Made by a program: the position numbers and the translations under genes
Shown here: positions 1 to 32,000 of the stretch, one piece after another
Layout: every line of letters begins with the position of its first letter
How positions within the stretch are numbered: position 1 is the stretch's first letter
The notes under the pieces: generated by a model
What the model was told of the DNA's origin: nothing
Seen by the model: only the letters and a program-made list of their open reading frames with translations
The model's database searches: none
Assembly (NCBI GenBank): GCA_934246625.1
Contig: CAKQHZ010000001.1
Coordinates: 616,223-648,222 of the forward strand
Length of the DNA stretch: 32,000 bases
Source of the DNA: an uncultured Alphaproteobacteria bacterium
GTDB lineage: Bacteria; Pseudomonadota; Alphaproteobacteria; Rs-D84; CACZYB01
Direction of reading: 5' to 3'

Positions 1-876
1 ATTGAAAAGAATACTTCAAAGGTTTCTCCTTTCTTTATTCCTGCTTCCCTTATAAACCTTGCTTCTGGTCAAGTTTCAATTAAATATGGATTTAAGGGTC
101 CAAACCATGCAGTTGTTACTGCTTGTGCAACTGGAACCCATGCTATTGGTGATGCCGTAAGAATTATTGCTTTGGGTGATGCTGATGTTATGATTGCTGG
201 TGGTGCGGAAGCTGCTGTAAATCCTATTGGTGTTGCTGGCTTTAGTGCTGCTAAGGCTTTGTGTTCAACATATAATGATGAACCTGAAAAGGCAAGTAGA
301 CCTTGGGATAAAAACCGCGGTGGTTTCGTTATGGCAGAAGGTTCAGGTGTTCTTGTTTTGGAAGAATATGAACATGCAAAGGCTCGTGGTGCAAAAATTT
401 ATGCTGAAGTTATTGGTTATGGTATGAGTGGTGATGCTTATCATATAACTGCTCCTGCTTCTGATGGTAATGGTGGAGAACGTGCTATGCGTGCGGCTCT
501 TAAAAATGCTGGAATTAAACCAGAAGATGTTGACTATATCAATGCTCATGGAACTGCTACAATGGGTGATATGCTTGAATTTGGTGCAGTAAAAAGAGTA
601 TTTGAAAATTGTTTAGATAAGGTTTCAATGTCATCAACAAAGTCTTGTGTTGGACATTTGCTTGGGGCTGCTGGTGCTGTGGAAGCTATATTCTGCACAC
701 TCGCAATTCGTGATCAAATTGTGCCTCCTACAATAAATCTTGATGATCCAGAAGAAGAAACAAAGTGTATGGATTTGGTTCCTCATGTTGCAAAGAAAAG
801 AAAGGTTGATATTGCCCTTTCAAATTCATTTGGTTTCGGTGGAACAAATGCAACAGTTATTTTGAAAAAGATTTAA
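1..876 (+). CDS. fabF: 3-oxoacyl-ACP synthase II (KAS II), 5' end cut by the window edge
   Basis: Frame 1 is open from base 1 ([52 protein letters not shown]...) and continuous with listed ORF 172..876. KAS II hallmarks are present: active-site Cys context [30 protein letters not shown] and C-terminal [13 protein letters not shown]. Confidence 0.93.
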
Positions 877-898
877 TAAAAGTTTTTTTCGTTTTAAG

Positions 899-920
899 CC
901 TCCCTTTTGGGAGGTTTTTT
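899..920 (+). terminator. Rho-independent terminator after fabF
   Basis: CCTCCC (899-904), loop TTTT, GGGAGG (909-914), then T6 (915-920). Confidence 0.75.
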
Positions 921-971
921 ATTGTAAAAATTTCATATTTTGATATACTGTTTTTGGTCGAGGATTTAATT

Positions 972-1931
972 ATGAAAAAGAATTTCTTTATTGGTGTTTT
1001 TGTTGCTGGGATTGTTTCAATCATTTCCTTTTTTATGTATATTTATTTTTTCCCTGTGAATAAAAAACAAATGGTGGTGGAGCTTTCTACTGGTGATAGA
1101 CTTTCTTTGGTTGCACAAAGATTTTATGATGATGAAATTATCAATTCAAAGTTTTGGTTTAAGGTTTTTATGTATCTTTCTTGGAACCAAAACAATTTGA
1201 AATTTGGTGAGTATGAAATTCCCGCTGGTGCAACACTTAATCAGATAAAAAATATTATTACTAGTGGTCGTATGTATAATAAATTTATTACTATTCCAGA
1301 GGGAATGACCGTGAAACAAATTTATGAAATTTTGGATTCGCGAGAAGATTTGAGTGGAAAAATTTCTGTGAATGTAGAGGAAGGGAGGCTTCTTCCTCAA
1401 ACATACGCATATAACAAAATGATTTCAAAAGATGATGTGATTTTGAAAATGAAAGATGCGATGGATAGGGCTTTGAACGAAGAATGGGAAAAGCGTCAAG
1501 AAGGTCTTCCTTTTAAGGATAAGCGAGAGGCTCTTATCCTTGCATCAATAGTGGAAAAGGAAACTGGGGTGCCAGAAGAACGTGGTTTGGTTGCCTCTGT
1601 TTTTATTAACAGACTTAACAATAATTGGCGACTTCAAAGTGATCCTACGGTTGTTTATACTTTGACGAATAAGTATGGGAATATGATGGGGCGAAAACTT
1701 TATAAAAAGGATTTGGAAAAAGAAACTCCTTATAATACATATAGAATAAAGGGATTGCCAGTTGGGGCGATTTCGAATCCTGGGATTGAAAGTATAAGGG
1801 CTGTGCTTAATCCCCCTAAGACAGATTATTTTTATTTTGTGGCTGATGGAAGTGGTGGACATAAGTTTGCAACTTCACTTGAGGAGCATGAAAAAAATAG
1901 GCAAGAATGGAAAAAAATAAGAGATAATTAA
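972..1931 (+). CDS. mltG: Endolytic murein transglycosylase MltG (YceG-like)
   Basis: N-terminal TM helix (FFIGVFVAGIVSIISFFMYIYFF). YceG motifs are present: LASIVEKETGVPEERGLVASVFINRL, LQSDPTVVY, YNTYRIKGLPVGAISNPG and YFYFVADGSGGHKFA. ATG at 972 with AGGA 8-11 nt upstream is preferred over the listed 954 start. Confidence 0.85.
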   Translation: MKKNFFIGVFVAGIVSIISFFMYIYFFPVNKKQMVVELSTGDRLSLVAQRFYDDEIINSKFWFKVFMYLSWNQNNLKFGEYEIPAGATLNQIKNIITSGRMYNKFITIPEGMTVKQIYEILDSREDLSGKISVNVEEGRLLPQTYAYNKMISKDDVILKMKDAMDRALNEEWEKRQEGLPFKDKREALILASIVEKETGVPEERGLVASVFINRLNNNWRLQSDPTVVYTLTNKYGNMMGRKLYKKDLEKETPYNTYRIKGLPVGAISNPGIESIRAVLNPPKTDYFYFVADGSGGHKFATSLEEHEKNRQEWKKIRDN

Positions 1932-2011
1932 ATTTTTTAAAATTTTTATAAAAAATACTTGACTATATAATTTTTTATAGTATTATTTATTTCCATAAAG
2001 CGTATTGCTTT

Positions 2012-2087
2012 GGGTGTTTAGCTCAGCTGGTAGAGCAACTGACTTTTAATCAGTGGGTCACAGGTTCAAGTCCTGTAACACCCACCA
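2012..2087 (+). tRNA. tRNA-Lys (anticodon UUU), CCA encoded
   Basis: A 76-nt cloverleaf folds by hand: acceptor GGGTGTT/AACACCC, D arm GCTC-AGCTGGTA-GAGC, anticodon arm ACTGA-CTTTTAA-TCAGT, T arm ACAGG-TTCAAGT-CCTGT, discriminator A plus CCA. Confidence 0.9.
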
Positions 2088-2121
2088 AAAATCAAAAGGC
2101 TTCCGAAAGGGAGCTTTTTTT
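2079..2121 (+). repeat. Direct repeat copy 1 (tRNA-Lys 3' end plus terminator), attL-like
   Basis: The sequence cacccaccaaaaatcaaaaggcttccgaaagggagcttttttt overlaps the last 9 nt of the tRNA and recurs at 8185-8226 and 15701-15746. Confidence 0.7.
2094..2121 (+). terminator. Hairpin plus T-run terminator downstream of tRNA-Lys
   Basis: GCTTCC (2099-2104), loop GAAA, GGGAGC (2109-2114) with one G-U pair, then T7 (2115-2121). Confidence 0.6.
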
Positions 2122-2648
2122 ATTTTCCACAACGCTAGGCAGTTTCTAGTCTTTCTGGTCAGTGGCGCATTTAGAAAAATTTCGTACTTTTTCAAAAAAA
2201 TACAATTTTAGAGTCATTTTTCTCTCTATTTTCTATGTTTTTTAGATTCTACTGATCCACTCCTCTAAAACACCTAACTATATGAATTTACGAGTAAAAT
2301 AGTTAGTGGGTCAATAGATTTTTAGAGAAATGTTAAGTATATGATTTTACAATGTTTTATTTTTAGAAAAATCTTAAAATTTGTCAAAAATGATGCGTTT
2401 TTAGGGGATTTTTTTATCCCATTTTTTACATTTTTAGATTCTATTGACCCACTGATATAAAATACCAATATATTTCATTAAAAACGGAGATAGTTGTGAT
2501 TATTCTACATTAGTTCAAAAAAATTTTTTTATTTTCGCTGGAATTAAAACAGACTAATAAAAGTATATTAATTCCAATTTATTTACTTGCTTTTGTTTAT
2601 GGATAAAATTATAATTTTGTATAATTTTAGAATAGCAGGTAAAGTAAT

Positions 2649-3179
2649 ATGTTTATTAAATTAAAAAAATATATAACAGATATTTTGGAATCTATTGAAG
2701 AATATCCATTTTTCTTTTTTTGTTTTTTTCAAATAATTTTTTTTATTTGGTTTTATAAGATACCGTTATTACATAATTATATTTATAAATTAATTACTCC
2801 TAGTGAAATCTACAAGGATATAATAACTACAATAGCATCTTTTGATGGAATATTATACTCTTTATTTTTTACTGAATTTTTGAGTAAATATAAGGAAATT
2901 GGTCAAATATATTCTGATAACAAATATGTTATGAAAAAAATAAAAAAAATAATTTTGAAATTTACTTCACTGGTTTTATTCAATTTTATAGTAGCTTTAT
3001 TTTGTTTACATAAGTTTGATAAAGATTTATTTATTGACGCAAAATATATGTTTATATTATTTTTGAATTTTGCTTTTGTCGTTACTTTTTACTATTTAAA
3101 TTTTGGAAAAATGAATAAAATGTATTCTACTAAATATCTTATTGAAGGTTTAAAGGAGAATATTGATGAATATTTTTAA
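2649..3179 (+). CDS. Hypothetical multi-pass membrane protein (3-4 predicted TM segments)
   Basis: ORF with hydrophobic stretches (YPFFFFCFFQIIFFIWFY, FTSLVLFNFIVALFCL, YMFILFLNFAFVVTFYYL). It overlaps the next gene by 14 nt. No family recognised. Confidence 0.55.
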   Translation: MFIKLKKYITDILESIEEYPFFFFCFFQIIFFIWFYKIPLLHNYIYKLITPSEIYKDIITTIASFDGILYSLFFTEFLSKYKEIGQIYSDNKYVMKKIKKIILKFTSLVLFNFIVALFCLHKFDKDLFIDAKYMFILFLNFAFVVTFYYLNFGKMNKMYSTKYLIEGLKENIDEYF

Positions 3180-5223
3180 AAAGAATTATAATAATTATTA
3201 TGAATATATAGATAATTTATTAAAAATATTTGAAAATTCTGTAAAATATTTTTATACAAGTAAAAATTCTTTGGTAATTACTGATGAAACATTTAAGGAA
3301 ATTTTATCTAAAATAATAGATATATATAAGAAAATTTTAAATAGCCCTAAAAAAGAATTGCATTATAAAGAGACAAAAATTAAAGATGATGTAAATTCGA
3401 ACTTTTATATTCTGTTTAACCAGGATCAGTATATTGAAACTGTTAAGATTTTAAAAACAATATTTGATATATACCAATATTTATGTGATAATAATGATAA
3501 AGATTTAAAAGAAAAAATTCATTATACAATATATGATTTATTACTTTTTTCTTCATCGAAAGAAGATAATCAAGCCGAGGTCAATTATATATTGGACCGA
3601 TTATTTTTATGTATGTTGTCTGATAAAAATACATTAACTATTTATTATAATTTTTACACAATTGTATTCGATAGATTCCGACAAGAAAAATTTAATAATA
3701 TATATTTAACTTCATTTAATAAATATGCTTTAAATATTTTAAAGCACCTATTAGATATAGATAACATGAAAGCTTTTAAATGTGTCGTAGATATTTCAAT
3801 AAATAAATCTATGGATATTTATGATTCATACGGGGAAAATATAGATAAATTAAAAATAAATAAATTTAGAGAATTATTTTTAAAAACTACTTCTTTTGCT
3901 TTATATAAAAAAAATTATGAAGCTTTAGATATTCTATTTAATTTTCATACCCCAAAAGATTACACTGTTTTCTGGGAGAATAAAGATATTTTACCACATT
4001 CTTTAAAAGAAGTTTTTGAATGGGTATATAATAACAATATATGGGTAGAAGAATTAGAAGATCATCATGGTATAGCATCTTATTACGAAAAATTAATATA
4101 TTTATTAATATTAAGAGCTTTATATAATAACAATAATATTAGTAAGGATACTATAAATTTAAGAGATTTAGAAAATATTAATTTTTCAGATTTACATAGA
4201 ATACAAAAATTTAATTTAAAAGCATTAAAAGATTTTCATCCAAATACGAAATATAATGAGAAGGATTTAGAACAATCCGAAAAAGAGGTTCTTTCTGTAG
4301 TTAATGATATATTTAACAATAATAAGTTATTGGATATTATTGGCATAAATGAAGATAATATAGATAAAATTAAAAATGAATTTATTGACGCTTTAAAGAT
4401 AATTTCAAAATTAGCCAATGAAATGGAAATAAATATCATAAAAAAATCACAATGCTCAAATGAAAAAATAAATAATGTAAGAAACGAAATATTTAAAAAT
4501 TATCAAAAAAATAATAATTTATTATCAATATTTAACCAATATAATTTGATTTCAAATGATTATTATAATAATTTTGACACTTCATATATTGGTTATAATG
4601 TAGCCCTTTCTAAAGAAATATTCATTGACAATTATGGGGTTTCATTTGTCGGTATGGAAGCTGATTTTTCAGAAGGAATATATCGAAGAGAGAATTTAAT
4701 AATATTAGATGAAGTCAGGAAAAAAGTTCAGCAAAAATATTTAGAAGATTTGGAAAATGTAATAACTAAAAGTGAAAATAAAGAAGATTTATTTATTATT
4801 TTAAATTATGCTGATTTATTTAATTTAAGATCATTACAAAAAACAATGAATATAACATTAAAGGATAAATATCTATTTTCAGAAGAAGAAAAAAATACAT
4901 ATAAAGAATTTAATCTAAATAATTTTGTTGGTATTTTAATGTGTAATAATATTTCTATTCCTGTCTACTCTTGTTTTATGGGAGACAATAAGTCACAATT
5001 GTTTTTATTATCAAAAAATAGAGAAAAATTTGGAAGTGTCATAGAATATATATATAATGGTGAAGATAAAGAATATTTTGATGAACAAACAAAGTTATTC
5101 TGTAAATTATCAGAATTTGAAGATAAAAAAAGAGTTTTATTACAATTATATAAGAAAATAGATATTAATCTATCTGATAGTTTTGAAGGATATATGATAT
5201 CGTTAAAAGATACAGTATACTAG
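3166..5223 (+). CDS. Large hypothetical protein (685 aa from ATG 3166), no recognisable domain
   Basis: Long uninterrupted ORF in AT-rich DNA. AAGGAG (3153-3158) lies 7 nt upstream of ATG 3166. No P-loop, nuclease or other motif was recognised by eye. Confidence 0.7.
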   Translation: MNIFKKNYNNYYEYIDNLLKIFENSVKYFYTSKNSLVITDETFKEILSKIIDIYKKILNSPKKELHYKETKIKDDVNSNFYILFNQDQYIETVKILKTIFDIYQYLCDNNDKDLKEKIHYTIYDLLLFSSSKEDNQAEVNYILDRLFLCMLSDKNTLTIYYNFYTIVFDRFRQEKFNNIYLTSFNKYALNILKHLLDIDNMKAFKCVVDISINKSMDIYDSYGENIDKLKINKFRELFLKTTSFALYKKNYEALDILFNFHTPKDYTVFWENKDILPHSLKEVFEWVYNNNIWVEELEDHHGIASYYEKLIYLLILRALYNNNNISKDTINLRDLENINFSDLHRIQKFNLKALKDFHPNTKYNEKDLEQSEKEVLSVVNDIFNNNKLLDIIGINEDNIDKIKNEFIDALKIISKLANEMEINIIKKSQCSNEKINNVRNEIFKNYQKNNNLLSIFNQYNLISNDYYNNFDTSYIGYNVALSKEIFIDNYGVSFVGMEADFSEGIYRRENLIILDEVRKKVQQKYLEDLENVITKSENKEDLFIILNYADLFNLRSLQKTMNITLKDKYLFSEEEKNTYKEFNLNNFVGILMCNNISIPVYSCFMGDNKSQLFLLSKNREKFGSVIEYIYNGEDKEYFDEQTKLFCKLSEFEDKKRVLLQLYKKIDINLSDSFEGYMISLKDTVY

Positions 5224-5319
5224 TAGATAACTTATAAATTTAACTAAAATTTTTATATTTGCATAATTTGTATTTCTGATATAGATATATTCTATATATC
5301 AAAAACAAGTGAGGTTGAT

Positions 5320-5415
5320 ATGAAGATGTTCTTTTTGTGGTGTATATTCTTTACAAATTTCCCGCTTTGGTTGTTTTGGTACATTTTTTTACGTAATAAT
5401 AATTCTAAAAAGTAA
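5320..5415 (+). CDS. Candidate 31-aa hydrophobic peptide (MKMFFLWCIFFTNFPLWLFWYIFLRNNNSKK)
   Basis: ATG 5320 is preceded by GTGAGG 5-6 nt upstream, and the stop TAA is at 5413-5415, 8 nt before the next gene. Too short to be in the ORF track, so support is weak. Confidence 0.3.
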   Translation: MKMFFLWCIFFTNFPLWLFWYIFLRNNNSKK

Positions 5416-5423
5416 GATAATTA

Positions 5424-7787
5424 ATGATAAAAAAACACTTATCAGAAATCAAAGAGTTAATGCAAGAATGGGATTATGAAGCTAATAAAGATTTAGATCC
5501 TACAAAACTTACTGTTGGTAGTAAAGAAAACGTTTTATGGAAGTGTTCAAAATGTGGTTATCATTGGCATGCTATGATTAATAGGAGATATAGTAATCAT
5601 ACTGGATGTCCTGCATGTGCAAATAAAGTATTTGCAAAAGGGTATAATGATTTAGAAACAATATATCCAGAAATAGCAAAAGAATGGCACCCAACAATGA
5701 ATGGAAATTTGACTCCAAGTGATGTTAAACCAGCAAGTCTTAATCGTGTATGGTGGTTATGCCCAATTTGTAATAATGCTTACCAAAAAAGAATTATGGA
5801 TAGAGTAAAAAAGGGATCTAAATGTAATAAATGTTGTGATCCTAAAGTAATACAGGGAAAAAATGATATTGCTACAAAATTTCCAGATTTATTAAAGGAA
5901 TGGAATTATGAAAAAAATTATCCATTTTTACCACAAAATTTTTCTTATGGAAGTACAAGAAAATTTTGGTGGAAATGTTCAAAATGTAATTATGAATGGA
6001 TGGCTACAGCTTTAAATAGAAATAATTCAGGTTTTGGATGCCCAGTATGTAAACAATCTTCTGGTGCAATAAAAGGATTAACAGATTTAGGAAAAACACA
6101 TCCTGAACTAGCTAAAGAATGGGATTATGAAAATAATAAAAATCTAACACCAGAACAAGTTAAAGCAGGTTCAGGAAAAAATGTATGGTGGAAATGTCTT
6201 AAATGTCATTGCTCCTATAAAACACAAATAATTGCGAGAGTTAAAGGCAGAGGTTGTCCGAATTGTAAAGATACAGGAGTTGTAGATGGATTTAATGATT
6301 TTCAAACATTATATCCAAATCTTGTAAAAGAATGGCATCCAACAAAGAATACTAAAAAGCCAAATCAAATAAAATCGAAGTCTAAGTATAATGCTTTTTG
6401 GATATGTCCAACATGTGGATTAGTTTGGCAAGCACCTGTGGTAAGTCGAGTTGTCCAAGGGAGAGATTGTCCTGCATGTAATGATACTTCATTAGTTCCT
6501 GGAGTTAATGATTTAGCAACAAAATTTTCTGAAATTGCAAAAGAGTGGCATTCTACTAAAAATGGAGATTTAACTCCAAAAGACGTAAAATATGGAAGTC
6601 GTAAAAAAGTATGGTGGAAATGTTCTGTATGTAGTAAAGAATGGGAAACAACTATTGATAGTCGAACAAGACAATTATCTGGTTGTCCTCGATGTTTAAA
6701 TTCGAAACAAACATCATATCCAGAACAAGCGATTTATTATTATGTTCAACAAATATATCCAGATGCTATTAATAAATATAAAGCTGATTTTTTAGGAAGA
6801 ATGGAACTAGATATTTTTATTCCATCAATTAATTTTGCAATTGAATATGATGGTGAAGCTTGGCATAGAGAAAATAAGCGTTCAATGGAACAAAGAAAAT
6901 ATAAACTTTGTCAAAATAAAGGGATTAAACTTATAAGAATTAGAGAAAAACTTACATCTTTAGGTTGTGAAATTTCTGATGATCAGATAGGTATTGTTAA
7001 ATTAAATGGTAAAAATAGTTTGGAAGAAACAATAAAATATTTAATTAATAAAATTAATTTTACAGGCAAAAATATTCATGTCGATTTAATAAATGATGAA
7101 ATGTTAATTCGTTCATTATGTCATGGGAATCCTAAAGATTCTTTAGAAAAATTATTTCCAGAATTAGTTTGTGAATGGCATCCAACATTGAATAAAGATT
7201 TGAAACCTGAAAATGTATCATGTGGATCTAATCTAAGAGTTTGGTGGCTATGCCCTAAATGTAGCCAATCTTACAAAGCATCTATTAATCATAGAGTAAA
7301 AAGTAAATCAGGTTGTCCGGTATGTTCAAATAGGAAAGTAGCAACTGGAATTAATGATTTATTTACTACAAATCCGGATTTAGCTAATGAGTGGCATCCA
7401 ACAAAAAATGGAAGTTTAACACCTCATGATGTTACATATGGTTCAGGCAAAAAAGTTTGGTGGTTATGTCCTAAATGTAAATATGAATGGTTTCAAAGTG
7501 TAAATAGAAGAACTTCGATGAAATTAGGTTGTCCTTGTTGTACGGGAAAAAAATTAATAGTTGGTAAAAATGATTTAGCAACAGAATGTCCAGAATTAGC
7601 AAAAGAATGGCATCAAACTAAAAATGGAAATTTATCTCCAAAAGATGTAAAAGCAGGAAGTCATTTCCCTGTATGGTGGAAATGTTCTGTATGTGGTAAT
7701 GAATGGAAAACAGATATTAGGTCAAGAGTAAAAGGACGGAAGTGTCCTAATTGTTCTAAAAAACAATTAAAACTAGATTTAAAATAG
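5424..7787 (+). CDS. Multi-zinc-ribbon protein with central PD-(D/E)xK (Vsr/DUF559-like) nuclease-fold domain
   Basis: Nine copies (6 N-terminal, 3 C-terminal) of a ~55-aa unit, EW(H/D/N)xxxNxxLxPxxVxxGSxxxVWWxCxxCxxxWxxxxxxRxxxxxGCPxC (CxxC...CxxC zinc ribbon, DUF4379-like). The central part, YPEQAIYYYVQQIY...MELDIFIPSINFAIEYDGEAWH...KYKLCQNKGIKLIRIRE, resembles the D...ExDG...K core of Vsr/DUF559 endonuclease-like domains. Confidence 0.85.
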   Translation: MIKKHLSEIKELMQEWDYEANKDLDPTKLTVGSKENVLWKCSKCGYHWHAMINRRYSNHTGCPACANKVFAKGYNDLETIYPEIAKEWHPTMNGNLTPSDVKPASLNRVWWLCPICNNAYQKRIMDRVKKGSKCNKCCDPKVIQGKNDIATKFPDLLKEWNYEKNYPFLPQNFSYGSTRKFWWKCSKCNYEWMATALNRNNSGFGCPVCKQSSGAIKGLTDLGKTHPELAKEWDYENNKNLTPEQVKAGSGKNVWWKCLKCHCSYKTQIIARVKGRGCPNCKDTGVVDGFNDFQTLYPNLVKEWHPTKNTKKPNQIKSKSKYNAFWICPTCGLVWQAPVVSRVVQGRDCPACNDTSLVPGVNDLATKFSEIAKEWHSTKNGDLTPKDVKYGSRKKVWWKCSVCSKEWETTIDSRTRQLSGCPRCLNSKQTSYPEQAIYYYVQQIYPDAINKYKADFLGRMELDIFIPSINFAIEYDGEAWHRENKRSMEQRKYKLCQNKGIKLIRIREKLTSLGCEISDDQIGIVKLNGKNSLEETIKYLINKINFTGKNIHVDLINDEMLIRSLCHGNPKDSLEKLFPELVCEWHPTLNKDLKPENVSCGSNLRVWWLCPKCSQSYKASINHRVKSKSGCPVCSNRKVATGINDLFTTNPDLANEWHPTKNGSLTPHDVTYGSGKKVWWLCPKCKYEWFQSVNRRTSMKLGCPCCTGKKLIVGKNDLATECPELAKEWHQTKNGNLSPKDVKAGSHFPVWWKCSVCGNEWKTDIRSRVKGRKCPNCSKKQLKLDLK

Positions 7788-7801
7788 ATTTAGAAATTTT
7801 A

Positions 7802-7835
7802 ACTTCATAGTTTAGGATTATGCAAACTATGAAGT
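7802..7835 (+). terminator. 12-bp perfect hairpin after the zinc-ribbon gene (possible terminator, no T-run)
   Basis: acttcatagttt (7802-7813), 10-nt loop, aaactatgaagt (7824-7835). Confidence 0.4.
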
Positions 7836-7970
7836 ATAAGCAATAATCATATCCAAATTATAGTAACCAAGAACTTCTTTCTATATTTTTTTTAAAGCAT
7901 GATTTACGACAGTTGCAAAATTTGCAGTTATCGAGTTTTCTGCAAATTAGCCATCATTAAAGTGGAAAAC

Positions 7971-7997
7971 TAGTTACGAATGGTATAGGATTAGTAT
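7971..7997 (+). repeat. 27-nt direct repeat, copy A
   Basis: tagttacgaatggtataggattagtat matches 25/27 with 8095-8121. Confidence 0.7.
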
Positions 7998-8094
7998 TCT
8001 CCCAACCAAAATAGAGAATTTTAGAAAATTTGAAAAAAAATGATGAATATGGTAAAACACTAAGAAAACTCTATATTGGAGCAGTTTTCGAGAA

Positions 8095-8121
8095 TAGTTA
8101 TGAATGGTATAGGATTAATAT
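8095..8121 (+). repeat. 27-nt direct repeat, copy B
   Basis: tagttatgaatggtataggattaatat lies about 65 nt upstream of att-like copy 2. Confidence 0.7.
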
Positions 8122-8184
8122 ATAGTCGAAATGGATTGACCGATTTCTGCGGTTTAGAAATTGTTCGGGAATGGATATAAACCC

Positions 8185-8226
8185 CCCACCAAAAATTCAA
8201 AAAGGCTTCCGAAAGGGAGCTTTTTT
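8185..8226 (+). repeat. Direct repeat copy 2 (tRNA-Lys 3' end plus terminator), internal att-like junction
   Basis: Sequence is cccaccaaaaattcaaaaaggcttccgaaagggagctttttt. The stretch aaaaattcaaaaaggcttccgaaagggagctttttt is identical to copy 3. Copy 1 differs by two 1-nt gaps. Confidence 0.7.
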
Positions 8227-8506
8227 CTTTGCCTATAGACCCTAGATTCTTCCTAGTGTAATAATTAGAGATAATCTATAAGTTATTTAGAAATTTCTTT
8301 TTAAGCATTTTCTCTCTATTCTCTATGCTTTATCCGAAGAACGCCTTATGTATTTGAATATACTTAATTTTATAACTGCGGATACAATAGAAAAGTTGTA
8401 GAAAATCTGTGGAGTAGCAAAAAGTATCAAAAAACTAGCTTATGATCTACAGTTTTAAAGGTTTATTTTCCTTGAAAGTAGTTTTTATAGGAGTATAATA
8501 CATCTT

Positions 8507-8821
8507 ATGTATAATAAAAAGGATGTCAAAATGGCTGCAAATTTCAAAAGAAAAGGAAATGAACTTAGAGATATACATACTCGTCTTATTGGAAAAATTG
8601 ATGGTAAATATATTCGTGATGCACATGCTTGTCTTATGGGCAAAATTGATGGAATGGATGTAAAAGATAAACACGGTATAAAAATTGGTCGTTTAGATGG
8701 GGATTACATTCGAGATGTACATAATGTAAAAATTGCAACAAGAAAAGATTTAATAAAGTCAATAGATGGAACAACAGGTGGTATTGAAGATGTCGCTCTA
8801 TATTTGTTTTTTGTAAGATAA
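8507..8821 (+). CDS. Small protein made of four tandem 16-aa repeats
   Basis: Repeats are ELRDIHTRLIGKIDG / KYIRDAHACLMGKIDG / MDVKDKHGIKIGRLDG / DYIRDVHNVKIATRKD, consensus xx(I/V)(R/K)DxHxxx(I/M)G(K/R)(I/L)DG. An alternative start at ATG 8531 has AAGGA 9 nt upstream. Confidence 0.5.
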   Translation: MYNKKDVKMAANFKRKGNELRDIHTRLIGKIDGKYIRDAHACLMGKIDGMDVKDKHGIKIGRLDGDYIRDVHNVKIATRKDLIKSIDGTTGGIEDVALYLFFVR

Positions 8822-8840
8822 ATTTTAAAAAGGGGGCAAA

Positions 8841-9548
8841 ATGGAAAATAAAAAAGAAACAAAGATAGATAATTTTTTAGCATATATTGCTGGTATATGT
8901 GCATTTATTGGTATATGTGCGATAGTTTATAAATTATATCTTTTTGGATTTACAAGAGAAAATATTGCTGATGCTTCAATAAATCTTGCACAAATTTTAA
9001 CAAGTATTGGTGTCTTGTTTGGAGTTCTTTCATCACTTAGAACTTTATTAAAATGTCCTAAAAGTTATTTTTTTAAGGAGTTAGAAAAGTGGAATAAAAA
9101 ATATGGTATATTAACAGATTGCAGCGAAGAATATGAAAAAGGTAAGGGAAAATTTATTAAATGCCAAATGTTGAGAAATCATGCAAATATATTAAAAAAT
9201 AAAGATAACCTTGAAGAACATTCAAAGGCATATATAAATTTTGTTAGAATTCCAACAGAAAATTTAGATGGAAATAAAATAATTTTTTCTTTAAAACCAT
9301 CAATGTTTAAAAAAAATGACAGAAAAGAACTTGAAAAATATGCTGAAAAAATAGTTGAAAAATTAAAAATAAGATATAGCGAAATTATTGATGATGACAA
9401 AGTTAAAATTTCATCTTTTGACAGAAAAGATGAAGTTATATATATTCATCTCGGATTAAACAGTGAATTAGATAATAAAAAAGAAATTTACAATCAAATC
9501 ATAGATATGCTTGATTATATGACTATGGTGTATCTTGCAATAGCTTAG
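8841..9548 (+). CDS. Hypothetical protein with two N-terminal TM helices
   Basis: GGGGG RBS 4 nt upstream of the ATG. TM candidates are FLAYIAGICAFIGICAIVYKLYLFGF and LAQILTSIGVLFGVLSSL. The remainder is charged and unassigned. Confidence 0.6.
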   Translation: MENKKETKIDNFLAYIAGICAFIGICAIVYKLYLFGFTRENIADASINLAQILTSIGVLFGVLSSLRTLLKCPKSYFFKELEKWNKKYGILTDCSEEYEKGKGKFIKCQMLRNHANILKNKDNLEEHSKAYINFVRIPTENLDGNKIIFSLKPSMFKKNDRKELEKYAEKIVEKLKIRYSEIIDDDKVKISSFDRKDEVIYIHLGLNSELDNKKEIYNQIIDMLDYMTMVYLAIA

Positions 9549-9637
9549 TTTAATTTATTCAATACATTGCATCGTAAGGATAGTATATTGAATGGTTCGT
9601 GTAAACTTTTTAAATAAAAATAATAAGAAGTGTAAAA

Positions 9638-10198
9638 ATGAATAAAGAAAATATAATATCTTTTTATGTTGAAATAATAAAATCGATATTGGAAATCTAT
9701 AGATTAAATCAAAATAAAAATACTCAAAAAATTACCAAAAGAATTTTAAATTGGATTATTCGCGAATATAAGGGAAAAATAAAATTATATGCATCAGAAG
9801 ATGCAATAAAATGGGCAAAAAGCCAAGGTATTAATGATAACCTTTCAAATTATAATTGGAAAGATCAAGTAAAAAAGAAAGAAAAAGGTGGTCTTGGGGA
9901 TAAAAAAAGAGAAAATTTACATCTTGAACATATTATTCCTATTTCTCAAATAATAGAAAATTTATTTGAAACAAAAACTTCCAATAATATACAAAATATA
10001 TTAAATGAAATTTCTGTTGCTTGGATTAAAAGGGATCAACAACAAAAATTAGATAAAGGACATAAAAAAGAAAGAGGTGAAAATTTAAAAAAATGTTTAG
10101 AATGTTGTAAAGAATATTGTGGTGAATTGACAGAAATTGGTGAGTACAAAGTACCTTTGGATTATGATAATGAAAGTGAAAAAAATGATATTTTGTAA
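9638..10198 (+). CDS. Hypothetical protein, possible His-Me finger (HNH/DUF1524-like) motif
   Basis: The ORF contains NLHLEHIIPISQ followed about 30 aa later by ISVAWIKRDQQQKLD, reminiscent of HNH-type nucleases. This assignment is weak. Confidence 0.5.
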   Translation: MNKENIISFYVEIIKSILEIYRLNQNKNTQKITKRILNWIIREYKGKIKLYASEDAIKWAKSQGINDNLSNYNWKDQVKKKEKGGLGDKKRENLHLEHIIPISQIIENLFETKTSNNIQNILNEISVAWIKRDQQQKLDKGHKKERGENLKKCLECCKEYCGELTEIGEYKVPLDYDNESEKNDIL

Positions 10199-10454
10199 GT
10201 TTTTTATTTCTTTAACTGGCATATTAGGGTGTTTACAAATATCAAACTTACAAATTTCTTCATGCGTTAATTTTCTTTCTAATATTTTTGAAAGTTTAAA
10301 AGACAAAGAATTTAGAATAGAAATTGATAGATTGAATTTTATATTTACTCCAACTTTAAAAACTGGTTTTAACTTTGATTTAGATTTTGATTTTAAATCA
10401 TTTGATTTCGAAGTTTCATTATTAGGATTGGATTTAAAACTTAAACTTTGGTGA
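10185..10454 (+). CDS. Possible small lipoprotein (hypothetical)
   Basis: The internal ATG at 10185 gives MIFCKFFISLTGILGC, a lipobox-like ILGC. The rest is rich in F/D/L dipeptide-like strands. There is no clear RBS. Confidence 0.3.
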   Translation: MIFCKFFISLTGILGCLQISNLQISSCVNFLSNIFESLKDKEFRIEIDRLNFIFTPTLKTGFNFDLDFDFKSFDFEVSLLGLDLKLKLW

Positions 10455-10460
10455 TAAATT

Positions 10461-10793
10461 ATGTATTATTTAGATAAAGTTATTTACAAAAATTATAAAG
10501 ATATTTTTCATTTAGAATTTTTTTTTGAATTAAAAAGATTTTTTGATATTTCTATAAACATTTTCAATATAATTAATGGTGGATTTTATATAAGAAATTA
10601 TACAAAGCCAGATGATTTTTTCTATGATTCAAAACCAATTTGTTTGTATAAATTAAAAAATATTCATTTTAACTTTGGATATAATAAAGATCTTTATACA
10701 GGTATGGAAATAGGAGATTATCTATCTAATTCAAAAAATAATTTTTATATTCAATTTGGAATTTTAGGATTGATATTTTCTATAGGTCAGTAG
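10461..10793 (+). CDS. Hypothetical protein
   Basis: Supported by the ORF only. It starts 6 nt after the previous stop. Confidence 0.35.
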   Translation: MYYLDKVIYKNYKDIFHLEFFFELKRFFDISINIFNIINGGFYIRNYTKPDDFFYDSKPICLYKLKNIHFNFGYNKDLYTGMEIGDYLSNSKNNFYIQFGILGLIFSIGQ

Positions 10794-11111
10794 GTAAAAT
10801 ATAATTTATTTCCGGATAAAATATATTTTCATTTGTTAGTGATTTTGTGGTAACAAATTTTATCTTGCTATTTTTGGGATAATTACGATATGTTTGTCTA
10901 AAATGAGGCAGATAAAATGTGTAATTTTGATTTAAGAGAAATTGTTGAAGAAAATTTAAATAAAAATTTTGTTTTTTTTACTGGTTTTATACAAAAGATT
11001 TATATAAGATGAAGATTCCTGTGAATTTTTGTGATATTAACTTTTTTTTCTTTACATATAATATACTAAAAAATATAGTATGATTTATTCTTCTATATAC
11101 AGGATTATGTT

Positions 11112-11441
11112 GTGTCAAAATTAAAAGAATTTATGGATATTGATGATTTATCTTCAGCAGATATTGTTGATTTCTTATTTGGTAGTTTAAAACTATTAGA
11201 AAAAGACCCTTCTATTATTTCAAAGATAATTGATGACAGCAAAGATGGCAAAATATGTATGTATATTATTAGTAATCTTGAGGTACAAAGATGGGAACAA
11301 GTAGTATCAAAAAATGATAGAGCATTATGTATTAAATCTCTTAGATATTTATATAGTAAATTACCAAATGAACAAAAAAAATACTATAAAATAGAATTTT
11401 TTGATAAACACCCAGAAATTTTTGAAGGTCAAAACATCTAA
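11112..11441 (+). CDS. Hypothetical protein
   Basis: ORF with a GTG start and AGGA 8 nt upstream. No family recognised. Confidence 0.45.
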   Translation: MSKLKEFMDIDDLSSADIVDFLFGSLKLLEKDPSIISKIIDDSKDGKICMYIISNLEVQRWEQVVSKNDRALCIKSLRYLYSKLPNEQKKYYKIEFFDKHPEIFEGQNI

Positions 11442-11512
11442 TGAAAAGATAAAGAATAGTATTTAATCCATCTTTTCAGTTAATTTCTTTATCAAAGCTA
11501 TATGCTTTTTTA

Positions 11513-12418
11513 TTACAAAAATTCTTTTATCAACTTTGGCAAAAGTTTATTTTGTTTCTTGCTTCCATGACCAAAACTATCAATAATATGCAAAGTTGAT
11601 TTTGGCATAGCTTTGTGTAAAGTATATGCCTGTTCAAGTGGAGTACAGAAATCCAATCTGTTACCAATTATAAGTGTTGGAATATTTTTAATTTTGCCAA
11701 TATTTTCGATAATTTCATTTTCTTTTATAAAATAGTGTTCTGTATAGTAATGCATATAAATTTTAAAGGAATTAACTACCTTATCCCCCAGTTCTTCATC
11801 AAGATTTATTTTTAACTTACCAATTTGATAATCATAGTTTGTAAGATATTTTACAGTCTTTTTAATTTTAGCATTACTTTGCTTAAATAAATTTTCCAAA
11901 TCTTTGTGAGTTTTTATAAGATATGGTGAAAGTTTTTCAATTATGTCAGGGTAGAACATCTTTGAATCTTTGTATGTCCAATTTGCATCTTTCTTCCTTG
12001 CTAAGAAAGTTTGTGATACAATTATTTTATCAACTAATTCAGGGTATGTTTCTGCAAACAAAAGTGCAAGTGTAGAACCCCATGAACCACCAAAAGAAAT
12101 TACCTTTTCTTTTATATTAAGGAAATCAAGAATTCTTTTTGCATCTTTAATTGTATCTTGAGTGGTATTTTTATAAAATAAATCTTTAAATTCAGAATTT
12201 CCACAACCACGTTGATCAAAAATAATTACTTTATAATTTTTGAGATTACAACATTTTACATATTTAAATTTACTTCTTGCTCCTGGACCTCCATGAAAAT
12301 TTAAGATGGTTTTCCCATTTGGGTTACCAAATACTTGGAAGTAAATTTTATGTCCATCAAGTTCGGGAAGATATCCTTTAAAAATAGCCTTTGGCTTATG
12401 TGAAAATATATGAAACAT
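11513..12418 (-). CDS. pip: Proline iminopeptidase (prolyl aminopeptidase, S33 alpha/beta hydrolase)
   Basis: HGGPG oxyanion motif (FHGGPGARS), nucleophile elbow GGSWGSTLAL, C-terminal SFGHGS, about 300 aa. Confidence 0.85.
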   Translation of the reverse strand: MFHIFSHKPKAIFKGYLPELDGHKIYFQVFGNPNGKTILNFHGGPGARSKFKYVKCCNLKNYKVIIFDQRGCGNSEFKDLFYKNTTQDTIKDAKRILDFLNIKEKVISFGGSWGSTLALLFAETYPELVDKIIVSQTFLARKKDANWTYKDSKMFYPDIIEKLSPYLIKTHKDLENLFKQSNAKIKKTVKYLTNYDYQIGKLKINLDEELGDKVVNSFKIYMHYYTEHYFIKENEIIENIGKIKNIPTLIIGNRLDFCTPLEQAYTLHKAMPKSTLHIIDSFGHGSKKQNKLLPKLIKEFL

Positions 12419-12437
12419 TCTATTGCCTTTTTTTAAT

Positions 12438-12472
12438 ATAATATATAATTATTAACATAATATATAATTATT
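12438..12472. promoter_or_regulatory. Perfect 16-bp direct repeat in a divergent promoter spacer (candidate operator)
   Basis: ataatatataattatt occurs at 12438-12453 and again at 12457-12472, inside the 66-bp spacer between pip (-) and the AlaRS-like operon (+). Confidence 0.35.
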
Positions 12473-12484
12473 TCAAGGTGTTAA

Positions 12485-13594
12485 ATGAATAATTATAAAG
12501 AATTTGTATCTGAAATTTCTTCTTTTTTTAATTTAGAAAAAGTATCTGGTGAATATTTCCGATTTAAAGATCAAAAAAATATTAGTAATTTCCCTAAACA
12601 ATCTATTCATGAATATTTTAATGATGTTCCATTAATTCCTGCGGATAATGTCATAAGAACTGATGATAGTACAACGCTTTTTACATGTGCTGGAGTGCAA
12701 CATATAGAAACAATGATAAAAAATAATGAAATTTTAAAAGATTTTAGTATTTATCAACCATCTATAAGAACTCAGTTTATTGGTAAAACAAAAGAAGGAG
12801 TTTCTACATCTTTTGTTAATTTTTCTTCAACTATATTTAATATTTCGAATGATAAATTTTTAGATAAAACAAAAAGTTATATTTCTTTACTTAATAATTA
12901 TGGATACAATAATAATGATTTATTAGTTAGATTTGAAGAAAGATCTAATGCTTGGGGAACTAAAAAATTTACTACATATGTTGCTAGTTTATATTATAAT
13001 AATTTTAGAATGGGAGAATGTATTTTTATGAAATATTTTCCCATAAATTCAAATCAAGTTTCTAATATTATGGAAGTCGGATTTGGTCTAGAAAGAATGG
13101 AATGGTTATCAAAAAAAAATAATTATTATTTTTCTAGATACAAAGAAATTTATGATCAATTTAAAAATAATGATGTTTCTATTGATCAAATTACAACTAT
13201 CATTGATTCTGTAAGAACTTCAATCTTAATTGCTGGTAATGGAATAGTTTCAAGTAATAATAATCATGGATATAGATTAAGACAGTTATTAAAGCATTTT
13301 GTTTTTAATAATGCCAATATATCAATACCTTTAAATAAATTAGAACGAATAGCATATGATGAATGGAAATCTAATACATTCGTTCAGTATGATAAAATAT
13401 GTGATATTATAGGAAAAGAAGTTGAAAGAAATGAACATGCATATTTATTAGATTTATTAAAGAGGTGTAATATAAAAACAAATATAGATATAACATTACC
13501 AAATGATGCTTTTATAAGATCTTTAAAAAGTCGTATTTATAGAGAGAATACAGACGTGATATTAGATAAATTATTTAAAGAAAAGGTTAAATAA
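12485..13594 (+). CDS. Truncated alanyl-tRNA-synthetase-like protein (class II catalytic core only, 369 aa)
   Basis: Matches to E. coli AlaRS recalled from memory: TLFTCAGVQH ~ LFTNAGMNQF, SIRTQ ~ CVRAGG, FVNFS ~ LGNFSF, EVGFGLERMEWL ~ DTGMGLERIAAVL, IIDSVRTSILIAGNGIVSSNNNHGYRLRQLL ~ [31 protein letters not shown]. It lacks the editing and C-Ala domains. Confidence 0.8.
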   Translation: MNNYKEFVSEISSFFNLEKVSGEYFRFKDQKNISNFPKQSIHEYFNDVPLIPADNVIRTDDSTTLFTCAGVQHIETMIKNNEILKDFSIYQPSIRTQFIGKTKEGVSTSFVNFSSTIFNISNDKFLDKTKSYISLLNNYGYNNNDLLVRFEERSNAWGTKKFTTYVASLYYNNFRMGECIFMKYFPINSNQVSNIMEVGFGLERMEWLSKKNNYYFSRYKEIYDQFKNNDVSIDQITTIIDSVRTSILIAGNGIVSSNNNHGYRLRQLLKHFVFNNANISIPLNKLERIAYDEWKSNTFVQYDKICDIIGKEVERNEHAYLLDLLKRCNIKTNIDITLPNDAFIRSLKSRIYRENTDVILDKLFKEKVK

Positions 13595-14266
13595 ATGGGA
13601 GCTCTAATTTCTGATTTTTTATCTTACAAGCATTCTGTTTATGATGAAATTTCTGATTTATCAAAAAAAGAGATAGATAATTTTTACTCTTTTATATTAG
13701 GTGGTGTAAAATTTAATAATTCAAGTCCTAAACTTATTATGATGTTGGGTATTAGTGGAGCGGGGAAAAGTACATTTTTTAATAATGCAAAGCAATATTA
13801 TAAAGATTATGCTTTTTTATCAGGTGATGAAATTATGCATAATTTACAAATTTTTAAAGAATTAAAATTATTAAATAAATCATCACATAATGATTTTCGA
13901 ATTTGTGAAACAATTTCTAGAAAGCTATCATTCTATATTTTAGATTATTTAATTTCAAATAAAGCAAATATTTTTTATGATTGTGGAGGTTTGGATTTAA
14001 ATAAAAAAAATATGGTTAGATATATAAGTGATTTGGGATATAAAATAGAAATTAATGCTATTCTAGCAGATAAAAAAATTGCTATCGATAGAGTAATAAA
14101 ACGTCATTATAAAAATGGAGGTGGTTATATACCAGTTGATTTAATTGAACAAAATTTCAATGAGGTTTTACCAGCTATTAATTATTATAAGCAATTTGTT
14201 GATAAGATAAATATTTATAACAATAATAATAAAATTTTTTTAGAAGAAACTTATATAAAAAGATAA
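13595..14266 (+). CDS. P-loop kinase (zeta-toxin / APS-kinase-like small-molecule kinase fold)
   Basis: Walker A is MMLGISGAGKST, followed by FLSGDEIMHNL (compare (I/L)DxDxxRxxH in zeta toxins and LDGDNVRHGL in APS kinase). The ATG directly follows the stop of the upstream gene. Confidence 0.7.
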   Translation: MGALISDFLSYKHSVYDEISDLSKKEIDNFYSFILGGVKFNNSSPKLIMMLGISGAGKSTFFNNAKQYYKDYAFLSGDEIMHNLQIFKELKLLNKSSHNDFRICETISRKLSFYILDYLISNKANIFYDCGGLDLNKKNMVRYISDLGYKIEINAILADKKIAIDRVIKRHYKNGGGYIPVDLIEQNFNEVLPAINYYKQFVDKINIYNNNNKIFLEETYIKR

Positions 14267-14276
14267 GGAGTTTTAT

Positions 14277-15527
14277 ATGGATATTTGTATTTTTAATTCA
14301 AACACTAATGTTAATGCACAAGATTATGAAGTCGTTGAACGTAAAGGTATTGGCCATCCTGATACAATCTGTGATACTTTAGCAGAAAAGATAAGTGCTA
14401 ATTATTCTCTATATACATATCAAAAATATGGACATATATTTAGACATATGATTGATAAATTATCTATTTTAGGGGGAAAAACAAAAGTTTATTTTGGAGG
14501 TGGAGAATTTATAAAACCTATAAGAATACTACTAAATGGACGATTTACTGGAAACTTCTGTGATGAAAAAATTCCATATATTGATATTGCTACAGAAACT
14601 ATTTATAAACATATGAAATTCCTATTTCCTATGATAGATTGTAAAAAAAATATAGAAATAATAGATAATACGCATTCATCGCAAGGTCCTGGTGTTGTAT
14701 ACAAAAAAGATGGAACAACGAATAATGAACGTTCTAGTTTTTTTAACATAAAAAATGAAGCATTTATGCAATATCATAATAATATGAATAGAACAAATGA
14801 TACATCTACTACTGTTAGTTTTTATCCATATACAGTTCTAGAAAATGTTGTGTTATTTGTAGAAAATCAATTAAATTCTGAAGAATTTAAAAAGAAGTAT
14901 CCTTTTGTTGGTAACGATATAAAAGTAATGGGAACAAGAATTGGCAAAAACATAGATATTACAACTTGTATACCTTTTATTTCTTTATATACTCCTGATA
15001 AAAATTTTTACAAAGACAATATAAGCTTTTTAAAAAATCTTTTAATCAATATGTTATCAAAAAAATATTCGGATTATTCTTTTAATATTTCTATAAATAC
15101 AAGAGATAATTTAGAAAACGATGATTTATATTTAACATTAACAGGAAGTGCTGTTGAAAGTGGAGATGAGGGGGCCGTTGGACGAGGTAATAGAAGTTGT
15201 GGATTTATTCCTTTTTGCCGTAATGTATCTTTAGAGGCTCCGTGTGGTAAGAATCCTGTATATCATACAGGGAAGTTATTTACTGCTATTGGAAATATTA
15301 TATCTAATAGAATTTATAGCCAAACAGGCATTGAAAATACTGTTTATTTAACAAGTCAGATGGGGGGTAAAATAGAAGAAACTTGGAAGATTGCTATTGG
15401 TTTAACAAATAGTCCTTCTATTTCACTAGAATTAAAAAATACAATTGAAGATATTGTAAATGAAGAGTTAAAAAATCATAATAAAACTACACAAGATATA
15501 ATTTTGGAAAAGATAAAATTATATTAG
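14277..15527 (+). CDS. Archaeal-type S-adenosylmethionine synthetase (MAT)-like protein
   Basis: EVVERKGIGHPDTICD, RILLNGR, LTLTGSAVESGDEGAVGRGNR and EAPCGKNPVYHTGK match the archaeal MAT family signature (M. jannaschii MAT recalled from memory), not bacterial MetK. AAGGAG lies 6 nt upstream of the ATG. Confidence 0.85.
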   Translation: MDICIFNSNTNVNAQDYEVVERKGIGHPDTICDTLAEKISANYSLYTYQKYGHIFRHMIDKLSILGGKTKVYFGGGEFIKPIRILLNGRFTGNFCDEKIPYIDIATETIYKHMKFLFPMIDCKKNIEIIDNTHSSQGPGVVYKKDGTTNNERSSFFNIKNEAFMQYHNNMNRTNDTSTTVSFYPYTVLENVVLFVENQLNSEEFKKKYPFVGNDIKVMGTRIGKNIDITTCIPFISLYTPDKNFYKDNISFLKNLLINMLSKKYSDYSFNISINTRDNLENDDLYLTLTGSAVESGDEGAVGRGNRSCGFIPFCRNVSLEAPCGKNPVYHTGKLFTAIGNIISNRIYSQTGIENTVYLTSQMGGKIEETWKIAIGLTNSPSISLELKNTIEDIVNEELKNHNKTTQDIILEKIKLY

Positions 15528-15646
15528 ATAAAATTTAATATACTTAAGATTTATTCCTATGAAAATAATATTAAGTGTAGGCTAAATGACTTTTTATAGA
15601 TGAGTTTTTTATGGTTGGTTTCGGTTATCCGAAATAGATTAGAAAC

Positions 15647-15707
15647 CTGTAGAATAGCAAAAAGACTGACTTTTAGAAAAGTTAGAGAAAGGTTCACAAT
15701 CACCCAC
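15647..15707 (+). pseudogene. Degenerate fragment of a tRNA-Lys (D-arm to 3' end)
   Basis: ctgtagaatagcaaaaag-ACTGACTTTTA-gaaaagttagagaaa-GGTTCA-caat-CACCCAC. The capitalised blocks are identical to the anticodon arm, T arm and acceptor 3' strand of the tRNA-Lys at 2012-2087. caatcacccac matches the CUU isoacceptor at 18760-18835. Confidence 0.45.
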
Positions 15708-15746
15708 TAAAAATTCAAAAAGGCTTCCGAAAGGGAGCTTTTTTTA
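15701..15746 (+). repeat. Direct repeat copy 3 (tRNA-Lys 3' end plus terminator), attR-like
   Basis: Sequence is cacccactaaaaattcaaaaaggcttccgaaagggagcttttttta. It has the same T7 followed by att as copy 1. The sequence to its right is visibly GC-richer. Confidence 0.7.
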
Positions 15747-15962
15747 TTGTGTATCGGTCTAGATGATGGGTGTTGAGGTCTTTACAGCCCAGTCAATTCT
15801 AAACTCTGTCATTTGTGTCATTTCGAACTTGTTTCGGAATCTTTCTCTTATACCTTTCTAAAATAGGATAAAGTTCTTTACATATATTCTCAAATATGAT
15901 ATTATGAGAGTGTCCATGAAGAATAAAGGAGAAGAAAAATGATTAGACAAAATAGACGAATT

Positions 15963-15971
15963 GGGGGGGGG
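15963..15971 (+). repeat. Homopolymeric G9 tract (candidate slipped-strand phase-variation site)
   Basis: Nine consecutive G in very AT-rich DNA, inside a 15-codon ORF (ATG 15939, AAGGAG at 15926-15931) and 78 nt upstream of the 248-aa ORF. Confidence 0.6.
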
Positions 15972-16048
15972 CTTTTGCTTGCATAGATTTCATTGGTAGT
16001 TGCAGTTTTGCACGAACTATTGGAAACGTCTTCACTTTCGCAGTTATT

Positions 16049-16795
16049 TTGTTGAAATTTTTCTTATTTCTTAGCATTTCAAATATAGCAATGGCGAATG
16101 AAATTTTTGACAATGAAAATATTAAAAAACTTGATAGTGCTGTATCAAATATTGTTAATGAAGTAAAAAATCGTTATCCAGAAGATAGTTCTGAACTTAA
16201 TTTTACCGATGACATTCAGGATCAAACAAAACTTAGTATTATCCGCACAATATTGGCAAAAAATATATACAATGAATATAAAGAAAAATTTATTCAGGAA
16301 GTGCAAAACAAGTCGGATTCAAGTGGGCGGACATTAAAAAAGACCATTGATGGAAATTACACTGTTTATTCATTAAAAGGTGGTGAAAAAGATTGCTTTA
16401 CAGACAACTTGGGTAATGAAATTTGCGACCAAGATTCAAATGTTGAATTTGTGTTGTTGGAAGTACATGAAGAAAAGGACGGTGATAATTTTTCAGGAGA
16501 CCTTTGGTATATGACACAAGATAAGGAAAACCAAAAAGCAAAGACTTATGATGTTGTGGCTGAATTTAATACAAAAGGAAATGCCAGTGATTCAACATTG
16601 GTGATTAGCGAGCATGTTATGGATTTATCTGATGCACAGGCGATGTTAAAAAATGATTATGAACAAGAAAAATTTACAAAAAAATATCATTCTAGAAACT
16701 ATCCAAAATCACTTCAATATACGATAAAATCAGGTGAAATTAGTTCCTTTAGCTACGACGAAGTTGAAGAGGGAAATTTTGGAGAAATAAGATGA
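16049..16795 (+). CDS. Secreted hypothetical protein (start uncertain)
   Basis: The TTG start at 16049 gives a Sec-like leader MLKFFLFLSISNIAMA/NE but has no RBS. The frame is open back to 15956 and would be joined to ATG 15939 by a +1 G change. The stop overlaps the next start (ATGA). Confidence 0.6.
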   Translation: MLKFFLFLSISNIAMANEIFDNENIKKLDSAVSNIVNEVKNRYPEDSSELNFTDDIQDQTKLSIIRTILAKNIYNEYKEKFIQEVQNKSDSSGRTLKKTIDGNYTVYSLKGGEKDCFTDNLGNEICDQDSNVEFVLLEVHEEKDGDNFSGDLWYMTQDKENQKAKTYDVVAEFNTKGNASDSTLVISEHVMDLSDAQAMLKNDYEQEKFTKKYHSRNYPKSLQYTIKSGEISSFSYDEVEEGNFGEIR

Positions 16796-17871
16796 AAAAA
16801 GTTTCAATATTAGTTTTGGTAAGTTTTATTTTTAATTGTGGTGAGGCTTTTTCTTCACCAAGAAATTCAAGGGTAAGAGCCTCCGGTGGAAGACGTGCCT
16901 TTGTCCGTAGTGTGGGAAGTGAAAATGCTGGCGGTGTTGCCGTTCAAACTTCGACAGAGGAAACTGTATCTGCTTCTTCTACCTTTGATGCTGATATTTC
17001 GATTTCTGGGGAGAAGGTAAATACCGTGGAGGTTCGTGAAAAAATTGCCAACCTTCAACAAAAAATTTCTGAAGTTCGTTCCGAATGTTCTGGCATTAAA
17101 AAGGACCTTGATACAATATTCGGTTTCACGACTGCAACCACTGCTACCTCTGGTCTTGGTGGTGTTGCGTCTGGTGGTGCTTTGGTAACTGGAATTATAA
17201 AGGTGAAAACGGATAAGAAATTGGAGGACCTTTCCAAACTTTCGTCCGTTGATTTGTATAATTATGCCCTATCGTTGGAAAATGAGGAAAAGAAAACAAA
17301 ATTTGAAAAGAAATCCAAAACTTTGGGAAATGTCAGAACCGGACTTATGGCAGGTGCGACGGTGACAAGTGTTGTTTCAACCGGAACCTCAATTGGGGCA
17401 ACTGTGAATGCTGATAAACTTGCGAAAAAGATGTCTGATTGCAACCAAAAATTGTATGAATTGAAAATTGCAAAATCGGAATTGGATTCCCTTGAATCAA
17501 CCGACAAATCGGCGGTTGAGGTTGGCGAAAATGCAACCAAAATTTTAAGTGTTTGCACTGGATACAATAAAAACAATATAGATACTACTGTGAAGAATAA
17601 AATGATTGCCTCTGCAATCATCTCTGGTATTGGAACTGCAACTGGTGCAACGGGAACGATTACTTCCGCGATGGCTAATTCAAAGAAAGTTCGCGAAGAC
17701 GACAGTGTTAAGGGGCAAAAGAAAGAGAAAAACTTGAACCTTACTGCAAACATTATGGCTGGAATCACGACTGGAACAAGTTTGTCAACTACGGTTATAA
17801 GTGCCACTGCTATTGCCGATGCCCAAAAAGACAGTAAGATGGCAGAGAAATGTGAGGCAGTGTTGAAGTAA
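16792..17871 (+). CDS. Secreted protein with four Gly/Thr/Ala-rich glycine-zipper-like segments
   Basis: GGAG RBS 7 nt upstream and signal peptide MKKVSILVLVSFIFNCGEAFS. The four segments are TSGLGGVASGGALVTGII, GLMAGATVTSVVSTGTSIGATV, ASAIISGIGTATGATGTITSAMA and NIMAGITTGTSLSTTVISATAIA. They are separated by charged, coiled-coil-like spacers, each with a single Cys. Confidence 0.75.
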   Translation: MKKVSILVLVSFIFNCGEAFSSPRNSRVRASGGRRAFVRSVGSENAGGVAVQTSTEETVSASSTFDADISISGEKVNTVEVREKIANLQQKISEVRSECSGIKKDLDTIFGFTTATTATSGLGGVASGGALVTGIIKVKTDKKLEDLSKLSSVDLYNYALSLENEEKKTKFEKKSKTLGNVRTGLMAGATVTSVVSTGTSIGATVNADKLAKKMSDCNQKLYELKIAKSELDSLESTDKSAVEVGENATKILSVCTGYNKNNIDTTVKNKMIASAIISGIGTATGATGTITSAMANSKKVREDDSVKGQKKEKNLNLTANIMAGITTGTSLSTTVISATAIADAQKDSKMAEKCEAVLK

Positions 17872-17899
17872 GAAACTGTCATTTATTGGTAAAAAATAA

Positions 17900-17935
17900 A
17901 GGTCAGATGTTAATGCTCTGGCCTTTAAAATTTTA
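17900..17935 (+). terminator. Putative terminator of the secreted-protein operon
   Basis: AGGTCAGA (17900-17907) pairs with TCTGGCCT (17917-17924) with one G-U pair, followed by ttaaaatttt. Confidence 0.5.
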
Positions 17936-17993
17936 TGTAATGATATTATCATATATGTAATATTTTTTATTCTTTTAAATAATATTTTAACTT

Positions 17994-18027
17994 AAAAAAA
18001 ATCCCCCAGTTATGCCGAGGGATTTTT
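17994..18027. terminator. Bidirectional hairpin terminator (best fit for the minus-strand HTH gene)
   Basis: A7 (17994-18000), ATCCC (18001-18005) pairing with GGGAT (18019-18023), then T4. Read on the minus strand, the hairpin is followed by T7. Confidence 0.55.
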
Positions 18028-18112
18028 ATAAATAAAAACCATAGAGAAAAATATCTTTTATTTGCATTAAATTAAAGAGATAGCGTCGAGCCTCCTTCTT
18101 ACTACAGAAAAA

Positions 18113-18346
18113 TTACCCCTCTAAATATTTAGAGAATTGCTCCCAGGAAAGGTTTGTCGCCCTCATAACCTTACAAATACTCTCCGTAGATGGCCATCTG
18201 AATTTGCCACTAGGATAAAACCTTTTACTCTTATTAAATGCTGTAGCATCAAGACCTGCCTTTTTAGCCAAAGCAGAAACAGAAATACCGTTTATGTATG
18301 CAATCTTGTCAATAGTCCCCCAGATTTTAGAATGTTCTGTATCCAT
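18113..18346 (-). CDS. Cro/CI-type HTH protein (phage-repressor N-terminal-domain-like, 77 aa)
   Basis: The internal ATG at 18346 with AAGGAG 7 nt upstream is preferred over the listed 18433 start. The sequence IWGTIDKIAYINGISVSALAKKAGLDATAFNKSKRFYPSGKFRWPSTESICKVMRATN resembles the HTH domain of alphaproteobacterial phage-repressor/S24-type regulators. There is no peptidase domain. Confidence 0.7.
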   Translation of the reverse strand: MDTEHSKIWGTIDKIAYINGISVSALAKKAGLDATAFNKSKRFYPSGKFRWPSTESICKVMRATNLSWEQFSKYLEG

Positions 18347-18493
18347 AACACAACTCCTTTGATTATAACTCTCTCTTACGACAATCTCATACAATATATT
18401 ACAACTTATACTAGAAAATAAAAAGAAATACAAGAGGAAGATATTCTTATCGTGGGGGATAAGAAAATACTTTGTTGAAATTTTAATAATTAT

Positions 18494-18730
18494 TTAGATG
18501 ATTTTTTTCTTTTTTTTAGTTTGTCTTTGAGATTCATTTTGTTCTTTTTCATCAGATACAGCCCAAACAAGACTTATTACCCAAAAGAAAAAAGTCCAAC
18601 CCAAAAATAGATTTAATACAAATATTCCAAAAAAATGTTTCTTTTTATATGCAAAAATTGCTGGAATAAAATAGATAAGTGAAAAAATTATTAAAATTAT
18701 AAGTGCTAAGATTACTTCAATTACGTTCAT
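18494..18730 (-). CDS. Superinfection-immunity (Imm)-family-like small membrane protein
   Basis: Two TM helices, with YFIPAIFAYKKKHFFGIFVLNLFLGWTFFFWVISLVWAV matching the Imm_superinfect pattern (P..IA....H...I..N...GWT..GW...L.WA). Confidence 0.65.
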   Translation of the reverse strand: MNVIEVILALIILIIFSLIYFIPAIFAYKKKHFFGIFVLNLFLGWTFFFWVISLVWAVSDEKEQNESQRQTKKKKKII

Positions 18731-18759
18731 TTATAATTCTCTGTTTTTTAACTTTTTTT

Positions 18760-18835
18760 TGGTGGGTGATTGGGGATTTGAACCCCAGACCCACTGATTA
18801 AGAGTCAGTTGCTCTACCAACTGAGCTAATCACCC
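18760..18835 (-). tRNA. tRNA-Lys (anticodon CUU), CCA encoded
   Basis: The reverse complement folds as GGGTGAT-TA-GCTC-AGTTGGTA-GAGC-A-ACTGA-CTCTTAA-TCAGT-GGGTC-TGGGG-TTCAAAT-CCCCA-ATCACCC-A-CCA (76 nt). Confidence 0.9.
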
Positions 18836-18985
18836 ACAAAAGATGTAATAAGTATAAATGCTTTTATTTTAAATTTCAAGAAGATATTTTGTTTTATTTG
18901 CTTCTTTTTGTTTTTATGTTGATTTTTCGGTGATTTTTTGCTATCTATTATATAATTTTAATTATTTCAGAGTAGGGGTTAAATA

Positions 18986-19933
18986 GTGAAAAGTAATCCA
19001 AAAGTGTCAATCGTTGTTCCTGTATATAAAGTTGAAAAATATATTCATTTATGTATGAAAACTTTGCTTAACCAAACATTAAAGGATATTGAGATAATTT
19101 TGGTTGATGATGGTTCGCCAGATAATTGTGGAAAAATTTGTGATGATTATGCAAAACTTGATAATCGTGTAAAAGTTGTTCATCAAACAAATGGTCGTCA
19201 AGGTAAGGCAAGAAATAATGGTGTTAAATTTGCCACAGGAGAATATATAGGATTTGTTGATAGTGATGATTGGGTTGATGTTAAAATGTATGAGGAACTT
19301 TATACAAAGGCAAAATCCACAAATGCAGATATAGTTATGTGTGATTATTTTAGAACAAAGGCGATGGGTGAAAAGCCAACTTCTTATAAATCAAAAATTG
19401 ATAAAGTTTTTTTGGAAAAAGATGTTTTTAATGTTAAAAATTTAAGTGCTTCACCATCAAGAAAATCATTTTTTTCAATAGTTGTATGTTGGAATAAAAT
19501 TTTTAAACGAGATTTTTATTTGAAAAATGTGAAGTTCCCAGAAAATTTAATTTTTGAAGATAGTCCGCCTATGTTTTTTGCATTTGCAAAGGCAGATAGG
19601 ATTTCTGTGGTGGATAAAAAACTTTATTTTTACAGAATTTCTAATCAAAATAGTATGTCTTTGTCAAGTGATAAAAAAGTTTTGGATTTGTTAAAAATTC
19701 TGAAATTAAATCTTGATAATTTGAATATTCTAGATTATAATTTGCTACGAAAAACTGTAATATCATCTTTGATTCGTGATGCAGTGCATAAATTGAAACG
19801 ACTTGAAGGTGATGTGAAACAACAATATATCTTTGGACTTAGAGATATTGTTGAAAAAATAAAACAAATGAATTTATATGACTATATTACTTTGAAAGAT
19901 AAAGTCAGGTTATGGTTTTATCTTTATTTTTAG
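18986..19933 (+). CDS. Family 2 glycosyltransferase (GT-A)
   Basis: VSIVVPVYKVEKYI, ILVDDGSPD and FVDSDDW motifs. A GTG start is required to include the first beta-strand. Confidence 0.85.
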   Translation: MKSNPKVSIVVPVYKVEKYIHLCMKTLLNQTLKDIEIILVDDGSPDNCGKICDDYAKLDNRVKVVHQTNGRQGKARNNGVKFATGEYIGFVDSDDWVDVKMYEELYTKAKSTNADIVMCDYFRTKAMGEKPTSYKSKIDKVFLEKDVFNVKNLSASPSRKSFFSIVVCWNKIFKRDFYLKNVKFPENLIFEDSPPMFFAFAKADRISVVDKKLYFYRISNQNSMSLSSDKKVLDLLKILKLNLDNLNILDYNLLRKTVISSLIRDAVHKLKRLEGDVKQQYIFGLRDIVEKIKQMNLYDYITLKDKVRLWFYLYF

Positions 19934-19962
19934 TTTTATAAGTTGCTTAAGAAAGGTTGTAA

Positions 19963-20433
19963 ATGTCAAAATATTATATCGTATCAGGTGGATTTGATCC
20001 TATACACGAAGGTCATGTTGAAAATATAATTGAAAGTCGTGAAAATTCAGATGGTGTGATTGCTCTTGTAAATAGTGATGCTTGGTTAGTTCGTAAAAAG
20101 GGTAAAAACTTTATGAACTTTCATACAAGAAAAACTATTGTTGAAAATATAAAGGGTGTTATTGAAGTTATTTCTTTTAATGATGATGATGGAAGTTGTT
20201 GTGATGGACTTAGAAAAGTTCGTGCAAAATATCCAAATGATGAGTTGGTGTTTGCAAAGGGTGGTGATAGAACTGCTGATAATATTCCTGAAATTCCTGT
20301 ATGTAAAGAATGTAATATTGAAATAAAGTATAATGTTGGTTATACAGTTTCAGGCAAACAAAAACCAAATAGCTCTTCTTGGTTATTAAAGGAATGGGAA
20401 AATAGAAATTCTGATAATAAGAAAAGTGAATAG
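19963..20433 (+). CDS. HldC/RfaE-domain-II-like sugar-phosphate nucleotidyltransferase (cytidylyltransferase superfamily)
   Basis: SGGFDPIHEGH (HxGH), VIALVNSDAWLVRKKG, VISFNDDD and KGGDRTADNIPE parallel the heptose-1-phosphate adenylyltransferase domain (NGCFDILHAGH, VAVNSDAS..RLKG, VVSFEED, KGGDY). Confidence 0.75.
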   Translation: MSKYYIVSGGFDPIHEGHVENIIESRENSDGVIALVNSDAWLVRKKGKNFMNFHTRKTIVENIKGVIEVISFNDDDGSCCDGLRKVRAKYPNDELVFAKGGDRTADNIPEIPVCKECNIEIKYNVGYTVSGKQKPNSSSWLLKEWENRNSDNKKSE

Positions 20434-20436
20434 TTT

Positions 20437-21630
20437 ATGAAAAAAATAAAAATCCTTTTTGATGGTCAGTTGCTCGCAAAGGCTTTTATTCAAAAGCAAA
20501 CTGGAATTTTTCGTGTTTGTGATGAGCTTTTTAGACGACTTGCTATAAGAGATGATGTCGAATTATATTTTTTAATGACAAATAAAAAGGGTAATCCAAA
20601 ACAATATTTAGAAAATAGGGGATTTGCAAATCTTATCCCAAATATTGTGTGGATGCCAAAGTTATTAAAATCATCAAAACATCATTCTTTATACAGAAGG
20701 ATTTTTTATTATATTTATAATCTTGTTTTACCATTTACTTATGGTAAAAAATTAAAACAATTTGATTGGTATTTGTCACCGTCTACAGGAATTCCTCCTG
20801 TGGTAAAAAAAAGTGGGTTGAAATCTGCTTGTATAGTTTATGATATTATTCCTTTGTTATATCCTGATTATGCAAAGGTGTATAATTTAAAACGAAAAAG
20901 TGTTGAAAATTATATCAATGATATTGATGCTGATGTTGTATTTTTTGATTCAAAATCTGCAAGAGATGATTTTTTAAGATTTAGAGGTAATTTTGATTTC
21001 AAAAAAACAAGAATTATGTATTTGGGTGCAGATGATGTATTTGCTCCTAAATCACAAGATGAAATTGAAAAGTCATTGAAAAAATATAATGTGCCGAATA
21101 AGCCTTATTTGCTTTGTGTTAGTGAAGCAAATCCAAGAAAAAATTTTGCACATGTTATAAAATCTTTTGTTAAGTATTTGGAAAAATCAAAGGATAAGAA
21201 TTTGAATTTGGTAATCGTTGGTAAAAAATTACCTCATTATGACTATACAAAAGATGGTGTAAATTTAGATAAATATAAAAATCGTATTATCATTACTGGA
21301 TATGTTGATGATGCAGATTTGCCAAACCTTTATAGTGGTGCAAAAATATTTATGTATCCAAGTTTGTATGAAGGTTTCGGCCTTCCTGTATTAGAAGCAA
21401 TGAAATCTGGTGTGCCAGTTATAACTGCGGATAATTCATCACTTCCAGAAGTTGGTGGAGATGCAGTTTTATATGTATCTGGTTTTGATGAAGATGAAAC
21501 TTCAGAGGCAATTTCCAAACTTTTGAATGATGAAAGTTTGATAAAGGCATTGAAATCTAAAGAAGTAAAACAAGTAAAATTGTTTTCTTGGGATAATGCC
21601 GTAAATACAATTATGAAAGAATTAAAATAA
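20437..21630 (+). CDS. GT4-family glycosyltransferase
   Basis: C-terminal [36 protein letters not shown] (EX7E motif). Confidence 0.85.
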   Translation: MKKIKILFDGQLLAKAFIQKQTGIFRVCDELFRRLAIRDDVELYFLMTNKKGNPKQYLENRGFANLIPNIVWMPKLLKSSKHHSLYRRIFYYIYNLVLPFTYGKKLKQFDWYLSPSTGIPPVVKKSGLKSACIVYDIIPLLYPDYAKVYNLKRKSVENYINDIDADVVFFDSKSARDDFLRFRGNFDFKKTRIMYLGADDVFAPKSQDEIEKSLKKYNVPNKPYLLCVSEANPRKNFAHVIKSFVKYLEKSKDKNLNLVIVGKKLPHYDYTKDGVNLDKYKNRIIITGYVDDADLPNLYSGAKIFMYPSLYEGFGLPVLEAMKSGVPVITADNSSLPEVGGDAVLYVSGFDEDETSEAISKLLNDESLIKALKSKEVKQVKLFSWDNAVNTIMKELK

Positions 21631-21654
21631 TAATAAAAACGAAAGGTTATAAAA

Positions 21655-22692
21655 ATGTCAAATCAAAAAACTGCGATTATTACAGGAATTACAGGTCAAG
21701 ATGGTGGATATCTTGCAAAATTATTGTTGTCAAAGGGTTATAAAGTTATTGGACTTTATCGTCGTGGTGCAACAGATACATTTGTTAAATTAAAGGAACA
21801 TGGAATTTTAGATCAAATTGAAATGGTTGAATTTGATTTGTTAGAGTTCACAAATATTTGCCGTGTTATTAAAAAATATCAACCAGATGAATTTTATAAT
21901 TTGGCAGCTCAATCTTTTGTTGGTATTAGCTTTGAAGAACCTATCTATACATCTCAAGCTGATGGTATGGGTGTTCTTTATATTTTGGAAGCAATTCGTG
22001 AATTTTCTCCTAAAACAAAATTTTATCAAGCATCTACATCAGAAATGTTTGGTAAAGTTCAAGAAATTCCACAAACTGAAAAAACTCCATTTTATCCAAG
22101 AAGCCCTTATGGTGTTGCAAAACTTATGGCTCATTGGATGACTGTAAATTATCGTGAAAGTTTTGGTATTTACACTTGTTCAGGTATTTTGTTTAATCAC
22201 GAATCACCTATGAGAGGTAAAGAATTCGTTACACGTAAAATTACATCTCATTTCGCTGAAATCTTTACAGGTCATACAGATAAACCTGTTGAACTTGGCA
22301 ACCTTAATTCAAAACGTGATTGGGGTTTTTCAGGTGATTATGTTGAAATGATGTGGCTTATGCTTCAACAAGAAAAGGGTGATACTTATGTTATCGCAAC
22401 AAATGAAACACATACAATCCGTGAATTTGTTGAAGAAGTTGCAAAAGTTTGCGGTTGGGATATTGAATGGAAAGGCGAAGGTGTTGACGAAGTTGGTGTT
22501 GATAAAAAGACTGGTAAAGTCCTTGTAAAAGTTAATCCAAAATTCTATCGTCCTGCAGAAGTTGAACTTTTGATTGGTAATCCAGAAAAAGCAGAAAAGA
22601 CTTTGGGTTGGAAACGTAAAGTTGACTATAAGGGTCTTTGCAAAATGATGATGGAAAAGGATATTGAAAGAGCAAAAGAAGGAACTCTTTAA
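21655..22692 (+). CDS. gmd: GDP-mannose 4,6-dehydratase
   Basis: AIITGITGQDGGYLAKLLLSKGY, FYQASTSEMFG, SPYGVAKL, GILFNHESPMRG and KRDWGF are classical Gmd motifs. Confidence 0.92.
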   Translation: MSNQKTAIITGITGQDGGYLAKLLLSKGYKVIGLYRRGATDTFVKLKEHGILDQIEMVEFDLLEFTNICRVIKKYQPDEFYNLAAQSFVGISFEEPIYTSQADGMGVLYILEAIREFSPKTKFYQASTSEMFGKVQEIPQTEKTPFYPRSPYGVAKLMAHWMTVNYRESFGIYTCSGILFNHESPMRGKEFVTRKITSHFAEIFTGHTDKPVELGNLNSKRDWGFSGDYVEMMWLMLQQEKGDTYVIATNETHTIREFVEEVAKVCGWDIEWKGEGVDEVGVDKKTGKVLVKVNPKFYRPAEVELLIGNPEKAEKTLGWKRKVDYKGLCKMMMEKDIERAKEGTL

Positions 22693-22693
22693 T

Positions 22694-23989
22694 ATGAAAC
22701 GCAAAATTATTTTTGATGCAACTGTGCTTATTAATATGGTTAATGCAAATTCTTCAAGAAGTGGAATTTGCTTAGCTGTATATAATATTTTGGTGCAGTT
22801 GTGTCAAAGTAATTGTGATATGTATCTTTATACTCCTGATAAAAAGCATTTGGGAAGAATTTTATATTTGATGGATGAAGATAAACATTTATCAAATTGT
22901 AAATTGCTTGGTAAGGGAGTTGTTACCTATTGTCTTTTGAAACTTGAAAAATACAGATGTTTGTTGAAATGTTCAAAGCATTTTGGTTTTGTAAGACATT
23001 TTTTAAGTTTGCCACTTTTGTTTGTGCGAATACTTAAATCATTAAAACTTGATATTGGGTCAAAGATAGATTTTTCAAAGTTTGATGTTTATATTTCACC
23101 TGTGGAATGGTTTCCTGAATATATTGAACATCTTGATAATTTGGAAAAATATATAATTTTGTATGATACAATTCCTTTGACTTTTAGAAAGTTTTTTGAT
23201 TCCTATCCAAAGGATTTTTGGTATTATAAAATGGTTGAAAAGTTAGATGAAAAGACTAAGGCTTTTGCGATTAGTCAGTCTACTAAAAATGACTTTTTAA
23301 AATATTGTCCGAAAATGAAGGCTGAAAATATTACGGTTATTCCTTTGGCTACAAATGATAATTTTTATAAGTGTAATGATAAGGCAAAAATTATTACAAC
23401 AAAGAAAAAGTATAATATCCCATTGGATAAAAAATATATTTTTTCTTTGTGCACTATTGAACCACGAAAAAATTTGCTTTTCGCAATTAAGAATTTTTTA
23501 AAGTTTATTGATAAAAATAATATTAACGATTTTATATTCGTTTTGGGTGGTGGTCATTGGGATGCGTTTCTTTCTCAATTTAAAGAAGAAGTTGGTAATA
23601 TTGAAAAATATAAGGATAAAATTGTTCGTATCGGATATGTCGATGATGAGGATTTATCTGCTCTTTATTCTGACGCATTTTGTTTCGTATATCCAAGTTT
23701 GTATGAAGGATTTGGACTTCCTCCTTTGGAAGCAATGAAGTGTGGGGCTCCTGTGATTACATCTGATGTGTCTTCTTTACCAGAGGTAGTTGGTGATGAT
23801 GCGATTAAAATCAATCCAAAAGATGATGTCGCTTTGCAAAATGCCTATAAAAAATTGTATGAAAATGAAGAGTTAAGAGTTGATTTGGCAAATCGTGGAT
23901 TAAAGCGTGCGGAATTATTTTCTTGGAAAAAAACGGCGGATATTATAGTTGATAAAATTGATTTTGATTTGAAAAAGAAAAATCCTTAA
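22694..23989 (+). CDS. GT4-family glycosyltransferase
   Basis: [37 protein letters not shown]. The ATG at 22694, 1 nt after the gmd stop, is preferred over the listed 22664 start. Confidence 0.85.
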
Positions 23990-24004
23990 TGAAAGGAAAT
24001 TTAT

Positions 24005-25303
24005 ATGCCTAAGTTTTTATTAAACCTTTTGTGTGCATTTATCCCAAGTAAAAAAGGTCGTGATTATATAAGGTCTTTGTTTATTAAAACAGTTGAAGTA
24101 AAGGAAAAATTTCCTTTGTTTGTTGTTGATAGTAATCATTTGCAAAGAAAAAATTTTACACCGAAAAATAAAAAAATCTTGCTTATCAATCATACGAATT
24201 TTTTAAAAAACAATGCTGGCAATAATGTGTATTTGTTTAACATTGTGAAAATTTTGAAAAAAATGGGTTATAGTATTGATTTTTTATCATCTGAAAAATT
24301 TATTCCTGATGATTATAAGGATTTTAACAAACTTAATAAACAATATAAATTTATAGATAATTTTTATTTGGCTCCGTTTAATGAAGTGGCTATTAAATAT
24401 CCTTATTCAATGGTATCATGGGTTGATGATGATTTGATTGATTTGTTTCAACGTGTGATTTCGGAAAATGATTATTCCTATATTTTTTCAAATTATATAA
24501 ATTTTTCTGATTTGTTTAGGTTTTCAAATGTGCCTGAGGATACAAAGATTGTGAATATTTTTCATGATTTTAATACTATGCAAATGTTTTTTGTAAATAA
24601 TGATTATAATGAAATTTCAAAGCATTTTGAATATGAAGTTAAGTTGTTGCAATATTATGATGATGTTTTGTGTATATCTTATGATGAAAAATATTTATTT
24701 GAAAAGTTTTATCCAAATAAAAGGTTTTATTGGTTGCCTTTTTTTACAAATAAAAAATCAGTTTCAAATTCCAAAAAAGATATAGATTTGTTGTTTGTCG
24801 GTTTTTCAAATATCTATAACTATAATTCTGTGGTATGGTTTTATGAAAATGTGTATAAGCATTTGAAAAATGTTAGTGTGTCTGTTTGTGGTAAGGTTTG
24901 TGTGATGTTAAAGCAAAATAATCCAGAACTTTATTCAAAAATGGTTAATGATAATATCAAGTTTTATGATTGGGTTGATGATTTAAGTAGTATGTATAAA
25001 CGTGCCAAAATTGCAATAGTGCCAATGTTTGGTGGAACTGGGCTTAAAGTTAAAACTGTGGAGGCTATGTCATACGGACTTCCTGTTGTGGGAACGATGT
25101 CTGCATGTGATGGTTTTATGGATAAAAGTGAAAATGGTTGTTTGCTTAGCGATAATCCTTTGACTTTTGCAAGTAATATTAAAAAACTTCTTAAAAATGA
25201 AAAATTTTATAGTGATGTGTTTGATAAAACAACTTTATATTTTAAAAATAATTTTTCAGAAAAAAATGCTGAGAAAATATTAAAGGAGGTCTTAGATGGC
25301 TAA
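24005..25303 (+). CDS. Glycosyltransferase, GT1/GT4-like C-terminal domain
   Basis: VPMFGGTGLKVKTVEAMSYGLPVVGT. N-terminal basic/hydrophobic tail LLCAFIPSKKGRDYIRSLF. AGGA RBS. Confidence 0.7.
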   Translation: MPKFLLNLLCAFIPSKKGRDYIRSLFIKTVEVKEKFPLFVVDSNHLQRKNFTPKNKKILLINHTNFLKNNAGNNVYLFNIVKILKKMGYSIDFLSSEKFIPDDYKDFNKLNKQYKFIDNFYLAPFNEVAIKYPYSMVSWVDDDLIDLFQRVISENDYSYIFSNYINFSDLFRFSNVPEDTKIVNIFHDFNTMQMFFVNNDYNEISKHFEYEVKLLQYYDDVLCISYDEKYLFEKFYPNKRFYWLPFFTNKKSVSNSKKDIDLLFVGFSNIYNYNSVVWFYENVYKHLKNVSVSVCGKVCVMLKQNNPELYSKMVNDNIKFYDWVDDLSSMYKRAKIAIVPMFGGTGLKVKTVEAMSYGLPVVGTMSACDGFMDKSENGCLLSDNPLTFASNIKKLLKNEKFYSDVFDKTTLYFKNNFSEKNAEKILKEVLDG

Positions 25304-26216
25304 ATTAGTATTGTTTTGTAAAACTTTTAAGGGCGATTTTAAAAGATTTAAAATTTTAAAGGAGTCTGTTGATAAATATAATAAGGATAATTTACCATTT
25401 TATATAAGTGTTCCAAAAAGTGATTTGGAACTTTTCCGTAAAGTGAAGCATAATGCTTCTTATAAATTTGAAATTTTGACTGATGAGGAAATTATTGGTG
25501 GTGAAGATAATATTCAAAATTGGATAACTCAACAAACTGTGAAAATGAAATTTTATAAGGTTGGGGTGGCTGATTTTTATCTTATTTTGGATAGTGATTC
25601 ATATTTTATTCAAGATTTTCATAAATCTGATTTTATGTATGATGATGAAACTCCTTATATCGTGATGTATGAAAACAAGTATTTTAAGGAGTTGGCATCT
25701 TGCCTTGGTGATAAAAATATTTTTGATAATGTTAAGAAAATTAAAGATTATTTAAAGCGTGATGGAAAAATTTATTCTTTTTATTCAAATCCGATTTTCA
25801 GTTCAAAGGTTTTAGCCGAGCTTGAGAAAAATGTGGATACCATTGAAAATTTGATTGCAAAATATCCTCTTGAATATGTATGGCATGGTGAATATTTATT
25901 AAAATCAAGATGTATAAATTTTATGCCATGTGAAAGTTTTTTCAAAATTTTTAATTATGAAGCGGAATACAAACTTTGGCAATCACAAGGTGAAAATTTA
26001 TCTGATATTAAAAAATATTATGTTGGTATTTTAATGCAAGATAGATGGTGTAAAAAGAGTAAATTTAAAAATTCTTTGAAACAAAAGTTTAATAGACGAC
26101 TTAAAAGAATTATTTTCTTTATTAACACAGATAGAGCACATTTGAAAAAGAATTTCAGATTTTATAGACATCTTGTTCGTGATTTTTTCAAAGTGATTTT
26201 TAAGGGAGAATATTAG
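25296..26216 (+). CDS. Putative GT-A-like transferase with DxD motif (paralog 1), family unassigned
   Basis: AAGGAGG RBS. LFCKTFKGDFKRFKILKESVDKYNKDNLPFYISVP and ILDSDSYF (DxD). Paralogous to the next gene. Confidence 0.65.
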   Translation: MAKLVLFCKTFKGDFKRFKILKESVDKYNKDNLPFYISVPKSDLELFRKVKHNASYKFEILTDEEIIGGEDNIQNWITQQTVKMKFYKVGVADFYLILDSDSYFIQDFHKSDFMYDDETPYIVMYENKYFKELASCLGDKNIFDNVKKIKDYLKRDGKIYSFYSNPIFSSKVLAELEKNVDTIENLIAKYPLEYVWHGEYLLKSRCINFMPCESFFKIFNYEAEYKLWQSQGENLSDIKKYYVGILMQDRWCKKSKFKNSLKQKFNRRLKRIIFFINTDRAHLKKNFRFYRHLVRDFFKVIFKGEY

Positions 26217-26217
26217 T

Positions 26218-27195
26218 ATGCAAGTTTTTGGTTTGTTTTGTAAAACATATCGTGGTGATTTGGACAGATTTAAAATTTTAAAGGAGTCTGTTGATAAATT
26301 TAATAAAGATAATGTTCCATTTTATGTGATATGTCCTTTGGTTGATATGGATATATTTTCTTTGCTTAAAACTGGAAATGAAACTTATGAATATAAAGTT
26401 ATAAGTGATGAGGAAGTTTTGGGTATGGGTGAAAATGAAAATCATAAACAAGATTGGTATTCTCAACAGGTGATTAAATTAGAATTTTACAAATTAAAAC
26501 TTGTTAAGCATTGGTTAAGTCTTGATAGTGATTGTTATTTTATTCGTGATTTTTATGTTAAGGATTACTTGCTTGATGAAAAGATTCCTTATGTTCCACT
26601 TACCGAACCAATGAAGGGTGCAGAGTGTAATTTTATGCAACTTTTTAGAGCATTGTCTTCAAAGGAAGAAGAGCAAACTTGGAATATCGGTGCAAAAAAT
26701 TATATTGGTCGTGAAGGTAAAAGATTTTGCCTTAATGTGCCTCCTGTGCTTTCTTATGATGTATTATGTCATATTAGTGAAAATTTATTGCAACCAAAGA
26801 AAATGCAATTTGCAGATTTGATAAAAATAAGTCCGTATGAATATGAATGGTATTGTGATTATTTGTTGAAATTTAAACCTATTGAATTTCAAGTTTGCAC
26901 TCCATTTTTTGTAAGTTTTTATAATGAAACTTTTTATCAACTTTACAGAAAACTTGGTTTTACAGAAGAAATACTTTCAAATTATTATACTGGTCTTATT
27001 ATGCACGAAGGTTGGATAAAGGATAAAAAATTTAAGAAAAGTTTGTTTGGAACTTTTGTTCGAAAATTATTGATTATTTATTTTTATTGGCACGAACAAA
27101 AATATCCATCTAAAAAGGAAAAATTTTCATTTAAAAAGTTTTGGAAAAAATATTATACTGTTCCATCACGTGTTTTTAGGAATAAGAGAGGTTAA
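26218..27195 (+). CDS. Putative GT-A-like transferase with DxD motif (paralog 2), family unassigned
   Basis: LFCKTYRGDLDRFKILKESVDKFNKDNVPFYVICP and SLDSDCYF. It starts 1 nt after the stop of paralog 1. Confidence 0.65.
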   Translation: MQVFGLFCKTYRGDLDRFKILKESVDKFNKDNVPFYVICPLVDMDIFSLLKTGNETYEYKVISDEEVLGMGENENHKQDWYSQQVIKLEFYKLKLVKHWLSLDSDCYFIRDFYVKDYLLDEKIPYVPLTEPMKGAECNFMQLFRALSSKEEEQTWNIGAKNYIGREGKRFCLNVPPVLSYDVLCHISENLLQPKKMQFADLIKISPYEYEWYCDYLLKFKPIEFQVCTPFFVSFYNETFYQLYRKLGFTEEILSNYYTGLIMHEGWIKDKKFKKSLFGTFVRKLLIIYFYWHEQKYPSKKEKFSFKKFWKKYYTVPSRVFRNKRG

Positions 27196-27196
27196 T

Positions 27197-28405
27197 ATGT
27201 TAAGAAAAACAAAGCCATTGATTGTTGTTGTGTATTGTGGAAAGGCATGGGTTTTAAATCGTATGGCCAATTTGATAAAGAAAACTTTGAGTTCAAAGTT
27301 TGATGTGCTTACTTGCTATAGTGGTGCATTAACAAAAAAATACAATGGTAATCCTGAGTATATTAAAAATTTGCCTGTAGATGCATATTGTAATCTTATC
27401 CCAACAGATGATATTAGGGACGAATATATAAATGGTAATGAAGTTGTTGTATCAACTGTGCATCATTGGGTAAATGATGAAATGTATAATCAACTTTATC
27501 CTACATTTGCGAAAAGTAATTTTATTGTTGTTGATAGTAGTGAGTGGAAGGAACATTTACAAGAAAAGGGGGTTGCGACTGGAATTGATGTAGTTCTTCC
27601 TTTTGTTGATAAAAGATTTTTCAAAAATACACATACTGTGAAATCACATAAAATTGCTTTGGGTGTATTTGCAATGATACATTCGAATCCAGAAGAAGAT
27701 AGAAAGGGAAGTAAGTATTTGCTTTCTTTGGCAGAATATATCAAAGCAAATGGTATGGAAGATAAATTTAAGTTTGTTATAAGTGGTAATGGTTGGGATA
27801 TTATTATTACCAAAATTCGTGAACTTGGAATAGAAGTTGATTATTTTCCTCAAGTCGCAGATGAGGAAATGCCAAAACTTTATTCTCGACTTGATTTTTA
27901 CTTAATGCTTTCTAATATTGAGGGTGGTCCTTTTTCTGTGATGGAAGCAATGGCAAAAAAGGTTGTCGTTATTGCAAACAATATTGGTGTTGTAAGGGAT
28001 ATTGGTAAAGATAAAGAAAATATTGTGATTGTTGATAATAAGAATACAAAGCAAATTTTTGATTCAATCCTTTATTATTATAACAACAAAAGTGAGTATA
28101 AAAGAATTGCAAATAATGGATTTGATGTTGCTGTTTTGCATACTGCAGATAAGGTTTATTCAAAATATATAGATATATTTGAAAGGTTGATTGATAAATC
28201 AAAAGTTAAATATGATAACAATATTGATTTGGAAGAAGTGCAAAAGTATTTGGATACTTTTGGTTGTCCAATTATACAAAGTTTTACAATTACATCATTT
28301 TGGAAAAAGCATATCCTTAAACCAATAATGAAGTTTGTAAGAGTGTTTGTATTTATTCCATCATTAAGGAAGAAAATGAAAAATATATATAAAAATTGGA
28401 GGTAA
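27197..28405 (+). CDS. GT4-like glycosyltransferase
   Basis: MLSNIEGGPFSVMEAMAKKVVVIANNIGVVRD (EX7E-like). The ATG at 27197 with AGAGAGG upstream is preferred over the listed 27170 start. Confidence 0.65.
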   Translation: MLRKTKPLIVVVYCGKAWVLNRMANLIKKTLSSKFDVLTCYSGALTKKYNGNPEYIKNLPVDAYCNLIPTDDIRDEYINGNEVVVSTVHHWVNDEMYNQLYPTFAKSNFIVVDSSEWKEHLQEKGVATGIDVVLPFVDKRFFKNTHTVKSHKIALGVFAMIHSNPEEDRKGSKYLLSLAEYIKANGMEDKFKFVISGNGWDIIITKIRELGIEVDYFPQVADEEMPKLYSRLDFYLMLSNIEGGPFSVMEAMAKKVVVIANNIGVVRDIGKDKENIVIVDNKNTKQIFDSILYYYNNKSEYKRIANNGFDVAVLHTADKVYSKYIDIFERLIDKSKVKYDNNIDLEEVQKYLDTFGCPIIQSFTITSFWKKHILKPIMKFVRVFVFIPSLRKKMKNIYKNWR

Positions 28406-28407
28406 GA

Positions 28408-29331
28408 ATGAAAAAGGCAAAGGGTTTGAAAAAGCGTTGGTATATGCTTAGGGATTTAATCGGTCTTCATAGTAAAAAGTATAATTATAAAAACAATTAT
28501 ACTAAGGATTTAAAAATTGAAAGTTTTTGTGAAGATTATCTTAATAATATTGTTTTTAAAGCTCAGAAAAAAGATAGTGATATTATGTTAAAGGTGTTTG
28601 AAAAGTTTTCAACTAAAACTTGGGCTCCTTATGGCACAGAAAGAACTTTTGTTTGTGGTGTAGATGCTGCTCCTGGAGTAACGGAAACAACATTGACATT
28701 GCTTTATGATGAACTTAAAAATAATCCAAAAAATAAAAAGATTTTAAGTCTTGGTTGTGGTTTGCGTGATGGTTTAAAATTTCTTGAATTTATAGGTTAT
28801 GATGCTTTTGGTGTCGATTTTGATGTGCCAAAGGACAAGCAAACTGATAAACTTAAATGGCATAATTTGAATACAACCGATGATTTGCCTTTTGATGAAG
28901 GATTTTTTGATGTTGTTTTGTGTCAGGAGGTTATTGAACATATTGAAAATCCATGGCTTTTATTTAGAAAGGTTAAACGTGTCCTTAAAAAAGGTGGTAT
29001 ATTTTTATTTACTACACCAAATATAAATTGTCGTGAAGCAAGATTGAAATTTGCAAGCAATATTTATGGATATAATATACACTTTAATCCTGATATGACA
29101 TGGTATCATATTAACCCACTTCCATTTTTTGAATTGAAGCATATTATTAGTTATAATAATTTTTCAATAAAAACTATTTCTGGAAATATGGATTATTTTA
29201 TTGAGTATATGGTAAATGATAATGATGGGGAATTTGTTAATGTGTTGAACAGAAATGATGTGTGTCATTATTTGCTTATTAACAATGATAATGAAATAAA
29301 GCCTTATATTCCAAAGCCAACATTTAGATAA
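28408..29331 (+). CDS. Class I SAM-dependent methyltransferase
   Basis: GGAGG RBS before ATG 28408. Motif I is [11 protein letters not shown]. Also [16 protein letters not shown] and [10 protein letters not shown]. Confidence 0.8.
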
Positions 29332-29341
29332 GAGGGTCGCA

Positions 29342-29998
29342 ATGAAAAAAGCAAAAGGATTGATGAAACGTTGGTATATGCTTAGAGATTTTTTTGGTAT
29401 AAGTAGTAAGAATTATAACTATAAAAACAATTATACAAAAAATGATATAAGTTTATCTGGGGAGGGTAAAAGCCTTTCTAAATTTATAAAAAACTTGGAT
29501 AGTGTTGATGGAAGTTCTGTTTCACCAGATTGTATTGTGTCCGAGGTGGAAAATCTTGTATCTATTGGTTCGTATTCATTTGTTGTAAATGGGTGTATAT
29601 TACAAGGAGAAGCTCCAAATTCTATTTTTATAGGAAATAATGTTAGAATTGCCTTTGGCACAACAATTTGGACGACAAATCATAATTATGAAGGTGAGGC
29701 TTTGCCATTTGATGAAGGTGTAATTGTGAAACCTGTTGTGATAGAAGATAATGTTTGGATTGGTGCAAAATCTATTATCCTTCCTGGGGTAAAAATCGGT
29801 GAAGGTGCCATCGTTGGTATGGGTGCCGTTGTTGTAAAAGATGTTCCTCCACTTGCAATAGTTGGTGGAAACCCAGCCAAAGTTTTAAAGTATAGGGATA
29901 AAGAAAGGTATGAAAGATTGAAACGTGAAGAAAAGTTTTTTTATAAGATAGATTATGTAAAAGAAAAAACAATTATATATAAAAAGAAGCCCGAATAA
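29342..29998 (+). CDS. Hexapeptide-repeat (LbH) O-acetyltransferase
   Basis: [52 protein letters not shown] is typical of maltose/galactoside-type acetyltransferases. Confidence 0.85.
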
Positions 29999-30013
29999 TA
30001 CGGGCCTTTTTTA
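29987..30013. terminator. Bidirectional terminator between convergent genes
   Basis: GCCCG (29989-29993), loop aataata, CGGGC (30001-30005), with T6 (30007-30012) downstream and an A-run upstream. It overlaps both stop codons. Confidence 0.65.
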
Positions 30014-30271
30014 TTTTGGATATTTGTCTTTGATTTTTTTAATGGTGTCTTGCCAAATAGAGGTATTGTTCACCTTGTCCCAATAAATCATATCAAGTTG
30101 GTCTTCGATTTTTGGGTATTCGTTTTGGCGTTTTTGCTTATATGTTAATGTATAAGTTTCAGTTGGAATTTTTTCTATTTCTTCTATCAATGTTCCGGTT
30201 GGAAATTCCTTTATAATATTTTTATTTTCACTATAACTTATTTGGCCATTTTTTTCAGTGATTTTATACAT
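30011..30271 (-). CDS. Small protein translationally coupled to the tail-fibre gene (86 aa, possible fibre accessory/chaperone)
   Basis: The ATG at 30271 overlaps the fibre stop (AATGTATAA), with AAAGGAAA upstream. The listed longer start at 30337 lies inside the fibre gene. No family assigned. Confidence 0.5.
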   Translation of the reverse strand: MYKITEKNGQISYSENKNIIKEFPTGTLIEEIEKIPTETYTLTYKQKRQNEYPKIEDQLDMIYWDKVNNTSIWQDTIKKIKDKYPK

Positions 30272-31394
30272 TTTCAATTTTCCTTTCTTTGAATAAATAA
30301 AGTGCGATTTTACGATTGATATCGTTGGCTCCATCATTTGTTATAACATCATTCTTTTTTACTGGGATACTTGTTGAACCGTAAATCCATTGATTGTTAT
30401 CATTTTTGAAAAATGCAAAAAGTTGTTTGTTTAGGTAAAGATTTACTGCAGATGTGTTCTTTGTTCCAACAACAAAAAAGGCATGGCCATCAAATGGAAT
30501 TTTGTATGATGTGATGTTTGCAAATGATAAAGTTATAGTTGTTGCTTGGTTTGGTAAATTTTTATCATGGGAATCAACAATGCTTGCTTCGTCAATATAA
30601 AGGTTTTCATCAAGTGAGAATGAACCGATTTTCCTTATTGCAATAATATCTTCGGATATTCTTAATTCTTCGCTTGAAATTATTATATCAGCGATGTTAT
30701 TGTTTGTAAGGATTGCGAATATGAAATAAGTTGTTCCCGTTGCAAGAGTTAATCCGCTTTTAAGTCCGCCAAGTCCATTTCCAACTTCCCACATAGTGTT
30801 GATATTTTTTGTTATATCTGTATTAAAGATAATGTCGTATTTATCGTCATTACTTCTTGCACAACCTTTGGATATTTGAATTATGGTGTTGGCATTTTTT
30901 GATACGATAAGTCCGTCCACATAATTTGGTGGAAGTTTTATATGTTTGTTGATAAGTGTCAGAGCATTTTTTGGTGAAACTGCTTTGGCATTATTTGTTG
31001 CAAGCAAAGTTTCATCAATGGTTGCAAATTGTGTTGGACCAATAGTTGTTTCAGTTGCAAGTTGGGTTGCATTTGATGAGTCGGATTTCATAATTCCGCG
31101 TGATGCAATGTCATCTTTTGATACATTGCTTAGGTCCTGTTTTGCGATTTGTCGAGAAGCTATATCATCGCAGGAAACATTTGTCATATCTGATTTTGCG
31201 ATGCCTTTATCAACAATTTTTTGCATTGGAATATTTTTTAAATCTTCGCGGGCAAGGGCAAAGCCTCCTGCGGTTTTATTGTCGTGAACTACGGCTGTGG
31301 ATTTTGTTGTGTCTACGGTTATTTCTCCTTCAAGACCTGTAAAAAGCAAATGCTCGTCAGTTGTGCCACGACGAAATTGTATAGCAGTTGTCAT
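30264..31394 (-). CDS. Phage tail-fibre / receptor-binding protein with Mtd-N-like N-terminus
   Basis: MTTAIQFRRGTTDEHLLFTGLEGEITVDTTKSTAVVHDNKTAGGFALARED closely parallels the N-terminus of Bordetella phage BPP-1 Mtd (MSTAVQFRGGTTAQHATFTGAAREITVDTDKNTVVVHDGATAGGFPLARHD, from memory). LTLATGTTYFIFAI ~ ALTAGTDYAIYV. GGAGG RBS. Confidence 0.75.
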   Translation of the reverse strand: MTTAIQFRRGTTDEHLLFTGLEGEITVDTTKSTAVVHDNKTAGGFALAREDLKNIPMQKIVDKGIAKSDMTNVSCDDIASRQIAKQDLSNVSKDDIASRGIMKSDSSNATQLATETTIGPTQFATIDETLLATNNAKAVSPKNALTLINKHIKLPPNYVDGLIVSKNANTIIQISKGCARSNDDKYDIIFNTDITKNINTMWEVGNGLGGLKSGLTLATGTTYFIFAILTNNNIADIIISSEELRISEDIIAIRKIGSFSLDENLYIDEASIVDSHDKNLPNQATTITLSFANITSYKIPFDGHAFFVVGTKNTSAVNLYLNKQLFAFFKNDNNQWIYGSTSIPVKKNDVITNDGANDINRKIALYLFKERKIENV

Positions 31395-31739
31395 TTTTCC
31401 TCCTATGTTAGATTAAGTTTTTATATCAAACTTTTTTTGAAAATAGTTTTGAAATTAAGAAAATAAATATTGTGAAGTTTGATATTTAAGATAACTAATA
31501 TAGATATAATTATCCCATTAGTTGAAATTTACTATACACTATTTTTGATAAAAAGTCAAGAACAAAATCAGAACTTTTTATTTTATACTGATAACTATTC
31601 TTAGAATACTTTACTTTATACTGATTGAGATTTTTATATTTATAGAAAAATATCTTTGCAAAAAATATAAAATGTAATATGATTGAATCAGATTTGTATT
31701 TTTACAAATTTAGTATTCGTGAATGGATACGGGCTGTCG

Positions 31740-31935
31740 CAAGCCTTGTAATGTTAGTGCTAAGATTTGGCACTTTAAAGTCATATCCCCGTTGTTGGGG
31801 AGCCCTTGACGTATGTTCAGAGAGTAATTCTTTACTCTTAAAGGTCATGTGGAATCAATTAACATTACTGATTTGCGAACTCCCCGACGTTTTCGAATAT
31901 GTGGGAAAAATTTTGTGATACACAAAAAAGGGGAA
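31740..31935 (+). ncRNA. Candidate structured 5' leader (riboswitch-like, class unknown)
   Basis: Locally GC-richer. Pairings seen: 9-bp long-range helix GTAATGTTA (31748-31756)/TAACATTAC (31860-31868), hairpins AGTGC/GCACT (31756-31774), CCCC/GGGG (31787-31800), AGAGTAA/TTACTCT (31821-31838), alternative GGGGAG (31797-31802)/CTCCCC (31880-31885), and TTTTGTG/CACAAAA (31911-31927) next to the SD GGGGAAG. Confidence 0.35.
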
Positions 31936-31942
31936 GAAAACC

Positions 31943-32000
31943 ATGAAAAACTTATCTAAAGTACTTTGTATTTGTGCGGGGGCTATCTCGGCAAATCCTA
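31943..32000 (+). CDS. 5' end of a gene for a signal-peptide protein (cut by the window edge)
   Basis: The ATG at 31943 is preceded by GGGGAAG. It encodes MKNLSKVLCICAGAISANP..., a Sec-type leader. Confidence 0.4.
   Translation, partial: MKNLSKVLCICAGAISANP

Follow-up and report, generated by a model that had tools for sequence, protein, structure and literature searches.

Serially inserted cassettes behind a tRNA-Lys(UUU) gene of an uncultured gut alphaproteobacterium, probably dependent on a recombinase supplied in trans

The window, a 32,000-nucleotide stretch of DNA from an uncultured alphaproteobacterium, harbours a tRNA-Lys(UUU) gene at positions 2012-2087 of the forward strand (ARAGORN; Rfam tRNA, 76.8 bits), the integration target of the DNA described below. 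Rfam revealed no family besides tRNA at the locus. Upstream lies mltG (YceG family, 972-1931, forward strand; Pfam YceG, E=8.5e-81), a conserved core gene of the left flank that was used as the anchor for the comparisons. The identical MltG protein was found in 13 contigs by exact-protein look-up, and the order mltG to tRNA-Lys(UUU) is kept in relatives. The 10 kb upstream comprise rpoD, an HTH protein gene, fabF and mltG, and a glycosyltransferase cluster is present downstream.

The final 9 nt of tRNA-Lys(UUU), CACCCACCA, are also the start of a repeat unit made up of these 9 nt, a spacer, a terminator hairpin and a T-run, which is present in three copies. Copy 1 (2079-2124, forward strand; CACCCACCA...TTTTTTTATT) contains the hairpin GCTTCC-GAAA-GGGAGC followed by the T-run TTTTTTTATT. 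Copies 2 (8183-8230) and 3 (15701-15748), both also on the forward strand, begin with CCCCCACCA and CACCCACTA, respectively, and consist of a displaced 9-nt CACCCAC(C/T)A fragment and the 37 nt downstream of it. As in islands of the Islander type, the intact tRNA gene is thus found at one end of the array and a direct repeat at the far end. In the window, exactly three occurrences of the 26-mer AAAGGCTTCCGAAAGGGAGCTTTTTT were located, at 2095, 8201 and 15719, always on the forward strand; it gave no match in 100 dinucleotide-preserving shuffles, so that none is expected by chance. Pairwise, the units are identical at 43-45 of 48 aligned positions; copies 2 and 3 share an exact run of 36 nt, and the spacer of copy 1 displays two 1-nt gaps relative to them. 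The three copies, and this relationship among them, had been noticed in a first-pass annotation of the sequence and are confirmed by the alignment. The tRNA-derived part is degenerate in copies 2 and 3. Each border is an intrinsic terminator with a 6-bp stem and a GNRA loop, combined with the tRNA fragment. Similar terminators were also observed behind at least four other tRNA genes. The copies delimit two islands whose GC contents (0.249 and 0.242; 24-25%) are lower than those of the left flank (0.352) and of positions 15749-17962 (0.359; flanks 35-36%), in agreement with the AT-richness first ascribed to the islands. For these islands, the series represents an attL, a hybrid att joining islands 1 and 2, and an attR common to both.

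Island 1 (6.1 kb) begins with a non-coding left arm (2125-2520, forward strand) that is conserved across species. Within this arm lie a paired motif, CTAGGCAGTTTCTAG (2135-2149), and an inverted repeat of 14 nt without mismatches (2305-2318 and 2440-2453), with promoter-like TTGACC boxes. We examined the inverted-repeat segment for switching of the Mpi/Hin type in contigs, and its orientation was the same in all eight instances. The arm is followed on the forward strand by a 176-aa membrane ORF (2649-3179) overlapping a 686-aa ORF (3163-5223); these are probably one gene that is split here. Neither matched Pfam, PHROGs, NCBIfam or PADLOC, and a search of 5.8 billion proteins gave only six relatives, of which three have lengths of 794-810 aa. 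The promoter region is common to the relatives. An AlphaFold2 model (pLDDT 60) resembled just generic helical repeats. A further ORF (5424-7787, forward strand) encodes a 787-aa protein in which nine treble-clef zinc fingers of the DUF4379 type (Pfam, E=7.8e-168, nine stretches) are combined with a central homing-endonuclease-like region that matched the PHROG families 'HNH endonuclease' and 'homing endonuclease' with E values down to 1e-53. Close to the end of the island, an older right-end remnant (7961-8045, forward strand) contains GAATGGTATAGGATTAGTATTCTCCCAACCAAAA with the hairpin absent, and is 96% identical to sequence 3' of a DUF4379-NUMOD gene in allele L018.

Island 2 (7.5 kb) consists of two parts. 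The left part (8231-11441, forward strand) comprises an arm with the motif CTAGATTCTTCCTAG at 8242-8256 and small ORFs of 104, 235, 186, 105, 110 and 109 aa. The 104-aa ORF is Bflower_2-like, and homologs of the 186/105/110-aa trio are present in L018 at a different locus. The right part (11513-15527, mixed strands) is a four-gene module identified with Pfam, NCBIfam and AlaRS matches in the PDB: an alpha/beta hydrolase (11513-12418, reverse strand), a 369-aa AlaRS-core-like protein, a 223-aa zeta-toxin-like P-loop kinase and a 416-aa archaeal-type SAM synthetase. Strains L035-L038 and L043 have this module as well, 97-98% identical and beside different neighbours. The island closes with the right-end motif TTTTAGAAAAGTTAGAGAAAGGTTCACAAT (15672-15700, forward strand), of which 32 of 33 nt are the same in L014, a different species, where the motif stands before that species' own terminator. 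The initial description of the content as mostly ORFans holds in part, several of the proteins having domains that can be recognised (DUF4379, alpha/beta hydrolase, zeta-toxin-like kinase and SAM synthetase).

Beyond copy 3 we found a further cassette (15749-17962, forward strand), which raises the number from the two tandem islands originally recognised, both of them repeat-bounded, to three. It carries two putative surface or lipoprotein genes (16049-16795 and 16792-17871, forward strand) and is bounded by nothing but the 9-nt TTTTTTATT at 15740-15748 and 17963-17971. A G9 tract at 15963-15971 is accompanied by gene calls that vary by sample (285 or 234 aa). The cassette is missing in L039 and L044, where the terminator abuts the sequence from window position 17963 onward. 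The distal limit of the variable region is a multi-copy unit with the gene of a 77-aa HTH protein (18114-18467, reverse strand), which faces the tRNA. The identical protein was found in 83 index blocks and occupies several genomic contexts unrelated to one another, and copies of the 350-470-nt unit at several loci are 94-98% identical in DNA. Its AlphaFold2 model (pLDDT 78) best matched the restriction-modification controller proteins C.BclI and C.Esp1396I (TM 0.75-0.79). Farther out lies tRNA-Lys(CUU) (18760-18835, reverse strand; ARAGORN), convergent with and 86% identical to tRNA-Lys(UUU) and likewise ending in CACCCACCA. Positions 2125-17962 are three cassettes inserted serially between the tRNA-Lys(UUU) terminator and the conserved, convergent 77-aa regulator gene.

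The site was then compared among strains. In L040 and L041, which belong to the same species (MltG 99% identical), tRNA-Lys and one terminator are joined straight to window position 15749 onward, with 98.8% identity over 9.9 kb; this is the empty site that had been predicted for relatives. In L039, all three cassettes are absent and the terminator leads directly to position 17963 onward. The cassettes thus show repeat-bounded presence/absence among strains. Other strains carry different cargo at the same site. The one-cassette allele L044 reads tRNA, element-borne terminator, a cargo of two small genes, a perfect 26-nt copy of the tRNA 3' end on the far side, native terminator and flank, a textbook attL/attR pair. 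In L014, that species' own, differing terminator is repeated 5.65 kb downstream, around AT-rich AbiL-like cargo. A GIY-YIG cassette in L032 and L042 is inserted within the next terminator. Islands 1 and 2 are mosaic, and their internal content varies among strains without repeat boundaries, as seen in L036 and L037 to the left of the hydrolase module.

The cassette ends, which are non-coding, proved to be conserved and shared across species. The left arm of island 1 is 88-91% identical to those of L018, L025 and L026, whose MltG proteins are just 70-75% identical and whose terminators differ. All 13 occurrences of the paired TAGGCA-type motif found in about 489 kb follow a tRNA end or pseudo-end directly. 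The right-end motif TTCGGGAAT-N12-CCCACCA stands before copy 2, and CCCACCA pseudo-ends are present at every border of the AT-rich islands in two species. Between species, the ends have diverged less than the protein-coding gene in the flank, which argues that they are under selection or have spread recently.

Concerning the repeat itself, nearly the same terminator (GGCT(T)CC-loop-GG(G)AGC with TTTTTTTATT after it) is also found behind tRNA-Val and two tRNA-Met genes, and a shared family of tRNA terminators may therefore account for part of the similarity. Within the repeat, conservation is highest in the terminator and not in the tRNA fragment; identical sequence continues for 37 nt past the tRNA, an unusual feature in an att core. 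Terminator types and left arms are combined in mosaic fashion (types H, H2, H3 and H4 all with one and the same arm); the crossover point cannot be fixed. The extreme form of this argument, that the repeat is merely a generic terminator or REP element and its three copies no insertion boundaries, has practically no probability left. With up to three mismatches allowed, the 26-mer was found in about 447 kb of conspecific DNA only directly after a tRNA 3' end or a CCCACCA pseudo-end, and not scattered over unrelated loci; the insertion/deletion breakpoints of the empty alleles fall exactly at copies 1 and 3, copy 2 having no separate test allele. The first-pass annotation had named a generic repeat as the finding that would overturn its reading. 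This is touched in part by the terminators behind several tRNAs, and the reading stands because repeat copies lacking a tRNA are located only at cassette borders.

No island ORF matched an integrase, excisionase, relaxase or phage structural protein in Pfam, PHROGs, NCBIfam or PADLOC, as had been stated at the outset, and Pfam gave no such match for the other window ORFs scanned. The islands also gave no recombinase, relaxase or type IV secretion match. Neither the window nor about 25 alleles of the tRNA-Lys locus, which represent at least three species, revealed a tyrosine or serine recombinase. On these results, the question had been framed correctly as decayed or mobilised in trans.

The decayed option would make the islands fossils that have since lost their own integrases by deletion and are immobile, the present presence/absence pattern having arisen because RecA-mediated deletion occurred between the 46-48-nt direct repeats and because homologous recombination in the flanks exchanged entire alleles. 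The degenerate tRNA-derived parts of copies 2 and 3, the hairpin-less remnant at 7961-8045, the apparently split 176/686-aa gene and the mosaic cargo are as expected from decay, and ICE/IME elements are reported to decay to CIMEs (PMC5704250). However, about ten cassette types from at least three species contained neither an integrase nor a recognisable fragment of one, with intergenic gaps below 720 nt; the ends are conserved above the flanking protein-coding gene; and the 26-nt tRNA fragment of L044 is undecayed, yet encloses two small genes only. We regard fossil islands as unlikely.

We consider it fairly probable that the cassettes were inserted serially and site-specifically at the tRNA 3' end as non-autonomous, att-flanked, CIME-like islands, by a recombinase from elsewhere, that is, probably supplied in trans. 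Each island would have arrived as a circle whose attP consisted of right arm, CCCACCA, terminator and left arm, and the circle would have recombined with the last 10 nt or so of the tRNA; CACCCACCA is common to tRNA-Lys(UUU), tRNA-Lys(CUU) and tRNA-Val. With such insertion of a circle, the islands would be non-autonomous att-flanked cargo elements, reliant on a recombinase encoded elsewhere and behaving like cis-mobilizable elements. An incoming element would bring a fresh tRNA end and terminator and displace older insertions outward, which would make island 1 the newest. Besides the terminator features described above, the variation that lacks repeat boundaries speaks against this reading: the content left of the hydrolase module in L036 and L037, the GIY-YIG cassette of L032 and L042, and the third cassette with its 9-nt borders. 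Neither a circular form nor active excision was seen, nor a proven recombinase.

Two further explanations were weighed. The first is a recombination hotspot lacking any site-specific step, with homologous swaps between the conserved flanks (tRNA, terminator and arm on the left, the 77-aa unit on the right), the repeated terminators being by-products. Such a locus resembles the 'minimal mobile elements' of Neisseria. A right boundary formed by a near-identical unit present at several loci, the occurrence of the same terminator family and arms behind several tRNA genes, the terminator/arm mosaicism and the variation without repeat boundaries all suit this explanation. Nevertheless, homologous exchange makes no direct duplications of a tRNA 3' end, and both the perfect fragment in L044 and the pseudo-ends at the island borders and at tRNA-Val are of this kind; we therefore judge it improbable. 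In the second, homing endonucleases encoded next to the tRNA (DUF4379 with or without NUMOD, or GIY-YIG) would cut empty sites, and repair would copy the cassette in. Homing-endonuclease-like genes do recur, as the 787-aa protein in the window, with DUF4379 and NUMOD in L018, L035 and L047, and as GIY-YIG in L032 and L042. As many cassettes lack a nuclease gene (L044, L036-L038, L014) and homing yields no tRNA-end duplications, we give this explanation very little weight.

A candidate enzyme is encoded by a sister island that lies in tRNA-Val in this species and for which an empty allele is also present (L094/L097). This island has the same left-end motif as the tRNA-Lys cassettes and the same TTCGGGAAT-N12-CCCACCA right end at its attR. 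At its distal end, 170 nt from attR, it encodes a 195-aa serine recombinase of the Mpi/resolvase type, the only recombinase seen in the element family. Close homologs are named Mpi-family by NCBI, and an inverted-repeat-flanked promoter is present upstream of the gene. The protein is a weak candidate for the enzyme acting on the islands. To our knowledge, no integrase of a tRNA island is known among serine recombinases of the small resolvase/invertase type.

Several known systems resemble the locus. CIMEs and tandem accretion of ICE/IME-type islands have been described at the tRNA-Lys 3' end in Streptococcus agalactiae (PMC5704250). As in CIMEs, attL/attR are retained (here three att-like repeats), integration and transfer genes are absent, and the elements stand in tandem at a tRNA 3' end with a hybrid att between neighbours. 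Unlike CIMEs, no related integrase-bearing ICE/IME was found in any allele, the sole related element with a recombinase being the tRNA-Val island with its small serine enzyme; the cassettes are small, at 1.6-7.5 kb, possess conserved non-coding arms peculiar to the family, reside in an uncultured gut alphaproteobacterium and are only putatively mobilised. Displaced tRNA fragments are known to mark island ends (Islander, PMC4383910), and the intact tRNA at one end, the displaced 3' fragment as a direct repeat at the other and the presence/absence polymorphism conform to this; here, however, a tyrosine integrase gene is missing and the repeat reaches 37 nt past the tRNA through the terminator. 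Tycheposons of Prochlorococcus, which are equipped with a tyrosine or large serine recombinase and often also with a replication module (bioRxiv 10.1101/2020.12.28.424599), likewise stack cargo at tRNA genes with partial tRNA copies between, newcomers pushing older elements inward and remnants and cargo remaining, but no such recombinase or replication module was seen in any allele here. The Mpi master DNA invertase of Bacteroides fragilis inverts promoters in trans at many distant sites (PMC4747536, reference 21 therein). The tRNA-Val recombinase shares with it the family name of its homologs and the inverted-repeat-flanked promoter upstream of its gene, whereas no inversion was seen here in contigs. 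We know of no integration or excision of islands at tRNA genes by the Mpi family. An integron consists of the tyrosine recombinase gene intI and attI beside an array with attC sites at the cassette borders. Small recombinase-less cassettes at one site, hairpin-containing repeated borders and a recombinase that would act in trans recall this organisation; nevertheless, the borders are intrinsic terminators with tRNA fragments rather than attC-type sites, the cassettes carry their own promoter-bearing arms, and no intI adjoins the array, nor was any recombinase found in the flanks (10 kb upstream and the downstream glycosyltransferase cluster).

We further put forward, as a speculative and on balance doubtful extension, that the locus belongs to an undescribed chromosomal cassette system. 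Short non-autonomous islands, with TAGGCA-type left arms and TTTAGAAAAGTTAGAGAAA or TTCGGGAAT-N12-CCCACCA right arms, would be moved among tRNA 3' ends sharing CACCCACCA by the small Mpi/resolvase-type serine recombinase acting in trans from the sister island; each slot would be closed distally by a copy of the 77-aa C-protein-like regulator gene, and the near-identical terminators behind different tRNA genes would be footprints delivered by the elements. If one trans recombinase served all slots, especially a small serine enzyme, this would constitute a compact system of site-specific integration and a new route to defence islands. In practice, the conserved ends can be used for searching metagenomes for such cassettes and their largely uncharacterised cargo.

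The alleles offer a population-level view of how a little-known, uncultured group of human-gut Alphaproteobacteria (Hadza metagenomes) turns over accessory, probably defence, genes at one tRNA-anchored slot without a cassette-borne integrase. PADLOC gave no significant match for the window's own cargo. Sister alleles carry AAA_21 with RloB, KAP NTPase, GmrSD_N, HEPN, methyltransferases, IceA and an HsdR-like start. With the nucleases and the kinase/SAM-synthetase module in the window, and restriction-modification, GmrSD, HEPN, KAP and AbiL-like genes in sister alleles, the cargo appears to be defence- or conflict-related.

The 3' end of the tRNA-Lys(UUU) gene (2012-2087, + strand; ARAGORN, Rfam) opens the first of three direct repeat units, all on the + strand. 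Copy 1 (2079-2124) consists of CACCCACCA, a spacer, the hairpin GCTTCC-GAAA-GGGAGC and TTTTTTTATT; copies 2 (8183-8230) and 3 (15701-15748), which begin with CCCCCACCA and CACCCACTA, respectively, have the same layout. Any two copies agree at 43-45 of 48 aligned positions. The window has exactly three occurrences of the 26-mer AAAGGCTTCCGAAAGGGAGCTTTTTT (at 2095, 8201 and 15719, each on the + strand), against none in 100 dinucleotide-preserving shuffles. The first-pass annotation had described three such copies with AT-rich DNA between them, and every checkable detail of that observation was correct: copies 2 and 3 share an exact run of 36 nt, the spacer of copy 1 has two 1-nt gaps, and the GC content is 0.249 in island 1 (2125-8182) and 0.242 in island 2 (8231-15700), against 0.352 in the left flank and 0.359 in 15749-17962. 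A tRNA-Lys(CUU) gene (18760-18835, - strand; ARAGORN, Rfam) is convergent with tRNA-Lys(UUU); the two (2011-2091 and 18756-18836) are 86% identical and enclose the entire variable region. In three related species (contigs L014, L016 and L019) tRNA-Lys(CUU) instead lies upstream of mltG, and in L014 its terminator is the same as that of tRNA-Lys(UUU).

We compared this locus with other strains and species, whose contigs and alleles carry L numbers. Exact-protein matches to window proteins were found on Hadza gut metagenome contigs. The nearest relatives in genome collections were MAGs with an MltG 70-73% identical (four labelled Alphaproteobacteria or proteobacterium), all of which keep the order mltG (972-1931, + strand in the window) to tRNA-Lys(UUU). 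P0001, the 99% identical representative of the MltG cluster, is encoded on many contigs, and the content downstream varies. An empty site, with the tRNA joined directly to the DNA beyond copy 3, had been predicted and was found in the alleles L040 and L041, in which the tRNA and a single terminator are followed by the window sequence from 15749 onward (98.8% over 9.9 kb). In L039 the terminator is joined to 17963 onward, which makes 15749-17962 a third cassette; its only boundary sequence is TTTTTTATT, located at 15740-15748 and 17963-17971. L044 carries the tRNA, a different terminator, an arm (a conserved non-coding stretch behind the terminator) and two small genes, after which come a perfect copy of 26 nt of the tRNA 3' end, the native terminator and the flank; judged from its sequence, this is a classical attL/attR pair. 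A gene module of island 2, running from a hydrolase to a SAM synthetase, adjoins the tRNA in L036-L038 and L043, followed by methyltransferases and HEPN/GmrSD genes in L036 and L037 and by IceA in L038. L035 harbours DUF4379, NUMOD and RhuM genes, L032, L033 and L042 harbour cargo with a GIY-YIG nuclease, and in a second species (L045-L053) the locus is equally polymorphic. Short contigs ending exactly at 2123 or beginning at 15748 were rejected as evidence of polymorphism, because an intragenomic 31-nt repeat accounts for breaks at these positions.

Taken together, the repeats and the empty site in L040 and L041 support the site-specific integration and tandem accretion at tRNA-Lys proposed in the first-pass annotation, that is, serial site-specific insertion at the tRNA 3' end giving rise to an array of non-autonomous, att-flanked cargo islands. 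That the islands are immobile fossils is a reading we rank lower. Part of the variation between alleles lacks repeat boundaries; a purely homologous exchange of cassettes is likewise ranked below site-specific insertion. The GIY-YIG cassette of L032, L033 and L042 (~11190-13310; window equivalent ~18004-18070) sits inside the next, convergent terminator and not in a tRNA-end repeat, so that insertions enter the hotspot at more than one point.

A further alternative is that the repeat is a generic terminator. Near-identical members of its terminator family (GGCT(T)CC-loop-GG(G)AGC, then TTTTTTTATT) are present behind tRNA-Val (L094/L098) and two tRNA-Met genes (L093 11150-11190; L091), at least four other tRNA genes being involved, and the tRNA-Lys locus thus shares its terminator type with other sites. 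On the other hand, all occurrences of the 26-mer in ~447 kb of conspecific DNA, with up to 3 mismatches allowed, immediately follow a tRNA end or a CCCACCA pseudo-end, and the insertion/deletion breakpoints of the empty alleles fall at copies 1 and 3. We thus rank this alternative lower than insertion at the tRNA end. An arm of ~300 nt following the terminator is shared by tRNA-Val, one tRNA-Met gene and L095, and the order tRNA, terminator of type H, arm, cargo and a 77-aa gene facing back recurs at several tRNA genes.

The ends of the cassettes are conserved across species. The left arm (2125-2520, ~400 nt after the terminator) is non-coding and 88-91% identical to L018, L025 and L026; in these contigs of other species MltG identity is only 70-75%, and the terminators are different. 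Within the arm are a ~190-nt tandem duplication, TTGACC boxes resembling promoter elements, and an inverted repeat of 14 nt without mismatch (2305-2318 / 2440-2453). The contigs gave no support for an invertible promoter, all 8 instances of the repeat-flanked segment pointing the same way. In Rfam searches of the window and the arm, only tRNAs exceeded the gathering threshold, the arm giving sub-threshold matches. Cassette left ends carry the paired motif CTAGGCAGTTTCTAG(C/T)C 10-14 nt past the T-run, with a looser variant at copy 2; in relaxed form it occurs 13 times in ~489 kb, each time oriented like the tRNA and placed immediately after a tRNA end or pseudo-end. At right ends, TTTAGAAAAGTTAGAGAAA(T)GG is followed after 12-19 nt by CCCACCA at window copy 3 as well as in L035 and L014, the latter from another species. 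The L014 right end is identical to the window at 32 of 33 nt and then continues into that species' own terminator. This break of cross-species homology at CACCCAC|CA points to a crossover within the last ~10 nt of the tRNA. Left arms occur with four terminator types; this placement of the crossover is therefore tentative, and later homologous shuffling is likely.

The first-pass annotation had seen no recombinase, excisionase, relaxase or phage structural signature in the island ORFs, and profile searches bore this out: Pfam, PHROGs, NCBIfam and PADLOC detected no tyrosine or serine recombinase, excisionase, relaxase or phage structural protein in islands 1 and 2, and a Pfam scan of the other window ORFs detected none of these either. 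None of the tRNA-Lys alleles compared, including L045-L053, encodes a recombinase. A 224-aa protein upstream of fabF displayed HTH matches only, without a catalytic domain. Scans of IMG/VR with the right-end 17-mer, two left-arm patterns, a CTAG motif and the TTTAGAAAAGTTAGAGAAA motif either came back empty or matched only by chance or within coding sequence, and thus revealed no attP in a phage or satellite. In JGI metagenomes, a 27-nt right-end pattern had no matches, and an MltG-profile scan yielded only two short relevant contigs.

Homologs of a 686-aa cargo protein of island 1 led us to a second repeat-bounded island in the same species, in tRNA-Val(UAC) (L098 3791-10800; also L089). It shares a contig with L040, at a distance of ~45 kb from the tRNA-Lys locus, and its empty allele is present in L094 and L097. 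The direct repeat is ~10 nt (TCACCCACCA). Its attR is TTCGGGAAT-N12-CCCACCA plus an H-type terminator, matching window copy 2 in both motif and spacing, and its attL has the paired TAGGCA motif. Alignment of the attR arm with the tRNA-Lys right arms was convincing only for the core, the TTCGGGAAT motif and the terminator. At the distal end, 170 nt from attR, is the gene of a 195-aa Resolvase+HTH_7 protein whose close homologs are named 'master DNA invertase Mpi family' by NCBI; a paralog of 199 aa is encoded 4.5 kb beyond it. Upstream of the 195-aa gene is an inverted-repeat-flanked promoter (ACCACCGTCTA ... TAGACGGTGGT, TTGACT-17-TATAAT). No tyrosine recombinase was detected in the tRNA-Val island, its 349-aa protein giving no such signal. 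Taking into account its position near attR of the sister island, the 195-aa serine recombinase is, by association only, a candidate trans-acting enzyme for the islands. Mpi itself works in trans, on promoters at distant sites (PMC4747536), and is not known to integrate islands.

With respect to known systems, the tRNA-Lys array resembles the tandem accretion of CIMEs (PMC5704250), although no related ICE or IME turned up in any allele. It also resembles the tRNA-anchored stacks of tycheposons (bioRxiv 10.1101/2020.12.28.424599), but the tycheposon-defining integrase is absent, as is the integrase defining Islander-type islands (PMC4383910). The array is a variant of known tRNA-end island accretion, of moderate interest in itself and of high interest should a small serine recombinase acting in trans, and a system of slots at several tRNA genes, be demonstrated.

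Concerning the cargo, a 176-aa membrane ORF of island 1 overlaps the 686-aa ORF (2649-5223), neither with a family match in Pfam, PHROGs or NCBIfam. Among 5.8 billion proteins the 686-aa family has only six relatives, and because three of these are each one uninterrupted protein (794-810 aa), the two ORFs are probably one gene split in two. The family occurs near a small serine recombinase in L089 and L090, and in L090 also beside DNA methyltransferases. The 686-aa ORFan was rejected as a hidden recombinase: no recombinase fold was found, and its low-confidence AlphaFold2 model (pLDDT 60) was uninformative, Foldseek returning only generic helical repeats (TM up to 0.24). A 787-aa protein of island 1 has nine DUF4379 zinc fingers and matches phage 'HNH/homing endonuclease' PHROGs; drive by a homing endonuclease is nevertheless ranked lower than site-specific insertion. 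Island 2 comprises six small ORFs and the four-gene module (11513-15527), in which Pfam, NCBIfam and PDB AlaRS matches identify an alpha/beta hydrolase, an AlaRS-core-like protein, a zeta-toxin-like kinase and an archaeal-type SAM synthetase. The module is 97-98% identical in many strains, several with restriction-modification, GmrSD or HEPN genes alongside; PADLOC gave no significant match for the window cargo, this module included. Three small ORFs of island 2 (186, 105 and 110 aa) have homologs upstream of mltG in another species (L018 7149-8126, - strand; the first 61% identical), and the trio therefore moves independently of the tRNA-Lys slot.

In cassette 3, a G9 homopolymer (15963-15971) lies in the leader of the first gene, and gene calls of 285 aa and 234 aa come from samples 1 nt apart at this tract, which suggests that the putative surface lipoprotein pair undergoes slipped-strand phase variation. 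Beyond the cassette, at the distal boundary of the variable region, a 77-aa HTH ORF (18113-18346, - strand) forms a multi-copy unit with its ~120-nt upstream region (18114-18467). Copies of the unit, also present in L091 and L093-L097, are 94-98% identical in DNA, and the identical protein was found in 83 index blocks. They adjoin cas9-cas1-cas2, polA, DAHP synthase and several tRNA-adjacent cargo regions, the gene facing the neighbouring tRNA at loci where such a tRNA could be placed. The predicted fold (AlphaFold2, pLDDT 78) resembles restriction-modification controller proteins, the best matches being C.BclI and C.Esp1396I (TM 0.75-0.79). Further downstream, a 376-aa protein (30264-31394, - strand) has an Mtd_N domain (major tropism determinant N-terminus), known from targets of diversity-generating retroelements and phage tail fibres. 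Inside a glycosyltransferase cluster, paralogous gene starts are 82-86% identical (25311-25403 / 26233-26325 and 28407-28505 / 29341-29439); the genes concerned are two with DUF6492 and a methyltransferase-acetyltransferase pair with a common N-terminus.

What the first reader, a model, noticed from the sequence alone, without database searches (positions are those of the whole stretch)
11513..15527. Island-borne operon of a truncated AlaRS-like adenylation core, a P-loop kinase and an archaeal-type SAM-synthetase-like enzyme, divergent from a proline iminopeptidase
Seen in the sequence:
- Three tightly coupled + strand genes: 12485-13594, 13595-14266 (ATG directly after the preceding stop) and 14277-15527 (AAGGAG 6 nt upstream).
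- They are transcribed divergently from pip (11513-12418, -) across a 66-bp spacer.
- ORF1 (369 aa) matches the class II AlaRS catalytic core block by block (see feature evidence). It ends where tRNA-recognition, editing and C-Ala domains would continue in a genuine AlaRS of about 870 aa.
- ORF2 is a zeta-toxin/APS-kinase-like P-loop kinase.
- ORF3 (416 aa) has the archaeal-type methionine adenosyltransferase signatures (VERKGIGHPDTICD, TGSAVESGDEGAVGRGNR), not the bacterial MetK type.
Established:
- The AlaRS core forms alanyl-adenylate. N-terminal AlaRS fragments of roughly this size are reported to retain adenylate synthesis but not efficient tRNA charging (from memory).
- MAT-fold enzymes direct a nucleophile at C5' of ATP and expel triphosphate.
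- PIP-family hydrolases remove N-terminal Pro or Ala.
Inference: this gene set, in a tRNA-flanked AT-rich island, is not a housekeeping arrangement, and I know of no described system with this composition. Two hypotheses:
- (a) Synthesis, activation and self-protection for an alanyl-nucleoside or SAM-like metabolite. The analogy, from memory and to be verified, is ascamycin: AlaRS-like genes in the producer and a PIP-family de-alanylating enzyme in the sensitive species.
- (b) A conflict or defence module that modifies or depletes ATP, methionine or tRNA-Ala-related pools.
Basis: partly seen in the sequence, partly recalled or inferred. Interest (0 to 1): 0.9.

Follow-up and report, generated by a model that had tools for sequence, protein, structure and literature searches.

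The report
Mobile SAM-synthetase / AlaRS-like enzyme cassette
A 4-kb mobile gene cassette in a gut alphaproteobacterium joins an archaeal-type SAM synthetase, a cut-down alanyl-tRNA-synthetase look-alike, a zeta-type kinase and an aminopeptidase; it is a rare variant of a gene trio found in many bacterial lineages that nobody appears to have described and that probably builds and un-builds an amino-acid-capped adenosine compound.

Summary
In detail: pip (11513-12418, -) diverges from ORF1, ORF2 and ORF3 (12485-15527, +), with the stated overlaps and ribosome-binding site. ORF1 is a stand-alone AlaRS catalytic-fragment homologue that includes much of the tRNA-recognition domain. ORF2 is a zeta/PezT-like kinase. 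ORF3 is a PF01941 archaeal-type MAT.

- **Discrete unit:** the four genes are exactly the DNA shared (11512-15609) between three unrelated genomic contexts.
- **Not housekeeping:** conspecific strains carry a nonsense allele of ORF1 and split MAT genes.
- **Conserved trio:** the AlaRS-like/MAT pair is the core of a widespread module. In 39 of 39 metagenomic loci, ORF3-clade MATs sit beside an AlaRS-like gene and a Peptidase_S51 gene. A second MAT clade shows the same, often with GT4 and PIG-L.
- **Rare variant:** in the window, S33 pip stands where S51 normally is, and a kinase is added.

The closest characterised precedent is ascamycin AcmF/AcmE: a 370-aa truncated AlaRS-like Ala-tRNA-dependent transferase acting on an adenosine analogue, next to an α/β-hydrolase. 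My best guess (about 0.35) is that SAM made in situ is aminoacylated by ORF1, de-aminoacylated by pip and phosphorylated by ORF2. I found no description of the trio in the papers I could search.

The parts
11512..15609 (.). Whole four-gene cassette, a discrete transferable unit
   Evidence: blastn: the only DNA shared with L003 (90% identity) is window 11512-15609. With L007 it is 11513-14241, and with the conspecific L110 it is 11512-15545 (97.9%). Flanks are unrelated in each case. The roughly 245-aa proteins downstream are unrelated to each other.
11513..12418 (-). S33 α/β-hydrolase, prolyl-aminopeptidase-like (pip); candidate de-aminoacylating enzyme that takes the place of the S51 peptidase of related cassettes
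   Evidence: TIGR01249 E=2.6e-63, 214 bits, below its cutoff of 259.75. 158 bits to Serratia PAP 1qtr and 139 bits to Xanthomonas citri PIP 1azw. GGSWGS nucleophile motif. It always travels with ORF1.
12419..12484 (.). 66-bp divergent control region with a 16-nt direct repeat ATAATATATAATTATT (12438-12453 and 12457-12472)
   Evidence: Sequence. The spacer is 93% conserved among four cassette copies. The promoter scan is not informative in this AT-rich DNA.
12485..13594 (+). ORF1: stand-alone truncated AlaRS-like protein (aminoacylation-domain fold plus the tRNA-recognition helix; no editing or C-Ala domains)
   Evidence: Foldseek: AlaRS top hits, E=9e-11. hhalign to E. coli AlaRS, 97.5% probability. 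Residue mapping: R95=R69, F110, E178 at the N212 position, E197=D235, G199xG201xE203-R204 = motif 3, D241..R244..G262YRLR266 = DHIR..GRGYVLRR.
13595..14266 (+). ORF2: zeta/PezT/AvrRxo1-type P-loop kinase, translationally coupled to ORF1
   Evidence: PF06414 E=1.5e-14. Walker A GISGAGKST and invariant S76-G77-D78. Foldseek top hits PezT and zeta (TM 0.59-0.68), then AvrRxo1, on a low-confidence model with pLDDT 60.6. A 50%-identical homologue follows an S51 gene and an RHM-type MAT in L029.
14277..15527 (+). ORF3: archaeal-type (PF01941) methionine adenosyltransferase homologue of the bacterial 'RHM' clade
   Evidence: PF01941 E=7e-100. 233 bits to S. solfataricus MAT 4hpv. Retains GHPD His, LYLT Tyr, DIKV and GDEG Asp, and NDTS. 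LRHMIDK replaces the archaeal LHHNxDK. 50-62% identical to a very large bacterial clade.
2012..2087 (+). tRNA-Lys(UUU): left edge of the strain-variable region that holds the cassette (context, not part of the module)
   Evidence: ARAGORN and Rfam. Homology with conspecific L110 runs over 1-2156 and then breaks.
18760..18835 (-). tRNA-Lys(CUU): right edge of the AT-rich variable region (context)
   Evidence: ARAGORN and Rfam; composition profile.

Best explanation
The four genes form a self-contained, horizontally mobile small-molecule module. It is a rare derivative of a widespread bacterial trio: a PF01941 MAT, a truncated AlaRS-like enzyme and an aminopeptidase-type serine hydrolase.

Proposed mechanism (the parts list is shown; the chemistry is inferred):
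1. ORF3 makes S-adenosylmethionine, or a close S-adenosyl analogue, from ATP.
2. ORF1 binds this adenosyl compound in the pocket that in AlaRS holds alanyl-adenylate. It attaches a small amino acid (probably alanyl) to it. The donor is either aminoacyl-tRNA, as for AcmF in ascamycin biosynthesis, or an aminoacyl-adenylate that ORF1 makes itself.
3. pip removes the N-terminal aminoacyl cap. In most relatives an S51 peptidase would do this.
4. ORF2 phosphorylates a sugar hydroxyl of the compound, in the way zeta toxins and AvrRxo1 phosphorylate UDP-GlcNAc or NAD. This either protects or activates it. In other cassettes GT4/PIG-L and phosphatases play the tailoring role.

The product would be a capped and uncapped (masked and unmasked) adenosyl metabolite.
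For: **Shown**
- The cassette is a discrete unit in three unrelated contexts.
- From the AlaRS-like side, 12 of the 14 non-window-type genomic loci show an adjacent PF01941 MAT (complete, or fragmentary in L019) and all 14 an adjacent S51 gene. In the two without a MAT the contig ends at the AlaRS-like gene.
- From the MAT side, 39 of 39 RHM-clade loci with at least 2 kb of flank have AlaRS-like and S51 genes. Four LHHNFDK hits at 34-37% identity have none.
- Fusion proteins link AlaRS-like to S51, to GT4 and to a SAM-type methyltransferase domain. The methyltransferase fusion lies three genes from a MAT.
- ORF1 comes from the HHN-cassette lineage and ORF3 from the RHM lineage. The two MAT clades are therefore interchangeable partners, which fits both supplying the same product.
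- S51 partners keep the GxSAG nucleophile in 75 of 76 cases, and pip keeps GGSWGS. Both are N-terminal-residue peptidase families.
- L029 has S51, then MAT, then the kinase homologue. So pip occupies S51's role in the window.
- ORF1 retains every adenine-nucleotide-pocket hallmark and the α-amino-binding acidic residue, in 36 of 36 family members. AlaRS N212 is replaced by Glu or Asp in 32 of 36.
- ORF3 retains the MAT catalytic residues.

**Precedent**
- AcmF is 370 aa and consists of the AlaRS aminoacylation and tRNA-recognition domains only, with D232E, as in ORF1's E197.
- It alanylates 5'-O-sulfamoyl-2-chloroadenosine held in the adenylate site, using Ala-tRNA.
- The adjacent α/β-hydrolase AcmE resembles the Xanthomonas enzyme that dealanylates ascamycin (PMC12945691, PMC4257720).
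- Zeta-family kinases act on sugar hydroxyls of nucleotides (PMC5491322, PMC5087710, PMC5923241).
Against: - There is no chemical evidence. That SAM is the acceptor is inferred only from gene linkage and pocket residues.
- The N212-position residue is Glu or Asp, not the Gln of AcmF, and I could not compare ORF1 with AcmF directly.
- No exporter, regulator or immunity-type synthetase copy accompanies the cassette.
- In Patescibacteria the trio sits among housekeeping genes (SerRS in 21 loci). That fits a physiological metabolite better than an antibiotic.
- L007 keeps pip, ORF1 and the kinase without the MAT. L111 has the pair without a hydrolase.
- The gating loop and two Met-carboxylate-binding residues of ORF3 differ from characterised archaeal MATs. 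Its substrate could therefore differ from Met.
- The kinase model has low confidence.
Confidence: 0.35

Rival explanations
1. Mycothiol/bacillithiol-like logic. The AlaRS-like enzyme is an ATP-dependent amino acid:amine ligase, like the CysRS paralogue MshC. It acylates a glucosamine glycoside or another amine. The MAT only supplies SAM, and the peptidase is a recycling amidase like Mca.
For: - Eight of the HHN-type cassettes carry GT4 and PIG-L directly after S51, and the gut alphaproteobacterial ones also carry a PHP phosphoesterase, comparable to MshA/MshA2/MshB.
- The PIG-L partner's best NCBIfam matches are MshB, Mca and BshB, and the GT4 partner weakly matches BshA.
- An AlaRS-like::GT4 fusion exists.
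- L111 places the pair among sugar-tailoring genes.
- ORF1 keeps the residues needed for adenylate formation: R95, F110, E203-R204.
Against: - GT4 and PIG-L are absent from the window and were not detected next to the triad in any of the 80 RHM-type metagenomic loci. One RHM-type locus, L025, has a GT4-family gene nearby. The MAT is invariant.
- The core encodes no methyltransferase to use the SAM.
- All matches to Msh/Bsh models are far below their cutoffs.
Confidence: 0.15
2. The AlaRS-like protein is a new kind of SAM-consuming enzyme. SAM lies in the active site as an isostere of alanyl-adenylate. It is either cyclised or cleaved to a small amino acid plus methylthioadenosine (for example azetidine-2-carboxylate or ACC), or it donates its aminocarboxypropyl or methyl group. 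The peptidases handle peptides or conjugates that begin with that residue.
For: - The MAT linkage is obligate.
- The family-specific acidic residue at the N212 position, together with the conserved Arg and the D235-position acid, would complement the S+, COO- and NH3+ groups of SAM (inference).
- AlaRS is solved with an azetidine-2-carboxyl-adenylate analogue, 5v59, which is among the fold hits.
- A proline-type iminopeptidase is the partner in the window.
- One fusion carries a TYW2/Trm5-like SAM-binding domain.
Against: - No class II synthetase fold is known to do such chemistry.
- S51 enzymes are Asp-specific where characterised.
- The proposal rests on inference alone and has no precedent.
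Confidence: 0.12
3. Conflict or defence module. The zeta-like kinase, or the product of the pathway, is toxic and is held in check by the other genes. It acts against phage or competitors.
For: - The cassette sits in a strain-variable hotspot next to tRNA-Lys.
- In L110 its neighbours are GmrSD, HEPN and a Dam methylase. In L007 they are an integrase, HipA and a resolvase. L001 and L023 have SLFN_AlbA_2, a helicase-PLD protein and a methylase nearby.
- ORF2 is zeta-toxin-like and retains the Walker A motif and the catalytic Asp.
- Alleles decay in several strains.
Against: - No PADLOC model matches beyond P-loop noise.
- There is no epsilon-type antitoxin gene.
- No sensor or effector domains are present.
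- The trio is not found on phage contigs.
- In Patescibacteria it lies in core, housekeeping neighbourhoods.
- The kinase is absent from nearly all cassettes.
Confidence: 0.12
4. The AlaRS-like enzyme acts on a macromolecule: a tRNA, as GluQRS does, or a tRNA-mimicking protein, as EpmA does on EF-P. The MAT supplies a SAM-derived group.
For: - The tRNA-recognition helix is among the best-conserved parts of the family: D241, R244 and G262-Y-R-L-R266 in more than 90% of members.
- In Patescibacteria the neighbours include SerRS, TsaD and MiaA.
Against: - AcmF also keeps this domain, because it binds aminoacyl-tRNA as the donor.
- The peptidase, GT4/PIG-L and kinase partners point to a small molecule.
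- The SerRS synteny may simply be shared ancestry among related genomes.
Confidence: 0.1
5. ORF1 and ORF3 are merely diverged housekeeping alaS and metK copies.
For: I could not scan the host genome for canonical alaS or metK.
Against: - ORF1 scores 24 bits against the alaS equivalog cutoff of 457. It lacks the editing and C-Ala domains and AlaRS N212.
- A conspecific lineage carries a stop codon at G177 on 8 contigs, and TGA is a real stop in this genome.
- Split MAT alleles occur on long contigs.
- L007 lacks the MAT.
Confidence: 0.02

Closest known systems
AcmF / AcmE of the ascamycin gene cluster (Streptomyces)
   Same: AcmF is a stand-alone truncated AlaRS-like protein (370 aa; ORF1 is 369 aa) with only the aminoacylation and tRNA-recognition domains. 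It has Asp-to-Glu at the AlaRS D235 position, as does ORF1 (E197). Its substrate is an adenosine derivative held in the adenylate pocket. It is encoded beside an α/β-hydrolase related to the Xanthomonas aminopeptidase that removes the alanyl cap (PMC12945691, PMC4257720).
   Different: - The acm cluster has a full-length AlaRS copy (AcmD) and sulfamate-forming genes, but no MAT and no zeta-type kinase.
- AcmF has Gln at the N212 position, whereas this family has Glu or Asp.
- AcmF is said to have lost most ATP and Ala activation residues, whereas this family keeps the motif 2 Arg and Phe and the motif 3 Glu-Arg.
- I could not compare the sequences directly.
Mycothiol / bacillithiol biosynthesis (MshA-MshA2-MshB-MshC; BshA-BshB-BshC)
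   Same: It combines a GT4 glycosyltransferase, a PIG-L/LmbE deacetylase, a phosphatase and a synthetase-paralogue ligase that acylates the freed glucosamine amine. Related cassettes (L001, L010, L013, L015-L018) have exactly such a gene set.
   Different: - The synthetase paralogue here is class II AlaRS-like, not class I CysRS-like.
- A MAT and an S51 peptidase are obligatory partners.
- The window's cassette has no GT4 or PIG-L.
- Matches to the Msh/Bsh models are far below their cutoffs.
Archaeal methionine adenosyltransferase (PF01941; TkMAT, SsMAT, MjMAT)
   Same: ORF3 aligns over its full length (233 bits to 4hpv). It retains the catalytic His, the adenine-stacking Tyr, and the Asp residues that bind the ribose hydroxyls (one of them also the methionine amino group).
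   Different: - ORF3 belongs to a bacterial clade with LRHMxDK instead of LHHNxDK. Those residues bind the Met carboxylate in TkMAT.
- The gating loop is about 25 residues longer.
- ORF3 scores below all NCBIfam MAT equivalog cutoffs.
- The clade is always linked to AlaRS-like and S51 genes.
Zeta / PezT toxins and AvrRxo1
   Same: ORF2 matches the Pfam family, has the Walker A motif and the catalytic Asp position, and gives these proteins as its best fold matches. Their known substrates are sugar hydroxyls of UDP-GlcNAc, UDP-MurNAc and NAD (PMC5923241, PMC5087710, PMC5491322).
   Different: - No epsilon/PezA-type antitoxin is present.
- ORF2 is shorter (223 aa).
- It is translationally coupled inside a biosynthetic-looking operon.
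- Its substrate is unknown.
Prolyl aminopeptidase (S33), including the Xanthomonas citri enzyme
   Same: pip scores 139-158 bits to solved prolyl aminopeptidases and has the GGSWGS nucleophile. A Xanthomonas aminopeptidase dealanylates ascamycin (PMC4257720). That it is the same protein as the PDB entry 1azw rests on my memory only.
   Different: - pip is below the TIGR01249 equivalog cutoff (214 against 259.75 bits).
- It is part of a mobile cassette and takes the place of an S51 peptidase.
Microcin C / MccF-type 'Trojan horse' aminoacyl-nucleotides
   Same: An aminoacyl group is linked to an adenosine derivative, and a dedicated serine peptidase cleaves the aminoacyl-nucleotide bond for self-protection (from memory).
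   Different: - Microcin C is made from a ribosomal peptide by a MccB adenylyltransferase.
- The window has no MccB, peptide gene or exporter.
- MccF belongs to family S66, not S51 or S33.

Membership tests
Canonical alanyl-tRNA synthetase (alaS) | Scores above the curated equivalog threshold (TIGR00344 / TIGR03683) | tested here: not met
   24.3 bits against a cutoff of 457, and 31.4 against 744.7. PF01411 scores 28.8, below GA 30.3.
Canonical alanyl-tRNA synthetase (alaS) | Class II motifs 2 and 3 and the AlaRS catalytic fold | tested here: met
   R95=R69, F110, and GFGLER = GMGLER. Foldseek top hits are all AlaRS.
Canonical alanyl-tRNA synthetase (alaS) | Asn212 in the alanine/adenylate site; editing and C-Ala domains | tested here: not met
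   Glu or Asp occupies the N212 position in 32 of 36 family members. The protein ends at 369 aa, at about residue 420 of the E. coli enzyme.
AcmF-type AlaRS-like aminoacyl-tRNA-dependent transferases | Truncated architecture: aminoacylation and tRNA-recognition domains only | tested here: met
   369 aa, aligned to E. coli AlaRS residues 7-323 and beyond. AcmF is 370 aa (PMC4257720).
AcmF-type AlaRS-like aminoacyl-tRNA-dependent transferases | Active-site substitutions D232E and N219Q | tested here: inconclusive
   The D-to-E change is present in the window type (E197), but most of the family keeps Asp (30 of 36). The N212 position is Glu or Asp, not Gln.
AcmF-type AlaRS-like aminoacyl-tRNA-dependent transferases | Neighbouring α/β-hydrolase related to an aminoacyl-nucleoside hydrolase | tested here: met
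   pip is divergent from ORF1 and always co-transferred with it.
AcmF-type AlaRS-like aminoacyl-tRNA-dependent transferases | Direct sequence relatedness to AcmF; use of Ala-tRNA as donor | not testable with these tools
   The AcmF sequence (GenBank KJ817374) could not be obtained. Donor usage needs an enzyme assay.
Archaeal-type methionine adenosyltransferase (PF01941) | Pfam gathering threshold over the full length | tested here: met
   335 bits against GA 27, covering residues 9-410.
Archaeal-type methionine adenosyltransferase (PF01941) | Catalytic His, adenine-stacking Tyr, ribose and amino Asp residues (TkMAT H33, Y271, D201, D283) | tested here: met
   GHPD, LYLT, DIKV and GDEG are all present.
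Archaeal-type methionine adenosyltransferase (PF01941) | Met-carboxylate binders His62/Asn64, gating-loop Asp144/Leu145, and the NCBIfam equivalog score | tested here: not met
   LRHMIDK replaces LHHNxDK in the whole clade. The loop is remodelled with an insertion. 311 bits against cutoffs of 435-577.
Zeta toxin / PezT kinases | Pfam threshold, Walker A, catalytic Asp about 20 residues after the P-loop Lys | tested here: met
   54.4 bits against GA 22.3. GISGAGKST with K58, and invariant D78.
Zeta toxin / PezT kinases | Cognate epsilon/PezA antitoxin gene immediately upstream | tested here: not met
   The upstream gene is ORF1, and its stop codon abuts the ORF2 start. In L029 the upstream gene is the MAT.
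Proline iminopeptidase (TIGR01249 equivalog) | Score above the curated cutoff; Ser nucleophile GxSxG | tested here: inconclusive
   214 bits, below the cutoff of 259.75. GGSWGS is present, and pip scores 139-158 bits to solved PIPs.
Conserved bacterial trio: PF01941 MAT + AlaRS-like + Peptidase_S51 (defined here) | MAT and AlaRS-like genes adjacent | tested here: met
   ORF1 and ORF3 lie in one operon. Relatives.
Conserved bacterial trio: PF01941 MAT + AlaRS-like + Peptidase_S51 (defined here) | Adjacent S51 serine peptidase | tested here: not met
   The cassette has no S51 gene and carries the S33 pip instead. L029 links the kinase type to an S51 cassette.
Known anti-phage defence systems (PADLOC-DB v2) | Any component matching a defence-system profile | tested here: not met
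   No hits for ORF1, ORF3, pip or the five L001 proteins. ORF2 gives only P-loop-level matches, E of 1e-3 or weaker.
Mycothiol/bacillithiol-type GlcN-glycoside pathway | GT4 and PIG-L deacetylase in the same cassette | tested here: not met
   Absent from the window cassette. Present in 8 related cassettes.

The most novel reading that the evidence does not exclude
Bacteria of many phyla (Patescibacteria, reduced-genome Bacilli and Clostridia, gut Alphaproteobacteria, Chloroflexota) possess an unrecognised branch of SAM metabolism. In it, a dedicated archaeal-type MAT feeds SAM to a class II synthetase fold that has been repurposed to bind SAM in place of alanyl-adenylate. The result would be a hitherto unknown aminoacyl-SAM or other SAM-derived metabolite, whose level is set by a partner aminopeptidase. 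The window's cassette would be a mobile, kinase-bearing version of this pathway.
Probability: 0.25. Interest if true: 0.9.

Novelty: new variant of a known kind. Interest (0 to 1): 0.74.

Why it matters
- **A second family of stand-alone AlaRS-like enzymes.** The only characterised one I found in the searched literature is AcmF, from one Streptomyces antibiotic cluster. This family has at least 294 clusters at 50% identity and is spread over many phyla. It is always wired to its own archaeal-type SAM synthetase and a peptidase. That points to a common but unstudied adenosyl or SAM-derived metabolite.
- **Where it occurs.** The metabolite would be present in candidate-phyla-radiation bacteria and in gut bacteria.
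- **Annotation.** It explains why bacteria carry 'archaeal' MATs at all, and it warns against annotating these genes as plain metK or alaS.
- **Testability.** The pathway can be tested with three or four easily expressed proteins.
- **Possible uses.** If the product is an aminoacyl-adenosine mimic or a caged SAM, it would matter for antibiotic discovery, for SAM biology and for enzymatic synthesis of SAM analogues.

Tried and rejected
- **Housekeeping alaS/metK copies:** rejected. The scores are far below the equivalog cutoffs, domains are missing, and nonsense and split alleles occur in conspecific strains.
- **S51 partner as a glutaminase (GATase_3 hit), which would make an AsnA-like amidotransferase:** rejected. 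The nucleophile motif is GxSAG (Ser) in 75 of 76 partners.
- **The roughly 245-aa downstream protein as a fifth module gene:** rejected. The proteins are unrelated to each other.
- **UGA reassignment as an explanation for the TGA at G177 in L110:** unlikely. TGA ends a gene in an ATGA overlap in the window.
- **Known defence system:** PADLOC is negative.
- **Phage-borne copies:** none were found with two viral scans. A first attempt with the broad alignment failed for lack of a conserved stretch.
- **Word-based homology searches** under-reported both the ORF1 family (7 hits) and the kinase (6 hits). The exhaustive profile search and pattern scans were needed.
- **Literature:** nine searches found no description of the trio.
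- **AFDB fold search:** unavailable.
- **Sudo et al. 1996:** could not be read.
- **Promoter scan:** uninformative in AT-rich DNA, with 39 sites against 41 expected.
- **Kinase model:** low confidence (pLDDT 60.6), so its fold matches only corroborate the Pfam hit.

Full report
**Observation**

The divergent spacer is 66 bp. The ORF1 stop codon abuts the ORF2 start, and AAGGAG lies 6 nt before the ORF3 start. tRNA-Lys genes lie at 2012-2087 and 18760-18835. The region between them dips to 19-25% GC over 3-5 and 9-15 kb (29-31% over 6-9 kb), against about 27-33% outside.

**Identity of the parts**

- **ORF3** is a full-length PF01941 archaeal-type MAT homologue (E=7e-100; 233 bits to S. solfataricus MAT 4hpv).
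- **ORF2** is a Zeta_toxin-family P-loop kinase (E=1.5e-14). It has the Walker A motif GISGAGKST and an invariant Asp78 at the position of the zeta catalytic Asp. A low-confidence model (pLDDT 60.6) finds PezT and zeta first (TM 0.59-0.68), then AvrRxo1, ahead of NMP kinases.
- **pip** is a prolyl-aminopeptidase-type S33 hydrolase. It scores 214 bits to TIGR01249, below the cutoff, and 139-158 bits to solved enzymes including the Xanthomonas citri PIP.
- **ORF1** is only marginally AlaRS-like by Pfam (28.8 bits, below GA 30.3), but three further lines settle it. A family profile hits only AlaRS chains in the PDB. Profile-profile alignment to E. coli AlaRS gives 97.5% probability. An AlphaFold model (pLDDT 69.7) has AlaRS as its top 17 Foldseek hits.

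Contrary to the finding, ORF1 includes the conserved tRNA-recognition helix: D241..R244..G262YRLR266 corresponds to DHIR..GRGYVLRR.

**The cassette is a discrete, dispensable unit**

- DNA homology to a relative at 88-90% identity (L003, an 'uncultured Alphaproteobacteria' MAG) covers exactly 11512-15609. Homology to L007 covers 11513-14241. The flanks are unrelated in both.
- In a conspecific strain (L110) the left flank is 99% identical up to tRNA-Lys(UUU). The cassette is 97.9% identical, but everything around it differs: 9.4 kb of the window (2157-11511) is missing, and GmrSD, HEPN and Dam genes follow the cassette.
- The proteins encoded downstream in the four contexts are unrelated to each other.
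- L110's ORF1 carries GGA-to-TGA at codon 177, and that allele is on 8 contigs. TGA is a real stop in this genome.
- Other strains have 242-aa ORF1 fragments and split MATs on long contigs. L007 has lost the MAT.

So these are not housekeeping alaS and metK genes. I could not scan the whole genome to confirm the canonical copies.

**The wider family**

- An exhaustive profile search finds 294 clusters at 50% identity with E below 1e-10, mostly stand-alone proteins of 330-430 aa.
- Fifteen genomes with homologues span Alphaproteobacteria, Patescibacteria, Chloroflexota, Gracilibacteria and Bacilli.
- In these the AlaRS-like gene is preceded by a PF01941 MAT and followed by a Peptidase_S51 gene. 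Eight also have GT4 and PIG-L, and the gut alphaproteobacterial ones have a PHP phosphoesterase as well.
- Seen from the MAT side, ORF3 belongs to a very large bacterial clade at 50-62% identity. Its members all read LRHM[VI]DK where archaeal MATs read LHHNxDK. In TkMAT those residues bind the methionine carboxylate (PMC3853416).
- Three sampled members, and 39 of 39 metagenomic loci with enough flanking DNA, have AlaRS-like and S51 genes directly adjacent. Four LHHNFDK hits at 34-37% identity have none.
- S51 partners keep the serine nucleophile GxSAG in 75 of 76 cases. They are distant PepE/cyanophycinase relatives.
- Fusion proteins join AlaRS-like to S51, to GT4 and to a SAM-type methyltransferase domain. 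The methyltransferase fusion lies three genes from a MAT in a sugar-tailoring cluster.

**How the window's version arose**

The window's cassette is a rare derivative of this trio.

- ORF1 is nearest to the AlaRS-like proteins of 'HHN' cassettes (190-222 bits, against 75-132 for 'RHM' partners). ORF3 is 'RHM' type. This is a re-assortment, and it implies that the two MAT clades are equivalent partners.
- The kinase has almost no relatives. Its one outside homologue (50% identity) follows an S51 gene and an RHM MAT in L029.
- None of the 80 metagenomic loci has the kinase or pip.
- So S33 pip has displaced S51, a non-orthologous replacement by another N-terminal-residue peptidase.

**Active sites**

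Across 36 family members:

| Feature | AlaRS equivalent | Conservation |
|---|---|---|
| Motif 2 Arg (R95) | R69 | invariant |
| Aromatic F110 | motif 2 aromatic | invariant |
| Motif 3 Arg (R204); Glu (E203) | R242; E241 | R204 invariant; E203 35 of 36 |
| Acidic residue at position 197 | D235 | 36 of 36 (Glu in the window type) |
| Acidic residue at position 178 | N212 | Glu or Asp in 32 of 36 |

ORF3 keeps the MAT catalytic His, the stacking Tyr and the Asp residues. Its gating loop is remodelled and about 25 residues longer.

**Comparison with what is known**

The closest characterised system is the AcmF/AcmE pair of ascamycin biosynthesis.

- AcmF is 370 aa, with AlaRS aminoacylation and tRNA-recognition domains only, and carries D232E and N219Q.
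- It transfers Ala from Ala-tRNA to the sulfamoyl nitrogen of an adenosine analogue that occupies the adenylate site.
- AcmE is an adjacent α/β-hydrolase resembling the Xanthomonas aminopeptidase that removes the alanyl cap (PMC12945691; PMC4257720).

Zeta-family kinases phosphorylate sugar hydroxyls of UDP-GlcNAc, UDP-MurNAc and NAD (PMC5923241, PMC5087710, PMC5491322). GT4 plus PIG-L plus a synthetase paralogue recalls mycothiol and bacillithiol synthesis, but the matches are far below the curated cutoffs. No paper I could search describes a MAT/AlaRS-like/S51 module. PADLOC has no model for any part. No phage contig carries it.

**Mechanism**

My best reading, at about 0.35, is as follows.

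1. The MAT makes SAM or a near analogue.
2. The AlaRS-like enzyme holds this adenosyl compound where AlaRS holds alanyl-adenylate. The extra acidic residue would suit a cationic ligand.
3. It aminoacylates the compound, from aminoacyl-tRNA or from its own adenylate.
4. The peptidase (pip here) removes the cap.
5. The kinase here, or GT4/PIG-L and phosphatases elsewhere, tailors a hydroxyl.

What is shown: the parts, their conserved linkage, the retained catalytic motifs and the precedent. What is inferred: SAM as the acceptor, the bond formed, and the purpose.

Points against an antibiotic-type role are the absence of an exporter and the position of the trio among housekeeping genes in Patescibacteria (SerRS in 21 loci). 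Rival readings are an MshC-like ligase, a SAM-cleaving or alkyl-transfer enzyme, a conflict module, a macromolecule modifier, and diverged housekeeping copies. Each is listed with its test.

**Verdict**

- The finding is real.
- The adenylation-only view and the choice of 'trio' need correcting.
- The more important result lies outside the given coordinates: a widespread, apparently undescribed MAT, AlaRS-like and peptidase module, of which this cassette is a mobile, kinase-bearing, pip-substituted variant.

Noticed in passing
window 5424-7787 (+): A 787-aa protein made of nine DUF4379 treble-clef zinc-finger repeats (PF14311, E=7.8e-168). It lies inside a 9.4-kb stretch (2157-11511) that is absent from the conspecific strain L110. 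The neighbouring ORFs (2649-5223, 8841-10198) have no Pfam match.
   Followed up: partly
window 12438-12453 and 12457-12472: A perfect 16-nt direct repeat, ATAATATATAATTATT, with starts 19 nt apart, in the pip/ORF1 divergent spacer. It is largely conserved in four cassette copies and may be an operator.
   Followed up: partly
window 16049-17871 (+): Two overlapping genes (ATGA overlap at 16792-16795) encode probable secreted proteins with no Pfam match. The second is rich in Ala, Gly, Thr and Ser. They are specific to this strain's context.
   Followed up: partly
window 18113-18730 (-): A small protein with a weak Cro/C1-type HTH match and a 78-aa membrane protein sit directly beside tRNA-Lys(CUU). 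They could be remnants of an integrated element.
   Followed up: no
window 18986-29998 (+): A long run of same-strand genes begins with a GT2-like glycosyltransferase. Window 19019-19332 is 67-70% identical to five tandem GT2 genes in L003. This is probably a surface-polysaccharide locus, and the cassette lies next to such loci in both genomes.
   Followed up: partly
L110 6001-7110 and 9387-12531: A conspecific strain has ORF1 inactivated by a single GGA-to-TGA change at the near-invariant Gly177 codon; the allele is on 8 contigs. There the cassette is followed by Dam-methylase, HEPN (RiboL-PSP) and GmrSD-type genes.
   Followed up: yes
L007 1-13226: A cassette copy lacks the MAT and has an altered kinase C-terminus. 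It lies next to a tyrosine integrase, a HipA/HTH toxin-antitoxin pair and a resolvase.
   Followed up: partly
L019 9203-13564: The Gracilibacteria copy of the MAT, AlaRS-like, S51, GT4 and PIG-L cassette appears as many short fragments under genetic code 11. The likely cause is that this lineage reads UGA as Gly (code 25). I did not re-translate it.
   Followed up: no
L111 1-13490: The AlaRS-like::methyltransferase fusion sits in a 12-gene cluster with three other methyltransferases, a polysaccharide deacetylase, GT2 and GT4 genes, two radical-SAM enzymes, a PF01941 MAT and a DegT-type aminotransferase. This is a larger pathway built around the same pair.
   Followed up: no
L023/L035-L082 (Patescibacteria loci): Seryl-tRNA synthetase is encoded within 4 kb of the MAT/S51/AlaRS-like trio in 21 loci. 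This may be inherited synteny or a functional link to tRNA metabolism.
   Followed up: no

Follow-up and report, generated by a model that had tools for sequence, protein, structure and literature searches.

The start region of a two-gene operon in an uncultured gut alphaproteobacterium raises the question of whether the export of a protein can be switched by the length of a single run of G residues. In the 32,000-nucleotide stretch of DNA analysed here, referred to as the window, a well-formed Shine-Dalgarno (SD) sequence and ATG codon open an ORF of only 15 codons which contains nine consecutive G residues, and the ORF for a secreted protein follows in another frame. The first-pass annotation had taken this arrangement for candidate phase variation, proposing that a +1 or -2 slip in the G run fuses the ATG to the long ORF and that the operon as a whole is phase-variable and OFF in this sequence, with a sequencing error as the alternative.

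Re-reading of the sequence confirmed the anatomy on which this proposal rested, as all coordinates were right. The SD sequence, AAGGAG (15926..15931, + strand), is unchanged in all loci compared below and is separated by a 7-nt spacer from ATG 15939. The short ORF (15939..15986, + strand; codons ATG ATT AGA CAA AAT AGA CGA ATT GGG GGG GGG CTT TTG CTT GCA TAG) encodes MIRQNRRIGGGLLLA and then stops, a dead end which, as frame simulation indicates, corresponds to an OFF state. Codons 9-11 form the G9 tract (15963..15971, + strand). In the window, with a GC content of 28.1 %, G9 is the only G/C run longer than 6, the next longest being 6, and approximately 0.0036 runs of 9 or more are expected per window from base composition. 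Homopolymers of about 7-8 nt or more that are unexpected from base composition were taken to be hypermutable, and G9 is of this kind. The frame of the 248-aa ORF is closed by TAG at 15953-55 and open from 15956 to the stop at 16795. The start called mechanically in the G9 sequence is TTG 16049, where inspection reveals no purine-rich SD sequence upstream, as had been remarked earlier, and ATG 16091 is likewise without one. When tract lengths of 5-13 were simulated, 7, 10 and 13 G joined ATG 15939 to the long ORF, giving products of 284, 285 and 286 aa, respectively, while every other length led to a stop after 14-20 codons. The frame table thus indicates that changes of a single G connect the well-formed SD and ATG to the long ORF or disconnect them from it.

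Promoter-like and terminator-like signals surround this region. A promoter-like site recognised by its match to the consensus (15877..15905, + strand; TTTACA, 17 nt, TG-n-TATTAT, with 10/12 matches and an extended -10) ends approximately 34 nt 5' of ATG 15939. The terminator scan placed a hairpin that closes the upstream unit at 15717..15744 (+ strand), within an att-like repeat consisting of a tRNA-Lys 3' end and terminator, and a second hairpin with a flanking A-run and T-run at 17997..18027, likely a bidirectional terminator ending the operon. No Rfam family matched the leader at threshold and its predicted RNA fold was no better than that of shuffled sequences (z = -0.06), leaving a riboswitch or leader-RNA explanation unsupported.

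If the tract is a switch, its length should be expected to differ between otherwise identical loci, and the comparison of tract lengths in related strains that had been called for earlier was therefore extended to 28 distinct tract-bearing loci, the window included, from separate gut metagenome assemblies (L042 and L004 are the same contig and were counted once). The tract was read directly in each locus, the evidence being consensus metagenome assemblies. The length of the called product (234 or 285 aa) did not serve to tell OFF from ON, since plain-leader loci, described below, and one G7 locus are also called at 234 aa. With identical or near-identical flanks, lengths from G7 to G11 were found: G7 in two loci (L018, L033; ON), G8 in two (L029, L031; OFF), G9 in 17, including the window (OFF), G10 in six (L001, L003, L014-17; ON) and G11 in one (OFF). 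Both of the slips predicted to restore the frame therefore exist as natural alleles, and gene finders call the G10 and G7 loci as 285- and 284-aa genes, respectively, from the ATG equivalent to 15939. The peptide predicted for G10 is that of proteins called in other assemblies (P0006, P0009), and the first eight codons from ATG 15939 form the N-terminus of the ON-state products (P0006, P0009 and P0013; 285 and 284 aa). Proteins identical to the locus products were located by exact-protein look-ups in assemblies of human gut metagenomes, the Hadza and MERR22 sets among them. The tract flank gave no matches in JGI metagenomes, suggesting that the lineage is absent from that collection.

The tract-bearing loci fall into at least four haplotypes which are 33-53 substitutions per 2.1 kb apart (approximately 2 %). 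Within three of these haplotypes, themselves separated by 36-53 SNPs, there are no differences over 2115-2160 nt, yet the tract lengths differ. The haplotype of the window, L002 and L004 carries G9 in these loci but G10 in L001 and L003; a second carries G9 in L008-13 but G10 in L014-17; and a third carries G7 in L018 and L033 but G8 in L029 and L031. Different tracts on backgrounds without a single SNP, in three haplotypes, indicate that the length has changed independently at least three times. The A7 and T7 runs within the same stretch of approximately 2.1 kb are constant across loci, and a point mutation interrupting the tract was never observed in the loci read. In L005, L030, L032 and L034 the contig begins just past the tract or an N-gap covers it, a form of assembler behaviour at heterogeneous sites that we regard as a hint only.

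These data also bear on whether the differences are sequencing or assembly errors superimposed on one fixed true length. Illumina platforms are prone to error at homopolymers of 9-10 G, and the breaking of some contigs at the tract would fit this explanation. However, the lengths, five in all, recur over independent samples and assemblers, with G10 in six loci and G9 in 17; nothing else differs within a haplotype over 2.1 kb, neither an indel nor a SNP, and the A7 and T7 runs are stable; and G7 and G8 are confined to one haplotype, which is unlike random error. Error, which the first-pass annotation had kept as its alternative, is thus very improbable.

If the ON frame is used, the region between the tract and the called start should carry the mark of translation. 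The segment 15892-15962, comprising the -10 element, the SD and the first eight codons, is invariant in all tract-bearing (type-B) loci, and the 55 nt upstream of this block (15837-15891) contain 10 variable sites. Five SNPs occur between the tract and 16049. Read in the ON frame, four of them alter the third position of a codon without changing the residue (F, T, F, T), and the fifth is a conservative replacement of A by V; the probability that at least four of five SNPs fall on one prespecified codon position is approximately 0.045. As a start at TTG 16049 would leave 15972-16048 untranslated, the SNP pattern favours ATG 15939. This leader segment, AFACIDFIGSCSFARTIGNVFTFAVI (15972..16048, + strand), which the SNP pattern and the lack of a homologue mark as lineage-specific and translated in the ON frame only, is followed by the predicted hydrophobic core and cleavage region of a signal peptide (16049..16096, + strand; ending LLKFFLFLSISNIAMA / NE), which alignments and hydropathy also identify in a plain-leader sister lineage. 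Combined, the promoter-like site, the invariant block, the ON-frame SNPs and the SD-less alternatives point to ATG 15939 as the real start.

The same region allows a softer role to be weighed, in which the tract tunes expression and never turns it fully OFF, G9 leaking through RNA-polymerase slippage, ribosomal frameshifting or re-initiation at TTG 16049/16052. Such leakage is compatible with heritable length variation. The short ORF ends just 62 nt 5' of TTG 16049, and a product started at this TTG, MLKFFLFLSISNIAMA, would have a short but plausible signal peptide resembling the MNKRLLYIFLFF of the sister lineage. The SD-less state of TTG 16049 and ATG 16091 argues against such a role, however, and there is no stimulatory RNA structure, the fold being that of shuffled sequences; in-frame genomic alleles exist, so that no recoding is obligatory; and the leader is under ON-frame constraint. 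We give tuning a modest chance of being correct. A dedicated programmed recoding site, whether for ribosomal frameshifting or transcriptional slippage, was considered separately and rejected, as the tract varies, in-frame alleles encode the full protein, the leader folds as its shuffles do and no Rfam family is matched.

The product of gene 1 would be a mature protein of 232 aa (16097..16795, + strand) belonging to an uncharacterised secreted family, as judged from its homologues and predicted signal peptide. It has no match in Pfam, NCBIfam, PHROG or PADLOC. An exhaustive HMMER search recovered its own cluster and five secreted proteins of approximately 300 aa (P0162-P0166), remote homologues which share a motif set, E..RYP.., R..A..Y.E and KS..GR, together with two invariant Cys; an N-terminal signal peptide is predicted in all homologues. 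Weak repeat-like HMMER matches to giant proteins with Flg_new repeats were judged unreliable. The AF2 model consists of a helical N-terminal hairpin and a beta-sheet (pLDDT 57.6) and has no significant fold match in the PDB.

Gene 2 (16792..17871, + strand) overlaps gene 1 by ATGA and encodes 359 aa, for which the alignment and the AF2 model predict a signal peptide, a disordered N-terminal region and an all-alpha domain (pLDDT 59.2). Its own SD, GGAG (16781..16784, + strand), was read directly 7 nt 5' of ATG 16792. The 331 homologues contain no Pfam domain and are restricted to gut Alphaproteobacteria MAGs, all that are named being hypothetical proteins of such MAGs. Among family members the N-terminal half varies and the C-terminal region, containing four invariant Cys and four hydrophobic helices rich in G/A/S/T, is conserved. 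A ClyA-type alpha-pore-forming toxin (ClyA, Hbl, Nhe, Ahl, Smh) was examined as a candidate and found no support, as the best Foldseek matches in the PDB, to generic proteins with long helices, had E values of 0.06 or above and TM scores of 0.35 or below, were mixed with TolC-type helices and were accompanied by no Pfam match. We commit only to the view that the operon is predicted to encode exported proteins of two lineage-restricted families; a toxin or adhesin role is unsupported.

The state of both genes also bears on a neutral explanation, in which the tract would be no more than a fragile site, a mutational hotspot within a gene undergoing loss, and G9 would mark a frameshifted pseudogene and not a regulated OFF state. 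Neither the sequence for the mature gene 1 protein (232 aa) nor gene 2 (359 aa) is interrupted in any ON or OFF locus, and gene 2 encodes 359 aa in every complete type-B locus. A second lesion in either gene was found in 0 of 28 loci, spread over at least four haplotypes approximately 2 % apart, which is not the expectation for decay. The intactness of gene 1 is in part a product of the retrieval, as full-length gene 1 products led to most of the loci; gene 2 was not a retrieval criterion, one search excepted. Decay is likewise opposed by the absence of any stabilising point mutation splitting the tract, and by the synonymous-site pattern of the leader in the ON frame together with the invariant -10, SD and start. 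On the other side, eight of the 28 loci (29 %) are ON, which is close to the one third expected from drift of the tract without selection; this proportion fits neutral decay and counts against an adaptive switch.

Substitution patterns in gene 1 were examined at two depths. Within the tract-bearing lineage, alleles differ by 3.5-8 nonsynonymous and 0-1.5 synonymous changes, a dN/dS of approximately 1 that is based on few sites and on alleles chosen as distinct proteins. This value is as neutral decay would have it, but sparse sites and the selection of alleles mean that within-lineage dN/dS cannot separate relaxed from diversifying selection, and values near 1, inflated over the short term, are usual within species. 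Against the sister lineage, dN/dS is 0.21-0.26, a long-term value which argues against decay. Two features of the surroundings detailed below, the homologous pair of the related MAG L007, which a stop and a deletion disrupt, and the position of the switch locus in a variable island region, are in keeping with gene loss. On balance, we consider neutral decay quite unlikely.

The sister lineage (P0001-3; loci L019-28, with corA upstream) encodes proteins of 88-92 % aa identity from an ordinary start. Its sequence, AAAGGAG-N5-ATG AAT AAA CGA TTG TTG, leads into MNKRLLYIFLFFSISNIAMA/NE, an ordinary 20-residue signal peptide that begins with the residues resembled by the TTG-started product and ends in AMA/NE, and there is no tract. 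DNA homology between tract-bearing and plain-leader (type-A) loci starts at window position 16046 (TTGTTG), within the signal-peptide coding region, and the sequences are unrelated 5' of there. A search of 5.8 billion protein clusters found no homologue of the tract-bearing leader, and the window contains no second copy of it. A sister lineage with a plain signal peptide and no tract suggests that the switch is a lineage-specific acquisition that replaced the 5' end and not a trait of the family. Among species-representative genomes, a relative occurs only in 'MAG: Alphaproteobacteria bacterium MAG035', and in a scan of genome contigs the sole related species is that of L007, whose plain-leader copy is pseudogenised; the operon is therefore dispensable.

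The genomic setting differs between strains. In strains L008 and L014 the switch locus lies directly after yceG and tRNA-Lys(UUU), the tRNA gene (2012..2087 in the window, + strand) being directly upstream of the locus in strains without 13.6-kb islands. In the window a 13.6-kb insert (2125-15700) occupies this place, with att-like copies of the tRNA 3' end and terminator at its boundaries and within it (2079-2124, 8163-8236 and 15681-15754). Other strains carry at the same place either a restriction-modification pair of ICEA and an N6_N4 methyltransferase or a RhuM protein. The differing cargo indicates that the switch locus, flanked by two tRNA-Lys genes, lies at the margin of an island hotspot. 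The locus also adjoins an HTH gene and a superinfection-immunity-like gene.

The simplest reading of the homology boundary is that a cassette moved or was recombined to a new site with loss of its first codons, and that local DNA would have supplied the promoter, the SD, the ATG and the G run. Carried further, this would be the birth of a contingency switch: a corA-adjacent cassette with an ordinary SD, ATG and signal peptide would have come to lie beside the tRNA-Lys island hotspot without its first codons, and a start codon, promoter and poly-G would have been recruited from formerly non-coding DNA as a new, cleavable N-terminal extension. We offer this history tentatively, as one possibility.

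For the present function of the locus, we consider heritable, tract-driven ON/OFF switching, that is, a simple-sequence contingency locus with translational phase variation, to be the probable explanation. The poly-G length would change by slipped-strand mispairing in replication, and each change would shift the link between ATG 15939, the only well-equipped start, and the long ORF. With 7, 10 or 13 G, translation would proceed from ATG 15939 through the lineage-specific leader and the hydrophobic core to the AMA/NE site, yielding a putative Sec-exported protein of approximately 232 residues after cleavage. The ON precursor would begin with 52 leader residues comprising a basic N-terminus, Gly2-3, a weakly hydrophobic segment with an Asp, the conserved core and AMA/NE, and the mature protein left after cleavage there is predicted to match that of the sister lineage; cleavage at SFA/RT instead would leave a membrane anchor. 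Since the extra Gly and the leader lie in the part that would be removed, a change in the number of Gly would cost nothing. With 8, 9 or 11 G, ribosomes would halt after 15-20 codons and leave the long ORF with an SD-less TTG, so that gene 1 would be OFF or expressed at a very low level. The window carries G9, the commonest OFF state. Expression of gene 2 would probably be lowered too, despite its own SD, through lost coupling, polarity or mRNA decay. The earlier claim of a phase-variable operon that is OFF, or low, is therefore supported for gene 1, for which the tract alleles and their frames speak; for gene 2, which has its own SD, a whole-operon OFF state would rest on polarity or coupling. 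Any adaptive value of the switch would be putative: the fraction of ON loci, the within-lineage dN/dS and the broken copy in a related species speak against it, and the lack of second lesions, the uninterrupted tract, the ON-frame constraint on the leader and the dN/dS against the sister lineage weigh in the other direction.

The organisation has clear counterparts. In Neisseria, pilC1 and pilC2 undergo poly-G phase variation with tracts of G9-G15 (PMC5320596). As in pilC, the poly-G described here lies a few codons past the start in the region for a cleaved signal peptide, a gain or loss of one G toggles the frame, the Gly codons are dispensable and lengths vary among strains. The proteins are unrelated, however, with no family match, the host is an AT-rich uncultured gut alphaproteobacterium, and the tract leader replaces an ordinary leader that is kept in the sister lineage. 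Jonsson et al. reportedly placed the pilC tract within the signal-peptide-coding region in 1991. The opa genes of Neisseria vary through CTTCT pentamer repeats (PMC5320596). They share with this locus that the frame of an exported protein depends on the number of repeats in the part of the gene coding for the leader peptide, but opa has a pentanucleotide repeat and forms a multigene family with 11-12 switchable copies, in contrast to the homopolymer of this locus.

Poly-G/C contingency genes are also known from H. canadensis (PMC2823697) and, as the autotransporter gene capA, from C. jejuni (PMC7168839). Campylobacter and Helicobacter resemble the present host as AT-rich (approximately 28-30 % GC) gut bacteria with few G/C runs of 8 or more, these being located mainly in genes for surface or secreted proteins, and in that switching is translational; they belong to another phylum, and their genomes hold some 20-30 tracts, compared with one in the 32 kb analysed here. 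G9 is the typical modal tract length in Campylobacter and Helicobacter contingency genes. Homopolymeric tracts have further been studied as switches in prokaryote genes generally (PMC2831843), in Bordetella pertussis (PMC1891110) and in M. tuberculosis (PMC10334774). As in those studies, phase variation is deduced here from a single tract that repeatedly gains or loses residues while the background stays identical, but they draw on isolates and read-level data, whereas our evidence comes from consensus metagenome assemblies. We regard the locus as a probable case of homopolymer-mediated translational phase variation, a well-known kind of switch in an unusual host.

Homopolymer phase variation is textbook knowledge for a handful of cultured pathogens and, to our knowledge, hardly documented in uncultured gut commensals or in Alphaproteobacteria. 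Public metagenome assemblies have by themselves provided a clean natural experiment in which identical haplotypes occur with five tract lengths and in both frames, and they show that validation of such switches does not require cultures. The 234- and 248-aa gene models at the locus appear to have the wrong start, a warning for annotators. Both uncharacterised secreted families, one with more than 330 members, are probable targets of selection that fluctuates with host immunity, phage or competitors. How a contingency locus originates can rarely be seen as it can here, by comparison with a sister lineage that lacks the tract; if the tentative history outlined above is true, an operon for secreted proteins that was once constitutive would have turned into one switched ON and OFF at random in a single uncultured species of the human gut.

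The tRNA-Lys(UUU) gene (2012-2087) acts as a hotspot for integration. Positions 2125-15700 contain two islands in tandem, together 13.6 kb in length, bordered by att-like repeats, copies of the tRNA 3' end and terminator, at 2079-2124, 8163-8236 and 15681-15754. Both islands are missing in two tract-bearing strains (L008 and L014), and other strains have different cargo at this place: either a restriction-modification pair made up of ICEA and an N6_N4 methyltransferase, or a RhuM gene. A 787-aa island protein (5424-7787) consists of treble-clef zinc-finger repeats of the DUF4379 type, nine in all (E = 8e-168), which are also seen as the direct-repeat families D1-D4. In the second island, an unusual group of three genes (12485-15527) encodes a 369-aa protein with a fragmentary match to the alanyl-tRNA-synthetase class II core, a zeta-toxin-like kinase, and an S-adenosylmethionine synthetase of the archaeal type (PF01941, E = 7e-100).

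The right boundary of the locus is formed by three features, all on the minus strand: a small HTH protein (18113-18433), a superinfection-immunity-like membrane protein (PF14373, 18494-18730) and a second tRNA-Lys (CUU, 18760-18835), in opposite orientation to the first. A tRNA-Lys gene therefore lies on either side of the switch operon. Near the window end, a 376-aa protein encoded on the minus strand (30264-31394) matches the Mtd_N domain, the N-terminus of the major tropism determinant (E = 4.7e-9), and on the basis of this match may be the target of a diversity-generating retroelement. Assemblies stop ∼1.1 kb past this gene, an effect which template and variable repeats would have.

Automatic gene callers place the gene 1 start at an internal ATG, giving a 234-aa protein beginning MANE. 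This call is made even in the sister-lineage loci having a plain leader (L019-L028), where an ATG preceded by a perfect SD stands 54 nt further upstream, and also in one locus whose G7 tract is in frame (L033). Protein lengths in databases therefore give a false picture of the gene 1 state. The homologous gene pair of the related species MAG035 (L007, 3990-5107) is decayed: a TAA lies within the signal peptide, and a deletion has removed the 5' half of gene 2 along with the 3' part of gene 1.

Gene 2 (16792-17871; homologues P0040-P0159) belongs to a family of >330 members, all within gut Alphaproteobacteria MAGs, ranging from 286 to 583 aa in total length. N-terminal halves are hypervariable, and the C-terminal region is conserved, helical, G/A/S/T-rich and Cys-containing. 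Some strains possess a 500-583-aa version in which 91% identity is limited to the C-terminal half, suggesting domain swapping.
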